A DNA stretch of 64,000 bases from an uncultured Gemmatimonadales bacterium (GCA_963795085.1 CAWCFX010000002.1:1-64000), one strand, 5' to 3'. Positions 1-64,000 are shown, counted from the first letter of the stretch. The notes: generated by a model not told the origin, from the sequence alone. Program-made: numbers and translations.

Positions 1-10
1 CCACGTATTG

Positions 11-334
11 CTATGGGGCGAGCCCTTTGGCGCCGAATACTCGAACAAGGGGCTTCAGTCTCAGGATCTTACGATTGACCAGTTCTTGAAGCCCATAGGC
101 GAACATGGCTTCGAGGCACTTAAACTTACGATTGCCTGGCGCGACCGAAAGGGGGTCGAACACTGCCACTTGGATCGTCGGCTCAGTAAAGGTGGCGTGC
201 CTGCCTACGGCTAGTATCCGGAATGCGGTGACATCCTCAGCAAGGTGAACAATAGGCTCGAACCCGAAGTGCAAGTCCTCTTCAGCGACATCGACCCATC
301 CGTGCTGCAGGCGCACCTCAATCTCTCCGGCCAA
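11..334 (-). CDS. Cassette 1 hypothetical protein (107 aa)
   Basis: TTG start 5 nt after GGAGGT, close to the cassette start; lower GC than host genes. Confidence 0.55.
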   Translation of the reverse strand: MAGEIEVRLQHGWVDVAEEDLHFGFEPIVHLAEDVTAFRILAVGRHATFTEPTIQVAVFDPLSVAPGNRKFKCLEAMFAYGLQELVNRKILRLKPLVRVFGAKGLAP

Positions 335-366
335 GTATTACCTCCAGCTAGTAGAGTAGTGAGACT

Positions 367-463
367 GCCTAACGGTTTGCGCTTGAGCGGCAACCGCGCT
401 CAGCATATGGTGGCGTCCATCGGGTAGCCGGGCGCGGTTGGCCGCTCCAAGCGCGTGTTAGGC
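367..463 (-). repeat. attC site 1
   Basis: Minus strand reads GCCTAAC-ACGCGCTTGGAGCGG...CCGCTCAAGCGC-AAACC-GTTAGGC, with an unpaired G in the L'' arm. Confidence 0.93.
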
Positions 464-784
464 AGTCTCATCGTTACACAGGCGTCGGCACACGAGGTTC
501 CTCGGGAGCTTCGACTGGCTTGGTGCCGGAGACGGACGTTTGGCGATAAGACGCTCAGTAAAATCCTGGCGCTCTGCTAGTTCCTCCAATTGCCTCTGAA
601 TTGCGTCGAACTCGGCAGTCGATCTCACGTCTCTTGGCTGGGGTTCAGGCTCCAGTGAGTGAGAGCCAAAAGGGTCACGCCCAGCCAGGAATTGTCTCCT
701 CGTCCGAACGACTCCAAGGACGAAGGCGGCGGCCGGTAGCCCAGCCAGGAGCAAGTAGGCCCACCAGTACAGGGTCTCGAACAT
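458..784 (-). CDS. Cassette 2 membrane-anchored hypothetical protein (108 aa)
   Basis: N-terminal hydrophobic segment and a coiled-coil-like stretch (IQRQLEELAERQDFTERL). The TAA stop lies within the attC inverse core, as is typical of cassette genes. Confidence 0.7.
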   Translation of the reverse strand: MFETLYWWAYLLLAGLPAAAFVLGVVRTRRQFLAGRDPFGSHSLEPEPQPRDVRSTAEFDAIQRQLEELAERQDFTERLIAKRPSPAPSQSKLPRNLVCRRLCNDETA

Positions 785-837
785 CAGGGCCTCCTGAGTC
801 GTGGCAATTCACCTTCGTCCAAGAATTGGGGTGAGGC

Positions 838-935
838 GCCTAACGGTTTGCGCTTGAGCGGCAACCCGCGCTCAGCATATGGTGGCGTCCATCGGGTAGC
901 TCGGCGCGGTTGACCGCTCCAAGCGCGTGTTAGGC
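838..935 (-). repeat. attC site 2
   Basis: Copy of the array repeat. Confidence 0.93.
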
Positions 936-951
936 GGATGCTGCTGACGTG

Positions 952-1488
952 CTAATGGCAAACGACAACACCGCCAAGTGCGTTCACAGCTCGCGGACTA
1001 TCGTCGGCGCGCACATAATCCTGAGTCATTGTGAAAAAGCAAGCATCACTGGTTGGCACAAAGATGGCTATCACAAGCCTAAGGGTATCAGCCGTTTTGG
1101 CGTCAGGAGTATTGAAACGGACTCCAAACTTGGCAAAACTGCCAGCGCCAACAGCCATCATACTATCATTCCAAAGACCTCCGACCGCCTGTTGAGTCAA
1201 TAGGTGCGAAAGCCAATCCAAAGCAAGTGGCCGTGCCTTCAGGTGTGAAGCGTCCCAGACATCTGGAAATAGCAAAAGATTTATGGGCCTGATACTGTCA
1301 GGGCGACCACGGAATAGCGGATCGCGGCTGGCCATTATTGCTGCCGGCACCTGGCCAAGAGCAGATTCATACATCGCATATGAGGTCTGATCGTCCACAA
1401 TTGGCTTGGGGGCGTTCCTACCTTGAGCAGGAACACAGCCGGCGAGCCAAATGCCGATAAGCCACAACTGGTTCAAGGAGATCTTCAC
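952..1488 (-). CDS. Cassette 3 putative lipoprotein (178 aa)
   Basis: ORF fills the cassette; signal peptide with lipobox LAGC; lower GC. Confidence 0.75.
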   Translation of the reverse strand: MKISLNQLWLIGIWLAGCVPAQGRNAPKPIVDDQTSYAMYESALGQVPAAIMASRDPLFRGRPDSIRPINLLLFPDVWDASHLKARPLALDWLSHLLTQQAVGGLWNDSMMAVGAGSFAKFGVRFNTPDAKTADTLRLVIAIFVPTSDACFFTMTQDYVRADDSPRAVNALGGVVVCH

Positions 1489-1495
1489 GGCATCC

Positions 1496-1593
1496 GCCTA
1501 ACGGTTTGCGCTTGAGCGGCAACCCGCGCTCAGCATGTGGTGGCGTCCATCGGGTAGCCGGGCGCGGTTGACCGCTCCAAGCGCGTGTTAGCT
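1496..1593 (-). repeat. attC site 3
   Basis: Copy of the array repeat. Confidence 0.93.
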
Positions 1594-1897
1594 GCACGCT
1601 GCGGGTCTACCTACGCTGTCCTCGCGAGATGAGCCAGGTCGCAGCCCGATCGGCGAAGCAGCGAGTTCCGGCCAGGCCGTATGTCAGTCGTCGGCAGGTC
1701 CGCCTACCTGCGATGCGCGAGCGGCATCCGTTGGGCAATGAACGATGAAGCCACTCGACCTTGCCAGGTCACTGCGATACCGAAGCTAGCAGATCGGAAC
1801 CAAGGCTCGCGACTTGACAGGATCGCGCCGAGTGACCAAGTGCCCAGCAAGCCGATGCGCATAGGCGCTCAGATGATCTCAGAGGCTCATGGCGGCT

Positions 1898-1994
1898 GCC
1901 TAACGGTTTGCGCTTGAGCGGCATTCGCGCTCAGCATGTGCTGGCGTCCATCGGGTGGCTCGGCGCGAATGGCCACTCCAAGCGCGTGTTAGGC
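1898..1994 (-). repeat. attC site 4 (subtype 2)
   Basis: Variant with CATTCGCGC/GCGCGAATG inner stem. Confidence 0.93.
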
Positions 1995-2434
1995 AGCCGC
2001 TTGTCGGATCTGCACGGCGTCGATCGCCTGCGACTGTCAGTGACGTGCGCTAAGCTCGAAGTCATGCGAGCGCCGTGCTCAGCGAAGACTGAAGTGCCAT
2101 GCCGTATGCGACCGAGCTGCTCCGTGCTAGCGCCAAGGACGCTTCCGCAGATCCGGGCATGATCCGACGAGGCCTCCGGCATCGACGGAAGCCGAGTGCC
2201 TGAGCATCGGCCGCATGGCCAATCGCAACGTGAACGGTGCAGGGATGTCCTGGGAAGCGACCTGCTGAGCGGAGGCCGTCCAGCGATCAGCTCGCACATG
2301 CACGCTGCGCATGCCAGCAAGTGACGGACTGCCTAGCACGCAGGCATGTCGCGCTGCGATAGGCGACGCTGAGAACTGCCGAGCAGCAGCGATCGCAATG
2401 CATGGACTGGTCGCATAGGATGCTCCTGGGCGCC

Positions 2435-2531
2435 GCCTAACGGTTTGCGCTTGAGCGGCAACCGCGCTCAGCATATGGTGGCGTCCAGCGGGTAGCTGGG
2501 CGCGGTTGACCGCTCCAAGCGCGTGTTAGAC
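2435..2531 (-). repeat. attC site 5
   Basis: Copy of the array repeat. Confidence 0.93.
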
Positions 2532-3024
2532 GCCCACCCTTGTTGGAACTGCCCCGGCATCCGATCACCTGGGATGTGGGGGGCCTGCCTAGAACCTGCA
2601 GCGCTAACCCGGAACGTCAAGAGCCCAGGCGGAGCAGGGGAGGGCACGGGCCAGCCAAGCCCGGTGCTTTCGGTTCCTGGTGACAGGACGGCCTCCACGG
2701 CTTCGAACTGCACAAGTGGCGGCCTTCCTTGGCGGAGCGGAGCCGGAGCTCGCCTGGAATACCCTTTGGACCGCCGTCGGGACCCGCCCGAAGCAAATGG
2801 AAGACCTCCTTGGCCCAGCGGAGCGGAGCTGGCCGAGGAACCGGCGTTGACCCCAGGCGGGATCCGCCCGGCGCAAATGAAGGACTTCCTTAACAAAGCG
2901 AGGCCTGGACCTGGTGGCGAGTACCCGGTGACCTGTCTGCGGGAAGTGCCAGGAGAGTGCGTCTGAATCCCCGGCTTGGACTACCCCGGCTGCAGTCAGA
3001 AAAGATGTACGATCGTCGGTGGGC
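2532..3024 (-). other. Gene-less cassette family A (cassette 6)
   Basis: 493 bp; nearly identical to 6058-6550 and close to 10800-11286; no reading frame conserved across the family. Confidence 0.8.
2593..2620 (-). promoter_or_regulatory. Candidate sigma70-like promoter in gene-less cassette (TTGACG-N16-CAGGTT)
   Basis: Both boxes and their spacing are conserved between families A and B while the spacer sequence differs. Confidence 0.45.
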
Positions 3025-3121
3025 GGCTAACGGTTTGCGCTTGAGCGGCAACCGCGCTCAGCATATGGTGGCGTCCATCGGGTAGCCGGGCGCGGTTGAC
3101 CGCTCCAAGCGCGTGTTAGGC
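3025..3121 (-). repeat. attC site 6
   Basis: Copy of the array repeat. Confidence 0.93.
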
Positions 3122-3556
3122 AGCCGCTGTCAGCCGGCCGACACGGATCGGTGCCTCGCTAGACCTGCATGCCAGCCGACGTCAAGACTCGGCATGCTGC
3201 CGGATACTGACGTGCCGAAGCGTGTCCAGCCTGCGTCGGATGGCACCATGCGCCGAGCTGGCATCAAGCTGGATGCCGAGCATCGAGCCAGCAGCGACCT
3301 GATGGCACGCCGTCAGCGCGATCCGCGCGATCGCGACAGCGAAGCACATGCTTGGCGCAGCGAGCCGACTGCCTAGGATGAGCCGTCGACGCAGATCGAC
3401 CTGGCGCACATGAAGGACGCTCAGCGCAGCCGAGGCCGGAGCTGCTGCACGCATCCGCAGCTGCGGTAAGTCACTGAGCGAGCCAGGCGTGCCGATCAGC
3501 AGCTCGATAGACCAGCTGAGTGCATCGGACTCAGCTCATCGTGAGCTTGGCTGCGC

Positions 3557-3653
3557 GCCTAACGGTTTGCGCTTGAGCGGCAACCGCGCTCAGCATATGG
3601 TGGCGTCCATCGGGTAGCTGGGCGCGGTTGACCGCTCCAAGCGCGTGTTAGCC
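3557..3653 (-). repeat. attC site 7
   Basis: Copy of the array repeat. Confidence 0.93.
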
Positions 3654-4186
3654 GCCTACCCCTGGTCGCTCTCCGGCAATCGGATGCCTGGATGCTGGGG
3701 GCCTGCCTAGAACCTGCAGCGCCAACCCGGAACGTCAAGAGCCCGGCTGGCGCCGGGTAGTGCACGGGCCGCCAGGCCCGGTGCTCCCAGCCCTGGTGAC
3801 AGGACGGCCCCCACGGCTGCGGGCTGCACACATAGTGACCTTCCGCTGGCAGAGCGGAGCCGGAACTCAGCCTGAGTACCGTTGGATCGCCTGCGGGACC
3901 TGCTCGGAACAAATGAAGGACCTCCTGGGACAGCGGAGCGGAGCTGGCCGAGGCATCGGCAGCTGGACCGTCTGCGGGACCAGCCCGAGCAAATGAAGGA
4001 CTTCCTTGGCGCAGCGAGGCCGGAGCCTGGTGGCCGGACTCGGTGACTGCCTGCGGGAAGCGCGGGAAGCGGAGTGCGAGGTCCTCACTCGGACTAACCT
4101 GAGCGAGCTCGCGCAGTCAGGCAACGAACGCTGAGCGCAGCGTCAGTAGTGTGCACCGTTGACGCATCGATGGAGCTCGTGGCGCT
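3654..4186 (-). other. Gene-less cassette family A, divergent, with scrambled right end (cassette 8)
   Basis: Shares family A motifs up to ~4100, then becomes homopolymer-poor sequence. Confidence 0.7.
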
Positions 4187-4284
4187 GCCTAACGGTTTGC
4201 GCTTGAGCGGCAACCCGCGCTCAGCATATGGTGGCGTCCATCGGGTAGCCGGGCGCGGTTGACCGCTCCAAGCGCGTGTTAGAC
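4187..4284 (-). repeat. attC site 8
   Basis: Copy of the array repeat. Confidence 0.93.
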
Positions 4285-4777
4285 ACCCACCCTTGGTGGC
4301 GCTCTCCCGGCAACCGACAGCCTGGGATGCTGGGGGCCTGCCTAGAACCTGCAGCGCCAACCCGGAACGTCAAGAGCCCGGGCGGAGCAGGGGAGGGCAC
4401 GGGCCGGCCAGGCCCGGTGCTCCCCATCTCTGGTGACAGGACGGCCCCCGCGGCTTCGGGCTGCACAAATGGCGGCCTTCCTTGGCGTAGCGGAGCCGGA
4501 GCGAGCCTGGTGTACCCGGCGGACCGCCTGCGGGACCCACCCTGAACAATTGAAGGACCTCCTTGGCCCAGCGGAGCGGAGCTGGCCGGGGAACCGCACC
4601 TGACCCTCTGCGGGACCCGACCGGAGCAAGTGAAGGACTTCCTTGGCGCAGCGAGGCCTGGGCTTGGTGACGAGTACCTGGTGAACCGTCTGCGGGAGGC
4701 GCAAGGAAAGGGAGTCCGAAGTTCCGGCTGGGACTGCCCCGGGGGCAGTCAGAAAAGATGTTGGGCCGTCGGTGGGT
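4285..4777 (-). other. Gene-less cassette family A variant (cassette 9)
   Basis: 493 bp, collinear with cassette 6 but with many substitutions. Confidence 0.8.
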
Positions 4778-4874
4778 GGCTAACGGTTTGCGCTTGAGCG
4801 GCATTCGCGCTCATCATATCCTGGCGTCCATCGGGTGGCCCGGCGCGAATGGCCACTCCAAGCGCGTGTTATGC
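4778..4874 (-). repeat. attC site 9 (subtype 2)
   Basis: Variant inner stem. Confidence 0.93.
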
Positions 4875-5372
4875 GCCAGCAGATTAGCACGGTATTCGCC
4901 TTCCGATGACCTCAATAGGCTCGTGGTAGCCATCGACATCCCACGCCCTGCTTCCCCGTGCCGCGAACAGAATCAGGTGATGTCAGAGCAAGCGTGAAGT
5001 CAAGACCTTGACCTTGCCAGCCTGACCGGAGAGCCACCGCACTGAGTCCGAGTGGCGAGCCGACCACTGGCCGACCATGGCATCAGGCGCGTTCGGCTCT
5101 GCCATCGCCTGCGCTCGCCGGATTAACACCTGTTCCGTCTGCGAGCGTGGCCGAGATTGCTCCTTCAAGACAAGAGAATCAGAAAAAGCCTGAGATGGCC
5201 GCGCCATAACCGAGAGTGTCCTTCGGCACTGGCGTGACAACACTCAGAGCATAGCAACCCACGTAAGGGCGCTCATTGTCCTTGAGCGGAGCCGGCGTCC
5301 ACTCCGGGGCTTTCGAGAGTCTCGCTCCACAGCCCAATAGAACGAGAAACGCAACAGGCGATAGATGCGCAT
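4875..5372 (-). pseudogene. Cassette 10 frameshifted putative lipoprotein
   Basis: ATG at 5372 is one base out of frame with HLSPVAFLVLLGC (lipobox). The sequence continues in another frame (AFSDSLVLKEQ...). The 3' end is uncertain. Confidence 0.55.
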
Positions 5373-5413
5373 GACGTTAGGGTGCCCTCGCAGAAGAGCT
5401 TGCACAGGCTGGC

Positions 5414-5510
5414 GCATAACGGTTTGCGCTTGAGCGGCAACCGCGCTCAGCATATGGTGGCGTCCAGCGGGTAGCCGGGCGCGGTTGACCGCTCCAAGCG
5501 CGTGTTATGC
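5414..5510 (-). repeat. attC site 10
   Basis: Copy of the array repeat. Confidence 0.93.
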
Positions 5511-5960
5511 GCCGCACCGGTGCCGATCGGCCAGCTGGCATCGCCCTGGATCTAGCGACCGGCCTCCGAACCGGCTAGCACGTGACCCGGACAGCCTGAC
5601 AGGTCCACGCTGCCAGGCAGCGTAGAGCCGATCGAGCCGGCGCTCATCCGACGGCAGCCTGGAACTGTCGACGAGCCATGCAGCTGCGCCTGACGAGCAT
5701 GCCTGCGACCTGAGCCAGGCAGTCGGCGCATCGGACGGCACTGCCGACGGCTCGAAGCTGCAGCCACCTGCATCCGAGTGAGCCGACGCAATCGACGACC
5801 GTCAGCGAGACCGCACCGGCGCAACTGACGATCCCTAGCGATCCGTAGGCCGTGACCTGGAAGCCTGGACGCTGCCTGCAGCACGTGCGAGAGTCGCGTG
5901 AGCTCACGCGGCCGAGCGGCCGAGCGATCGCAGTCGAAGCATCATGGGCTACGGCGTGCG

Positions 5961-6057
5961 GCATAACGGTTTGCGCTTGAGCGGCAACCGCGCTCAGCAT
6001 ATGGTGGCGTCCAGCGGGTAGCTGGGCGCGGTTGACCGCTCCAAGCGCGTGTTAGAC
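5961..6057 (-). repeat. attC site 11
   Basis: Copy of the array repeat. Confidence 0.93.
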
Positions 6058-6550
6058 GCCCACCCTTGTTGGAACTGCCCCGGCATCCGATCACCTGGGA
6101 TGTGGGGGGCCTGCCTAGAACCTGCAGCGCTAACCCGGAACGTCAAGAGCCCAGGCGGAGCAGGGGAGGGCACGGGCCAGCCAAGCCCGGTGCTTTCGGT
6201 TCCTGGTGACAGGACGGCCTCCCCGGCTTCGAACTGCACAAGTGGCGGCCTTCCTTGGCGGAGCGGAGCCGGAGCTCGCCTGGAATACCCTTTGGACCGC
6301 CGTCGGGACCCGCCCGAAGCAAATGGAAGACCTCCTTGGCCCAGCGGAGCGGAGCTGGCCGAGGAACCGGCGTTGACCCCAGGCGGGATCCGCCCGGCGC
6401 AAATGAAGGACTTCCTTAACAAAGCGAGGCCTGGACCTGGTGGCGAGTACCCGGTGACCTGTCTGCGGGAAGTGCCAGGAGAGTGCGTCTGAATCCCCGG
6501 CTTGGACTACCCCGGCTGCAGTCAGAAAAGATGTACGATCGTCGGTGGGC
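6058..6550 (-). other. Gene-less cassette family A (cassette 12), duplicate of cassette 6
   Basis: I saw a single substitution relative to 2532-3024. Confidence 0.85.
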
Positions 6551-6648
6551 GGCTAACGGTTTGCGCTTGAGCGGCAATCCGCGCTCAGCATATGGTGGCG
6601 TCCATCGGGTAGCCGGGCGCGGTTGACCGCTCCAAGCGCGTGTTAAGC
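6551..6648 (-). repeat. attC site 12
   Basis: Copy of the array repeat. Confidence 0.93.
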
Positions 6649-7126
6649 GCCGACCAACCAGTGCCTGGCCAGGATCTGAACGGTGCCTGCTTGAACTTGC
6701 CTCCGAAACCGGGGCCGTCAAGTACTGGGCGGCTGGCTGGTCCACGTGGCCGGGGCAGCTCGATTCGGGCGGCTGCAGTCGGGGACGGCGACCGCGGGCC
6801 GGGTTGGCACAAGTGGACGCTTCCGCAGCATCCAGCGGGCAAGGAGCCGAGCCTTGGCTGGGTGGGCCGGGGAGCCGGGACCCGCCGATCACAAATGAAG
6901 GACCTCCTTGGCGCAGCGAGGCCGGAACTGTCCTGGGTGACGTCCGCTGGCGGCCGGCGGGACTGACCCGGCGCGAATGAAGGACTTCAATTGCTCAGGG
7001 GAGCCGGAGGCTGGCCTTGCTGACGTGTTCGAGGACGGCGGGAGTTTCTGGCGAGCCAGGCTTGCGGGCCGGGCAGGGGAGTGGCCCGGTGGTGTTCCAC
7101 TCCGTTCCTAGTGTGAGATGGTTGGC
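6649..7126 (-). other. Gene-less cassette family B (cassette 13)
   Basis: 478 bp; near-identical to 7224-7700 and 8932-9408. Confidence 0.85.
6694..6721 (-). promoter_or_regulatory. Candidate sigma70-like promoter in family B cassette (TTGACG-N16-CAAGTT)
   Basis: Same boxes and spacing as in family A. Confidence 0.45.
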
Positions 7127-7223
7127 GCTTAACGGTTTGCGCTTGAGCGGCAACCGCGCTCAGCATATGGTGGCGTCCATCGGGTAGCCGGGCGCGGTTG
7201 ACCGCTCCAAGCGCGTGTTAAGC
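7127..7223 (-). repeat. attC site 13
   Basis: Copy of the array repeat. Confidence 0.93.
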
Positions 7224-7700
7224 GCCGACCAACCAGTGCCCGGCCAGGATCTGAACGGTGCCTGCTTGAACTTGCCTCCGAAACCGGGGCCGTCAAGTAC
7301 TGGGCGGCTGGCTGGTCCACGTGGCCGGGGCAGCTCGATCCGGGCGGCTGCAGTCGGGGACGGCGACCGCGGGCCGGATTGGCACAAGTGGACGCTTCCG
7401 CAGCAGCCAGCGGGCAAGGAGCCGAGCCTTGGCTGGGTGGGCCGGGGAGCCGGGACCCGCCGATCACAAATGAAGGACCTCCTTGGCGCAGCGAGGCCGG
7501 AACTGTCCTGGGTGACGTCCGCTGGCGGCCGGCGGGACTGACCCGGCGCGAATGAAGGACTTCAATTGCTCAGGGGAGCCGGAGCTGGCCTTGCTGACGT
7601 GTTCGAGGACGGCGGGAGTTTCTGGCGAGCCAGGCTTGCGGGCCGGGCAGGGGAGTGGCCCGGTGGTGTTCCACTCCGTTCCTAGTGTGAGATGGTTGGC
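7224..7700 (-). other. Gene-less cassette family B (cassette 14), tandem duplicate
   Basis: Near-identical to cassette 13. Confidence 0.85.
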
Positions 7701-7797
7701 GCTTAACGGTTTGCGCTTGAGTGGCATTCGCGCTCATCATGTCGTGGCGTCCATCGGGTAGCCCGGCGCGAATGGCCACTCCAAGCGCGTGTTAGGC
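7701..7797 (-). repeat. attC site 14 (subtype 2)
   Basis: Variant inner stem. Confidence 0.93.
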
Positions 7798-8257
7798 AGC
7801 CGCTCATCGATGACGCTAGCCACGCACGCCAATGTCGCAGCAGCCATCCGAAGCTGGCGTCGGCCCGACTAGTGTGCACTGCGATGCACGAAGGCTCGAT
7901 GACACCATGCGGCCGACCGGGTAAGTGCTGCCATCATCGAATCTGCATGAGATCCGGACAACGATGCGCCCTGCAATCACGCCGAGCGACTGTACTTGCA
8001 CTGACGGTAAGCGCAGAGCCTCCGACAATCGCGACTGCAGCCAGCATGATCGCCATGCAGCCGAGCAGTGGACCGACGACCACAAGATCAAGGCCACATC
8101 CGTTCGGTGAGAGTCCGAGTGCCGGAGCACAATGCACATCGCGAGCTGCTGCACGCAGCGCTCAGCACCAAGAAGCGACACAGCGACCAGTGCGCCCGAT
8201 CTGCGATGCCAGACGACCAGTCATGTCGAAGCTCACATCAGAGGTGCTATGGCGGCC

Positions 8258-8355
8258 GCCTAACGGTTTGCGCTTGAGCGGCAATCCGCGCTCAGCATAT
8301 GGTGGCGTCCAGCGGGTAGCCGGGCGCGGTTGACCGCTCCAAGCGCGTGTTATGC
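8258..8355 (-). repeat. attC site 15
   Basis: Copy of the array repeat. Confidence 0.93.
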
Positions 8356-8833
8356 GCCCAATCACCCCGGTCCCTGGCCAGCCTGGACGGCCCTGCTTGA
8401 ACTTGCCTCCGAATCCGGGGCCGTCAAGTACTCGGCAGCTGGCGGGTCCACGCTGCGGAGGCGGCTGGATGCGAGCGGTTGCAGTCGGGGACGGCGGCCG
8501 AGGGCCGGGCTGGCACAAGTGGACGCTTCCGCAGCATCGAGCGGACGAGGAGCCCGCCGACCCTTCGGCGAACCGGGCAGCCGGGACCGGACCGGCAGCA
8601 AATGAAGGATTTCCTTAGCGCAGCGAGGCCTGGGCCTGCCTGGTTGACGCCAGCTGGCGACCGTCGGGACTCAGCTGGCGCAAATGAAGGACTTCCTTGC
8701 TTCAGGGGAGCCTGAGGTCGGGAGAGCGACGTAGCTCAAGGGCGACGGGACGTTCTGGCGAGCTGGACCTGGCGGTCCGGCAGGGGAGTGGACCGGCGGT
8801 GTTCCGCTCAGTTGATCGAGGCGAATGATTGGC
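8356..8833 (-). other. Gene-less cassette family B variant (cassette 16)
   Basis: 478 bp, collinear with cassette 13 but diverged. Confidence 0.8.
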
Positions 8834-8931
8834 GCATAACGGTTTGCGCTTGAGCGGCAATCCGCGCTCAGCATATGGTGGCGTCCATCGGGTAGCCGGG
8901 CGCGGTTGACCGCTCCAAGCGCGTGTTAAGC
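8834..8931 (-). repeat. attC site 16
   Basis: Copy of the array repeat. Confidence 0.93.
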
Positions 8932-9408
8932 GCCGACCAACCAGTGCCCGGCCAGGATCTGAACGGTGCCTGCTTGAACTTGCCTCCGAAACCGGGGCCG
9001 TCAAGTACTGGGCGGCTGGCTGGTCCACGTGGCCGGGGCAGCTCGATCCGGGCGGCTGCAGTCGGGGACGGCGACCGCGGGCCGGATTGGCACAAGTGGA
9101 CGCTTCCGCAGCATCCAGCGGGCAAGGAGCCGAGCCTTGGCTGGGTGGGCCGGGCAGCCGGGACCCGCCGATCACAAATGAAGGACCTCCTTGGCGCAGC
9201 GAGGCCGGAACTGTCCTGGGTGACGTCCGCTGGCGGCCGGCGGGACTGACCCGGCGCGAATGAAGGACTTCAATTGCTCAGGGGAGCCGGAGGTGGCCTT
9301 GCTGACGTGTTCGAGGACGGCGGGAGTTCCTGGCGAGCCAGGCTTGCGGGCCGGGCAGGGGAGTGACCCGGTGGTGTTCCACTCCGTTCCTAGTGTGCGA
9401 TGGTTGGC
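8932..9408 (-). other. Gene-less cassette family B (cassette 17)
   Basis: Near-identical to cassettes 13 and 14. Confidence 0.85.
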
Positions 9409-9505
9409 GCTTAACGGTTTGCGCTTGAGCGGCAACCGCGCTCAGCATATGGTGGCGTCCATCGGGTAGCCCGGCGCGGTTGACCGCTCCAAGCGCGTGT
9501 TATAC
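9409..9505 (-). repeat. attC site 17
   Basis: Copy of the array repeat. Confidence 0.93.
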
Positions 9506-9775
9506 GGCGCAGCCGCCACTGCGGAGCTGCAGACCGGCGTCTCCGGCTCATCGATAGCGTACGCCGTGGCCGGAAACCGCCACACCTCCCGGACGGTCCA
9601 GCCCTGGTGACAGTTCCGCGTCCGAGGACCAGCGCCGCACCAATCGACGCTTCCGTAGCAACCCGGAGCACGAGCTCGCTGCACGCTGCCCGGACCGTGC
9701 AGCCATCCGGGAGCCGCTTGAGCAGGACTGCTGTTCACCGCTCCGCTGTAGGAGCGCAGGCAAGTCCTGGGCGCC
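9506..9775 (-). other. Short gene-less cassette related to families A and B (cassette 18)
   Basis: 270 bp; contains CCAGCCCTGGTGACAG (A-like) and GCAC..A..GACGCTTCCG.AGCA (B-like). Confidence 0.55.
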
Positions 9776-9872
9776 GTATAACGGTTTGCGCTTGAGCGGC
9801 AACCGCGCTCAGCATATGGTGGCGTCCATCGGGTAGCCGGGCGCGGTTGACCGCTCCAAGCGCGTGTTAGGC
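9776..9872 (-). repeat. attC site 18
   Basis: Copy of the array repeat. Confidence 0.93.
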
Positions 9873-10231
9873 GCCGCACTGGTCGCCTGCCGCAGACAGC
9901 TCAGCTGGAGCCTGCCGAACTGCACTCGGATAGTCGACACGCCGAGCTGCGAATCCGCCAGCAGCCGATGCTCCGGACTGGTGCAGCGCACCTGAGCTGA
10001 CTGCAGGCCATCTCGCGATCGGCTGCAGACGTGCCGCGATACCGATGCGACGGCTCATGCCAGTGTAGCAGCCGTGAGCATGCGAGCGAGCCGCCTACGC
10101 TGTCACCGGGCAATGCGCCGTCGCTCAGAGTGCGGCGCATGAGCCGATGCCGATGCCGGAACTGGTGACTGCAGCCGTCGAAGCCAGTGCACCATTGCAA
10201 GGCAGCAGCGATGCTCTGAGTCGTGGCAGGC

Positions 10232-10328
10232 GTCTAACGGTTTGCGCTTGAGCGGCAACCGCGCTCAGCATATGGTGGCGTCCAGCGGGTAGCCGGGCGC
10301 GGTTGACCGCTCCAAGCGCGTGTTAGGC
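10232..10328 (-). repeat. attC site 19
   Basis: Copy of the array repeat. Confidence 0.93.
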
Positions 10329-10702
10329 GCGCACCGCACTGGCGTAGCTGCATCCGATCGACGATCCTGAGCCGTGAGCTCCGCCAGATCGACTGTCAGC
10401 TGCCCTTCCACCAGGTCGAAATGCGCACCTGACCGCTCGTCGGCGCAGACGTGGATCAGACGAGCTCGTGACAGCACCTGCGTACCGATGCGATCCAGGC
10501 CAGCATCGGCGACCACTGAAGTCGGCGACGTGTCCTTCGGATAGCTCAACAGGTGCACGCCAGCTCGCTACGAATCGGCTAGCGGACCTCTGCCAGACCG
10601 CACTCAGATCGAGCATGACGCAGGACCTGGTGCGCATCGGATCAGGCTGCGGCACCAGCTCGAAGCCGAGTCAGGATCATGGCCATCGATGCCATGGCGG
10701 CT

Positions 10703-10799
10703 GCCTAACGGTTTGCGCTTGAGCGGCAACCGCGCTCAGCATATGGTGGCGTCCATCGGGTAGCTGGGCGCGGTTGACCGCTCCAAGCGCGTGTTAGAC
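10703..10799 (-). repeat. attC site 20
   Basis: Copy of the array repeat. Confidence 0.93.
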
Positions 10800-11286
10800 G
10801 CCCACCCTTGGTGGAGCTGCCCCGGCATCCGATCACCTGGATGTGGGGGGCCTGCCTAGAACCTGCAGCGCTAACCCGGAACGTCAAGAGCCCAGGCGGA
10901 GCAGGGGAGGGCACGGGCCAGCCAAGCCCGGTGCTTTCGGTTCCTGGTGACAGGACGGCCTCCACGGCTTCGGACTGCACAAGTGGCGGCCTTCCTTGGC
11001 AGAGCGGAGCCGGAGCTCGCCTCGAATACCCTTTGGACCGCCGTCGGGACCTGCCCGAAGCAAATGGAAGACCTCCTTGGCCAGCGGAGCGGAGCTGGCC
11101 GAGGAACCGGCGTTGACCCCGGCGGGATCCGCCCGGCGCAATGAAGGACTTCCTTAACGAAGCGAGGCCTGAACCTGGTGGCGAGTACCCGGTGACCTGT
11201 CTGCGGGAAGTGCCAGGAGAGTGCGTCGAATCCTCGACTGGACTAACCCGGGTGCAGTCAGAAAAGATGTACGATCGTCGGTGGGC
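10800..11286 (-). other. Gene-less cassette family A (cassette 21)
   Basis: Close to cassette 6, with a few substitutions and shortened homopolymers. Confidence 0.8.
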
Positions 11287-11384
11287 GGCTAACGGTTTGC
11301 GCTTGAGCGGCAATCCGCGCTCAGCATATGGTGGCGTCCATCGGGTAGCTGGGCGCGGTTGACCGCTCCAAGCGCGTGTTAGGC
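11287..11384 (-). repeat. attC site 21
   Basis: Copy of the array repeat. Confidence 0.93.
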
Positions 11385-11855
11385 AGCACGTACGCTAATC
11401 GATCGCGTCGAGCTATCGCACTGGCTCTGCGGCATCAGCTTGGACTTCCCTCCGAATCGATGCGCCAAGTCCTGGCGACGGCACAGCGATACTCGGATCG
11501 AGCGGCCGGTCGCATGATCGCATGTCAGACGGCATGCTCGACGAGCCGACACTGGCCCACCACAGTGACGTGGCCGCAGTCGAGCGAGCTGGCATAAGCG
11601 CCGACACTTCAGTGGACCTGGAAGCCGGCACGCGCCGAGCGACAAACGAAGACGTCCTTAGCGAGCATGCCGGACGTGTTGGAGACGTCGCTGACGGCCA
11701 TGGGCTCACTCAGCGCAATGAGCGACTTCCATTGCTCAGGAGCCGAAGCTGGCAGTGCGACGTGTTCCAGCACGACGGGGCACTGGCAGATGCAGCTGCT
11801 GGAGGCACGGAATGGACCAATCGGTGTCCACTCAATTCATCGGAGCGCTGGTGCT

Positions 11856-11923
11856 GCCTAACTCCTATTTACCTGTATCCAGCAGATAATGACCTGCCTC
11901 TAGTATGACGTCTAACTCCCATT
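11856..11923 (-). other. Putative attI site
   Basis: Last GTTAGGC core (minus strand), not embedded in an attC; marks the start of the array; carries a direct repeat CTAACTCC(T/C)ATT. Confidence 0.7.
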
Positions 11924-12187
11924 CCGCTAGACCCCCCCACCTCCCACACAGCACAGGGCTCCCTGCAGGTTGACCGCATCCAATGCAGGGATGCGTGCCG
12001 TTGGACTGCACTGGAAATGGACTGCGCCGGACCGAAAGGGGACCCCCCGGGCCACCCTGTCCGACCCTCCCTTCCTGAAACTCGCGGTGGACTGGAGCGT
12101 CTCCTGGCCAGGGTCAGGTCGAGCCCCCGAGACACAGGCTGGCGTCAGTGACCCGCCACAGGTGGCAAGGATGCGGCGTCGGGATGC

Positions 12188-12610
12188 TCAGGGCCCCGAG
12201 CCGGTGGGGATGATGCCGGCCGTCTCCACCATCAGGATCACCGCCCGCTCCGGCGCGCGGGTACGGTGCCGCACTCCCCTGGGCACGACAAACCCCTCGT
12301 GCGGGCCCAGCCGGACGACTCGGCCCGGGGTCACCCCGTCGGCGAGTGGCTCCAGGTCAATAAGGAACTGCCCGGCGAGGACGAAGAAGAACTCGTCGTC
12401 GTCCGTATGCTCGTGCCAGTGGTACTCGCCCTGCATCACGCCCAGCCGGACGACGGCATCGTTCACCCGGACCAGCGTCTGGTTGTACCAGGCGTCCCGC
12501 ACCGCACCAACCAGGGGGTCGAGGGCGAAGTGCTCGAGCGCGCCGAACTTCACGTCGAGGTAGGTGGCGTAAGGGAACGCCGGCTGGGGTTGCGCGTCAG
12601 GGGTTGTCAT
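12188..12610 (-). CDS. Cupin domain protein
   Basis: Cupin motifs GEYHWHEH..DEFF.V..G and VVPRGVRHR. Confidence 0.85.
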   Translation of the reverse strand: MTTPDAQPQPAFPYATYLDVKFGALEHFALDPLVGAVRDAWYNQTLVRVNDAVVRLGVMQGEYHWHEHTDDDEFFFVLAGQFLIDLEPLADGVTPGRVVRLGPHEGFVVPRGVRHRTRAPERAVILMVETAGIIPTGSGP

Positions 12611-12619
12611 GTACCCTCC

Positions 12620-13978
12620 TCAGATGGAGCGGGCGATCCGCAGTATGGCGGCAATGGAGCGGTCCACGTCATCGTCGGTCGTAGCCCAGGAGATGACGCT
12701 CACCCGCATCGCGGTGGTGCCCTTCCACACCGTGGGCCCGCACCAGCAGGTCCCGTCGGCCTGGATGGCCGCGACCACCGCCCGCGTGCGGGCATCGTCG
12801 CCGAAGCTGACCAGGACCTGGTTCAGGACCACGTCATTGAGGACCGGGAACCCCGCGGCCGTAAACCCGTCGGCGAAACGCCGCGCCTGGCGACAGTGGC
12901 GCTCGACCATGTCGGCGAGGCCGGAGCGGCCGAGGCTGCGAAGCGCCGCCCAGGCATCCACGCCGCGGGGGCGGCGCGACGCCTCGGGCGTCACGTCGGA
13001 GCCGTGGCCCTCGCCGGCCGGGAGGTAGTCGGCGCGAAGGGTCATCGTCCGCTGGAGCGCAGCGGCGTCCCGCACGATCGCAATGCCGCAATCAAAGGGC
13101 GTGTTGAGCCACTTGTGGGCGTCGGTCGCCCAGGAGTCGGCCAGCTCGACGCCGTCCACCAGGTGGGCGCGCGCCGGCGCCACCCGGGCCCAGATGCCGA
13201 AGGCGCCATCCACGTGCAGCCATACCGGTGCGCCCGATGCGCGCGCGTGGGCGAAAATGTCGGGGAATGGATCGAAGGACCCGCTGTTCACGTCGCCGGC
13301 CTGGGCGCACAGGATCGTCGGGCCGCTGATGCGGGGAAGCGCATCAGCCCGCATGCGACCCTGCGCGTCGGACGGCACGGTCACGACGCGCTTCCGGCCA
13401 AGGCCGATAATGTGCAGTGCCTTGAAAAGAGTGGAGTGGCCTTCTTCACCGACGATCACGGTGATCGGCGGTGCGCCAAAGAGCCCCTGCTCGGCGACGC
13501 TCCAGCCCACCCGCGCGAGCAGCCCATCGCGCGCCGCGGCGAGGCACGTGGCATCGCCGACAGTGGTGCCGGTGACGAACCCCACCGCCGCGTCATGGGG
13601 GAGCCCGAGAAGATCGAGCACCCAGCGGCGCGCGACGCGCTCGAGGAAATGGCTCCCCGGCGACATCTCGCGGAAGGCGCCGTTCTGTCCCCACGCCGCG
13701 GTGAGGCAGTGGGCCGCGAGCGCCGCGGGAAGTGCGCCGCTGTTGACGAAGCCGAAGTAGCGCGGCCCCGCGACCGCCGTGGCGGCCGGCGCGCCCCAGC
13801 GGTCCAGCTCCGCGACGACATCCGCGGCGGAAAGCGGCTCGTCCTGGAGCGGGACGTCGAGGTTGGCCAGGCCGGCGATCGCGTCATCCGCCGGAAAGAC
13901 GCGGCGCTCGGCGACGCCCTCGAGGAAGCGTCGCGAACGGGCGGCCACATCATCGAGCAGATCCCCGCGCGGGCTCAT
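12620..13978 (-). CDS. PLP-dependent (group II) amino-acid decarboxylase
   Basis: PRYFGFV, WLHVDGAFG and DSWATDAHKWLN (PLP lysine). Confidence 0.9.
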   Translation of the reverse strand: MSPRGDLLDDVAARSRRFLEGVAERRVFPADDAIAGLANLDVPLQDEPLSAADVVAELDRWGAPAATAVAGPRYFGFVNSGALPAALAAHCLTAAWGQNGAFREMSPGSHFLERVARRWVLDLLGLPHDAAVGFVTGTTVGDATCLAAARDGLLARVGWSVAEQGLFGAPPITVIVGEEGHSTLFKALHIIGLGRKRVVTVPSDAQGRMRADALPRISGPTILCAQAGDVNSGSFDPFPDIFAHARASGAPVWLHVDGAFGIWARVAPARAHLVDGVELADSWATDAHKWLNTPFDCGIAIVRDAAALQRTMTLRADYLPAGEGHGSDVTPEASRRPRGVDAWAALRSLGRSGLADMVERHCRQARRFADGFTAAGFPVLNDVVLNQVLVSFGDDARTRAVVAAIQADGTCWCGPTVWKGTTAMRVSVISWATTDDDVDRSIAAILRIARSI

Positions 13979-14016
13979 CTTGACCCCCGCGCGCGAGGCG
14001 AACAAGTTACCCGCCC

Positions 14017-14853
14017 ATGAACACTACGGAATACGTCGAAATGCGGGTGCTGCCGTGGGCCCGCCCGGTGGACGTGCTCCGGGCCCGCTACACGACGTTC
14101 GAGTTTCCGACCCACGCCCACGCCGAGTTCACGATCGGCGAGGTGCTCCAGGGGAGCGAACGGTTCGCCCACCAGGGAAGGGAGGTGGAGGCGGCAACGG
14201 GCTGGTTCATTCATATCAATCCCATGGAAGCGCATGATGGGCGGGCGGCGGATGGGTCGTGGACCTATGTCTCGCTGTATCCGGGCGTGGAGTTCCTGCG
14301 GGCGATGCTTCCCGAGCTGTGTGCGCACGGGGATCCCCGGTTCGACGCGCCGATCTCGTATCGTCCCCCATTGCAGGGACGCATCGCGTCGTTCGTCAGG
14401 CGAGCCTTTGCCGGCGCGGACGACCTCGAGTTGCAGTCGGACCTGGTGGACATCCTCGGCGCGCTGATCCCGCCCTCCTTTCCGCGCAACGCGACTCGCG
14501 GTCCCGACGCGGGTAGCCATGCGGGTGCCATCGCCCGGGTGCGCGACCGGCTGGCCGGAGAGTGGAATCGGAACCTGACCCTGGCCGAGTTGGCCGGCGC
14601 GGAGTCGATCACCCCGCTCGCGCTGCTGCGGTCGTTCCGCGAGGAGGTGGGATGCACCCCGCAGATCTACCGCACCGCGCATCGTCTCGCGGCCGCGAAG
14701 CAACTCATGCGCGCTGGCGGCGAGCTGGCCGCCGTGGCGATGCAGTGCGGGTTCACGGATCAGAGCCACTTCACCAACACCCTCCGCAGGTGGACCGGGA
14801 TGACGCCGGGACAGTACCGGGCCATCGCCCGTTCGTCCAGCCGTATGGCGTAA
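14017..14853 (+). CDS. AraC family transcriptional regulator
   Basis: N-terminal HxH cupin-like domain; C-terminal GFTDQSHFT...GMTPGQY; divergent from the decarboxylase. Confidence 0.9.
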   Translation: MNTTEYVEMRVLPWARPVDVLRARYTTFEFPTHAHAEFTIGEVLQGSERFAHQGREVEAATGWFIHINPMEAHDGRAADGSWTYVSLYPGVEFLRAMLPELCAHGDPRFDAPISYRPPLQGRIASFVRRAFAGADDLELQSDLVDILGALIPPSFPRNATRGPDAGSHAGAIARVRDRLAGEWNRNLTLAELAGAESITPLALLRSFREEVGCTPQIYRTAHRLAAAKQLMRAGGELAAVAMQCGFTDQSHFTNTLRRWTGMTPGQYRAIARSSSRMA

Positions 14854-15533
14854 GAATATTCCCCCTGGGGGCGGCTGTCTTGCAAGATCTTTCCAACGGA
14901 TACATCGGTGTGGTCAACCGGGAGGCATAGCATTGCGCCTATCCCCGGGCAAGGACAATGCGCCCCAGTTGGAGGACGCCGGGGGTGGGCTTGGAACACA
15001 GGTGAAGTCGGGTGGATCGTCCCGGCACTGAGGTGGAAGAAGCCGGCAAGAGGGTTGGGCCCACGGAACTGCAGGGTGGCTGGGGCAGACAGGAGGGTTG
15101 GCCCGCCGGGCAGCCGGGTGGAAACCCGCCGAGGGCAGGCTCGACCCGCACGGCAGGGAGGGGGGAGTCCCAGTACAAGAGGGTTGGAGCCCTCGGCCGA
15201 AAGGTCGAAGCCCCCGGATAACCAGGTTGAACCAGCCGGCAGGCCGCTCCAACCGGCCGCCAACCGGGTTGAAGGGGGCGGACAGGCCCCTTGGATCACC
15301 CGGAAATTGGGTTGGACCCCCCGTCCAATCACCTTGGACCCCGATTGAGGACAGCTTGGAACGCCCGTACAGCCGGCTTGGGAGGGGGCGAAACAAGGGT
15401 AAGAATTCCCGCACCCAGGGTGGATGGCTGGGGAAAACAGGGTTGGGCTGGGCCGACAGGGAGGTTTTTCCGGGGTGAGACGGTGGTGGATAGACAGAGG
15501 GGAAGGTGACAATGGGCCAGTTCACGACCCCAG

Positions 15534-16511
15534 TCAGGGAAGCCGAAGCAGGTCCGCCGGGCTCCGCACCCCGAATGCCCCCCGGTTAAGAACGTGGGTG
15601 TAGATCATGGTGGTCCTCAAGTCCCGGTGCCCCAGCAGTTCCTGCACGGTCCGGATGTCGTAGTGGTCCTCCAGCAGGTGGGTGGCAAAGGAGTGCCGGA
15701 AGGTATGACAGCTCGCCGGCTTGGTGAGCCCCGCCCGGCGCACCGCGGCCTTGACCGCCCGCTGGACCGCGGTCGGGTGGAGCGGCATCCGGAGGAGCCT
15801 GCCCGACTTGCCCCGCCTGACCCGGCGGGCCGGGAACAGCCACTGCCACCCCAGGTCGGTCGGCGCGGACGGAAACTTGACGTCCAGCGCGTCGGGCAGC
15901 GGGACCTCGATCCCCCGCTCGGCGTCCGCGGCGCGCTGCCGCTCGAGGAGATGAATGGCCTCCCGCAGCGCCCCGCGCACCCCGTCCGGCAGGACGGTGA
16001 TACGGTCCTTGTCCCCCTTGCCACGGCGCACCACGATCTCGTTCCGCTCGAGGTCCACGTCCTTGACCCGGAGCCTGAGCGCCTCGTTGAGACGAAGCCC
16101 GCTGCCGTAGAGCAATAGAGCGATCAGCCGCATGCGGCCATTCATCTCCCCGATAACGGCCTTGACCTCCAGCGGAGTCAGCACGACCGGCCGCCGCCGC
16201 TCCCCCTGGTGTGCCCGGATCCGGAGGATGATCCGGCCGAGCGGTCGCTTCAAGACCTCGTTGAAGAGGAACTGGAGCGCGCTCAGTGCCTGGTTCTGGG
16301 TCGCGCCGCCCACCCGGCGCTCCGAGACCAGGTGGGTGATAAAGGCATGCACCTGGGCCTCCCCCAGGGTGGCCAGGTCGGCGCCGTGATGGAAAAGGAG
16401 GAACCGACGCACCCACGCCAGGTAGGCCCGCTCCGTCCGCCGGCTGTACCGACGGATCCGGAAGACCTGCCGCATGCGCCGGAGGACGGGATCGAAAGGC
16501 TCGGCTGACAT
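15534..16511 (-). CDS. intI: Integron integrase (tyrosine recombinase)
   Basis: YS.RTE.AY..W, TQNQALSAL.FL, LLYGSGLR, GKGDKDR, IntI-specific insert LPDAL..K.P.A..D.GWQWLFP, HTFRHSFATHLL, QELLGH and TTMIYTHV. Confidence 0.95.
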   Translation of the reverse strand: MSAEPFDPVLRRMRQVFRIRRYSRRTERAYLAWVRRFLLFHHGADLATLGEAQVHAFITHLVSERRVGGATQNQALSALQFLFNEVLKRPLGRIILRIRAHQGERRRPVVLTPLEVKAVIGEMNGRMRLIALLLYGSGLRLNEALRLRVKDVDLERNEIVVRRGKGDKDRITVLPDGVRGALREAIHLLERQRAADAERGIEVPLPDALDVKFPSAPTDLGWQWLFPARRVRRGKSGRLLRMPLHPTAVQRAVKAAVRRAGLTKPASCHTFRHSFATHLLEDHYDIRTVQELLGHRDLRTTMIYTHVLNRGAFGVRSPADLLRLP

Positions 16512-16599
16512 CGAGCCCAAGGTAGGCGGAACAGGGAGAACCCGATAACCGGAATGACGCGAGACTCAGCAAAACGCCGCGGCTCGCGGACCAGGCTGG

Positions 16600-17190
16600 T
16601 TATTCGGGGAGCGCGCCCAGGGTCGCCGGACTGGCTCCGGCGACCGACTCGTCGAGCTGGGAGACCATCGCGTCATGACACCTCGGGCAGATGCCATGGG
16701 TGATCCCGGGCATGACCTGCACGCCGAAGAGGCCCAACTCCGAGATGGCATTCTCGACCTCCACCCAGGTTTCCTCCTGCACCCGGATCCGGTTGCACCA
16801 GCCGCACATGGTGAGGTATCTCCCGGAGCGTGGCCGGGCCGGCTCGAGCAGTTCCACCGCCGGCCGGGGAACCTCCTTCACCCCCGCGACATCGAACCGG
16901 ACGACTCCATCCGGTTCCCCCGCGATCTCCATGGCGAGCAGCCGCCGACACGCGGGGGCGTCGCACCGGAATTGAAAGCGAACGGCGGGACCGCCTCCCC
17001 GCACCCGCCGGACCATGGACTGGTAGAGACTGACGGTGGGGAGATCGGCCAGGAAACTCCACAGCTGCCGGCCGAGGATGCCGGACACGTCGATCCCCCA
17101 GCCGCCATTCCGCTCCGCGAATGACGACCAGCCTTCGTTCACTTCCGCAATGCGGTCCTCGTGATCGATCCGGTACCGTACCAGTCCCAT
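16600..17190 (-). CDS. PAS-like domain protein with C-terminal CxxC...HGICxxC motif
   Basis: RIAEVNEGW..FA..NG...ILGRQLW PAS-like start; MCGWC and THGICPRC. Confidence 0.65.
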   Translation of the reverse strand: MGLVRYRIDHEDRIAEVNEGWSSFAERNGGWGIDVSGILGRQLWSFLADLPTVSLYQSMVRRVRGGGPAVRFQFRCDAPACRRLLAMEIAGEPDGVVRFDVAGVKEVPRPAVELLEPARPRSGRYLTMCGWCNRIRVQEETWVEVENAISELGLFGVQVMPGITHGICPRCHDAMVSQLDESVAGASPATLGALPE

Positions 17191-17211
17191 AGTTGCCCCC
17201 GTCAATATCCG

Positions 17212-17677
17212 TCAGATCCAGCGGCGCACCCGGTCGCGGTAGCGCCGGTACTCCTCGCCGAAGAGCCGCTCGAGATAAGCCTCTTCGCGTCCGATGACCG
17301 CAACGGTCATGATGACGAGCACCAGGGGCAGAACCCCCAGCGGCCACCAGGTGTTCCACCAGGCGGTGACGCCGAGATAGATCAGGGTCATCCCCACATA
17401 CATCGGGTTCCGCGTGTACCGATAGATGCCCCCGGTCACCAGTGCCCTGGATGGCCGCCACGGCTCCGGCGGGGTGCCGGCCCGGCGAAACTGGATCAGC
17501 GCCACGACCCCCACCATCCCGACCGCGACCAGGATCATTCCCACCGGTCGGGCCGCGCCCGCCGGCAAGCCAGGCTCCCGGCCACTGCCGCTCGAGCAGC
17601 CAGCCCACCAGCAGGCCGGCCACGAAGATAAGCGGGGGCGGTACCCGCACCCCTGCATGGTCACGACGGGGGCTCAA
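17212..17677 (-). CDS. Isoprenylcysteine carboxylmethyltransferase family protein (frameshift near 17560)
   Basis: LVTGGIYRYTRNPMY and EEAYLERLFGEEY..Y...VRRW. The N-terminus (DHAGVRVPPPLIF) lies in another frame. Confidence 0.8.
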
Positions 17678-18147
17678 CTGGGATCGTCCTCCTGCGCCAG
17701 CTCTTCCGCCACATCGGTCCCGACCGTCGCGCCCCACCGCTCCCCCGCCTGCATGGACGCCTGCACCAGCCCCGGCTGCGCATCGAGAAGCCGGATGCCC
17801 AGCGGCGAACGATAGAAGGCCAGCAGGCCGTTGAGGTCATCCATCGTGAAGGCCTGGTCATAGGCCGGCACCAGCACGTCCAGCAACTCCCCCGACCGTT
17901 CCCGGGCCCGGAGCAGGAACCGGTCCCAGAACTCTGCGGGGACCTCCCTGTTGATCCCGCGCTGGTTCTCCACCGCACGCTCCATGACCGCCAGCGCCTG
18001 CTCGGCGACGCGGGTGACCTGGAGCAACTCACGGATCACCCGCACCTTGGCGGGATCCGGTTCTCCCTGGGCGGCCATCGGGGCCGGGAATAGGGTCGCG
18101 CTGAACAGCAGAACGAGCACACCCGCCAGCCGGTGACGCATGGACAC
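17674..18147 (-). CDS. DUF2059-like exported protein
   Basis: Signal peptide; Y...FT..DL..L.AFY.SP.G motif. Confidence 0.75.
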   Translation of the reverse strand: MSMRHRLAGVLVLLFSATLFPAPMAAQGEPDPAKVRVIRELLQVTRVAEQALAVMERAVENQRGINREVPAEFWDRFLLRARERSGELLDVLVPAYDQAFTMDDLNGLLAFYRSPLGIRLLDAQPGLVQASMQAGERWGATVGTDVAEELAQEDDPS

Positions 18148-18200
18148 CTCCCCTCTATCTTTGGAATCGTGAGCGTGAACGTTAACGAGCTACCGGTACT

Positions 18201-18638
18201 ATGACGATCCAGGACCGCAATGCAACCATCCGCTGCCCCCATTGCGGAACTCTCAACCGGGTGAACCTTGCCCGGGCGGGGGACCGGCCCCGGTGCGGTC
18301 AGTGCAAGACCCCCATGCTCCTCGACCGGCCCCTCAAGGCTACTGGCGCCGACCTGGATCGCACCCTCGCGTCGTCCCCGGTTCCCCTGTTGGTGGACTT
18401 CTACGCCGACTGGTGCGGGCCCTGTCACATGATCGCCCCGCTGCTGGACAAGATTGCCGCCGACCGGGCAGGAACCGCACTGGTTCTCAAGGTGGATACC
18501 GAAGCGAGCCCGGAACTGGCCCAGCGGTTCGCCATTCGGGGACTGCCGACGGTAGTTGCATTCCGCCAGGGAAAAGAGACCGGCCGCCAGGTCGGCGCCG
18601 CGGCGAGAGAGGCCTACGAGCGCCTACTCGGCGACTGA
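18201..18638 (+). CDS. trxC: Thioredoxin 2 (zinc-finger thioredoxin)
   Basis: CPHC...CGQC N-terminal zinc site and WCGPC. Confidence 0.9.
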   Translation: MTIQDRNATIRCPHCGTLNRVNLARAGDRPRCGQCKTPMLLDRPLKATGADLDRTLASSPVPLLVDFYADWCGPCHMIAPLLDKIAADRAGTALVLKVDTEASPELAQRFAIRGLPTVVAFRQGKETGRQVGAAAREAYERLLGD

Positions 18639-19961
18639 CGGAGGCAGGGTCGCATTCCAACGGGCGAGTGAGTCCTGCAACTCCGCCAGCATGCCCGGGT
18701 TGTCCCGGCGATGGTCGTGCTTTTCGCCCGGGTCGTTCCCCAGGTCGAAGAGATACTCCCGGTCTTCCACCTGGAGCAGCTTCCACCGCCCCCGCCGAAT
18801 CGCCTGTTGCTGCGGCTGGCCATTGTACCGCAGGGCAGGCTGCCGCCAGAACATGGTGCGTTCGGTCTCCGCCAGCCGCCCCCGCAGGTGGTCCCCCAGG
18901 TCCATGCCGTCCAGCGGGTAGCGTGGATCGGGTGAGACCCCGGCCGCCGCCAGGAAGGTCGCCGTCCAGTCGAGCGTGCTCGCGGCCTGGCGGGAGACCC
19001 GCCCGCCGGGAATGGTCCCCGGCCACCGCACGATGGCGGGAACCCGGATGCCCCCCTCCCACAAGGTGCCCTTCCCCTGCTGGTGCGGCCAGTTGAAGGA
19101 GTAACGCTCGCCCCCGTTGTCGCTGGTGAAGACGACCAGGGTGTCCCGCTCCCGCCGTGCCCGCGACAGCGCAGACAGCACCCGCCCGATGCCCGCGTCC
19201 AGGCTCTCCACCATGGCGCGAAACACGGCAGGCGAGCCTTCCATGCCCTCGAACCCCGCCTTGGTGGTATCGGTACGATGGTCCCCCGGTCCCTGCCAGG
19301 GCCAGTGCGGAGCGTTGTACTGGAGACTCAGGAAGAAGGGCTGGTTGTCCGGCCGGGAGATGACCTCCACCGCGCGGTCGGTGAGCAGGTCGGTGAGATA
19401 GCCCACCCGGTCCACCGTGACCATGCCTTCGTGCAGGTCCGGTTTTCCCAGGGCATCGGCGTGGGTGTAATAATCCACGCCGCCGCTCAGGAATCCGAAG
19501 AATTCATCGAAACCGTGTCGCAGCGGTCCGAACTCGGCGAGATAGCCCAGGTGCCACTTGCCGACCAGCGAGGTGCGGTAGCCGGCGGCCTTGAGCAGCG
19601 AGGGGAGGGTGGGGATGTCCGGGGAAAGGCCGTCGCGGTCGTTGACCCAGCTCATCGGCTGCTGCAGGGCGAGGGGAAGCCGGGCGGGGTAGCGCCCTGT
19701 CATGTACCCGCCCCGCGTCGGGGTGCAGACCGAGGCCGCCGAGTAGGCATCGGTGAAGCGGATTCCGCCGGCGGCCATCGTGTCGAGGTGGGGCGTGCCA
19801 TAATCCCGGCGCCCGTAGCCGCTCAGGTCGCCATACCCCAGGTCGTCCGCCATGATGAAAACGATGTTGGGCGGCCGGTGGGGACGGGGGAACCGGGGGA
19901 ACCCGGCGGCCGCCACCATGGCCCCGGTGGTCGCGAGGAACTCCCGGCGATCCAGGGTCAT
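18624..19961 (-). CDS. Arylsulfatase family protein, Tat-exported
   Basis: RREFL Tat motif, PNIVFIMADDLG, CTPTR and GKWHLG. Confidence 0.9.
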   Translation of the reverse strand: MTLDRREFLATTGAMVAAAGFPRFPRPHRPPNIVFIMADDLGYGDLSGYGRRDYGTPHLDTMAAGGIRFTDAYSAASVCTPTRGGYMTGRYPARLPLALQQPMSWVNDRDGLSPDIPTLPSLLKAAGYRTSLVGKWHLGYLAEFGPLRHGFDEFFGFLSGGVDYYTHADALGKPDLHEGMVTVDRVGYLTDLLTDRAVEVISRPDNQPFFLSLQYNAPHWPWQGPGDHRTDTTKAGFEGMEGSPAVFRAMVESLDAGIGRVLSALSRARRERDTLVVFTSDNGGERYSFNWPHQQGKGTLWEGGIRVPAIVRWPGTIPGGRVSRQAASTLDWTATFLAAAGVSPDPRYPLDGMDLGDHLRGRLAETERTMFWRQPALRYNGQPQQQAIRRGRWKLLQVEDREYLFDLGNDPGEKHDHRRDNPGMLAELQDSLARWNATLPPSVAE

Positions 19962-20275
19962 TCGCCGCCCTCCGGGCCGTAGAACATCACCCACACGGCC
20001 AGGTCGTCGGTGAAATCCTCGAACCGGTGCGGCACCCCCGCCGGAACGAAGAGCACATCGCCTGGCGCGAAGTGGACCCGCTGGTCGCCCTCGACGAAGG
20101 TCCCGCTGCCTTTGGCGACCACGTAGACCTCGTCCCTGGTGTGGGGCTGCTGGAGGTCGGTTTCCCTGGGCGCATAGAGCTCGACTTCGAGCGATCCATG
20201 CCGGAAGAGGGAGATGAACCGCTGCCCGGCAGGACTCGGCAGGCGTCGTTCGGAGTCGGGAAAGGAGAGATGCAT
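19958..20275 (-). CDS. Cupin domain protein
   Basis: QQPHTRDEVY.V..GSG and PGD.LFVPAGV.HRF. Confidence 0.85.
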   Translation of the reverse strand: MHLSFPDSERRLPSPAGQRFISLFRHGSLEVELYAPRETDLQQPHTRDEVYVVAKGSGTFVEGDQRVHFAPGDVLFVPAGVPHRFEDFTDDLAVWVMFYGPEGGE

Positions 20276-20451
20276 GGGATTCGAATGGGGCGGAGGCTGA
20301 ACCAGATACTACCCGCAGAATAATGCACCGGCCCGCGTGTTTCCGGTTACCACTCGGCGCGAAGTTCGCCCGATATTCCCTCTATAGGGGGCGGAGGCCT
20401 CAGGGGATGAGGAAGGGCGGACGGACAGGCGGAGGGTGGAAAGCAGGATTC

Positions 20452-20827
20452 CCCCGCCCGGTTTTCCCGCCCGGTTTGCCCGCCCAGTACGCCCGTCCTG
20501 TACGCCCGCCCGGTTTGCCCGCCCTGTTTGCCCGCCCGGTTTGCCCGCCCTGGTTTGCCCGCCCGGTTTGCCCGCCCGGTTTGCCCGCCCGGTTTGCCCG
20601 CCCTGTTTGCCCGCCCGGTTTGCCCGCCCGGTTTGCCCGCCCGGTTTGCCCGCCCGGTTTGCCCGCCCTGTTTGCCCGCCCGGTTTGCCCGCCCAGTACG
20701 CCCGTCCTGTACGCCCGCCCTGTCTGCCCGCCCGGTTTGCCCGCCGCGTTCGTCCGCCCTGTTCGCCCGCCCAGTTCGCCCGCCCTGTGGGCCCGCCCGG
20801 TTTCCCCGCCCTCTATGCCCCGCCCAG
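20452..20827. repeat. Degenerate 13-bp tandem repeat (GCCCGCCCGGTTT)n
   Basis: Visible tandem array directly downstream of ppdK. Confidence 0.9.
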
Positions 20828-20829
20828 TC

Positions 20830-23497
<2,668 letters not shown>

Positions 23498-23625
23498 TCC
23501 GAGTCGCTCATCATTAGGGGATGCCGGGGCGCTCGGCAGGCGTCCGGCGTGTGTGGTGCATATCCAGGCGGGTCAACCTCGGGCGTTCACAGAACGCCCA
23601 CCAGCAAACTAGCTCTCAGTACTCA

Positions 23626-23722
23626 ACTCTGCACTCTGGCACTCTGCACTCTGTACTCTGTACTCTGTACTCTGTACTCTGTACTCTGTACTCTGCACTC
23701 TGCACTCTGCACTCTGCACTCT
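23626..23722. repeat. Heptamer tandem repeat (ACTCTGY)n
   Basis: Abuts the purF stop codon. Confidence 0.9.
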
Positions 23723-25100
23723 ACACCCCCGCCGCGTGGCGCAGTTTGGCCAGCGTCTCCGGGATCTCGGTCGGATATTGCCCGCTGAAACAGGCGTGGC
23801 ACCAGGGGTTCAGGTTCCCCGCCGCACGGAGCATCCCGTCCAGGGAAAGGTAGCCCAGCGAGTCCACGCCCAGGTACTGGCGGATCTCCTCGACGGAGTG
23901 GGTGGCCGCGATCAGCTCTTCCCGGTTCGGGGTGTCGATCCCGTAGTGGCAGGGTCCGGTGATGGGCGGGGACGCAAAGCGGAAATGGACCTCCTTCGCC
24001 CCGGCCGCCCTGATCATCTGGACCAGCCCCTTGCTGGTGGTGCCGCGAACCAGGCTGTCGTCCACCACGACGCAGGATTTGCCGGCGATCACCTCGCGCA
24101 CCGGGTTGAACTTGATGCGGACCTTGGCCACCCGCAGGGCCTGGGTTGGGTTGATGAAGGTCCGGCCCACGTAGTGGTTCCGGATCAGGCCGTACTCCAG
24201 CTTGGTGCCCGATTCCTCCGAAAACCCCAGCGCCATGGCGTTGGAACTGTCGGGGACGCTGAAGACCACGTCGCCGGACGGGGCAGGGTGCTCCTTGGCG
24301 AGCTGGCGCCCCAGCTCCCGCCGCACCCGGTCCACCGACTCGCCGAAGATCTGGCTGTCAGGGCGGGAGAAATAGACCAGTTCGAAGACGCAGCGGCTGA
24401 CCGGCCGGGCCGCCAGCGGCGGCAGCTCCTCGATCCGGCCATCGGTAATGCGGACAAACTCGCCTGGCTGCAGTTCCCGGATCGGCGTCGCGCCCACCAG
24501 GTCGAAGGCGCAGGTCTCCGAGGCCGCCACGACTCCCCGGCCCAGCCGGCCCAGCCAGAGGGGACGAAACCCGCGGCTGTCCACCACCGCGTAGATGTCG
24601 CGGCCCACGGTGAGCAACAGGGTGGCGGCACCCTCCACTCGCTCCAGCGCCTCCCGGATCTGCTGTTCCGGCGTGCCGGCCTGGGAACGGGCGATGAGAT
24701 GGATCATCACCTCGGTGTCGGACGAGGTGGTGAAGATGGCGCCCTGGCTCACCAGCTCGCGCTTGAGTTCCACCGCGTTGGTGATGTTGCCGTTGTGGGC
24801 AATCGAGAGCGCGCCCTCGTGGTAGTTGACCAGGCAGGGCTGTGCGTTGGCCAGCACCGAACTGCCCGCCGTGGAGTAGCGGGTATGCCCGATCGCCACG
24901 TCGCCGGGGAGCCGGGAGAGATGTTCGTCGTCGAAATTCTCGGAGACGAGTCCCATCCCCCGGTGGGCATGGGTCCGCCCGTCGGCGTCAATCGAAATGA
25001 TGCCGGCGCTCTCCTGCCCCCGGTGCTGGAGGGCGTAGAGCCCGAGATACGTCAGCCGCGCCGCATCGGGCAGGCCGGAAACGCCGAAGATACCGCACAT
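23721..25100 (-). CDS. purF: Amidophosphoribosyltransferase
   Basis: MCGIFG, QHRGQESAG and VVVDDSLVRGTT. Confidence 0.96.
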   Translation of the reverse strand: MCGIFGVSGLPDAARLTYLGLYALQHRGQESAGIISIDADGRTHAHRGMGLVSENFDDEHLSRLPGDVAIGHTRYSTAGSSVLANAQPCLVNYHEGALSIAHNGNITNAVELKRELVSQGAIFTTSSDTEVMIHLIARSQAGTPEQQIREALERVEGAATLLLTVGRDIYAVVDSRGFRPLWLGRLGRGVVAASETCAFDLVGATPIRELQPGEFVRITDGRIEELPPLAARPVSRCVFELVYFSRPDSQIFGESVDRVRRELGRQLAKEHPAPSGDVVFSVPDSSNAMALGFSEESGTKLEYGLIRNHYVGRTFINPTQALRVAKVRIKFNPVREVIAGKSCVVVDDSLVRGTTSKGLVQMIRAAGAKEVHFRFASPPITGPCHYGIDTPNREELIAATHSVEEIRQYLGVDSLGYLSLDGMLRAAGNLNPWCHACFSGQYPTEIPETLAKLRHAAGV

Positions 25101-25135
25101 GCGCTAGAGTGAACTCCGCGTAAAGGCTTGAGAAT

Positions 25136-25357
25136 CAGTGGGTCAGTGGGTCAGTGGGTCAGCGGGCCACTGTCCCCCTGTCCCACTGTCCCCCTGTCCC
25201 ACCGTCCCCCTGTCCCACTGTCCCACTGTCCCACTATCCCCCTGTCCCCACTGTCCCACTGTCCCACTGTCCCACTGTCCCCCTGTCCCACTGTCCCCCT
25301 GTCCCACTGTCCCACCGTCCCACCGTCCCACTGTCCCACTGTCCCACTGTCCCACTG
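25136..25357. repeat. Opposed octamer arrays (CAGTGGGT)3 / (CCCACTGT)n
   Basis: Between purL and purF, abutting the purL stop. Confidence 0.9.
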
Positions 25358-27643
25358 TCACCCCATCCGCCTCGGGATCGCCTCGAAATACACCGCGCGA
25401 AGCGCCCCGATGGGCCGCTCGATCAGCGGTGTCCCCCGGGTAACAGTGAAGGCGCCGTTCTCGTTCCCCACGGTGCCCACGGCGACGGCCGGGACGCCGG
25501 CGTCTTTCGCCAGCGTCAGCAGCGCGTTCTCCCGGGCGGGCAGCACGGTCACCACCGCCCGCGCACCCGACTCCCCGAATAGTAAGGCATCGTCGCTGAC
25601 GGATTCCTCCGCGTACCCGGCCAGATCCACCGTCGCGCCGAGACCGGTGTCGTGGTACGGTCCCCGGAAGGCCGCTTCCGCCAGCGCTACCGCGAGCCCG
25701 CCGGTGGAGCCGTCGTGGGCCGACCGGAGCAGGCCCTGTTCGGCGGCGCGGACCAGCAGCAGCTGGAGATTCCGTTCCGCCTCCAGGTCCACCCGGGGCG
25801 GCTGCCCGCCGACGAAGTCCAGCACATCGGCCCAGTACGCCGACCCGCCCAGGGAGTCGCCGGCGGTATGACCCAGGATGACGATCCGGTCCCCCGGCGC
25901 GGTGAAGTGGCTGGCCACCCGGTGCGCGATGTTCCCGAGCAGTCCCACCAGGCCGATGGTGGGCGTGGGGTCGATCGCGCCGGTGGGGCTCTCATTATAG
26001 AAGGAGACGTTGCCGCCGGTGACCGGGATCCCAAAGGCGCGGCAGGCGTCGCTGATGCCGCGGCAGGCCTCCCGGAACTGGAAGAACACCTCCGGCTTTT
26101 CCGGGCTGCCGAAGTTGAGGCAATCGGTGATGCCAATGGGCGCCGCCCCCGTCACGGCCACGTTGCGAGCCGCCTCGGCCACCGCATGCTTGGCGCCTTC
26201 GTAGGGATCCAGCGCCAGCAGCCGGGCGTTGCAGTCCACCGTGACGGCGAGCCCGAAGTCGGTGTCCGCCACCCGGATCACGCCGGCATCGCCCCCGGGC
26301 AGGATGGCGCTGGCGCCCTGCACGGTGGAGTCGTACTGCTCATAGACCCACCGCTTGGACGCGATACTGGGCGTATCGAGAAGCGTCTCCAGTGCCTGGG
26401 CATAGTCGCCGGTCGGCTGTTTCCCGGGTCTGGAACCACGCACCCGACGCACCTCTGCCGATTCTGCGGCCTCCGGCGTATAGATCGGGCAGTCGTCCAC
26501 CAGCCGCTGGCCGGGGATCTCGGCCACCACGGTGCCGTGATGCCGGATCCGGAAAAGCCCGTCGTCGGTCACCCGGCCGATCGGGGTGGCGTTGAGTTCC
26601 CATTTAGCGCAGATGGCCTGGACCTTCTCGATTTGGTCCGGCTCCGCCACGACCAGCATTCGCTCCTGCGATTCGGAGAGCAGGATCTCGTAGGGCGTCA
26701 TGTCCGCCTCGCGGACCGGGACCCGGTCGGTGTCGATCTCCACGCCCACGCCGCCCCGCGCCGCCATCTCGGCGGAGGAGCTGGTCAGCCCGGCGGCGCC
26801 CATGTCCTGGATCGCGACGATGACCCGGCTGGAGATCAGTTCCAGCGTCGCCTCCAGCAGCAGCTTCTCGGTGAATGGATCGCCCACCTGCACCTGGGGC
26901 CGGCGTGCCTCGCTCTTGGCGGACAATTCTTCCGAGGCGAAACTGGCCCCGTGAATGCCGTCCCGGCCGGTCCGGGCGCCCACCGCGAGCAGGATGTTGC
27001 CGACGCCGTGGGCCCGGGCCGTGATCAGGTCCTCCTCTTTCAGGAGCCCGACGCACATCGCGTTCACCAGCGGGTTGCCGCTGTAGCCGGGCGCGAAGTC
27101 CACCTCGCCCCCCAGGGTGGGCACGCCGACGCAGTTCCCGTAGTCGCCGATGCCGCGCACCACCCCGGCGAAGAGGTAGCGGTTGCGGGGCTCGTCCAGG
27201 GGGCCGAAGCGCAGGCTGTTGAGCATGGCCACCGGCCGGGCGCCCATGGTGAACACGTCGCGCAGGATCCCGCCGGCGCCGGTGGCCGCGCCCTGGTAGG
27301 GCTCGACCGCGGACGGGTGGTTGTGGGACTCGATCTTGAAGGCGACCGCCCAACCCTGTTCCAGCCGGAGCACACCGGCATTCTCGCCAGGGCCCTGCAT
27401 CACCCGCTCGCCGGTGGTGGGAAAGGTCTTGAGGATCGGCTTGGAGTGCTTGTAGGAGCAGTGTTCCGACCAGAGCGCGGAGAACACGCCCAGCTCGGTC
27501 AGCGTGGGCACCCGGCCCAGGATTTCCTGGATACGCTCGTACTCCAACTCGTTCAGGTTGTGCTCCCGGACGACCTCGAGCGTGACCGGCCGTTCGCCGG
27601 GGAATGGAAACGCGCGGGTCGCCGAGTCGGTCGGTGAGGCCAC
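25358..27643 (-). CDS. purL: Phosphoribosylformylglycinamidine synthase subunit PurL
   Basis: [24 protein letters not shown] and LSESQERM. Confidence 0.96.
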
Positions 27644-27957
27644 TACTTCTTTCCCTTCAGGGTTGACATGACATCGCCCAGGACCCGGCCCAGCAGGCCC
27701 TTGTCCTCGTGCGCCATGATCGTGTCCACCTCGCCGGCGTCAAACCAGATCCCGTTGCAGTCGGGGCAGCGGTCGATCTGGATGCCGTGGAAGCCCTCGG
27801 TCTTGAGGTCCTGGCCGCACTTGGGGCACTTCATGTAGTGCGATTTCCGTTCGCTGGCCTGGGCGGCCTTCGCGGCTTCGGCGCGCTGGCGCTCGAGCTT
27901 CTCCCGTTCCATGCGGGCGAAGTATTCGTCCTCGTTACGGCTGGGTTTGTCAGTCAT
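27643..27957 (-). CDS. zf-TFIIB-type zinc-ribbon protein
   Basis: MKCPKC...[15 protein letters not shown]. Confidence 0.8.
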
Positions 27958-27978
27958 AAATCCATTCTGGTGTAGGGT

Positions 27979-28049
27979 TACTCAGTACTCAGCACTCAGT
28001 ACTCAGCACTCAGTCCTCAGTACTGAGTACTGGGTACTGGGTGCTGAGT
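27979..28049. repeat. Inverted heptamer arrays (ACTCAGY)n / (TACTGRG)n
   Basis: Abutting inverted arms that overlap the purQ 3' end. Confidence 0.85.
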
Positions 28050-28714
28050 GTGAAGAACCCGCGCCCGTCCGTGAGCCCCACCGCCGGGTCCGTGGCCCGG
28101 TCGGGGTGGGGCATCAGGCCGACCACGTTGCCGGCCGCGTTGCGGATGCCCGCGATGTCGTTGGCCGACCCGTTGGGGTTCTCGCCGCCGGTGGCGGGGG
28201 AGCCGTCGGGGGCCACGTAGCGCACCACCACCTGGCCGTTCGCTTCAAGCTCGCGCAGGGTGCTCTCGTCCGCGGTGAACCGGCCGTCGCCGTGAGCCAC
28301 CGGCAGCCGGATCACCTGGCCCTCGCCATAGGCGCTGGTAAAGGGGGTGTCGGTCTGCTCCACCTTGAGGTGCACCGGGCGGGAGACGAACGTCAGCCGC
28401 TCGTTTCGCATCAGCGCCCCCGGCAACATCCCGGCTTCGCACAGGATCTGGAAGCCGTTGCAGATGCCCAGCACCTTGCCGCCGGCGGCGGCGAACGTCT
28501 GCACCGCGTCCATGATGGGGCTGAACCGCGCGATGGCCCCGGAGCGCAGGTAATCGCCATAGCTGAACCCGCCCGGCAGCACCACCACGTCCGGGTCCTG
28601 GAGGTCGGTGTCCCGGTGCCACACGAAGTAGGACTCGTGTCCCGCCCGCCGGGCCGAGTGGAGCGAATCCCAATCGCAGTTGCTGCCCGGAAACCGCACC
28701 ACCGCCACGCGCAT
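28010..28714 (-). CDS. purQ: FGAM synthase glutaminase subunit
   Basis: FPGSNC, GGFSYGDYLR, GICNGFQ and GLMPHP. Confidence 0.95.
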   Translation of the reverse strand: MRVAVVRFPGSNCDWDSLHSARRAGHESYFVWHRDTDLQDPDVVVLPGGFSYGDYLRSGAIARFSPIMDAVQTFAAAGGKVLGICNGFQILCEAGMLPGALMRNERLTFVSRPVHLKVEQTDTPFTSAYGEGQVIRLPVAHGDGRFTADESTLRELEANGQVVVRYVAPDGSPATGGENPNGSANDIAGIRNAAGNVVGLMPHPDRATDPAVGLTDGRGFFTLSTQYPVLSTED

Positions 28715-28741
28715 CGAACCGCCTTTCACGAGGAGAGCGCT

Positions 28742-28987
28742 CTACTCGATCTCTACCAGATAGTCTTCGGTCACCGGGTTCGCCAGCAGCTTGTCGCACA
28801 TCCGGCGCACCCGCTGCTCGGCATCCTCCCGGCTACCGGCCTGGACCTGGACCTCGATCGCCTTGCCGATCCGGACGTTCTCCGCCTCGGTGAATCCCAG
28901 CGCGGCGAGCGCGTGTTCCACCGCCTGTCCCTGGGGATCCAGCAGGCCGGCCCGGGGCACGATCCGGATGTGGGCGCGATAAGTCAT
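28742..28987 (-). CDS. purS: FGAM synthase subunit PurS
   Basis: LDPQG and LLANPV.EDY. Confidence 0.93.
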   Translation of the reverse strand: MTYRAHIRIVPRAGLLDPQGQAVEHALAALGFTEAENVRIGKAIEVQVQAGSREDAEQRVRRMCDKLLANPVTEDYLVEIE

Positions 28988-29856
28988 GGCATCGTGTCCC
29001 TGCGGCGATCGGATACCCGCCGCATGTCGGGGAAATCGGTCACCGTCTCGGCGATGACCGGGTCGTCGTGGTCATCGTCATCCAGCTCGTCCTCGTCCTC
29101 GTCCTTGTCCCGTTCCAGCAGCCCCAGCACGGTGGCCCGGAGCAGCCCGTAGGCCATGTAGGTCATGCCCAGCGGGAACAGCACGTACTCGGGAATCGTG
29201 AGGCCGCCGATCAGGAGCGCCACGTTGAAGACCGTCCCCGCGATCCCCCTGACGCTGCGGAACCCGATGCCCGGAAACTTGGGATACCGGACATTGCTCA
29301 CCATCAGCGCGGAGAGCAGCAGGATCAGGATGACCAGGCCCTGCTTCTGCAGGTTCAGGTAGGCGAGGGACGCCTGGTACCAGTTGGTCTGGCTGAAGGC
29401 ATAGTAGGTGGCCAGCGTCATCCCCGCCGACGGGCTGGGGAGCCCGATGAACCAGTTGGAATGCGGCTTGCCATGGGCCAGGATATTGAAGCGAGCCAGC
29501 CGCACCGTCACCGCGACGACGTAGATGTAGCAGATGACCCAGCCGAACCGGCCCACCGACTGGAACTCGAGGAAGTACATGAAGACCGCCGGGGCCACGC
29601 CGAACGAAATCGCGTCCACCAGCGAGTCCAGCTCGGCGCCGAACCGGGTCCCGGCGTTGGCCCGCCGCGCGATCCGTCCGTCCAGCATGTCGAGGATCCC
29701 GGCGAATACCAGGAACCAGCCCGCCCAGATGAAATTGCCCTGGGAAGCGTTGACCATGCTCCAGAACCCGAAGAACAGGTTGCCGAGGGTAAAGGCGCTC
29801 GGCATCACGACCACCACGCCCCGCATGTTGGGGCGGAAGCGGGGCCGGCGGGGCAT
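28984..29856 (-). CDS. pssA: CDP-diacylglycerol--serine O-phosphatidyltransferase
   Basis: D.LDGRIAR...FG.ELDSLVDAISFGVAP; adjacent to psd. Confidence 0.9.
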   Translation of the reverse strand: MPRRPRFRPNMRGVVVVMPSAFTLGNLFFGFWSMVNASQGNFIWAGWFLVFAGILDMLDGRIARRANAGTRFGAELDSLVDAISFGVAPAVFMYFLEFQSVGRFGWVICYIYVVAVTVRLARFNILAHGKPHSNWFIGLPSPSAGMTLATYYAFSQTNWYQASLAYLNLQKQGLVILILLLSALMVSNVRYPKFPGIGFRSVRGIAGTVFNVALLIGGLTIPEYVLFPLGMTYMAYGLLRATVLGLLERDKDEDEDELDDDDHDDPVIAETVTDFPDMRRVSDRRRDTMP

Positions 29857-30485
29857 CAGGCCCATCGCGCGATCACCGTCACGCCCGCCACCGTGCGGTC
29901 GCCTTCGCGGACCAGGATCTCCGCCGCGGGAGGGAGGAACACGTCCACCCGCGAACCGAACCGGATCATGCCCATGCGCTCTCCCTGTTCCACGGCGTGC
30001 CCCTCCGGGTGATCGGTCACGATCCGCCGGGCGATGAGGCCCGCGATCTGGCGCACCAGGACCTTGCCGTGGGCGGTGCGGAGGCCCACCGAAGACTGCT
30101 CGTTCTCCAGGCTGGCCTTTTCCGCGGCCGCGTTGACGAACGAGCCGGGATTGTACTGCCGGTATTCGATGGTGCCGCTCGACGGATACCGGTTGACGTG
30201 GCAATCGAACACGTTCATGAAGATGGATACCCGCACGGCGTCGGCCTGGTGGAAGGCCGGTTCATGCAGCCGGAGCACGCTGACCACCTTGCCGTCCGCC
30301 GGCGCGATGATGAGCTGTTCGCCCCGCTCGCCGAAGCGGGCCGGGTCGCGGAAGAACGCCACCACCCAGATCGCGATGGGCAGCCACGCCAGCGCGAACC
30401 ACCAGAGCCGCGCCACCAGCAGGACAGCCAGGATGACGAACGCCGCGAGAATGAACCAGCGGCCCTCCGGGGCGGTGCGGATCAC
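29856..30485 (-). CDS. psd: Phosphatidylserine decarboxylase
   Basis: FFRDP, APADGKV, HVNR and IRFGSRVD cleavage motif. Confidence 0.92.
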
Positions 30486-31402
30486 GCGTCGTCCTCGAGG
30501 TCCTGTCCGGTAACCCGCCGGTAGGCGTCGAGGTAGCGGAGGCTGGTCGTCTCGACCACGTCGTCCGGCAGGGTGGGGCCGGGGGCCTCGCCGTTCCACT
30601 TGCCTTCCCTTTTGAGGACGGCCAGGTAGTCCCGCAGCGGCTGCTTGTCGAAGCTGGGCTGAGAGCGGCCTTCCTGGTAGCGGTCCGCCGGCCAGAAGCG
30701 CGAGCTGTCCGGGGTCAGGACCTCATCGATCAGCCGGAGCACGCCGTCCTTGTCGAAGCCGAACTCGAACTTGGTGTCGGCGATGATGATGCCCCGGGTG
30801 GCGGCATGGTCCCGCCCCGCCGTGTACACCTGGAAGCTGGCGTCCCGGAGCCGGGTCGCCGTGGGCTCCCCCAGCGCGTCGGCGACCTGGGCAAAGGTGA
30901 CATTGATGTCGTGGCCTTCCTCCGCCTTGGTGGCCGGCGAGAAGATCGGCGGGGCAAGCTGGGAGCTTTCCTGCAGCCCCTTGGCCAGCGGCTCGCCGGC
31001 CAGGGTGCCCTTGTCCTTGTACTCCGCCCAGGCCGAGCCGGTGATGTAGCCCCGGATCACGCACTCGAACGGCACCGGGGTGGTGCGGATGCAGAGCATC
31101 GCCCGGCCCGCCACCTGGTCGGCGAAATCGGCCAGGGCGGGGATCCGGTCGATGATCTCCGCGGTGCCCGCGGTGATGAAGTGGGACGGGATCACGTCCT
31201 TCAGCTTCTCGAACCAGAAGGCGCTGATCTGGGTGAGCACCGCGCCTTTCCTGGGAATCGGCTGGTCCATGACGACGTCGAACGCGCTGACCCGGTCGCT
31301 GGCGACCAGCAGCAGGTGATCGGCGTCCACTTCATAGACCTCGCGGACCTTGCCGCGGCGGAGCAGGGGGAGCGGAAGGCTGCTCCTGGCCAGTGTCTTC
31401 AT
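30482..31402 (-). CDS. purC: SAICAR synthase
   Basis: [23 protein letters not shown] and [12 protein letters not shown]. Confidence 0.95.
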
Positions 31403-32838
31403 ACGGTCACCTGGTGAGTGTCGGCCAGCGCCGCAAGCGGCCGGGCCCGGTTGAGCAGGGGATGCAGGAATTCTTCGAGAAACTCGCCGACCTGTGCGGT
31501 GGCCCGCCCGGTGTACTTGATCGGGTCCAGTTCGGCCCGCAGGGTGGCGGCCGGGACCGCGGCGAAGGCGGGATCGCCGGCCAGGCAGTCGAGCAGGGTG
31601 TTGGCTTCGCCCCGGCTCACCGCGGCCGCGCAGGTCATGCTGTGCCCCCGCACGACCTCGTGCAGGGTCTGGCGGTCGCCGCCGGCCGCGACCCCCATCA
31701 TCAGCCAGCGCTCGGTGGCCATGAAGGGCATCTGCTGGTCCACGTGGCGGCGGATGGTTTCCTCCCGCACCTCGAGACCGGCCGCGATATTGGCGGCGAG
31801 GATCAGGATGGCGTCCACGGCCAGGAACGATTCCGGCAGGGTGAGCCGGCGGTTGGCGCTGTCGTCCAGGGTGCGCTCCAGCCACTGGGTCGCCGCGGTG
31901 TGGGCCGGGTTGGACTGCAGCGAGATGACGAACCGGGCCAGGGCGTTGATCCGCTCGGCCCGCATCGGGTTGCGCTTGTAGGCCATCGCGCTGGAGCCGA
32001 TCTGCTCCGACTCGAACGGTTCCAGCAGTTCGCCCTCGTGCTGCAGCAGCCGGAGGTCGTTCGCCATCTTGGCCGCCGATTGGGCGACCCCGCTCAGCGC
32101 GTCCACCACCTGGCTGTCGCCCTTCCGGGTGTACGTCTGCCCGCTCACCGGATAGGCCTGGCCGAATCCCATTTTGCGGCAGACCCGGCGGTCCAGCTCC
32201 CGCACCTTGTCGTGGTCGCCGCTGAAGAGCTCGAGGAACGAGGCCTGGGTGCCGGTGGTGCCCTTGCAGCCGCGGAACCGCAGGTGCTCCAGCCGGTGGG
32301 CCAGGTCCTCGACGTCCAGCGCGAAATCCAGCATCCAGAGGGTCGCCCGCTTGCCCACGGTGGTGAGCTGGGCCGGCTGGAAATGGGTGTACGCGAGGCA
32401 GGGGATGTCCCGGGTCCGGAGCGCGAAGGTCTCCAGCGCGTCGAGCACCGCGATGCAGCGGCCCAGCAGCAGCCGCAACCCGTCCCGCATGACGAGGAGA
32501 TCGGCGTTGTCGGTCACGTAGGCGCTGGTGGCGCCCAGGTGCAGGAAAGGCCGGGCCGCGGGCGCCTGGTCGCCGAACGCATGGACATGGGCCATCACGT
32601 CGTGGCGGAAGCGCCGTTCATAGCCGGCGACCTGGGCCAGGTCGGTGTCGTCGAGGTGGGCGCGCATCTCCGCGAGCGCCTGGTCCGGGATGGCCAGTCC
32701 GAGCTGCTGCTCATGTTCCGCCAGCGCGAGCCAGAGCCGGCGCCACACCCCGGCCCGGTGACGGTCGCCCCAGAGCCGCTGCATGGCGGGGGACGAGTAA
32801 CGGGTGCCGAGGGGAGAGCGGTAGCCGTCGTCGCTCAT
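31399..32838 (-). CDS. purB: Adenylosuccinate lyase
   Basis: RHDVMAH, HLGATS and [11 protein letters not shown]. Confidence 0.95.
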
Positions 32839-34295
32839 CGGAACACCAGGTCGGTGAAGGCGTACTGGCCGTTGCGTTCGATGTGGACCCGGATCGGCTG
32901 CCGGGGCGGCGCCGCGTCGAACAGCTCGCCCACCTGCTCGGCCCGGCGGATCATGGCGCGGTTGACCGCGATGATCACGTCGCCGCTCATGAGCCCGGTG
33001 GCCTGGGCGATCGGGGGCGTGATGCGGAAAATCAGGGCGCCCTGGTCGCTCCGGAGGCCCCGCTCGGCCTGGACCGCGGGGGTGATGGTGATGAGCTCAA
33101 TGCCGCGAAGCACGCTCACTTTCTCCGAGGTGACCGTGGGCAGGTCGCCGCTGATGAGCAGCCGTTCCTCGGTACTGGTGCCGGAGCGGACCCGGATCCG
33201 GATGGAGTCCCCCACCCGGAGGTCCAGCTTGGTGGCCTCCCAGTCGAGGAAGTTCCGGAGCCGGCGGCCGTTGGCTTCGATCAGCACGTCGCGAGGCTTG
33301 ATGCCCCCCCGGTCGGCCGGGCCGCCGGGGGCCACCGCGGTCACCACCACCCCGCCCTGGGTCTTCCAGTCCTGCATGCTCTCCGCGCCGGCGACGTCCA
33401 GCCCCACCCAGGCCCGCCGGATGGCGCCGTGCTGGACGATTTCTTCCGCGATCCGCATCGCGCGCTCGATCGGAATGGCGAACCCCAGCCCCACCGACCC
33501 TCCGCTCTGGGAGAAGATGGAGGAGTTGACGCCGATGACCTCGCCCAGCGAATTGGCGAGGGGGCCGCCCGAATTGCCGGGGTTGATGGCGGCGTCGGTC
33601 TGGATCATGTCGAGGTAGAGCCCGGCCTGCTCCCGGCCCGGCAGGATGTTCCGGCCCACCGCGCTGACCACGCCGGCGGTGACGGTCGGCTCGGCGTTGC
33701 CGAGCAGGAACGCGAACGGGTTGCCGAGGGCCACGACCCACTCGCCGATCAGCAGGTCCCCGGTGCGCCCGACGCGGACGGTGGGGAGCCCGGTTCGCTC
33801 CACCTTGAGCACCGCGATGTCGGTGATCGGGTCTTCGCCCAGCACCCGCGCGGGGAGGTCGGTCCCGTCGCTCAGGGTCACCACGACCCGCTCCGCCCCG
33901 CCGACCACGTGCTGGTTGGTGATGATGGTGCCGTTGGACTGGACGATGAACCCGGTCCCGCTCACCGGGACCAGCTGTTCCCGCCCCTGGGGGACGAAGA
34001 ACAGGTCGAACATGGACGGGGACGAGACCCGCCGGCGGGAGGTGGCGCTGACGGAGACGACCGCGGGGCCGACCCGGGTGGCCGCATCCACGATGGCGGT
34101 GCGCCGGGAGGTGTCGAGGGCGGCGTTGCGTTCGGCGGTCTGGGTTGAGGCGTCGGCGAAGGGGACCAGGCCGGCCTCGGATCGGTCGCTCCTGCAGGCG
34201 GTGGCGAGCAGGAGGAGGACGAGCGCACCCAGCGCACAGCGCTGGTCGTAGCCGCGGCCCCCCCGTTTTGCTGTGCCGCCTGTTCTACCGTTCAT
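32835..34295 (-). CDS. HtrA/DegP family serine protease with PDZ domains
   Basis: TNQHVV, QTDAAINPGNSGGPL and two PDZ-like regions. Confidence 0.92.
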   Translation of the reverse strand: MNGRTGGTAKRGGRGYDQRCALGALVLLLLATACRSDRSEAGLVPFADASTQTAERNAALDTSRRTAIVDAATRVGPAVVSVSATSRRRVSSPSMFDLFFVPQGREQLVPVSGTGFIVQSNGTIITNQHVVGGAERVVVTLSDGTDLPARVLGEDPITDIAVLKVERTGLPTVRVGRTGDLLIGEWVVALGNPFAFLLGNAEPTVTAGVVSAVGRNILPGREQAGLYLDMIQTDAAINPGNSGGPLANSLGEVIGVNSSIFSQSGGSVGLGFAIPIERAMRIAEEIVQHGAIRRAWVGLDVAGAESMQDWKTQGGVVVTAVAPGGPADRGGIKPRDVLIEANGRRLRNFLDWEATKLDLRVGDSIRIRVRSGTSTEERLLISGDLPTVTSEKVSVLRGIELITITPAVQAERGLRSDQGALIFRITPPIAQATGLMSGDVIIAVNRAMIRRAEQVGELFDAAPPRQPIRVHIERNGQYAFTDLVFR

Positions 34296-35073
34296 TCACA
34301 TCCTCGCGCTGGTCCACGAAACACGCTTCCGGATACTCGGCAGCGATGAAGTAGAGTCCCTGCGGCGGTGCGGGGGGACTGGTTTCGTCGTTGTCCGAGC
34401 GGGCCAGCAGCCGCTCCATATCCTCCACCGGCCGGCGTGCGAGCCCGATGTCCACCATGGTGCCGACCAGGAACCGGACCATGTGGTGCAGGAACCGGTC
34501 GGCCTGGATCTCGAACTGGAGGCCGGCCTCGCCCCGATCAGTCCACCGGGCCCGCTGCACCTGGCAGCGGTAGTGCGGTTTCGCCGGGCCCTTCGCGGCG
34601 AACGCCTGGAACGCGTGCGTGCCGGCGAGCGTCGCGGCGGCCCGGTCGAGCCCGGCCCGGTCGAGGGGCCGGCCGAGCGCCCATTCGTACGGCCGCCGGA
34701 AGGGCGACGCGGAGCGCTCATCGGTCCCGACCAGGTACTGGTAGCGCCGCGCGGTGGCACTCTTCCGGGCATGAAACCCGGGGGCCATCTCGTGGATCCG
34801 CTCGACCCAGCAATCCGGGGGGAGCAGGGCATTGAGCCCCCGCCGGAGCGCCGCCCCGGCCCACTTCGGGGGAACCGTCAGGCTGACGCCCATCCCCAGG
34901 GCGTGGACGCCGGCATCGGTCCGGCCGGCGGCGTGCACCGGAATCCGGTCGCCGTTGAGCCGGGCCAGGGCGGCTTCGAACTCGCCCTGCACCGAGCGCC
35001 CGGCCTTCTGGCGCTGCCATCCCACGAACTCGCTGCCGTCAAAATGCAGAATCGCGAGAAAGGTTCGGCTCAC
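34285..35073 (-). CDS. truA: tRNA pseudouridine(38-40) synthase
   Basis: GWQRQ, AGRTDAGVHA, FLHHMVR and APPQGLY. Confidence 0.95.
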   Translation of the reverse strand: MSRTFLAILHFDGSEFVGWQRQKAGRSVQGEFEAALARLNGDRIPVHAAGRTDAGVHALGMGVSLTVPPKWAGAALRRGLNALLPPDCWVERIHEMAPGFHARKSATARRYQYLVGTDERSASPFRRPYEWALGRPLDRAGLDRAAATLAGTHAFQAFAAKGPAKPHYRCQVQRARWTDRGEAGLQFEIQADRFLHHMVRFLVGTMVDIGLARRPVEDMERLLARSDNDETSPPAPPQGLYFIAAEYPEACFVDQREDVNER

Positions 35074-35120
35074 GTGCGGCAAAATAGCCGAATTGAGCGG
35101 GCATATGAAGGGTTGATAAG

Positions 35121-35282
35121 AACGGGGCGGTAGAACAAAGGGCGGGAGAACAGAGGCGGTAGAACAACGGGCGGGAGAACTGGGCGGGAGAACAGAGGCG
35201 GTAGGAAAAGGGCGAGAGAACTGGGCGGTAAAACAGAGGCGGTAGGAAAGGGCGGTAGGAAAAGGGCGGTAGAACAGGGTTG
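35121..35282. repeat. ~15-bp degenerate repeats (GGCGG(T/G)AGAA), left arm
   Basis: Tandem array, inverted relative to 35765-35935. Confidence 0.85.
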
Positions 35283-35304
35283 GGTGGCCGGTGGGGGAGG
35301 CAAG

Positions 35305-35685
35305 CTACGGGTTTTCCGGCGTCGGGGTTATTGCCCTGGTCACGGCACGGCTGAGTTTCCACACCAGGCGACCGGCCCTGTCCCGCAGGAGATCCAGTCC
35401 GGCCCATTCATCTTCTGGCAAGTAGCCGAGGTCCCGGCCGAGCAACAGGCAGTACGACAGTTCCGAGGCCGACCCCAAGGCGATGTCCAGGAACCGGCGA
35501 AACTCCCGGGGGCCTCGCTTGGCGGAGCCCTCGGCAATGTTCATCGGAATCGAGTAGGCTGCCCGCCGTGCCTGCGAAGTCAGCTCAAACCGTTCACCCG
35601 GCGGCCAGGTCCCGGTTGCCCGATAGACGGCAAGGACCAACTGGTGGCTGACTTGCCACGCCCGAAAGCGTTGGTAGGGTAGCAT
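35305..35685 (-). CDS. Four-helix-bundle protein (23S rRNA IVS protein/TIGR02436-like)
   Basis: AWQ.SH.L...VY..T..WP..ERF.LTSQ.RRAA.SIP.NIAEG...F.RFL.IA.GS..EL. Confidence 0.9.
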   Translation of the reverse strand: MLPYQRFRAWQVSHQLVLAVYRATGTWPPGERFELTSQARRAAYSIPMNIAEGSAKRGPREFRRFLDIALGSASELSYCLLLGRDLGYLPEDEWAGLDLLRDRAGRLVWKLSRAVTRAITPTPENP

Positions 35686-35764
35686 GTTGCCAACCTGGCG
35701 ACGGAGCGTCAACCCACTCACAAACTCACCCACCACAACGAGTTGGAGCAGCTCCACCCGGCTC

Positions 35765-35935
35765 AGCTTACCGCCCTTTTCCCGCCCGCTATTCTCCCGC
35801 CCGGAGTTTCTCCCGCCCTGTTTTACTGCCCTCTGTTCTACCGCCCGTTGTTCTCCCGCCCTGTTTTACCGCCCCCTGTTCTCCCGCCCTGTCTTACCGC
35901 CCTCTGTTCTCCCGCCCGTCGTCCTCCCGCCCCTT
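35765..35935. repeat. ~15-bp degenerate repeats (TTCT(A/C)CCGCC), right arm
   Basis: Reverse complement of the left-arm unit. Confidence 0.85.
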
Positions 35936-35958
35936 TTCCTACCTCTATGCATCAGCCC

Positions 35959-36005
35959 TTGCCCTTCGGTGCACTTTCGGGTAATATGGTTCGGCTTCCC
36001 TTCGG
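35959..36005 (+). promoter_or_regulatory. lexA promoter (TTGCCC-N17-TAATAT) overlapped by two TTCGG-N6-TTCGG direct repeats
   Basis: -35 at 35959, -10 at 35982; TTCGG at 35965/35976 and 35990/36001. Confidence 0.6.
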
Positions 36006-36024
36006 TCACCCCCGGGAGACAACC

Positions 36025-36633
36025 ATGCCGCTTACCAAGCGCCAGAGTGAGATCCTCGCCTACCTCCAGGACTACATCAGAGATCACAGCTACGCGCCCA
36101 GTTTCGAGGACATCGCGGAGCATTTCGAGTTCCAGTCGCTGGCCACGGTGCACGAGCACCTGACCAACCTGGAGCGCAAGGGCTATATCCACCGCACCCA
36201 TAATGAAAGCCGGTCGATCGAGGTGCTGCCGCCCAAGGGGCAGGCGGGTGCCACCGAGATCCCCATCCTGGGCAAGGTCGCCGCGGGTACCCCCATCGAG
36301 TCCCTGATGCATGAAGAGACCCTGGCGGTGCCGGACCAGATCCTGCCCCGGCGAGGTCCCAATTACGCCCTCAAGGTCCGGGGCTCGTCCATGATCGACG
36401 AGCATATCATCGATGGCGACTATGTCGTGGTCCATGGCCAGAACGCGGCCGAAAACGGAGAAATGGTCATCGCGCTGGTGAACGGGAGCGAGGCCACCGT
36501 TAAGAAGTTCTTCCGGGAACCCGGCGGCTGGATCCGGCTGCAGCCGGCCAACGAAACCATGCAGCCCATGCGCTTCCAGGAACGGGACGTGCTGATCCAG
36601 GGAGTGGTGGTGGGGGTGATCCGGAAGTACTGA
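36025..36633 (+). CDS. lexA: SOS repressor LexA
   Basis: LTKRQ.EIL, VAAG.P cleavage site, V.GSSM catalytic Ser and ATVKK catalytic Lys. Confidence 0.95.
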   Translation: MPLTKRQSEILAYLQDYIRDHSYAPSFEDIAEHFEFQSLATVHEHLTNLERKGYIHRTHNESRSIEVLPPKGQAGATEIPILGKVAAGTPIESLMHEETLAVPDQILPRRGPNYALKVRGSSMIDEHIIDGDYVVVHGQNAAENGEMVIALVNGSEATVKKFFREPGGWIRLQPANETMQPMRFQERDVLIQGVVVGVIRKY

Positions 36634-36647
36634 CGGGCTCTAAGACG

Positions 36648-36829
36648 AGGGCGGGAGAAGATGGCGGTAAGAATAGGGCGGTAGGAATAGGGCGGTAGGA
36701 CAAGGGGGCGGGAGGTCGGACCGGGAGAACAAGGATGTACCCGTTCCACGGCCCTCCTTTACCGCCCTCCTTTACCGCCCTCCTTTACCGCCCGTCGTTC
36801 TCCCGCCCTTTGTTCTACCGCCCTGTTCC
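36648..36829. repeat. Gene-less inverted pair of the GGCGGTAG-type repeat arrays
   Basis: G-rich arm 36648-36714 and C-rich arm 36757-36829. Confidence 0.8.
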
Positions 36830-36868
36830 TGGCTCAACCCCGCGCCGGTTCCTGCCGATACAGCCTTC

Positions 36869-37513
36869 ATGACGGAAACCAAGATCTGCGGCATCACCGC
36901 GGCCGAGGATGCGGTCACGGCGGTGGCCGCCGGGGCATCCTACCTCGGGGTGGTGTTTACACCCGGGGCCCGGCGGGTGGAGCCCGCGTTGGCCCGGGAC
37001 ATCGTCCTCGCCGCGGGGCAGACGCCGGTGATCGGGGTCTTTGCCGGCCGTCTCCGGGTCAGCGAGATCCTGGATATCACTGCGGCGGCTGGTTTCGCCG
37101 GCATGCAACTGGCGCCGCCCCACTCGACCGCCGATGCCCGGCGAATCCGCGCCATGGGATACCTGGTCTGGCGGAGCATGCCACTCGAGTCCGACCGGGA
37201 TCTTGCCTGGTTGGCCGGCGTACGGGAGGCCGCCAGTGCCGTGGTGGTCGGTCCCCCGCCTCGGCATGGTGTTGGCGGAAACCCGGTCTTGTTACCTTTA
37301 GAACTGGCGCGGGAGGCGCGCGCCCACCTTCCCGGTCACCAGATGGTTCTTACCGGCGGACTCACGCCCCACAACGTGGGGAACGCGATTGCCGAAGTGC
37401 GGCCCGACATTGTCGAACTGGCCCTTGGCGACCCAACCCGAGCCGGCAGCACCGACGCCGGCCGAATTCAGCAATTCATGGAGGCAGTGATTGCGTCTTA
37501 CGCGCCACGCTGA
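36869..37513 (+). CDS. trpF: Phosphoribosylanthranilate isomerase-like protein (degenerate motifs)
   Basis: KICGIT...A..AGA..LG.VF, VIGVF and LTGGLTP.NV. Confidence 0.7.
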   Translation: MTETKICGITAAEDAVTAVAAGASYLGVVFTPGARRVEPALARDIVLAAGQTPVIGVFAGRLRVSEILDITAAAGFAGMQLAPPHSTADARRIRAMGYLVWRSMPLESDRDLAWLAGVREAASAVVVGPPPRHGVGGNPVLLPLELAREARAHLPGHQMVLTGGLTPHNVGNAIAEVRPDIVELALGDPTRAGSTDAGRIQQFMEAVIASYAPR

Positions 37514-37549
37514 CACTCGGAGCGTTCTCCCCTGCCGGGGCATCCGGTA

Positions 37550-39262
37550 ATGGGGGAGACTCTCGGCGCCTCCGCTATCCTGCCGCCGGCGCACGTCGAG
37601 GAACTGATCAAGACCATGATCAAGGCGCTGCGCGCCTTCCAGATGTATCTCCCCAACAACCCGATCTACCAGAAGGCCCAGGCCAATATCGTCGAGGCCT
37701 TCGTGCCCGTCTGGGACGCCACCGACGAACTGGTCCTGGCCATCGTCGAGACCGACTTCATCTGGGACGAGAACGTGGTGTACAGCCAGGCCAACAAGAG
37801 CGAAAGCCTGGCCTGGACGCTGTACAAGGACGGGATGCGGGTCCTGACGTTGAAACGCGGGGTGGAGCGGGCGGAGATGGCGAAGTTCCTGGAGGTGGTG
37901 CAGAAGGCCCGGATGCTTCCGGCCGATGCCAACGATGATCTCAACACCCTGCTGTGGGAACAGCAGTTCGAACGGATCGAGTACCGCTTCACCGACTTCC
38001 TCACCGATGCGGCCATGCCCGAAGCCACCGGGGAGTACGGGGCCGCCGGCGCCGGCGAGGAGGTCCAGGCCCAGGTCCAGGAAGAAGTCGCCGAAGCCAA
38101 AGAGGAGGGGCCGGGCCGGACCGGTATCGTGGACCTCGAGGATTTCGATTCCACCCTCTACTTCCTGGACGAGAACGAAATCACCTACATGGCGCGGGCC
38201 CTGGAGCGGGAATATCACCAGGACTTCCGCAGCTCGACGCTCAACATCCTGCTGGACCTGCTGGAACTGCAGACCGAGGAGACAGTGCGGGAGGAGCTCT
38301 TCGGCATCTTCGAGACGCTGATGCCCAACCTGCTCAACGCCGGAGAGTTCCGCCATGTCGCCACCATCCTCAGGGAGGCCCGGGTCATCGGCGAGCGGGC
38401 CAAGGGCCTGACCGACGACCAGCGCCGCCGGCTGGAAAGTTTCCGGGGCCAGTTGAGCGACCCCGCCGTGCTGACCCAGCTGCTGCAGGCGGTGGACGAA
38501 GCGACCGCGGCCCCGTCCGCCGACGACCTGGGCGAACTGTTTCGTGAACTGCGTCCCGGGTCGCTGGAGACCATCCTGGTGTGGCTCCCCCGGATCACTT
38601 CCGCGACCGTTCGCAACCTGCTGGTGGAGGCGTCGGAACGGCTGGCCGCGGCGAGTCCCCAGGAGATGCTCCGGCTGCTGGCCCTGACCGGGTCCGAGGC
38701 CCTGGCCGGCACGATTGATCTTTGCGGACGGCTCCAGTTGCAGGGGTCGGTTCCCGGTCTCGGCTCAACCATGACGCACGAGAGCCAGCCTGTCCGGCTG
38801 GCCAGCGTCAAGGCGCTGGTCGCCATCGGCACCGCCGGGGCGCTGCAGGCGCTGGAGCGGGCCCTCGACGATGCCGACCGGGAGGTCCGCATCGCGGCGG
38901 TGCGCGCCCTGGGAACCCGGGGGTATAAGAACGCGCTCAAGCGGCTCCAGGAGGCGGTCCTCAACCGGGGCCTCAAGGACGCCGACCTCACCGAGCGCAT
39001 CGCGTACTTCGAAGCCTATGCCATGGTGGCCGGACCCGCCGGGCTCGAGCCGCTGGCCCGCATCCTCCTGCCGGGTGGTGTGTTCAAGCGGAAGGAATCG
39101 GCGGAGAGCCGGGCCTGCGCCGCGAAGGCGATTGCCCTGATCCGGAGCCCGGAGGCCAGGGCCATCCTGGAAGAGGCCCGCGAGGACAAGGACCTGGTGG
39201 TGCGGAACGCGGTGACCCGTGCGCTCCGGGAGTCCACCGCGGTCCGGGAGCCGGGCCGATGA
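37550..39262 (+). CDS. HEAT repeat protein
   Basis: C-terminal repeats such as D.DREVRIAAVRALG. Confidence 0.8.
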   Translation: MGETLGASAILPPAHVEELIKTMIKALRAFQMYLPNNPIYQKAQANIVEAFVPVWDATDELVLAIVETDFIWDENVVYSQANKSESLAWTLYKDGMRVLTLKRGVERAEMAKFLEVVQKARMLPADANDDLNTLLWEQQFERIEYRFTDFLTDAAMPEATGEYGAAGAGEEVQAQVQEEVAEAKEEGPGRTGIVDLEDFDSTLYFLDENEITYMARALEREYHQDFRSSTLNILLDLLELQTEETVREELFGIFETLMPNLLNAGEFRHVATILREARVIGERAKGLTDDQRRRLESFRGQLSDPAVLTQLLQAVDEATAAPSADDLGELFRELRPGSLETILVWLPRITSATVRNLLVEASERLAAASPQEMLRLLALTGSEALAGTIDLCGRLQLQGSVPGLGSTMTHESQPVRLASVKALVAIGTAGALQALERALDDADREVRIAAVRALGTRGYKNALKRLQEAVLNRGLKDADLTERIAYFEAYAMVAGPAGLEPLARILLPGGVFKRKESAESRACAAKAIALIRSPEARAILEEAREDKDLVVRNAVTRALRESTAVREPGR

Positions 39263-40743
39263 CCGACTCCACCGCCGGCCGTTCCCCGGCCCCCGATTCT
39301 CCCCGGCCGGGATCCGGGGGAGAAGGCGCCCTGCGCCATGCCGGCCGCGGGTTCCTGCTGGCCTTCTACACCGGGCTCCGGAGCCTCAAGCTCTATCCCA
39401 TCGAGAACGCGACCGCGCAGAAGGCGCTCGACGATCTCCAGGCGGCGGCCGGCAGCCTGCTGGCGACCGAGGAGGATATCGAACTGCGCCTCTCCGGCGA
39501 TTTCCTCTTCCTCAACGGCACCCGGCTCCGGCTGGAGCTCGAGAACTACGCGTCGTTCAGCTACATCCTGGCCATGTTCCGGAGCTTCAACATCGGCACC
39601 GTCCACGTGCAGCGGGAGGTCGAGCGCCGGGAGTGGCAGATCTTTATCGGGCTGCTGCTCAATCTCTCGCCGATGGAAGAGGGCCCCGCCAAGCTGCTGG
39701 CGCTGACCGAACGGATGCGGAGCGGCGGCGTCACCCGGATCGACCTGGAGCCCACGGTCGAAACCCAGGACGAACTGGATGAACTGGAGCGCGCCAAGGA
39801 ACTGGCCAAGCGGACCTACACCCAGGGCGTGGCCGTCACCAAGGAAGTGGTCAACAGCATCCGGATGGGCCGCACCGCGAGCATCAAGAAAGTCAAGCGG
39901 GCGGTCCAGTCCATCGTGGACCAGGTGCTGAACAACGAGACCTCGCTGATGGGACTCACCACCATCCGCGACTACGACGAATACACGTTCACCCATTCGG
40001 TCAACGTCTGTATCTTCTCGGTGGCGCTGGGCCGCCGGGTGGGGTTTACCCGGCTGCAGCTCTATGACCTGGGGCTCGCCGCGCTCATGCACGATATCGG
40101 CAAGGCGCGGATTCCCATCGAGATCCTCAACAAGACCAGCGGCCTCGATGAAAAGGAGTGGTTTGTCATCCAGGCCCATCCCTGGATGGGCGCGCTCACC
40201 CTCTTCGAAATGCGGGGCTACAGCGAGATCCCGTACCGGTCGATCGTGGTGGCCCACGAGCACCACATGAAAATCGACCTCACCGGGTATCCCCGGGTGG
40301 TGCGCCCGCGGGAACTGGGATTGTTTTCCCGTATCGTCGCCGTGGCCGACGGCTTCGACGCCGCTACCACCCGGCGCGCCTACCAGAGCGTGCCGATCCA
40401 GCCGGACGAAGTGCTGCGGGAAATGTGGGAGAACCCCCGGCGCGGCTACGATCACGTGATCGTCAAGGCGCTGATCAACCTGATCGGCGTCTATCCGGTC
40501 GGGACCTGCGTGATCCTGGACACCTTCGAGGTCGGCATCATCGCGGGCCCCAATCCCGACCCCGCGTTCCTCAACCGCCCGCTGGTCAAGATCGTCATCG
40601 ATCCCGATGGCGCCGTCATGCTGCCGCCAGCGCGCACCATCAACCTGGCCGAACGCGACCCGTCCGGCGCCTTCCTCCGCTCGATCGTCAAGGTGACCAA
40701 TCCGGACCGCTATGGCCTCACCGTCGGCGATTACTTCGTCTAA
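39259..40743 (+). CDS. HD-GYP domain protein (putative c-di-GMP phosphodiesterase)
   Basis: YTFTHSVNV, LMHDIGK, HEHH...GYP and VADGFDA. Confidence 0.88.
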   Translation: MTDSTAGRSPAPDSPRPGSGGEGALRHAGRGFLLAFYTGLRSLKLYPIENATAQKALDDLQAAAGSLLATEEDIELRLSGDFLFLNGTRLRLELENYASFSYILAMFRSFNIGTVHVQREVERREWQIFIGLLLNLSPMEEGPAKLLALTERMRSGGVTRIDLEPTVETQDELDELERAKELAKRTYTQGVAVTKEVVNSIRMGRTASIKKVKRAVQSIVDQVLNNETSLMGLTTIRDYDEYTFTHSVNVCIFSVALGRRVGFTRLQLYDLGLAALMHDIGKARIPIEILNKTSGLDEKEWFVIQAHPWMGALTLFEMRGYSEIPYRSIVVAHEHHMKIDLTGYPRVVRPRELGLFSRIVAVADGFDAATTRRAYQSVPIQPDEVLREMWENPRRGYDHVIVKALINLIGVYPVGTCVILDTFEVGIIAGPNPDPAFLNRPLVKIVIDPDGAVMLPPARTINLAERDPSGAFLRSIVKVTNPDRYGLTVGDYFV

Positions 40744-40755
40744 GCCGCCGCCGGC

Positions 40756-42831
40756 ATGAACGTCCGGGTCATCCTCGACTGGTATGCCCGCCTGCTCTCC
40801 GGGCTGGGGATCCTGGTCCTCGCCGCCGCCGCGGTCCGCGATCCGGGCTGGCTCCGGCACCCGCAGCTCGCCCTGCTGCTGCTGGGCATGGTGGTCCTCC
40901 TCCGGGGCGGCCAGATCTCGCTGACCAAGTATGCCTACCTGACCCAGATCGGGGTGCCCGCGCTGCTCGGCGGGATCATGATCGGCCCCGGCGCCACGAC
41001 GCTGGCCCTGGGAATCGGCGTCCTGGGGACCGACCTCTTCTGGGTGCGGAAGAGCGTGGCCGCGGCCCTGGTCAACGCCGGCCGCGAGGTCATCGCCTTT
41101 GTCGCCGCCTACGGTCTCTTCGCCGGGGTGCTGGCGGTGACCCGGCCGGAAGGTTTCACGCTCGACTATCTCCCGGCCGCGGCCACCCTGGCCGCGATGT
41201 ACTTCTTTCTCTCCCGCTCCCTGTTCTACTTCACGCTCCTCTTCCGGAACAAGCTGGAGAGCGACGAGCGGCTGGTCATCCTCCGGTACGAGCTGCTGAC
41301 CTACCTGCTGACCATCGCGGCGGTGACCGTGCTCATCGGCGCGATGCAGAGCCTGTCCGCGCCGGGCTGGGTCACCGTCCTCCTGGTCGTCGGGGTCATC
41401 GGGCTCCTCACCAAGCGGATCCTGGAGGAGGCGATCGCCGCCGAGGAGTTGAACAAGGTTCATGTCCGCGAGAAGGTGATCGCCGGTAATCTCAGCCTGC
41501 AGGACTCCTTCGCGGAGATGGAGCGGCTGGCGCACCGGCTGCTCGACTGGGGGGACATGCGGGTCTATCGCGCGGCGGGTGCCGGTGCGGCGCTCATCTA
41601 CCGCGGCGCGTATGGCCGCGACACCCGGCACCAGCCGCTCTACGACGCGGAGGGGCTCCGGGCCGAAGTCATCCGGACCGCCCAGCCGATCGTGATCACC
41701 GATGCCGCCCGGGACGCCCGGGTCACGACGCCGGACCCTTCTGCCCGGAGCATCCTGATCGCGCCGCTCCGCCTGGGAAACGAGACCATCGGGACCCTGG
41801 AACTGGAGCACCACAAGCGTCACGCCTACCGGGAACGGGACATGGAAGCGGTCCGGACTTTTGCCGGGCAGCTGGCCACCGCCATTCACATCGCGGACCT
41901 GCGCCAGCCCCTGGTCGAAACGGTCGAACGGATCGGCCGCCAGGTCGAGAGCTTCGGGCGGCACGCCGAGATGCTGAAGCAGACCACCCTCGCGGTGGCG
42001 GCGGGCTCCCAGTCCATCCGGGCCGGGATGTCCGACCAGGGCCGGCTCGTGAAAACCGGCCTCGACACGACGGGTGACGTCTCGCGCGCGGTGACCGACA
42101 TGGCCAGCGAAGGCGCCCGGGCCGCCACCGCGGCGGAGGCGGCCAGCGCGGTGGCCGCCACCAGCCAGGGCACCATCGGCGACGCCATCCAGCGGCTGGT
42201 CCAGCTCAAGAGCGTGGTGGCCGACAGCAGCCGGGAGGTAGAGGAACTGGGACGGGTGACCAGCCGGATCAACGAGTTCATCGGCTCGATCCGGGAGATC
42301 GCGGACCTCACCAACCTGATCGCCCTCAATGCGGCGATCGAGGCGGCCCGGGCGGGCAAACACGGCCAGGGATTTTCAGTCGTGGCCGACGAAGTCCGCA
42401 GCCTGGCCGCCCAGAGCGCGGGAGCTTCCCGGGAGGCGGCGGTCCTGCTGGAACTGATCGGGGGGCAGGTGGCGACCATCGCGGCGCTGATGCAACGGGG
42501 CCAGCTGGTGGTTGGCGGGGTGGAGGACCTGAGCGCCTCGGCCGGCCGTGCCCTTACCGCCATCGTGGAATCGACGCGGGAGGCGGGATCCCACGGGCGC
42601 CAGATCGCGGCCACCGCGGCCGCCCAGCAGCGCACCTTCAACCAGTTGCGGGGCCAGATCGACCAGATCGCCGCAGTCGCCTGGAAGACGCTGGAGGAGG
42701 CCAACGATATGGCCGCCCGGGCCGCCCAGGCCACGGACGGCCACCACGAAATGGAGCAGGCGATCCGGGACCTGGGCGCCGTGGCGAACCACCTGCAGGA
42801 CATCGCCAGGACGTTCAGTGCGGAGGGATGA
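40756..42831 (+). CDS. Membrane GAF-domain methyl-accepting chemotaxis-like protein
   Basis: Multiple TM helices, a GAF region and [27 protein letters not shown]. Confidence 0.88.
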
Positions 42832-43342
42832 ACCGAAGGGGCAAGAGGGAAGGGCGGCTGGGCCGGGCGAATCCGGAAATCCGCCGAGCCCGGTTCGCGC
42901 CTACCTGGCCCTGGGGAGCAACCTCGGCGACCGGGCGGCCCACCTGGCGTTCGCGCGCCACGAGCTGGGACTCCTGCCCGGCTCCCGGATCGTGGCGAGT
43001 TCCGCGGTGGAAGAGACGGCACCATTGGGCGGCAGGGTGCAGCCGCCCTATCTTAATCAGATGGTGCTGCTGGAGACCGGCCTGTCCCCCCGGCAGTTGC
43101 TCGATGCCTGCCTCGCCATCGAGGACGCGGCCGGCCGGATCCGGCGCGAAGCCTGGGCGTCGCGCACCCTCGACATTGACATCGTGCGCTATGGGGACGA
43201 GACCATCCGGGAGCCGGGACTGGTCGTTCCGCATCCCGGATTCGCCGAGCGGGAGTTCTGGCAGCGGGAGCTCGCTGAAATCGAACGGGCCCTGAATGCC
43301 GGCTCACTGGCCCACTGGCCCACTGACCCACTGACCCACTGA
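42828..43342 (+). CDS. folK: 2-amino-4-hydroxy-6-hydroxymethyldihydropteridine diphosphokinase (start uncertain, probable frameshift)
   Basis: [23 protein letters not shown] and L.VPHP. Confidence 0.88.
43305..43342. repeat. Octamer repeat (CACTG(G/A)CC)n in the folK tail
   Basis: Same family as the 25136 and 46061 repeats. Confidence 0.75.
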
Positions 43343-44164
43343 ATGGAGCTCATGCCGCCCGAGAAACGACCGCGCAACGTGCTCGACCTTCTCGCCATGA
43401 AAAAGGATGGCCGGAAGATCGTCGTGCTCACGGCCTACGATGCGCTCTTTACGCCGCTCCTGGTGGACGGCGGAGCCGACCTGCTGCTGGTGGGCGACTC
43501 GGTCAACCAGGTCGTGGCGGGCGCCCCCAGCACCCTGAGTGCGACACTGGACCAGATGATCTACCACGCGACGGCGGTGCGCCGGGGCAGCGGCGATCTC
43601 CTGGTCATCGTGGATCTTCCCTTCCTGACCTACCAGGTCTCCATCGAAGAGGCGCTCCGGAATGCCGGCCGGGTCATGCAGGAGACGGGGGCGCACGGGG
43701 TGAAGCTGGAAGGCGGGGTCCACATGGCGGCGACCATCCGGGCGATGGTCGATATCGGAATTCCGGTCATGGGCCACATCGGGCTGACGCCGCAATCGGT
43801 CCACGCCCTGGGTGGCTACCGGGTCCAGGGCCGGGACCCGGCCGCCGCCGACCGGCTCCTGGCGGATGCCCGCGCCATCGAGGAGGCGGGGGCCTTCGGC
43901 CTGGTGCTGGAGCTGGTGCCGGCGCCCCTTTCCGCCCGGATCACCGCGGCGCTGACCATCCCCACGATCGGCATCGGCGCCGGCCCCGATTGTGACGGCC
44001 AGGTCCTGGTGACCCCCGACATGCTGGGTCTCAACCAGCGGTTCAATCCCAAGTTTCTCAAGCGATACGCCGAGCTGGCGGACCTGGTGCGCAAGGCCAC
44101 GGCCGACTTCGCCGCGGACGTCCGGGATGGCCGGTACCCGGACCGGGACCACAGCTTTGAGTGA
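43343..44164 (+). CDS. panB: 3-methyl-2-oxobutanoate hydroxymethyltransferase
   Basis: LTAYD, LVGDS, VKLEGG and GHIGLTPQS. Confidence 0.95.
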   Translation: MELMPPEKRPRNVLDLLAMKKDGRKIVVLTAYDALFTPLLVDGGADLLLVGDSVNQVVAGAPSTLSATLDQMIYHATAVRRGSGDLLVIVDLPFLTYQVSIEEALRNAGRVMQETGAHGVKLEGGVHMAATIRAMVDIGIPVMGHIGLTPQSVHALGGYRVQGRDPAAADRLLADARAIEEAGAFGLVLELVPAPLSARITAALTIPTIGIGAGPDCDGQVLVTPDMLGLNQRFNPKFLKRYAELADLVRKATADFAADVRDGRYPDRDHSFE

Positions 44165-44197
44165 CCATCGTCTCTCCTACCACCGCTCCTGGATTCG

Positions 44198-45073
44198 ATG
44201 CTCCCTCTCGAAACGGTAATGCCGACCTTTGACCGCCCCGGGGAACTCAAGGCCTGGGTCGCCGCGCGAAAAGCGCAGGGCCATCGGGTCGCCCTGGTCC
44301 CCACCATGGGTGCGCTCCACGAGGGGCACCTGCGGCTGGTGGACGAAGCGCGCCGAACTGCCGATGCCGTGGTGATGAGCATCTTCGTCAACCCGCTGCA
44401 GTTCGGTCCGAAAGAAGACCTGGCCCGCTATCCCCGGAACCTGGAGCGTGACTCCGAACTGGCGATGGGGCGGGGGGTGGATGCGCTGTTTGTCCCGGCC
44501 GTCGAAACGATGTACCCACCGGGCGCCGAGGTGCGGGTGGTGCCGGGAGAAACCGGTTCCCGCTGGGAAGGCAAGATGCGGCCGGGCCACTTCGAGGGCG
44601 TCCTGACCGTGGTGGCCAAGCTGTTGCACCTGGTGGGGCCCGACGTGGCGGTCTTCGGCCAGAAGGACATCCAGCAGGCGGTTCTCGTCCGCCGCATGGT
44701 GCGCGACCTGGACTGGGATCTCGAACTGGTGGTCGTCCCCACGGTGCGTGAACCGGACGGCCTGGCCCTGAGCAGCCGGAACATCTATCTCGACGCCGCC
44801 GCCCGGGCCAACGCGCTCGCACTGAGCCGTGCGCTGGCCCGCGCCCACACCCTGTTCAGTTCCGGCGAACGCCAGGCCAGCACGCTGGAGCGGGGCATGC
44901 AGGAAATTCTTCGCGGCCATCCGGGGGTGTCGGTTGAGTACATCGCGATCGCGGAGGCCCAGTCCATGCGGCCGGTGGACGTGGTGGACCAGGCCACGAT
45001 CGTTGCCCTCGCCGCCCGCATCGGCACCACCCGCCTGATCGACAATATCATCCTCGGCCAGGGATTGCGTTGA
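44198..45073 (+). CDS. panC: Pantoate--beta-alanine ligase
   Basis: VPTMGALHEGH, FGQKD and GLALSSRN. Confidence 0.95.
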   Translation: MLPLETVMPTFDRPGELKAWVAARKAQGHRVALVPTMGALHEGHLRLVDEARRTADAVVMSIFVNPLQFGPKEDLARYPRNLERDSELAMGRGVDALFVPAVETMYPPGAEVRVVPGETGSRWEGKMRPGHFEGVLTVVAKLLHLVGPDVAVFGQKDIQQAVLVRRMVRDLDWDLELVVVPTVREPDGLALSSRNIYLDAAARANALALSRALARAHTLFSSGERQASTLERGMQEILRGHPGVSVEYIAIAEAQSMRPVDVVDQATIVALAARIGTTRLIDNIILGQGLR

Positions 45074-45648
45074 GCTTCGAACCCCCGGGCACGCCCAGCG
45101 AACTGCGGCCCACGATTCCCCCATGGGCGGTCATGTCTCCGGCCCGGCTGGCCCACGTGCACCGGGTCGCCCGCCTGGTGTTCGACTGGGCTGAAACGCT
45201 TGGCGTGCCCGATTCCGAGCGGAACCGATGGCTCCGCGCCGTCTGGCTCCACGATGCCTTGCGGGATGCGACGGCCGAGGAGCTGACGCATTGGGCGCCA
45301 TCCGCCACCGGACCGGTCGCATTACGCCACGGGCCGGCAAGCGCGGCCCGTGCCAAGGGGGAAGGCGAAGTGGATCGCGGGGTCCTCGATGCCGTACGCT
45401 ACCACTCGGTGGGACTGGCCGAGTGGGACATGGTGGGGAGGATACTATACTGCGCCGACTACCTGGAGCCGGGCCGGGACCGTGACCGGGTGCGCCGGGA
45501 CGAGCTGGCCGAGCGGCTGCCCAGGGACATTTCCGGGGTGTTGCGCGAGGTGGCCCGCGACCGGGTCGCCCGGCTGGTCAGCAAGGGCTGGCCTATCCCC
45601 GAACCCACCTACCGATTCTGGAACAGCCTCTGCGCCCCACGCGCCTGA
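45070..45648 (+). CDS. HD domain protein (YqeK-like)
   Basis: R..H..RV, LHD, HG, YHS and ADYLEPGR. Confidence 0.8.
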   Translation: MSFEPPGTPSELRPTIPPWAVMSPARLAHVHRVARLVFDWAETLGVPDSERNRWLRAVWLHDALRDATAEELTHWAPSATGPVALRHGPASAARAKGEGEVDRGVLDAVRYHSVGLAEWDMVGRILYCADYLEPGRDRDRVRRDELAERLPRDISGVLREVARDRVARLVSKGWPIPEPTYRFWNSLCAPRA

Positions 45649-45668
45649 TCCTGATTGCCCTGGGCGTC

Positions 45669-46052
45669 GTGACCCTGACCGCAGGCATCGTGGTTGCGGC
45701 CCGGCTCAAGCGCGACCGCGTCGAAGGGCACGCCTACGCTATCCCCTCGGCCCGGGACCGGATCATGGTAGAGGTGCTGAACGGCACCAGCCGGAACGGC
45801 CTGGCCCGTACCGCGACCCGCCTGCTGCGGCGGCAGGGACTGGACGTGGTGTTCTTCGGATCGGCCGACAGCGCGGACCGCTCCGACTCGACCCGGGTGA
45901 TTGCCCGCCGCGAGGATGCCGGTGCCGCGGAGATTGTCGCCAGGGCCCTCGGCGCCGGGTTGGTTGAAGTGGAGCGGGACACGCTGCGGAGGGTGGACGT
46001 GACGGTGATCCTGGGGATGGACTACATACCGGCGGACGAGGTACATCCCTGA
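45669..46052 (+). CDS. LytR C-terminal domain protein (may start slightly upstream)
   Basis: VEVLNGT...GLA and DVTVILG.D. Confidence 0.8.
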   Translation: MTLTAGIVVAARLKRDRVEGHAYAIPSARDRIMVEVLNGTSRNGLARTATRLLRRQGLDVVFFGSADSADRSDSTRVIARREDAGAAEIVARALGAGLVEVERDTLRRVDVTVILGMDYIPADEVHP

Positions 46053-46060
46053 AGTGAGAA

Positions 46061-46222
46061 AGTGGGTCAGTGGGTCAGTGGGTCAGTGGGTCAAAGCGAA
46101 GAGGCCCGTGGGATGCTTCCGCAGCCGCCAACCTCACGTTAACCGTTGGATTCCCACTGTCCCACTGTCCCACTGTCCCACTGTCCCACTGTCCCACTGT
46201 CCCACTGTCCCACTGTCCCACT
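46061..46222. repeat. Opposed octamer arrays (AGTGGGTC)4 / (CCCACTGT)n
   Basis: Between convergent genes, abutting the glycerate kinase stop. Confidence 0.9.
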
Positions 46223-47546
46223 ACCGTACCAGGCCTACCACCACATCCCTCACATTCGTCCCCGTTGGTCCGGTTATCAGGAGCGCCCCGGCGCGCTCCA
46301 GGGCAGGATATGCATCGTGGCGGGCGAGATGACGCTCGGGATGGTGGATCATGGTGGTTGTAGTGCCGTCCACGATGGCGCCGGCCGCGTCGGTCGGCCC
46401 GTCCCGGCCGTCGGTGCCGGCCGCGAGGATGGTGATGCGGTTCCCGGCATCGGCGCCGGCCAGCCGGAGCGCGGCGCTGAGCGCCAGGTCCTGGCAGCGG
46501 CCGCCCACGCCCGCCGGGTTGAGACGCGGGTCCCGCGGCGTGGCCGCACCGTCCATGTCCAGGCGCACCGTGGTCTCGCCGCCCCAGAGGAACCCGCCGG
46601 CTTGACCCCGCGCCGCGGCGTCGAGGAGCAGCTCGGCGATCGCCGAGCCCTGCTCGGTCGCATCTCCCTCCAGCTCCGCCTGAATGTGGCAGGGAATTCC
46701 CCTCGCCTCCGCCTCCCGCGCCGCGCCATTGAGCGCGGTACCGGTGTTGGCGATGACCCGATTTTGAACCCGTGAGAAGCGCGGGTCATCAAACTTGGGG
46801 GTCTCACCCCGAAGCCCCGCGACCACGTCGTCCACATAGCGGCTCACCGACTCCGGGAGGCGAGCCCAGAGCCCGGTCGACGCAAGGAGCCCCCGCAATT
46901 CCGCCGCGCTGGTGGGGTCGGGCGCGCAGGGACCCGAGCCCAGCACGGCCAGGTCATCGCCGGCCACGTCAGAAATGGCGAAGACCCGGACCCGTGCCGG
47001 CGAGAGTCCGAGGGCGAGCCGTCCCCCGCTCCAGAGACTCACCCGCTTCCGGATCTGGTTCATGGTATGGATGTCCACCCCGGCGCCCAGCAGCAACTGG
47101 TGCAGCGCGACGAAGTCTTCCCGGGTCACGCCGGTTACCGGCGTCCCGATAAGGCTGGAGGTCCCCCCGGAGAGCAGCACCCACACCTCGTCGTCGGTGC
47201 GCAGCTCGCGGGTGAGCCGGTCGATCGCCAGCGCCGCTTCGTGAGAGCGGGTGCCGGGGACCGGATGGTCTCCGGTGAGGTAATGGATACCGGGAAGGTG
47301 ACGGGCCGGGCCCGGCGCCGGGCTTACCACCACGGCGCCGGTGACCGGCTTTCCGCGGGAGCGGCTCCATTCCATGGCGGTGTCCGCCATCGCCAGGCTG
47401 GCCTTACCGGTGGACACGAGGTAGAGCCGGCCGGCGGCGATCGCCGGCGTACCCTCCAGCGCGGCCACCAGGGCAGGGGCGGGGTCGGCCGCCGCGACCG
47501 CGGCTCGAAAAAGAGCTTCTACTGTCTCCCGGGATGTCTCCGCCAT
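46221..47546 (-). CDS. Glycerate kinase (MOFRL family)
   Basis: GKA..MA, HPVP, LSGG.SSL, GGETTV, GGRCQ, GTDGRDG and TGPTGTNV. Confidence 0.9.
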   Translation of the reverse strand: MAETSRETVEALFRAAVAAADPAPALVAALEGTPAIAAGRLYLVSTGKASLAMADTAMEWSRSRGKPVTGAVVVSPAPGPARHLPGIHYLTGDHPVPGTRSHEAALAIDRLTRELRTDDEVWVLLSGGTSSLIGTPVTGVTREDFVALHQLLLGAGVDIHTMNQIRKRVSLWSGGRLALGLSPARVRVFAISDVAGDDLAVLGSGPCAPDPTSAAELRGLLASTGLWARLPESVSRYVDDVVAGLRGETPKFDDPRFSRVQNRVIANTGTALNGAAREAEARGIPCHIQAELEGDATEQGSAIAELLLDAAARGQAGGFLWGGETTVRLDMDGAATPRDPRLNPAGVGGRCQDLALSAALRLAGADAGNRITILAAGTDGRDGPTDAAGAIVDGTTTTMIHHPERHLARHDAYPALERAGALLITGPTGTNVRDVVVGLVR

Positions 47547-47598
47547 CCGGCATATATTCCCTGTCCGAGACGCCAACGCAATAGGACGTGATGAACTC

Positions 47599-48573
47599 AT
47601 GAGCGACAGGCCCGTGGTGGTGGTCACCCGACGGCTGCCGGAAGCGGTCGAGAGCCGGCTGGCCCGGCACTTCACCGCCCGTTTCAACCACGATGACCAC
47701 CCCTTCACCCGGGATGAACTGCGGGGCGCGCTGGCCGCGGCGGACGGGGTGTTGTGTACCGTGACCGATCCGTTCGATGCGAGCGTGCTCGGCGTGGAAC
47801 CGCTGCGGGCCCGCATCCTCGCCAACTATGGGGTTGGCCATAACCACATCGATCTCGACCGGGCCCGGGCCCGGGGCATCGTGGTGACCAACACGCCCGG
47901 CGTGCTCACCGAGGCCACGGCGGACCTCGCCATCGCGCTGATGCTGATGGTGGCGCGCCGACTGGGGGAGGGCGAGCGGGAACTCCGGCGCGGGGATTGG
48001 TCCGGCTGGCGCCCCACCCACCTGGTGGGGCAGGACGTTGCCGGGCGGACGCTGGGGATCATCGGGCTGGGACGCATCGGGCAGGCGGTGGCGCGCCGGG
48101 CGGCGGGCGGCTTCGGGATGACGGTGCTGAGCTACATGCCGAGGCCGCTGCCCGGGACGCAGGCGCAGGCGCTGGGCGTGACGCAGGTGTCCCTGGCCCG
48201 CCTGCTGGCCGAGTCGGATTTCGTCTCGATCCATGCACCCGCGACGCCGGAGACCAGGGGAATCATCAGCCAGGAGCGGCTGGAGCAGATGAAGGAGGGC
48301 GCCTACCTGATCAACACCGCCCGCGGCGACCTGGTGGACCAGGACGCGCTGGTTGCGGCGCTGCGCGCGGGACGGATAGCCGGCGCCGGGCTGGATGTGT
48401 ACGCGGATGAGCCGGTCGTTCCCCCCGAACTCACGGCCCTGGAGAACGTGGTGCTCCTCCCGCACCTCGGGAGCGCCACGCACTCGGCTCGGGTCGCCAT
48501 GGGGATGAAGGCGGTGGCGAATCTCGAAGCGTGGTTTGCGGGCACGAACCCCCCGGACCGGGTGGGTGAATAG
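47599..48573 (+). CDS. D-glycerate dehydrogenase / glyoxylate reductase
   Basis: NTPGVLTEATAD, GLGRIG, INTARG and LPHLGSAT. Confidence 0.9.
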   Translation: MSDRPVVVVTRRLPEAVESRLARHFTARFNHDDHPFTRDELRGALAAADGVLCTVTDPFDASVLGVEPLRARILANYGVGHNHIDLDRARARGIVVTNTPGVLTEATADLAIALMLMVARRLGEGERELRRGDWSGWRPTHLVGQDVAGRTLGIIGLGRIGQAVARRAAGGFGMTVLSYMPRPLPGTQAQALGVTQVSLARLLAESDFVSIHAPATPETRGIISQERLEQMKEGAYLINTARGDLVDQDALVAALRAGRIAGAGLDVYADEPVVPPELTALENVVLLPHLGSATHSARVAMGMKAVANLEAWFAGTNPPDRVGE

Positions 48574-48628
48574 CAGATTCCAGTGCTTCGACCCGGTCAG
48601 CGGCTCCCGACAACCGCATGTCTGGCGG

Positions 48629-49075
48629 CTATTTTACCCTGAACTCCTGGTTACCCACCTCCCGGCCATCCAGCGTGATGACCACCCGGTACTTGCCTGC
48701 CGGCCAGGCGGTCGGCTTGGCAATGTGGAACTCGGTGGAAGCGGGGCCGGTGGCCGCCACCCGCTGCTCCGAATGTTCCACGACCTGCCCGTCCTCGAAG
48801 GTCCAGTGGGCGGTGAGAAGCCCGCTGCCGGAGCCGGTGGTCGCCACCGAGGCGTAGATCGTGTCGCGGGTCGTGAAGTCGTCGGTGCTGGTCGTGATTC
48901 GCTTGTCGGGTCCGATGGCCCGGCCCAGGGAGACGCTGGAGACCGCGAGCGGAAGGGCGGCGCCGGGTGGGCTGGAGTCCGCGACCGGCGGGGCGCCCTT
49001 GTCCTTCTTGCAGGCGGCGGCCAGGAGCGTCGTGGCTGCAAGGGCCAGCAGCGCGGTCCGGAACGGCGATCTCAT
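48629..49075 (-). CDS. Hypothetical lipoprotein
   Basis: Signal peptide ending AAAC; WPAGKYRV beta-sandwich-like C-terminus. Confidence 0.7.
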   Translation of the reverse strand: MRSPFRTALLALAATTLLAAACKKDKGAPPVADSSPPGAALPLAVSSVSLGRAIGPDKRITTSTDDFTTRDTIYASVATTGSGSGLLTAHWTFEDGQVVEHSEQRVAATGPASTEFHIAKPTAWPAGKYRVVITLDGREVGNQEFRVK

Positions 49076-49371
49076 GACGTGCCTTTCGACGGGGTATCGG
49101 CGTCGGGAGACGGGGTATCGGCGTCGGGAATCGTAAGAACCTGGCCTGGATAGATCAGGTCCGGGTCCTTGATGGTCGAGCGGTTCGCCTCGAAGAGCCG
49201 GGGCCATAAGGCGGCATTTCCCCACAACCGCCGGGCGATCCGGGAGAGGCTGTCTCCGGACATCACCGTGTAGGTGGTGGGACCCGGCCTCGACGCCGGC
49301 TCGGGCGCGGTCGAACTGCTCCCCCCCTGCACATCCGAGAAGTCCGCAGTTGGTTTCTTGCCATGGTCCAT
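49072..49371 (-). CDS. LysM domain protein
   Basis: YTV.SGDSLS.IA...IKDPDLIYPGQVL.IP. Confidence 0.9.
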   Translation of the reverse strand: MDHGKKPTADFSDVQGGSSSTAPEPASRPGPTTYTVMSGDSLSRIARRLWGNAALWPRLFEANRSTIKDPDLIYPGQVLTIPDADTPSPDADTPSKGTS

Positions 49372-49572
49372 GGGGGTCACTCCTGGTTGCAAGTCTTTCC
49401 AGCTTTACACGAATGACGTATTGTTGGTCTATTCTCCCCCGGGCACAGTGATAGCGCTCACCCCGTTCGCATTCTCGGCCGGGAGAGGAGCGGACCTGAG
49501 GGGTTCCATAACCAGCCAAAGCCGGCCACGGCTCCACCAGTCTCTACCCCCAACCTCTCTCCGGGTTCCTTC

Positions 49573-50766
49573 ATGAGCAGCCGCGTGCGACTCTCGGTCA
49601 TGATGTTTCTCCAGTACTTCATCTGGGGCGTGTGGTTCGTCACCATGGGGACCTACCTGCTCCAGACCCTGCACTTCACGGGTCAGCAGGTGGGGCTGGC
49701 CTACGGCGCCACGGCGATCGCCGCATTGGCCTCGCCGTTCTTCATCGGTATCGTCGCCGACCGGTTCTTTGCCTCGGAGAAGCTGCTGGCCATGCTGCAC
49801 CTGGCCGGCGGCGTGCTGCTCTGGTACGTCTCCACCCTGACGACATTCGCGACGTTCTACCCGGCGCTCATCGCGTACGCGCTCTGTTACATGCCGACCC
49901 TCTCCCTTACCAATTCCATCGCCTTTCACCATGTCGAGGATCCCGCCAGGGATTTCCCCTTTATCCGGGTTCTGGGCACCATCGGGTGGATCGTGGCCGG
50001 CGTGCTGGTGGGAAAGGTGCTCCACGCCGATGCCCAGGCCACGCCCATGCGGATTGCGGCCGGGGCCTCGATCCTGATGGGGCTGTACGCCCTGATGCTC
50101 CCGGCCACGCCTCCCCGCTCGGCCGGGGCCCCGTTCAGCGTGCGGGATGCGCTGGGGCTCGACGCGCTGCAGCTGCTCAAGGACCGCTCGTTCGCGATCT
50201 TCGTCTTCGGGTCGTTTCTCCTCTGTGTTCCCCTGCAATTCTATTACAGTTTCGCGAATGCGTTTCTGAACGAGATCCGGGCTCCCGATCCGGCCTTCAT
50301 CCAGACATTCGGGCAGATGTCCGAGATCATCTTCATGCTGGCGCTGCCGTTCCTGCTCCGCAAGTATGGCATCAAGACCATCATGCTCGCCGGGATGCTG
50401 GCCTGGTCGCTGCGCTATTTTGCCTTTGGGTACGGCGACAGCGGAAACGGCATGTGGCTGATCTACCTGGGTATCATCCTGCACGGGATCTGTTACGACT
50501 TCTTCTTCGTGAGCGGCCAGATCTATACCGACGCACAGGCGGGCCCCAAAGTCCGCGCGGCGGCCCAGGGCTTTCTCAATTTCGTGACCAACGGACTGGG
50601 ATACATGATCGGCGCCTACATCTCGGGCCGCGTGGTGCAGGCCAACCTGGTCGTCAGCGGCGCCCACGATTGGCGGGCCATCTGGATGGTGCCCGCCATC
50701 GGGGCCGGGGTAATATTCCTGGTGTTCGCGGTCGCATTCCGGCCGAAGCCGGCCGCGAGCAGGTAG
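49573..50766 (+). CDS. MFS nucleoside:H+ symporter family permease
   Basis: [20 protein letters not shown] and HGICYDFF. Confidence 0.88.
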
Positions 50767-50811
50767 GGGTGTGCTGGCGCCCCCTGGCCCCTTTCTCCCC
50801 TGGAGTTCCCC

Positions 50812-52419
50812 GTGATCCTTGCGGCTCTACTGCTGATGGTCGTGCCCCTGGGCGGCGACTCCACCGTAATCGCCATTATTCCCCGCCCCGTGAGCGTGAC
50901 GGTGGGCCAGGGGCACTTCACGATCTCTGACCGCACAGCGATCTGGACCGACAGCGCCTCGGCGCCGCTCGGTCAGCAGCTCCGGGATTACCTCCGGCCG
51001 GCGACCGGGTTCGACCTGCCGGTCCGGTCCGGCTCTCCCGGCGCCGGCGCCATTGTCGTACGTCGTGACCCCGCGCTCGCCCGGCTGGGCGCCGAAGGTT
51101 ACCGGCTGGAGGTGCAACCGGGGCAGGTTACGATCTCCGGCAGCGCCGACGCCGGCCTCTTCTACGGAATCCAGAGCCTTCGCCAGCTCCTGCCGGCCGC
51201 GATTTTTCGGGAGGCCGCGGTGGCGGGCGCTGCCTGGACCATTCCGGCGGTGGTGATCGAGGATTACCCGCGTTTCAAATGGCGGGGGGCGCACCTCGAC
51301 GTCTCCCGCCACTTCATGCCCCGTGAGTTCGTCAAGAAGTACATCGATCTCCTCGCGCTCCACAAGATGAACTCCTTCCACTGGCACCTGACCGAAGACC
51401 AGGGCTGGCGGATCGAGATCCGGAAGTATCCCCGCCTCACCGAGGTCGGGGGCTGGCGGAACGAGACCCTGGTTGGCCGCTTTACGAGTGACCCGGCCAG
51501 GCGGGTTTTCGATGGCCAGCGGCACGGCGGGTATTACACCCAGGAGGATATTCGCGAGATCGTCGCGTACGCCGCGGTCCGCCATGTCAATATCGTCCCC
51601 GAGATCGAGATGCCGGGGCACGCCCAGGCCGCGATCTCGGCGTATCCCGGCCTGGGCAACACCGGCCGGCAGGTCCCGGTCATGACCATCTGGGGCGTGA
51701 GTGAGAACATCCTCAACCCCGAGGAGTCCACCATCCGGTTCATGCAGGACGTCCTGGCCGAGGTGCTGGAACTCTTTCCCGGTCCGTACATTCACATCGG
51801 GGGCGACGAGGCACCCAAGACCCAGTGGAAAAACAGCCCCCGGGCCCAGGCCCGGATGCGGGAACTGGGGCTCCGAGACGAGGACGAGTTACAGAGCTGG
51901 TTTATCCGGCGGATGGATACGTTTCTCACCGAGCGGGGGCGCCGGTTGGTGGGGTGGGACGAAATCCTGGAGGGAGGGCTGGCTCCCAACGCAACGGTGA
52001 TGTCGTGGCGGGGGATCAGCGGAGGGATCGCCGCGGCCCGGGCGGGACACGACGTGGTCATGGCCCCCGGCAGCCACACCTACTTCGATCACTACCAGTC
52101 CCAGGTCCGGGAACGGGAACCGATCGCCATCGGCGGCTTCACGCCGGTCGAGAAGGTCTATGGGTTCGATCCGGTGCCCGATTCCCTCGAGCCGAAGTAC
52201 CGGCAGCACGTCCTCGGCGCCCAGGGACAGGTGTGGACCGAGTATATCAAGACTCCAAAGCATGTCGAGTACATGGCGTTTCCGCGAATCAGCGCGCTGG
52301 CGGAAGTGCTCTGGACGCCGGTGGAGCGAAAGAGCTATCCGGATTTCAGCCGGCGCCTGCCCGCGCATCTCGACCGGCTGCGGGCGCTGGACGTCAACTA
52401 CCGGCCAGAGGGGCCATAG
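50812..52419 (+). CDS. Beta-N-acetylhexosaminidase (GH20)
   Basis: WRG.HLDVSRHF, EIEMPGH and HIGGDE. Confidence 0.93.
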   Translation: MILAALLLMVVPLGGDSTVIAIIPRPVSVTVGQGHFTISDRTAIWTDSASAPLGQQLRDYLRPATGFDLPVRSGSPGAGAIVVRRDPALARLGAEGYRLEVQPGQVTISGSADAGLFYGIQSLRQLLPAAIFREAAVAGAAWTIPAVVIEDYPRFKWRGAHLDVSRHFMPREFVKKYIDLLALHKMNSFHWHLTEDQGWRIEIRKYPRLTEVGGWRNETLVGRFTSDPARRVFDGQRHGGYYTQEDIREIVAYAAVRHVNIVPEIEMPGHAQAAISAYPGLGNTGRQVPVMTIWGVSENILNPEESTIRFMQDVLAEVLELFPGPYIHIGGDEAPKTQWKNSPRAQARMRELGLRDEDELQSWFIRRMDTFLTERGRRLVGWDEILEGGLAPNATVMSWRGISGGIAAARAGHDVVMAPGSHTYFDHYQSQVREREPIAIGGFTPVEKVYGFDPVPDSLEPKYRQHVLGAQGQVWTEYIKTPKHVEYMAFPRISALAEVLWTPVERKSYPDFSRRLPAHLDRLRALDVNYRPEGP

Positions 52420-52467
52420 GCGGGAACTCCTCTATCACCCATCGGGCAGTGATTCTCTGGTCAGAAG

Positions 52468-53742
52468 CTAACGGCTGGCGGTGGACGGCCTTTTCCTGTC
52501 GCCGGGCTTCCAGGTGCCTTTCGCCACCGCGGGCATGAAGGTCTCGAGGCCGGGAGGCGGGAAGTCCAGAGTCCGTCCGGTTTCGGCCGACTGATAGGCC
52601 GTCATCAGGAGCCGCACTACCTCAAACCCGTCATCCAGGGTCAGCAGGGGTTCTTCCTTGCCGAGGAAGACCCGGACGAAATGGCGATCTTCCGCCTCGT
52701 ATCCATAGGCGACGGGCTCCTGGGCGACCACCGGCATCAATCCCATCTCCGCGTTCTGTTTTTCCACCAGGTCCTCGCCGGCCTTGCCCCGGACTTCGCG
52801 GCTGAAAAACAGCTTGAGCTCGCTGTCCAGGGTATTCCAGCTCATGGAGTACTCCGGCCCCATCAACTCGCCGGAAAGCCGGAGGCCCGCCCCGACAAAG
52901 CTCCATGAGGTCGAGGCTTCGCCGATCAGGGTGTGTCCTTCGGCGTCCTCAAACTCGATGGTGACGCTGGCGAAATCTTCAGACGGCGCCTTCGTGTAGT
53001 CCACCGCTTTGCCCATCGTGTCGGCCAGCTGCTTCGCGTACTCCGGGCGGGTCCACTTGAGGCTGGCGATTCGGCCGCTCACCCGGACCGGCCGGATGCT
53101 GTCCCGGCGGTCTCCCGGCTTGGTGAGGAGGAAGCGGACCAATTCGACCGAGTGGCACATCATGTCGTTGAGCACGCCGCCACCCTGGAGGTTCCCCTGC
53201 CAGAACCAGGGGGCATGCGGCCCGCTGTGTTCCTCCGCTGCCCGCGCCAGGTACGGGCGGCCGGTGGTCGCCGCGCCGCGGGCCCAGATCAGCTCCCGCC
53301 CCCGGGTCACGGCGGGCGAGAAAAGCTGGTTCTCCAGGTAGCCGTGGCGGAGTCCGGCGCTGGTCACCAGGTCCCGCACGGTGATCGCTTCCGCGAGGTT
53401 CCGGGCCAGGGGTTTTTCGCAGGCCAGGCCGGCCAGGGCTCCCTTGCCCCGGGTAATCGTATCCACGATCTCTTCCACGTTTTCGATCCGGGTGTGGTTG
53501 GGGCCACACAGCCAGATGGCGTCAATGGAGGGATCCGCCACCATGGCGGCGATGGAGGCAAAGGCCCTGGCATCGCCAACGTCGAGGGAGCGCGCAAAGG
53601 CGGCGGCATCGGCCGCACGCCCGGCGTTCGGGCTCCAGATGCCCCGGACATCCGCGTCCCGCACCCCGGTGAAGGCCTGGATGTGAAACCGGGTGTTGAA
53701 CCCGCTTCCGATGAACCCGACGCCGAGTCGCTTACCGGGCAT
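52468..53742 (-). CDS. Gfo/Idh/MocA family oxidoreductase
   Basis: GFIGSG, CEKPLA and GGG.L.DM.CH. Confidence 0.88.
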   Translation of the reverse strand: MPGKRLGVGFIGSGFNTRFHIQAFTGVRDADVRGIWSPNAGRAADAAAFARSLDVGDARAFASIAAMVADPSIDAIWLCGPNHTRIENVEEIVDTITRGKGALAGLACEKPLARNLAEAITVRDLVTSAGLRHGYLENQLFSPAVTRGRELIWARGAATTGRPYLARAAEEHSGPHAPWFWQGNLQGGGVLNDMMCHSVELVRFLLTKPGDRRDSIRPVRVSGRIASLKWTRPEYAKQLADTMGKAVDYTKAPSEDFASVTIEFEDAEGHTLIGEASTSWSFVGAGLRLSGELMGPEYSMSWNTLDSELKLFFSREVRGKAGEDLVEKQNAEMGLMPVVAQEPVAYGYEAEDRHFVRVFLGKEEPLLTLDDGFEVVRLLMTAYQSAETGRTLDFPPPGLETFMPAVAKGTWKPGDRKRPSTASR

Positions 53743-53858
53743 GTAGAGGTCCTTGAGGTGTGTAGAGATCGGTTGGCAGCCTGCACGGGGGAAGACAAAG
53801 CCCAACTCCTCACCGGGAACGCCGTGATATAGGAGCCCGTTCCCCCGCCTGGAATTTC

Positions 53859-54452
53859 CTAGTATCGGACTCCCAGCTTGGCCAGCGCTTCGGGCGGGCA
53901 GCCGTTCCACTCGGTCACGAATGTGTTGCCGCGGTACTGCAGGTCGGCCACGCCGAGCTTGCTGGAAAAGAATGCCGATGCGGTCATGTCGCGGAAGCGG
54001 GTGAAGAACTCGACGCCGTGGCTCAGCTCCGGTTTGGCCTTCGCCGGGTAGGCGAGGTCATCGAGCAGGGCGGTCTGCTCGGCCGGAGTAGCGGACCCGA
54101 ACGCCTTGCCCGTGCGCCGCCGCATCTCGTTGTCCATCCAGGCCAGCCCTCCCCGCACGGCGACCTGGTTATCGGGATATTCGCTCAGGATGTAGTCGAT
54201 GAACTCCGGTGCGGCGGCGTCGGACGCGCTGCCCGACCGCTCGTCCCTCGGGATGATCAGGTCACCCAGCACCCGGACGGTTTCGAACTCCTGGGGCGTG
54301 AAAAACTTGAGGTCCGCCGGGGCCGGGGATGCCTGGGCCCGTACGGCCGCCGCCCGGGCCCGTGCGACGGCATCCGGCGACCAGTTGAGCGCGGTAGTAA
54401 GGGGGACCGCCGCCAGGATTCCCAATAGGTCCCGCCGTTTCATGCCCGCCAT
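53859..54452 (-). CDS. Gluconate 2-dehydrogenase subunit 3 family protein (Tat)
   Basis: KRRDLL, IIP.D..SGSA.DA..PEFID. Confidence 0.82.
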   Translation of the reverse strand: MAGMKRRDLLGILAAVPLTTALNWSPDAVARARAAAVRAQASPAPADLKFFTPQEFETVRVLGDLIIPRDERSGSASDAAAPEFIDYILSEYPDNQVAVRGGLAWMDNEMRRRTGKAFGSATPAEQTALLDDLAYPAKAKPELSHGVEFFTRFRDMTASAFFSSKLGVADLQYRGNTFVTEWNGCPPEALAKLGVRY

Positions 54453-54480
54453 GTCGTGCCCCCTGGATGATCAGATCAAA

Positions 54481-54552
54481 TTCCCTCAATTCCCTCAATT
54501 CCCTCAATTCCCTCAATTCCCTCATTTCCCTCAATTCCCTCAATTCCCTCAA
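54481..54552. repeat. Nonamer tandem repeat (TTCCCTCAA)8
   Basis: Abuts the GMC stop codon; one variant unit. Confidence 0.92.
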
Positions 54553-56271
54553 TTACAAAGCTCCCGCCCGCCGCTGTTCGATGATGTACTCGCTGGTGCG
54601 CATGGAGAGCGCCAGGATGGTCCACGTCGGGTTCTTGTCCGCCTGGGATACGAACGGTCCGCCGTCCGCCACGAACAGATTTTTCACGTCGTGGGCCTGG
54701 CAATGCCGGTTGAGGACGGAGGTCACCGGGTCGTTGCCCATCCGGGTGACCCCCAGCTCGTGGATGATGCTGCCTCCGTTCGCGATGCCGTACCCGTTGT
54801 CCGCGCTTGGCATGGGGGAGAAGACCTGCCCGCCCATCTCGGCAATCAGGGAGCGAAACGTCTCCTGCATGTGCTTGACCTGCCGGTATTCGTGGTCAGT
54901 CCATTTCCAGGTGAAGCGGAGCACCGGGATGCCCCAGCGGTCCAGGACCTTGGGGTCGATCTCGCAGTAGGAGTCGGCGTTGGGAACCATCTCGCCGCGG
55001 CCGGAGAATCCCACGGTCGCGCCGTAGTAACGGCGATACTGGTCTTTGAGGGACTTTCCGTAGCCGCCGCCCTCGGGGTAGCGGTGAATGCCGCCCATGA
55101 AGCCGTAGGCCGGCGGATGGAGCCCGCCCCAGATCTCGACGTGATAGCCTCGCGGGAAATCGAGCGTCTTGTTGTCCAGCCACCAGGGCATGTACAGGTG
55201 CCCGCCCCCGGTGCCGTCCTCGTTGTGGGGAACATGGTCCATCAGTTTGGGAATGAAACCCGCGACATCGGTCCCGGTCGTATCGGTGAGATAGCGGCCC
55301 ACCGTCCCGCTGGAGTTGGCAAGCCCCTGGGGAAACCGGCCTGACTTCGAGTTGAGCAGCAGCCGGGCGGATTCGCAGGCGCTGGCGGCCAGCACCACGA
55401 TGCGAGCCTGCACGTGGAGGTCCTGTCCGGTCGTCTTGTCGATATAGTTGACCCCGGTGGCCAGGCCATCGGGGCCGGTGGTCACCTCCCGCGCCATCGC
55501 GTTGGTCACGAGGGTGAGCTTGCCGGTCTCCCGGGCCGGGAGGATCAGGACGTTCCCGGAGGAAAAATTGGAATTGGTCCGGCACCCTCGCCCACACTGG
55601 CCGCAATAGTGGCACGCGGGCCGCCCGTTGTGGGGCCGGGTCAGAATGGACAGCCGGGAGGGAATGCAGGTGACCCGCATCTTGTCGGCCGCCTGCTTGA
55701 CCATGAGCTCGTAGCAGCGGGGCCGGGGGGCCGGCAGGAAGTTGCCGTCGGGCTCGTTGGGGAGGCCTTCCCGGCTGCCATAGATGCCCACCAGGTCGTC
55801 CACCCGGTCGTAGTAGGGCTTGAGATCGTCATAGCTGATGGGCCAGTCGTCGCCCAGGCCGTCCAGGCTCTTGCGGCGAAAGTCGTTGGGACCGAAGCGG
55901 AGCGAAATCCGGCCCCAGTGATTGGTCCGTCCCCCCAGCATCCGTACCCGGAACCAGTCAAACCGGGTGCCCGGCGCCCGGGTGTAGGGTTCCCCCTTGA
56001 GCGACCAGCCGCCGAGGCCGGCGTCGAACTCTCCGAAGTTGCGTTCCGGCGTGGACGCGCCGCGCCGGGGCGAGTCGTACGGCCAGGTGAGCATCGCGGA
56101 ATCGGTGGCGTTGTCCCACATGACGCCGGCCTCGAGCATGACCACTTCGGCGCCCGCGTCGGTGAGCATCTTCGCGGCCATCCCGCCGCCGGCACCGGAG
56201 CCGACGATGCAGACGTCATAGACCTTGCTATGGGAAGCTCCGGGCATCACGGGTCCTCGTGGCGGTGGCAT
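54553..56271 (-). CDS. GMC family FAD oxidoreductase
   Basis: VGSGAGGG, LGGRTNHWG, C.YCGQC.RGC, IHELG and KNPTWT. Confidence 0.9.
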   Translation of the reverse strand: MPPPRGPVMPGASHSKVYDVCIVGSGAGGGMAAKMLTDAGAEVVMLEAGVMWDNATDSAMLTWPYDSPRRGASTPERNFGEFDAGLGGWSLKGEPYTRAPGTRFDWFRVRMLGGRTNHWGRISLRFGPNDFRRKSLDGLGDDWPISYDDLKPYYDRVDDLVGIYGSREGLPNEPDGNFLPAPRPRCYELMVKQAADKMRVTCIPSRLSILTRPHNGRPACHYCGQCGRGCRTNSNFSSGNVLILPARETGKLTLVTNAMAREVTTGPDGLATGVNYIDKTTGQDLHVQARIVVLAASACESARLLLNSKSGRFPQGLANSSGTVGRYLTDTTGTDVAGFIPKLMDHVPHNEDGTGGGHLYMPWWLDNKTLDFPRGYHVEIWGGLHPPAYGFMGGIHRYPEGGGYGKSLKDQYRRYYGATVGFSGRGEMVPNADSYCEIDPKVLDRWGIPVLRFTWKWTDHEYRQVKHMQETFRSLIAEMGGQVFSPMPSADNGYGIANGGSIIHELGVTRMGNDPVTSVLNRHCQAHDVKNLFVADGGPFVSQADKNPTWTILALSMRTSEYIIEQRRAGAL

Positions 56272-56343
56272 GGGGTGAAGTACTGCGGGCAGTTTCCTAA
56301 TGTAGCATGCGCCGCCCCCGGGCGGAACGCGCCGGAGAGCGGG

Positions 56344-56793
56344 TCAGGCGTCCAGGATGGGGCGGCTCTGTTTCTTTTCTTTCAGCCGCTGTACGTCCTC
56401 GAACCGGTAGACCACCAGCCCGGAGTCGGTGATTTCCACGTCGCCGATGCCCCGCTGCATCAGGGACTCCAGCGACTGCTGGGCGTCCTCCGGAGAGACC
56501 CCCAGTTCACCGACGATCTCGATCACCGTGAGCCGCCCGCTTTTTCGCCCGGCGAGCCGGATGACCTCGGACTCGATTGCCGGCAGGGTGCGGGGTACCT
56601 CCCCGGCCGGCTGGCGCCGCTCCTGCCGGTGCAGGTGAATGAGCCCCCCCGCCGCGGCCGCCGGGATCCCCACCGCGACTCCATACGTCAGGATCGCCAC
56701 CGGCCAGGTCATCGGCGTCTCCGCCAGCGAGAGACCGAGCAACATGAACAGCGCCACCGAGATCAGTATGCCGGCCCCGATCAGCTTCGTCAC
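56344..56793 (-). CDS. Hypothetical membrane protein with C-terminal winged-helix-like region
   Basis: Two TM segments followed by GRLT..E...ELG.S.E.A...L. Confidence 0.6.
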   Translation of the reverse strand: MTKLIGAGILISVALFMLLGLSLAETPMTWPVAILTYGVAVGIPAAAAGGLIHLHRQERRQPAGEVPRTLPAIESEVIRLAGRKSGRLTVIEIVGELGVSPEDAQQSLESLMQRGIGDVEITDSGLVVYRFEDVQRLKEKKQSRPILDA

Positions 56794-56797
56794 GGGA

Positions 56798-57652
56798 TTA
56801 GACGGACAGACCCTTGAGGTACTGGTAGCTGCGCGCCGCGGACGCCAGGGGATCGGCCGGCTGGTCGTGTTCCACAAAGAAGTGGCGGATCCCGGCCTCC
56901 TTTCTATGGGCCAGGATGGCCCCGAAGTCGATGTCGCCCTGGCCCACGTCCACCATCTGGGGGCGATCGCCGCCCTTCTTCATGTCTTTCACGTGGACCA
57001 TCGGGAACCGCCCCGGATAGCGCCGGAAATATTGCATCGGGTCGTGGCCGCCCAGGGTGATCCAGTAGAGGTCCAGCTCGATTCGCACCAGGGCCGGGTC
57101 GGTCTCCGCGAGGAGCAGGTCAAAGGGCACCGGGCCGGCGCCGAGTGAGTGGAATTCGAAGTCGTGGTTGTGATAGGCGAACTCCAATCCTGCATTCCTG
57201 GCCTGCCGTGCGGCCCGGTTGAATCGCTCCGCTACCCGCTTCCAGTCTTCCAGCGTACGCCGGTCCTCTGCCGGCGTCCAGGCGATGACGACGTACTGGT
57301 GCCCCAGCCGGTTGGCGGTGTCGAGCGCGCCCCGCCAGGCCTCCGGGTCCTTCACGGCCTCATACGGCAGGTGCCCGGAGGGGGTCTTGAGACCGACGCG
57401 CTCCAGCACGGACTTTACCTCTTCCGGCGTGCGATCATACAGACCGGCGAACTCGACCTCCTGGTAGCCGATCGCGGCCACCCGCTCCAGGGTTCGCTCG
57501 AAGTTCGAGGCCATTTCGGTGCGCAGGGTGTAAAGCTGGATCCCGATGCGGTCGAGGGTGTCCCGTCCCATGGAGAGTCCGGGGTGCCAGGGAAAGGCGG
57601 CAGCCGCCAGCGCCGTGGCGGAGGTCCGGCAGAAGTCCCGGCGAAAGATCAT
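56798..57652 (-). CDS. Sugar phosphate isomerase/epimerase (xylose-isomerase-like TIM barrel), Tat
   Basis: RRDF, GIQLYTLR, YHNH..EF, ELDLYW, HVKD and VEHD. Confidence 0.88.
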   Translation of the reverse strand: MIFRRDFCRTSATALAAAAFPWHPGLSMGRDTLDRIGIQLYTLRTEMASNFERTLERVAAIGYQEVEFAGLYDRTPEEVKSVLERVGLKTPSGHLPYEAVKDPEAWRGALDTANRLGHQYVVIAWTPAEDRRTLEDWKRVAERFNRAARQARNAGLEFAYHNHDFEFHSLGAGPVPFDLLLAETDPALVRIELDLYWITLGGHDPMQYFRRYPGRFPMVHVKDMKKGGDRPQMVDVGQGDIDFGAILAHRKEAGIRHFFVEHDQPADPLASAARSYQYLKGLSV

Positions 57653-57693
57653 CAGATGGCTCTCCTGGAAGTGGGATCGTCGATCATCACGCC

Positions 57694-57795
57694 GCACTCT
57701 GCAGTCTGCACTCTGCACTCGTACTCTGCACTCTGTACTCTGCACTCTGTACTCTATACTAGTACTCTGTACTCTGTACTCTGCACTCTGCACTC
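57694..57795. repeat. Heptamer tandem repeat (ACTCTGY)n
   Basis: Same unit as 23626-23722; abuts a GMC stop codon. Confidence 0.9.
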
Positions 57796-59479
57796 AGATC
57801 TCGTTCCGCTTCATTGCCCCCACCGCAAACGCGGCGGCCCGGGCGGTCAGCGCCATGTAGGTGATGGAGGGATTCTGGTTGGCCGAGCTGGTCATGCAGG
57901 CGCCATCGGTGACGAACAGGTTGGGAACGTCGTGCGCCTGGTTGTGGCCGTTGAGCACCGAGCTGCGCGGGTCGCGTCCCATGCGGGCGGTGCCCATTTC
58001 GTGGATCGTGCGGCCCGGTGGGTGGTCATCCACAAACGTACGGATGTCCTTGAGCCCGGCGGCATCGAGCATCTCGCCGGCGGTTGCCGACATGTCCTTG
58101 AGCATGCGGCGCTCGTTGTCACTCCACTCGCAGTGAATGCGGAGTGCGGGAATACCCCACTTGTCCTGCACGGCCGGGTCCAGGTCAACCCGGTTGGTGG
58201 GGCGGGGCAGGCACTCCCCAAAGCCGTAGAACCCGAAGGTCCACGGCCCCGGCGTACGGAGCGCCGCCTTGAGCTGGGTGCCGAAGCCGGGGAGGTCATT
58301 GCCGCGGCCCCAACCGGCGCGCCCGCCGCCGCCCTGGAAACCATAGCCCCTGAGGAAGTCGGGATGCTGGTCTTTCACATTGCGGAACCGGGGCAGGTAG
58401 ATGCCGTTGGGCCGCCGTCCGAAGGTCGCCTGGTCTTCCATGCCCTCGAGCCGGCCCGAGGCGCCGCCGCCCATGGTGTGATCCATCAGGTTCCGGCCCA
58501 GTTCGCCGCTGGAGTTCGCCAGGCCCGTGGGGAACCGTTCCGTCCTGGAGTTGAGCAGGATCCGGGTGGATTCGAGGGCGGACGCGCAGAGAAAAACGAC
58601 GCGGGCCTGGTACTCGATCGATTCGCGGGTGTTGGCGTCGATAACGCGGACGCCGGTCGCCCGGTCGCGCCTGGCGTCATAGGTGACGGCTTCGACCACG
58701 CTCCAGGGCCGGAGGGTGAGCCGACCGGTGGCGTACGCCGCCGGCAGGGTGACCCCGACGCTGCTGAAATATGAATGGGTCACGCATCCCCGTTCGCAGG
58801 GCCCGCAGTAGTGGCAGGCGGCCCGGCCCCCATGCGGCTGGGTGAGAATGGCCGCCCGGCCGATCGTCAAAACACGCTCGCCGCCAAAGGAACGCATGAT
58901 TGCTCCCTGGACCGCCTTCTCCGCGCAGTTAAGCGGCATCGGCGGCAGGAACTGGCCGTCGGGAAGCTGGGGAAGCCCCAGCCGTTCTCCGCTGACCCCG
59001 ATGAACCGTTCCACGTGGTCGTACCAGGGCGCGATATCGGCATACCGGAGTGGCCAGTCCACCCCGTATCCGTCCCGCGCGTTGGCCTCGAAATCCAGGT
59101 CGCTCCAGCGATAGACCTGGCGCCCCCACATGATCGAACGCCCCCCGACCTGTCGGCCCCGGATCCAGGTAAACGGCGTGGTGGCATCGAAGGTGTAGGG
59201 GTTCTCCCGGTCGTTGACGAAGAACTTGTGGCCCCATTCGTCGCAGGCGTAGCACTGCTTCTGGATGAACTGGTCCCGCTCCAGCTCTTCCCGGTTGCCG
59301 AACCCGCGGAACCGCAGGTCCCACGGCGGGACGTGTTCGACATAGTCGGCGGGGGTCGTCGGACCACCCGCCTCGAGCACCAGGGTCCGGAGTCCATGTT
59401 CGCAGAGTTCCTTGGCGGCCCATCCCCCGCTGATGCCGGAACCCACCACGATCGCGTCGTAGCTCTCCCGGCCGCTCAT
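57794..59479 (-). CDS. GMC family FAD oxidoreductase (glycoside 3-dehydrogenase-like)
   Basis: VGSGISGGWAAKEL, VGGRS.MWGRQ, IHEMGTARMG and QNPS.TYMALTARA. Confidence 0.9.
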   Translation of the reverse strand: MSGRESYDAIVVGSGISGGWAAKELCEHGLRTLVLEAGGPTTPADYVEHVPPWDLRFRGFGNREELERDQFIQKQCYACDEWGHKFFVNDRENPYTFDATTPFTWIRGRQVGGRSIMWGRQVYRWSDLDFEANARDGYGVDWPLRYADIAPWYDHVERFIGVSGERLGLPQLPDGQFLPPMPLNCAEKAVQGAIMRSFGGERVLTIGRAAILTQPHGGRAACHYCGPCERGCVTHSYFSSVGVTLPAAYATGRLTLRPWSVVEAVTYDARRDRATGVRVIDANTRESIEYQARVVFLCASALESTRILLNSRTERFPTGLANSSGELGRNLMDHTMGGGASGRLEGMEDQATFGRRPNGIYLPRFRNVKDQHPDFLRGYGFQGGGGRAGWGRGNDLPGFGTQLKAALRTPGPWTFGFYGFGECLPRPTNRVDLDPAVQDKWGIPALRIHCEWSDNERRMLKDMSATAGEMLDAAGLKDIRTFVDDHPPGRTIHEMGTARMGRDPRSSVLNGHNQAHDVPNLFVTDGACMTSSANQNPSITYMALTARAAAFAVGAMKRNEI

Positions 59480-60030
59480 CCGTCCAGCCGCTCCGTGACA
59501 CACCCGTCATACCGGCCGGGAATAATGGCATACCGCAGTTCTTCCTTCATGCCGGCTTCGGACGTGTAGTAGCCATACAGCGTGAGTCCCTTGATCCGCT
59601 GAAAAAAGTTCCCGGCCGGAGCCCGGCTGGCCTTCAGGGCCTGGAGTTCGTCGTCCATTTTCTGAAGAAGCTCAATCTGGGCGTCTTCGGAGAGTGCCAG
59701 AAAACTTTCCGCCCCGGGTCGGCTCCGGGCGTCCACGTTGGCCAGGCCGGCCATGAACAGGGACCGCTCCTCGTCCCGGTACCATTCGCCCACGATCACC
59801 GCGATGAACTGGGGAACCCCCGCGTCGAGGGCGCCCGGGGTGTCGGTCCGCGGAATGATGAGATCGCTGATGCGGGCCACGGTATCCGCCTGGTGCGTTG
59901 AAAAGGGGCCGAGCGGCCGGCCGGGGTGATAGCGGAGCTGCCGGGAGGCTGCCCAGAGCCGTTCGGGCCGGATGGTCGCGAGAATGGCGCCGGCACAGGC
60001 AACAGTGGCAAGGAGGTCGCGTCGGTTCAT
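59476..60030 (-). CDS. Gluconate 2-dehydrogenase subunit 3 family protein (Tat)
   Basis: NRRDLL, IIPRTDTPGA and GYYTSE.G. Confidence 0.85.
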   Translation of the reverse strand: MNRRDLLATVACAGAILATIRPERLWAASRQLRYHPGRPLGPFSTHQADTVARISDLIIPRTDTPGALDAGVPQFIAVIVGEWYRDEERSLFMAGLANVDARSRPGAESFLALSEDAQIELLQKMDDELQALKASRAPAGNFFQRIKGLTLYGYYTSEAGMKEELRYAIIPGRYDGCVTERLDG

Positions 60031-60076
60031 TACGCCGGCCAGGGGAGGGATGTCATTTCAACATAACCAGGCGGCA

Positions 60077-60553
60077 TCATCCCGGCTGCCTGGTGGCGGC
60101 CGGGACGCCCCGCACGAAGCCGATGTAGTCGGTGGCCGCCGGAACCGCTCCCCCTTCGCGCATGGCCCTGGCGATCTGTCCCCGGTGATAGGCCCCGTGG
60201 AGGCAGACGTGGAGCAGGATATCCTCGATGGAGGATTCGAATGCCTGGCCGGCGGAATTCCGGTATGGTACCATCCGGTCGAAGCCTGATGGGGTGTGCT
60301 CCACCAGCCTCTGGAATGCGGCGAGGTTTTCCTCTGCCAGCCGAACGCACTGCTCCACCGTCAGATCAGGCCAGACCGCGATGCGCGACTCCCGTCCTTC
60401 GATCCTTCCCAGCCAGACGTGCTCGGCTCCCAGGACGTGTGCCAGGAGGTCAATCCACCCCGGGTCCGGTTCCTGGGCCCGCGCGAGGGCGGTCAGCACC
60501 TCCCGATCGGCCCAGCCGAGGTGGGCGAAAAGCCTTGAGAAAGCGACGGACAT
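60077..60553 (-). CDS. DinB family protein
   Basis: H..WA, H...AE..WL.RI and H..YHRGQ. Confidence 0.85.
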   Translation of the reverse strand: MSVAFSRLFAHLGWADREVLTALARAQEPDPGWIDLLAHVLGAEHVWLGRIEGRESRIAVWPDLTVEQCVRLAEENLAAFQRLVEHTPSGFDRMVPYRNSAGQAFESSIEDILLHVCLHGAYHRGQIARAMREGGAVPAATDYIGFVRGVPAATRQPG

Positions 60554-60659
60554 GCCGATAATCCTTGAGGAGGGGGGGTGTTGGGCCCGCGCCTTGCCTT
60601 TCCCGCGCCGGTAACCCATTCTCCAGCTAAGGCTTACCTCGACTTGAGGGTCCTGCTCA

Positions 60660-61712
60660 GTGACGATAAACCTGCACGACTCCACCCAGGCCCGGATCCT
60701 GATCGTCGATGACGAACAGGGGAATGTGGACGTGCTCTCGCGGATGCTCAAGGCGGCGGGGTACCAGACGGTCGTCGGCACCACGGACTCCACCCGCACC
60801 GTCCCGCTCCTCCACGAGTTCAAGCCGGACCTGATTCTCCTCGACCTCACCATGCCGGAGATGGACGGGTTTGCCGTGCTGGACCAGCTGGCGCCGCTCA
60901 TCCCGAGGGACATGTATCTCCCCATTCTCATCCTGACGGGTGACATCCGCTTCGAGGCTCGCCAGCGGGCCCTTTCGGATGGAGCCAAGGACTTCCTGCT
61001 CAAGCCCTTCGACATGACGGAGGTGCTGCTCCGGATCAAGAACCTGCTGGAGACCCGGTTTCTCTACCTGCTGCTCCAGGAGCAGAACCAGACGCTCGAA
61101 TCCCGGGTGGCGGCGCGCACCCGCGAGCTGGAGGAGGCCCGGGTCGAAGTGCTCCAGCGGCTCTCCGACGCCGCCGAGTACCGGGACGACGACACCGGGC
61201 AGCACACCAAGCGCGTCGCGGCCATTGCCGTCGCCATCGGGCGGAAGATCGGACTCCCCGGCGACACCCTGGACCTGCTTCGCTGGTCCTCGCCGCTGCA
61301 CGACGTGGGGAAGATCGGCATTCCCGACGGAGTCCTGCTCAAGCCCGGCCGGCTGACGGACGGGGAGATGGAAGTCATGAAATCCCACACCACCATCGGG
61401 GCCCGGATCCTCATGGGCGGGCGCTCTCCCCTGGTGCAGATGGCCGAATCGATCGCCCTCAACCACCATGAGCGCTGGGACGGAACCGGGTATCCCCGGC
61501 AACTGGCCGGGGAGGCGATCCCGCTCGAGGCCCGGCTGGTGGCGGTCGCCGATGTCTTTGATGCGCTGACCCACGCCCGGCCCTACCGGGCGGCCTGGAC
61601 GGTCGAGGCGACCCGGGCCGAAATCCTGGCGGGAGCCGGGAAGCATTTTGACCCGGAGATCGCCAACATTTTCCTCAACCTACCCATGAGCGGGAGGGCC
61701 TTGGCGTCCTGA
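60660..61712 (+). CDS. Response regulator with HD-GYP domain
   Basis: REC (ILIVDD, LLD..MP.MDG, KP) plus LHDVGKIG and HHERWDGTGYP. Confidence 0.93.
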   Translation: MTINLHDSTQARILIVDDEQGNVDVLSRMLKAAGYQTVVGTTDSTRTVPLLHEFKPDLILLDLTMPEMDGFAVLDQLAPLIPRDMYLPILILTGDIRFEARQRALSDGAKDFLLKPFDMTEVLLRIKNLLETRFLYLLLQEQNQTLESRVAARTRELEEARVEVLQRLSDAAEYRDDDTGQHTKRVAAIAVAIGRKIGLPGDTLDLLRWSSPLHDVGKIGIPDGVLLKPGRLTDGEMEVMKSHTTIGARILMGGRSPLVQMAESIALNHHERWDGTGYPRQLAGEAIPLEARLVAVADVFDALTHARPYRAAWTVEATRAEILAGAGKHFDPEIANIFLNLPMSGRALAS

Positions 61713-61985
61713 GTGCGCCAGGTTGGCCACAGTGTAGCGTCCGGCCAACATAGAGTGCAACACCTTTCCTGGCCCGCTCTACCATGTTGTTACATCGCAA
61801 GGGGTTCCTCGCTATTCGACGGAGTCGCCCGCGGCCTGGTCCATGCGATAGCCTTGAACGGTATTCCAGAAAACAGGGCTGTATCTCATGCTCGGCCCCG
61901 CTTGTGGCGTCCAGTCCGCAGCGCTGGATGGCGGGCATAGGTCGTGCTCCCTTACCCTGTCTACTTCATATCCCGGATTGAACCT

Positions 61986-64000
61986 GTGACTCGCGAATCG
62001 CTTCGCCGCCGCTGGCTGGTATCCCTCCTTCTCGTGGCGGCCGCCGGGTGTGGCGGGGATGGACCGTCCGAACCCGGCAACCCGGATCTGCAGATATCCG
62101 TTGCTGGTGGTAACAACCAGGCGGGAACCGTGGGCGCCGGTCTGCCCCAGCCGGTTCAGGTCCTGGTGACCGACGTCCTCAACCGGCCGGCGGCCAACCG
62201 GGTGGTGAACTTCTCGGTGCTTACTGGCGGAGGCAGTACCACGAATACCACCACGACCGACGCGAGCGGCCATGCCACCGCAACCTGGCAGCTGGGGACC
62301 GTCGCCCTGTCCAGCCAGACGCTGGAGGCCCGGGTGCTGACACCGGCGGGCACCCGGAAATCAGTCGCATTCACGGCCATCGCGGTGGCCGGGGCGCCTG
62401 ACACCATCACCGCCGTTGCCGGGACCTCCCTGAGCGCGGCCGCGGGAACTCCGGTACGCACCCTTCCTTCCGTCCGGCTGGCTGACGAATACGGGAACCT
62501 GGTGGCGGGCCACACGGTGAACTTCGTCGTGACCCAGGGCGGCGGTACGGTCCAGACCGGGGCCCCGGTGAGCAACGCCATGGGCGTCGCGACGGTGGGC
62601 GGCTGGACGCTGGGAGCCGCGCAGGGTCCCAATGCGCTGACCGCGACCGCGCAAGGCACGGCGACCGGGGTGGTGTTCCAGGCTACTGGCACGTCGCCGG
62701 TGGCGAGCCAGGTGGCGGTCCTGACCGAGCCGACCGGAGCCCTGGTCAGCGGGACAACCCTTGGGCAGCAGCCAGCCGTCCAGGTTGCCAACGCGAGCGG
62801 CGACCCGATCCTGGAGCCCAACATTTCGGTCACAGCCTCGGTGGCCGATGGCGCCGGCGGCGCGACCCTCACCGGCACAGTGACGGCCACGACGGACGCC
62901 AACGGCACGGCGACCTTCACCAACCTTGGTCTGGCCGGGACGGTGGGCAGCTACACGCTGGACTTTACCGCGGCCGGCCTGGCGCCGGACACGTCGGGAG
63001 CCATTGCCCTCTCGGCGGGACCGGCCACCACGATGATCGACAATGTCGGCACCCACCAGTCCGTCAATGCCGGCAGCAGTGTTCCCACGGCGCCCTCGGT
63101 CCAGATTACCGACGATTGGGGCAACGGCATCGGTGGCATCGGGGTGAGTTTCTCGGTGACCGCCGGCAATGGCCTGGTCACCGGCGGGGCCGCCACCACC
63201 GGTCCCAACGGGGTCGCCACGGTCGGATCCTGGCAATTGGGCTCCACCTCCGGGCCCAACGCGCTCACAGCGACGGCGCAGCACCCGGGACTGGCCGGCA
63301 ATCCTGTCGTCATCAACGCCACAGCCCTGGGGAACTTCTGGTCGCCGCGCGCGGCGATGCCGGTACCGCGCCGGTTCACCGCCTGGGCAGCCAACCTGGG
63401 CCTGCTGTACGCCGTGGGGGGTCGCGACGGGGCGCTCAACGTCCGCGACACCGTCGAAGTCTATAACCCGGTGGCGAACGCCTGGAGCGGCCGCCGTGCG
63501 ATGACCACGGAACGGGTGGGCGCCTCGGCCGGGTTCATCCAGGGCAAGCTTTACGTGGCCGGTGGCAACCCGCAGGGCGGAGTGCCCATCACCACGACGG
63601 AGGTCTACAGTCCCAATAACACCTGGGCCTTCGTCGCCGCGCTCCCCACCGAGCGGAACTTCTCGGCGTTCACGGTGATCAACGACAAGCTCTACCTGGC
63701 TGGCGGGGGGAACAGTGCCGGGCAGATCAAGACCACGGTGGTGTATGACCCCCTGGCCAACCAGTGGACCGCCCTGGCCGACTTGCCTGACGTGCGGAAT
63801 GACGCAGTGGCGGTGGCGCACAACGGCCTGATGTACGTGATCGGGGGCCAGGTGCTGAACACGGTTGACGGTGCCCTTCTGGTGTACGATCCCCAGGCCA
63901 ATAGCTGGACGCCGCTGGCTCCCATGCCGACCCCCCGCTACCACGCCAACGCGGAAGTCCTGAATGGCAAGATCTACGTGATCAGCGGTCTTCTCCAGGG
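61986..64000 (+). CDS. Large lipoprotein with Ig-like (Big) domains and Kelch repeats, truncated by the window edge
   Basis: GTG start, LLLVAAAGC lipobox, TTD.SG.AT..W.LG repeats, then LYAVGG/LYVAGG/VYDP..N.W Kelch repeats in the same frame; absent from the ORF track. Confidence 0.85.
   Translation, partial: MTRESLRRRWLVSLLLVAAAGCGGDGPSEPGNPDLQISVAGGNNQAGTVGAGLPQPVQVLVTDVLNRPAANRVVNFSVLTGGGSTTNTTTTDASGHATATWQLGTVALSSQTLEARVLTPAGTRKSVAFTAIAVAGAPDTITAVAGTSLSAAAGTPVRTLPSVRLADEYGNLVAGHTVNFVVTQGGGTVQTGAPVSNAMGVATVGGWTLGAAQGPNALTATAQGTATGVVFQATGTSPVASQVAVLTEPTGALVSGTTLGQQPAVQVANASGDPILEPNISVTASVADGAGGATLTGTVTATTDANGTATFTNLGLAGTVGSYTLDFTAAGLAPDTSGAIALSAGPATTMIDNVGTHQSVNAGSSVPTAPSVQITDDWGNGIGGIGVSFSVTAGNGLVTGGAATTGPNGVATVGSWQLGSTSGPNALTATAQHPGLAGNPVVINATALGNFWSPRAAMPVPRRFTAWAANLGLLYAVGGRDGALNVRDTVEVYNPVANAWSGRRAMTTERVGASAGFIQGKLYVAGGNPQGGVPITTTEVYSPNNTWAFVAALPTERNFSAFTVINDKLYLAGGGNSAGQIKTTVVYDPLANQWTALADLPDVRNDAVAVAHNGLMYVIGGQVLNTVDGALLVYDPQANSWTPLAPMPTPRYHANAEVLNGKIYVISGLLQ

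Follow-up and report, generated by a model that had tools for sequence, protein, structure and literature searches.

Related non-coding cassettes with a conserved promoter-like block in a chromosomal integron of an uncultured Gemmatimonadales bacterium

An integron array with recurrent cassettes

The window, a 64,000 nt stretch of DNA from an uncultured Gemmatimonadales bacterium (GCA_963795085.1, CAWCFX010000002.1:1–64000), opens within a chromosomal integron, and raises the question of what role might be played by related cassettes that recur within one array and appear to lack genes. An integron integrase is present, along with 21 minus-strand attC sites that are nearly uniform. The attC-like repeats lie across 358–11396 with a spacing of 367–658 nt, and in the minus-strand reading all 21 have R″ (YYTAAC) followed by R′ (GTTA); these fit the attC consensus, RYYYAAC for R″ and GTTRRRY for R′ with G|TT as the boundary, and the bases following G|TT are complementary to those preceding R″ within the same cassette. 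The array has 22 cassettes: twenty that are complete between G|TT cut points, the attI-proximal one (11294–11861), and one cut at the window start. Both features that define integron gene cassettes are present, an attC with the G|TT boundary and an array associated with an integrase. The integrase gene intI (15534–16520, minus strand) codes for a 328 aa protein that matches NCBIfam TIGR02249 with 375.7 bits (cut-off 265) and has Pfam Phage_integrase and SAM_4 domains. Three genes and 3.7 kb separate it from the first cassette, and it has the same orientation as the cassettes, an arrangement shared with the Treponema-type integrons, where intI and the cassettes are also co-oriented. The top open reading frame is minus-sense in 11 of 11 cassettes outside the family described below. 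A candidate attI is at 11862–11940 (minus strand), as suggested by two direct GGAGTTAGRC repeats, the second of which contains the G|TT where the first cassette joins. This cassette begins with TTAGGCAGCAC, complementary to the GTGCTGCCTAA that precedes its own attC.

Ten of the 22 cassettes, all on the minus strand, belong to one non-coding superfamily, with five members of family A, four of family B, and a decayed first cassette, C0. The first-pass annotation had reported two related gene-less families with nine members of near-constant length, and this is borne out; its family start coordinates are within ~4 nt of the body ends found here, and C0 is the tenth member. The family A reference, A16, is at 2441–3030 (5′ leader 2892–3030, attC ~2441–2535). 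A10 (5967–6556) is nearly identical to it (body identity 99.8%), A1 (10709–11292; 584 nt with attC) is 96.4% identical with six 1-nt deletions, A13 (4193–4783) is 83% identical across 495 nt without an indel, and A14 (3563–4192), which has an additional 5′ leader of ~46–50 nt and many 1-nt indels, is 80% identical over 401 nt. Family A bodies are 489–496 nt long, or 535 nt in A14, the copy with the 5′ insert. Bodies in family B are 480–481 nt; the reference is B9 (6557–7132, attC ~6557–6651), to which B8 (7133–7706), B5 (8840–9414), and the diverged B6 (8264–8839) are 99.0%, 98.3%, and 78.7% identical, respectively. C0 occupies the first slot (11294–11861) and is B-like, with 75% identity to B9 over 182 nt.

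The family members appear to move as precise cassettes. A10 and A16 have one mismatch in 590 positions, their identity is lost no more than 4 nt from the 3′ G|TT boundary, beyond which the neighbor cassettes differ, and at the 5′ side it continues for 21 nt into the upstream attC, itself conserved; the attC 3′ of A16 moves together with the duplicated copy. These G|TT-bounded duplicates support the earlier proposal of gene-less mobile units of the integron. The copies are not products of duplication in the assembly, as seen from the mismatch and the different 3′ neighbors of A10 and A16, and from near-identical A and B fragments in contigs of two further studies. A further family, D, with two internal units rather than three, is present in four soil metagenome contigs within arrays of the same attC type, as five complete and three partial copies that include three in tandem. 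Identities between subfamilies are 67–83%, with discrete invariant blocks retained even at ~67%, and the number of internal units varies (two or three, possibly fewer).

Coding potential and RNA structure

Protein coding by the family cassettes is excluded. Substitutions are flat with respect to position modulo 3 in eight of eight family pairs (p = 0.10–0.96), whereas a control comparison of a gene of the window with its same-genus ortholog, without gaps, gave 74/63/193 (p = 3e-21). Most indels are of 1–2 nt; the only larger ones come from the A13/A14 pair, which has two gaps of 3 nt and a 5′ insert of 46 nt. Reading frames that start at the unit TTGs (see below) are 1–116 aa in length and inconsistent in frame. 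These observations agree with the earlier statement that no reading frame is conserved. There were no Pfam matches for six family ORFs, and no homologs of the two longest (147 aa and 142 aa) in a search of 5.8 billion proteins that covered those ~0.55–1.75 times the query length. ORFs of 85–147 aa do occur in most copies, with strand, frame, and length varying between members, and are expected by chance because the DNA is 66–69% G+C. For the same reason they exceed the 210 bp limit used to screen for gene-less cassettes (Blanco 2024), and they are also longer than the 150 bp limit of Boucher 2006; these cut-offs are operational rather than defining, and were set for AT-rich Vibrio. Neither a protein homolog nor a synonymous-site pattern was found in these searches and comparisons, in keeping with the gene-less category of Boucher 2006.

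It is extremely unlikely that these cassettes once coded for a repeat protein and have since decayed into pseudogenes. Such a history would account for the ORFs in most copies and for an 81-nt unit spacing, equal to 27 codons, but the spacing ranges over 80–84 nt with no fixed multiple of three, and neither codon periodicity, evident in the control gene, nor protein homologs were found. A 59-codon ORF common to A16 and A13 has an amino acid identity of ~76%, lower than that of the bodies at the nucleotide level (83%), and the pattern of near-invariant short cores within diverged flanks is the reverse of neutral decay.

The alternative raised in the first-pass annotation, that these are structured non-coding RNA cassettes, is unsupported. 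Fold z-scores are +1.63, +0.45, +0.01, and −0.17, with no excess folding energy on either strand, RNAalifold found no consensus pairs among 24 units on either strand, and consensus folds of whole bodies (−15 and −21 kcal/mol) have covariation terms of only −0.44 and −0.73. No Rfam family matches 1–16000 at E values up to 1. We also considered a CsrA/RsmA sponge RNA with repeated GGA motifs and rejected it, as the genome (93% complete) gave no match to the CsrA profile PF02599; run on 14 control genomes, the search picked up CsrA in three (E. coli, B. subtilis, and T. maritima).

Conserved elements within the cassettes

Reading in cassette sense, the members have two or three units ~81 nt apart, a GCCGTCC block after the last unit, a promoter-like block, and then the attC. 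Each unit core consists of a Shine-Dalgarno-like AAGGARG, 7–8 nt, and then TTG. In A16 the cores are at 2874–2891, 2794–2811, and 2713–2730, with the GCCGTCC block at 2686–2692, and in B9 the cores are at ~6974–6991, 6892–6909, and 6811–6828 (all minus strand). The 17-nt core has 16 matches with two or fewer mismatches (0.01 expected), and core-to-core spacing is 80–84 nt. The three ~81-bp units noted previously hold up for two that are clearly related, while the third is more diverged; pairwise identities over 81 nt are 0.40–0.63, against 0.34 ± 0.09 for shuffled sequence, and Tandem Repeats Finder did not call the 81-nt units. Every unit type retains the Shine-Dalgarno-like motif and the TTG with their spacing, although the bases between them in unit 3 are wholly different. 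Near-invariant columns make up just 25% of the alignment, the cores being nearly invariant and the flanks diverged. The units, cores, and GCCGTCC block are under constraint in both sequence and spacing, and either a regulatory protein or the ribosome is a candidate partner.

The promoter-like block, CTTGACG-N16-CARGTTCWAG, is the best-conserved element of the cassettes. It is at 2589–2621 in A16 and 6690–6722 in B9, with the other copies at 3707–3739, 4342–4374, 6115–6147, 7265–7297, 8396–8428, 8973–9005, and 10856–10888 (all minus strand); these nine matches have no mismatches, and none are expected. As described initially, it is in cassette sense ahead of the member's own attC (TTGACG-N16-CARGTT, 75–92 nt upstream). 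All 11 aligned members of A, B, and metagenomic D keep TTGACG, the length of the 16-nt spacer, and CARGTTCWAG unchanged, in contrast to B and D bodies that are only 67–70% identical. In C0 the block is degenerate (TTGGCG...GAAGTC) with a shortened spacer.

The fit of the block to the host tRNA promoter pattern is only moderate. Of 52 tRNA upstream regions, the best 30 yield a promoter matrix of TTGnnn-N17-TAnnTT, and TTGACG-N16-CARGTT agrees at every strongly weighted position apart from the initial base of the −10; CAnnTT variants are present in three of the 30 tRNA promoters and a 16-nt spacer in two. On this matrix, for which the E. coli consensus served as seed and which is biased toward sigma-70-like sites, the block scores 8.9–9.4 and the tRNA promoters 10.5–18.3. 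Random 580-nt genome pieces have best sites that score 6.5 on average (sd 2.9), placing the block at about the 85th percentile, and 11% have a site of at least 10. The block is the top sense-strand site in nine of the 11 members that carry it, C0 being without it, and a generic sigma-70 scan did not call the block. It is the invariance of the block that carries the argument for a promoter. We note that conservation continues past the −10 hexamer (GTTCWAG), and that the other strand reads GAACYT-N17-CGTC, resembling an ECF-sigma promoter.

Known systems and candidate functions

Promoter activity was already known from gene-less cassettes, as the first-pass annotation had noted. A majority of 29 gene-less Vibrio cassettes have sense promoter activity, with the active ones not predicted by software (Blanco 2024, NAR, PMC11014356). 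Like the cassettes here, they are attC-bounded, lack a gene, and are in a large sedentary chromosomal integron; a cassette-sense promoter would drive downstream cassettes, and start sites are possible anywhere in the cassette. They differ in that activity was measured there and is predicted here, in being from another phylum without sequence similarity, and in that fixed-spacing internal repeats are not described in the text of PMC11014356, supplementary tables aside. The paralogous non-coding Vibrio cassettes reported by Boucher et al. 2006 (BMC Evol Biol, PMC1382264) are likewise multi-copy within single arrays, with close homologs in related integrons only and full-length conservation without a synonymous-site pattern, and account for up to 49% of an array (V. 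vulnificus CMCP6), compared with 10 of 22 here. The present subfamilies are far more diverged, with discrete invariant blocks, and vary in unit number. ORF-less cassettes of oral Treponema (Tansirichaiya et al. 2019, Sci Rep, PMC6557892) also have a sigma-70-like promoter, but some are active on the antisense or both strands, and the main text, which does not use the word 'repeat', gives no repeat architecture. It is established that an ORF-less cassette may yield an RNA product, as exemplified by sRNA-Xcc1, a trans-acting sRNA of Xanthomonas encoded by an integron cassette (Chen et al. 2011, via review PMC8876359), unlike which the cassettes here have no Rfam match in 1–16000 or conserved structure. 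Both paralogous non-coding cassettes and gene-less sense-promoter cassettes have thus been described previously, and what is new is only this family and its internal layout.

The explanation that we favor is that A, B, C0, and the metagenomic D form one lineage-restricted non-coding family, that the integron integrase would copy and shuffle its members as entire cassettes, and that the most constrained element would be a sigma-70-type promoter (TTGACG, 16 nt, CARGTT) in cassette sense. Transcripts from the block would pass through the attC and enter the following cassette, and the members would therefore most likely be internal promoter cassettes. We regard the chances as about even that they represent a new family of gene-less 'promoter cassettes' in a sedentary chromosomal integron, and the earlier interpretation is as a whole partly supported. 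A bare promoter leaves ~400 nt upstream, with conserved cores and fixed spacings, unexplained, as well as the conservation beyond the −10 hexamer, and members often adjoin each other (B5–B6, B8–B9–A10, and A13–A14), which is redundant for a promoter.

Adjoining members, including diverged ones both in the window and in L014, would suit a selfish cassette that spreads as an integron parasite by efficient excision and re-insertion at attI, with blocks that serve propagation or hitch-hike and no role in expression. For paralogous non-coding cassettes, Boucher 2006 (PMC1382264) offers two options, one being selfish elements. The decayed C0 is tolerated in slot 1, and such a family is evidently dispensable, since a relative's array (G078) of 26 cassettes is without paralogs. 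Members make up 10 of 22 cassettes beside attI and none of the 16 complete cassettes in a piece of array located at one end of contig C1, a comparison that requires assuming that contigs C1 and C2 are adjacent. We consider the selfish reading rather unlikely, as blocks distant from attC are invariant across subfamilies only 67–83% identical, and we know of no IntI recombination step (attC × attI) that uses sites within the cassette body. A selfish origin and promoter activity are also mutually compatible.

Two further proposals, each of which we consider improbable, assign the units a role in RNA. If the block were instead a plus-strand ECF-type promoter (GAACYT-N17-CGTC), it would transcribe a body with two or three copies of CAAAUGAAGGAYYUCCUUGG, which includes a sequence like the 16S tail (CCUCCUU) and could pair with Shine-Dalgarno regions. 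The conserved body would then sit downstream of a conserved promoter, the normal layout of a gene; CTWGAACYTGC and CGTCAAG are each conserved past hexamer length, the genome has 30 sigma-70-family region-2 matches (~20 of ECF size), and its 16S 3′ end is the canonical CCUCCUU. However, the AAC-to-CGT distance in the block is 19 nt, whereas it is 16–17 in described ECF promoters; putative GAAC...CGT pairs, present upstream of five of 21 ECF-size sigma genes of this genome, have 14, 16, 16, 16, and 18 nt. The plus strand has no folding signal, covariation, or Rfam match, and family D lacks the ATG of the core on that strand. In a very improbable extension, the plus-strand transcript, with its two or three copies of 16S-tail-like CCUCCUUGGCGC, could base-pair with Shine-Dalgarno regions at the 5′ ends of coding cassettes, where GCGCCAAGGA is read in some; the integrase would then shuffle genes together with a dosage-variable silencer of their translation. 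In the sense direction, each unit could initiate a short, sequence-indifferent ORF in read-through transcripts, loading ribosomes that could stabilize a long cassette transcript or shield it from termination, possibly jointly with the promoter. Consistent with this are the retention of the Shine-Dalgarno-like motif, spacing, and TTG in all unit types including unit 3, the perfect complementarity of AAGGAGGT to the 16S tail, and a unit in B9, B8, and B5 that reads TTG TGA, a start followed at once by a stop; ORF-11 of attI1, a short reading frame that carries an initiation region of its own and affects cassette expression, is a precedent (review PMC8876359). Against it, ORF lengths and frames are not conserved, the units are upstream of the conserved promoter and so would be transcribed only from farther upstream, and the near-palindromic core (AAGGA-NN-TCCTT) suits a DNA-binding protein equally well.

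Placement of the members lends no support to the earlier reading. The first-pass annotation had observed that nearly every run of other cassettes lies just downstream of one, but this is a tautology, since all runs of other cassettes except the first necessarily follow a member. The ten members form five runs, and a random order of 10 and 12 cassettes gives a mean of 5.9 (n_N(n_C+1)/n).

The integron platform and its cassette array

The genome is 3.9 Mb in six contigs, and at the start of C2, the contig whose first 64 kb form the window, a near-uniform repeat of ~95 nt is present in 21 copies between 358 and 11396, spaced 367–658 nt apart. Read on the minus strand, all 21 start with YYTAAC and end with GTTA, as expected for the R'' and R' of an integron attC, and cuts at G|TT give 20 complete cassettes. 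The first attC has an extra, first cassette upstream (11294–11861, minus strand), and the start of this cassette, TTAGGCAGCAC, is mirrored just before its own attC. Upstream of this cassette in turn lies the candidate attI, a stretch of lower GC content in which GGAGTTAGRC is directly repeated (two copies). The integron integrase gene, intI (15534–16520, minus strand), matches the NCBIfam integron-integrase model with 375.7 bits (cut-off 265). We note that intI, which has the same orientation as the cassettes, does not adjoin attI; in the interval 11862–16520 there are three intervening non-cassette genes, coding for a cupin (12188–12610, minus strand), a PLP-dependent decarboxylase (12620–14005, minus strand) and an AraC-family regulator (14017–14853, plus strand). 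No gene and no Rfam match were found in the 680 nt at 14854–15533.

We assign the cassettes to the minus strand because of the sense of their reading frames and the co-duplication of an attC. The longest ORF is minus-sense in all 11 non-family cassettes of the window, and contig C1 ends in a second array piece where 11 of 16 cassettes have it in the same sense; moreover, where a cassette has been duplicated, its 3' attC was copied along with it. The C1 piece contains 17 sites of the window's attC type (1381164–1390351, minus strand), runs off the contig, and is probably a continuation of the C2 array. The same attC type is found in a cluster of five sites elsewhere in C1 (621820–626847) and at two single sites in contig C6 (416529 and 428037). 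One cassette, at 844–1501 (658 nt), has a 178-aa sense ORF without a Pfam match and a second copy, 99.8% identical, as cassette 4 of the C1 piece. Several coding cassettes (e.g. at 10708, 1903 and 1501, and in the C1 array) have a start codon 11–13 nt past G|TT (TTAGGCAGCCGCCATG...) without a Shine-Dalgarno motif; in others the start codon is preceded by GCCAAGGA....

Gene-less cassette families and their shared layout

A whole-genome BLAST search with cassette bodies as queries bears out the two gene-less families described in the first-pass annotation, and all copies are confined to the first 12 kb of C2. Family A has five copies (2441–3030, the reference copy, 3563–4192, 4193–4783, 5967–6556 and 10709–11292), which are respectively 100, 80, 83, 99.8 and 96.4% identical to that copy; family B has four (6557–7132, 7133–7706, 8264–8839 and 8840–9414), respectively with 100, 99.0, 78.7 and 98.3% identity. 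The first cassette also belongs here as a decayed tenth member: it is 75% identical to B over 182 nt and has a degenerate promoter-like block. Two A copies differ at one of 590 positions. On their 3' side the likeness is lost within 4 nt of G|TT and unrelated neighbours lie beyond, and on the 5' side identity continues for 21 nt within the upstream attC, which is conserved. This is cassette-precise copying and not segmental or assembly duplication, the latter having been raised as a possible source of the copies. Compared with the reference, the copy at 10709–11292 has 12 substitutions and lacks single nucleotides at six separate places, several of which are in short homopolymers; these 1-nt deletions could be real or long-read consensus errors.

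All members have a common layout: a ~140-nt leader, then units whose cores lie 80–84 nt apart, a GCCGTCC block 23 nt past the TTG of the last unit, and a promoter-like block, CTTGACG-N16-CARGTTCWAG, that begins 105–110 nt past the last core. The distance from the TTGACG start to the R'' TAAC of attC is 75–92 nt. The units are 0.40–0.63 identical over 81 nt, compared with 0.34 ± 0.09 for shuffled sequence, and are old duplications; Tandem Repeats Finder did not call them. They have in common the core AAGGARG, 7–8 nt, TTG, and in unit 3 the intervening bases are wholly different, yet both motifs and their spacing are retained.

A metagenome scan with the -10-like word followed by the start of this attC returned four contigs, which share the window's attC type and contain another subfamily, D, in five complete copies of ~505 nt and three cut ones; one contig, L014, has three complete copies in tandem. 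D has two units, compared with three in A and B, and where it aligns with B the identity is 67–70%; its members are 77–88% identical among themselves. A match in the metagenome contig L013 was rejected as a chance GTTCAAG within a coding cassette. Near-identical pieces of A and B are present in contigs of two further studies, both small-share, and two DNA sequencing runs were compared with the window stretch (shares 0.07 and 0.06). The sequencing runs listed for this DNA include no RNA run. One A-type record from these studies has 41 letters where the window has ~190, which suggests that it has fewer units. In metagenome contig L011 (minus strand, ~183–570) a 385-nt cassette directly preceding a family D cassette has a different attC type and a unit-3-like core (GCTAAGGAAGCGTCCCATTGTAG); the core motif is thus not bound to one attC type. 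The A body had no BLAST match in 40 relatives, and the 18-nt unit core had none in 400 other genomes of the order. A two-core pattern searched in one genome per species was found at only two loci, both unrelated coding DNA on inspection, and these were discarded as chance matches.

Coding potential, RNA structure and a predicted promoter

The gene-less cassette family is real and well delimited, and it is not protein-coding. Substitutions are distributed evenly over position mod 3 in all eight diverged pairs (p = 0.10–0.96; e.g. 30/21/33, 41/41/36 and 26/29/39), and indels are mostly of 1–2 nt, the longer ones being two 3-nt gaps and a 46-nt 5' insert in one A copy. Paralogous coding cassettes were unusable as a positive control, the sole pair being 99.8% identical, so we used a sulfatase-like gene of the window and its same-genus ortholog (70% identity); with the same script this gave 74/63/193 (p = 3e-21) with no gaps, and 480-nt pieces of it gave p ≤ 4e-7. 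ORFs from the unit TTGs are of 1–116 aa in inconsistent frames, confirming the earlier statement that no reading frame is conserved. Six family ORFs had no Pfam match, and the two longest had no homolog among 5.8 billion proteins, considering comparable lengths only. Small plus-strand ORFs from a core ATG were rejected, as the ATG is not kept in family D. A structured RNA, which had been proposed as an alternative to operator and promoter modules, is not supported either. Fold energies of the A and B bodies on both strands (z = +1.63, +0.45, +0.01 and -0.17) are no better than those of shuffles, and with an alignment of 24 units RNAalifold predicted no base pair on either strand. Consensus folds of the whole bodies have energies of only -15 and -21 kcal/mol, the covariation terms being -0.44 and -0.73. 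A two-sided change that separates the families is seen just once, in a short helix that pairs unit 3 with the GCCGTCC block, and Rfam gave nothing for window positions 1–16000 at E up to 1.

The natural default, given the published work on gene-less cassettes, is that the TTGACG-N16-CARGTT block is a predicted sense promoter. A genome-specific promoter matrix was built from the upstream regions of 52 tRNA genes, and its 30 best sites have TTGnnn, mostly 17 nt, then TAnnTT, with C at the first -10 position in three, G in three and a 16-nt spacer in two. The block, with CAGGTT or CAAGTT after 16 nt, fits this pattern and is the top sense-strand site in nine of the 11 members that carry it. Its score of 8.9–9.4 is below those of the tRNA promoters (10.5–18.3) and, against the best sites of random 580-nt pieces, ranks at about the 85th percentile; a generic sigma-70 scan did not call it. 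With an unremarkable score and this miss, the promoter reading depends on conservation. The hexamers and the spacer length do not vary in any of the 11 members, which span three subfamilies, while the letters within the spacer do; only a quarter of alignment columns are near-invariant. The decayed first cassette has a broken block. A sigma-54 promoter, in which GG and GC are separated by 10 nt, was considered by eye and dropped, since the separation of the conserved pair here is 8 nt. On the plus strand the block resembles an ECF-sigma promoter, but the AAC-to-CGT distance is 19 nt; GAAC...CGT candidates occur upstream of only five of 21 ECF-size sigma genes, at distances of 14, 16, 16, 16 and 18 nt. 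Many tRNA genes throughout the genome have short-period tandem repeats (e.g. units of CTGCACG, ACTGACCC and CAATTCC) between promoter and gene.

Cores and spacings are kept over the upstream 400 nt, which is more than a bare promoter needs. The sequence AAGGAGGT is the exact complement of the 3' end of this genome's 16S rRNA, and the unit cores therefore look like translation initiation sites. The ORFs behind these SD-like cores are not conserved. The core is also a near-palindrome, AAGGA-NN-TCCTT, and the units could have been an operator used elsewhere; outside the array, the genome has a single palindromic site for AAGGANNTCCTT and no occurrence of GTCCTTCATTTG, so no shared operator is evident. 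A CsrA sponge was rejected because CsrA was not found in the genome.

Precedents and distribution along the array

In large chromosomal integrons many cassettes are distant from the platform promoter, and to our knowledge Vibrio and Treponema are the only cases in which the expression of such cassettes has been elucidated. The present family and those of Vibrio are alike in being amplified gene-less cassettes (PMC1382264). As described in that report, the Vibrio non-coding cassettes are restricted to related integrons, are conserved over their whole length without a synonymous pattern, reach 49% of an array, and have been explained as promoters or by selfishness. Cassette promoter activity was later demonstrated in Treponema (PMC6557892) and Vibrio (PMC11014356); the latter report gives sense promoter activity for most of 29 gene-less cassettes and states that software failed to predict which were active. 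The kind of element is thus already described and no new category is opened; what is new here is the phylum, together with discrete blocks that are conserved and SD-TTG units whose number varies. The findings suggest that amplified gene-less cassettes occur in soil Gemmatimonadota-type integrons too. Comparison of the subfamilies defines discrete candidate functional blocks, the promoter-like block and the SD-TTG units of variable copy number, and these are precise targets for experiments.

It had also been proposed that the families decide which cassettes are expressed, and noted that nearly every run of other cassettes lies just downstream of a member. That placement is true by construction; by our own arithmetic the ten members form five runs, with 5.9 expected in random order. 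The distribution along the array tells more, if C1 and C2 adjoin: members make up ten of the 22 cassettes beside attI and none of the 16 complete cassettes in the C1-end piece.

An integron integrase is present in 94 of 151 genomes of the order at E ≤ 1e-40 (a count that includes this genome and G107, another of the order). The closest is only 58% identical, so close relatives of this integron are absent among the reference genomes. From eight relatives 16 intI-flanking stretches were fetched, one of only 89 nt, and a repeated attC-like 14-mer is present in only three of the 14 that are of 3 kb or more. One stretch from the relative G078 (L058; contig C1 of that genome, 4000–23870) has 26 cassettes in 20 kb with no paralogs and mostly 110–220-aa ORFs; two or three GC-rich cassettes in this array (GC 0.68–0.71) have short ORFs only.
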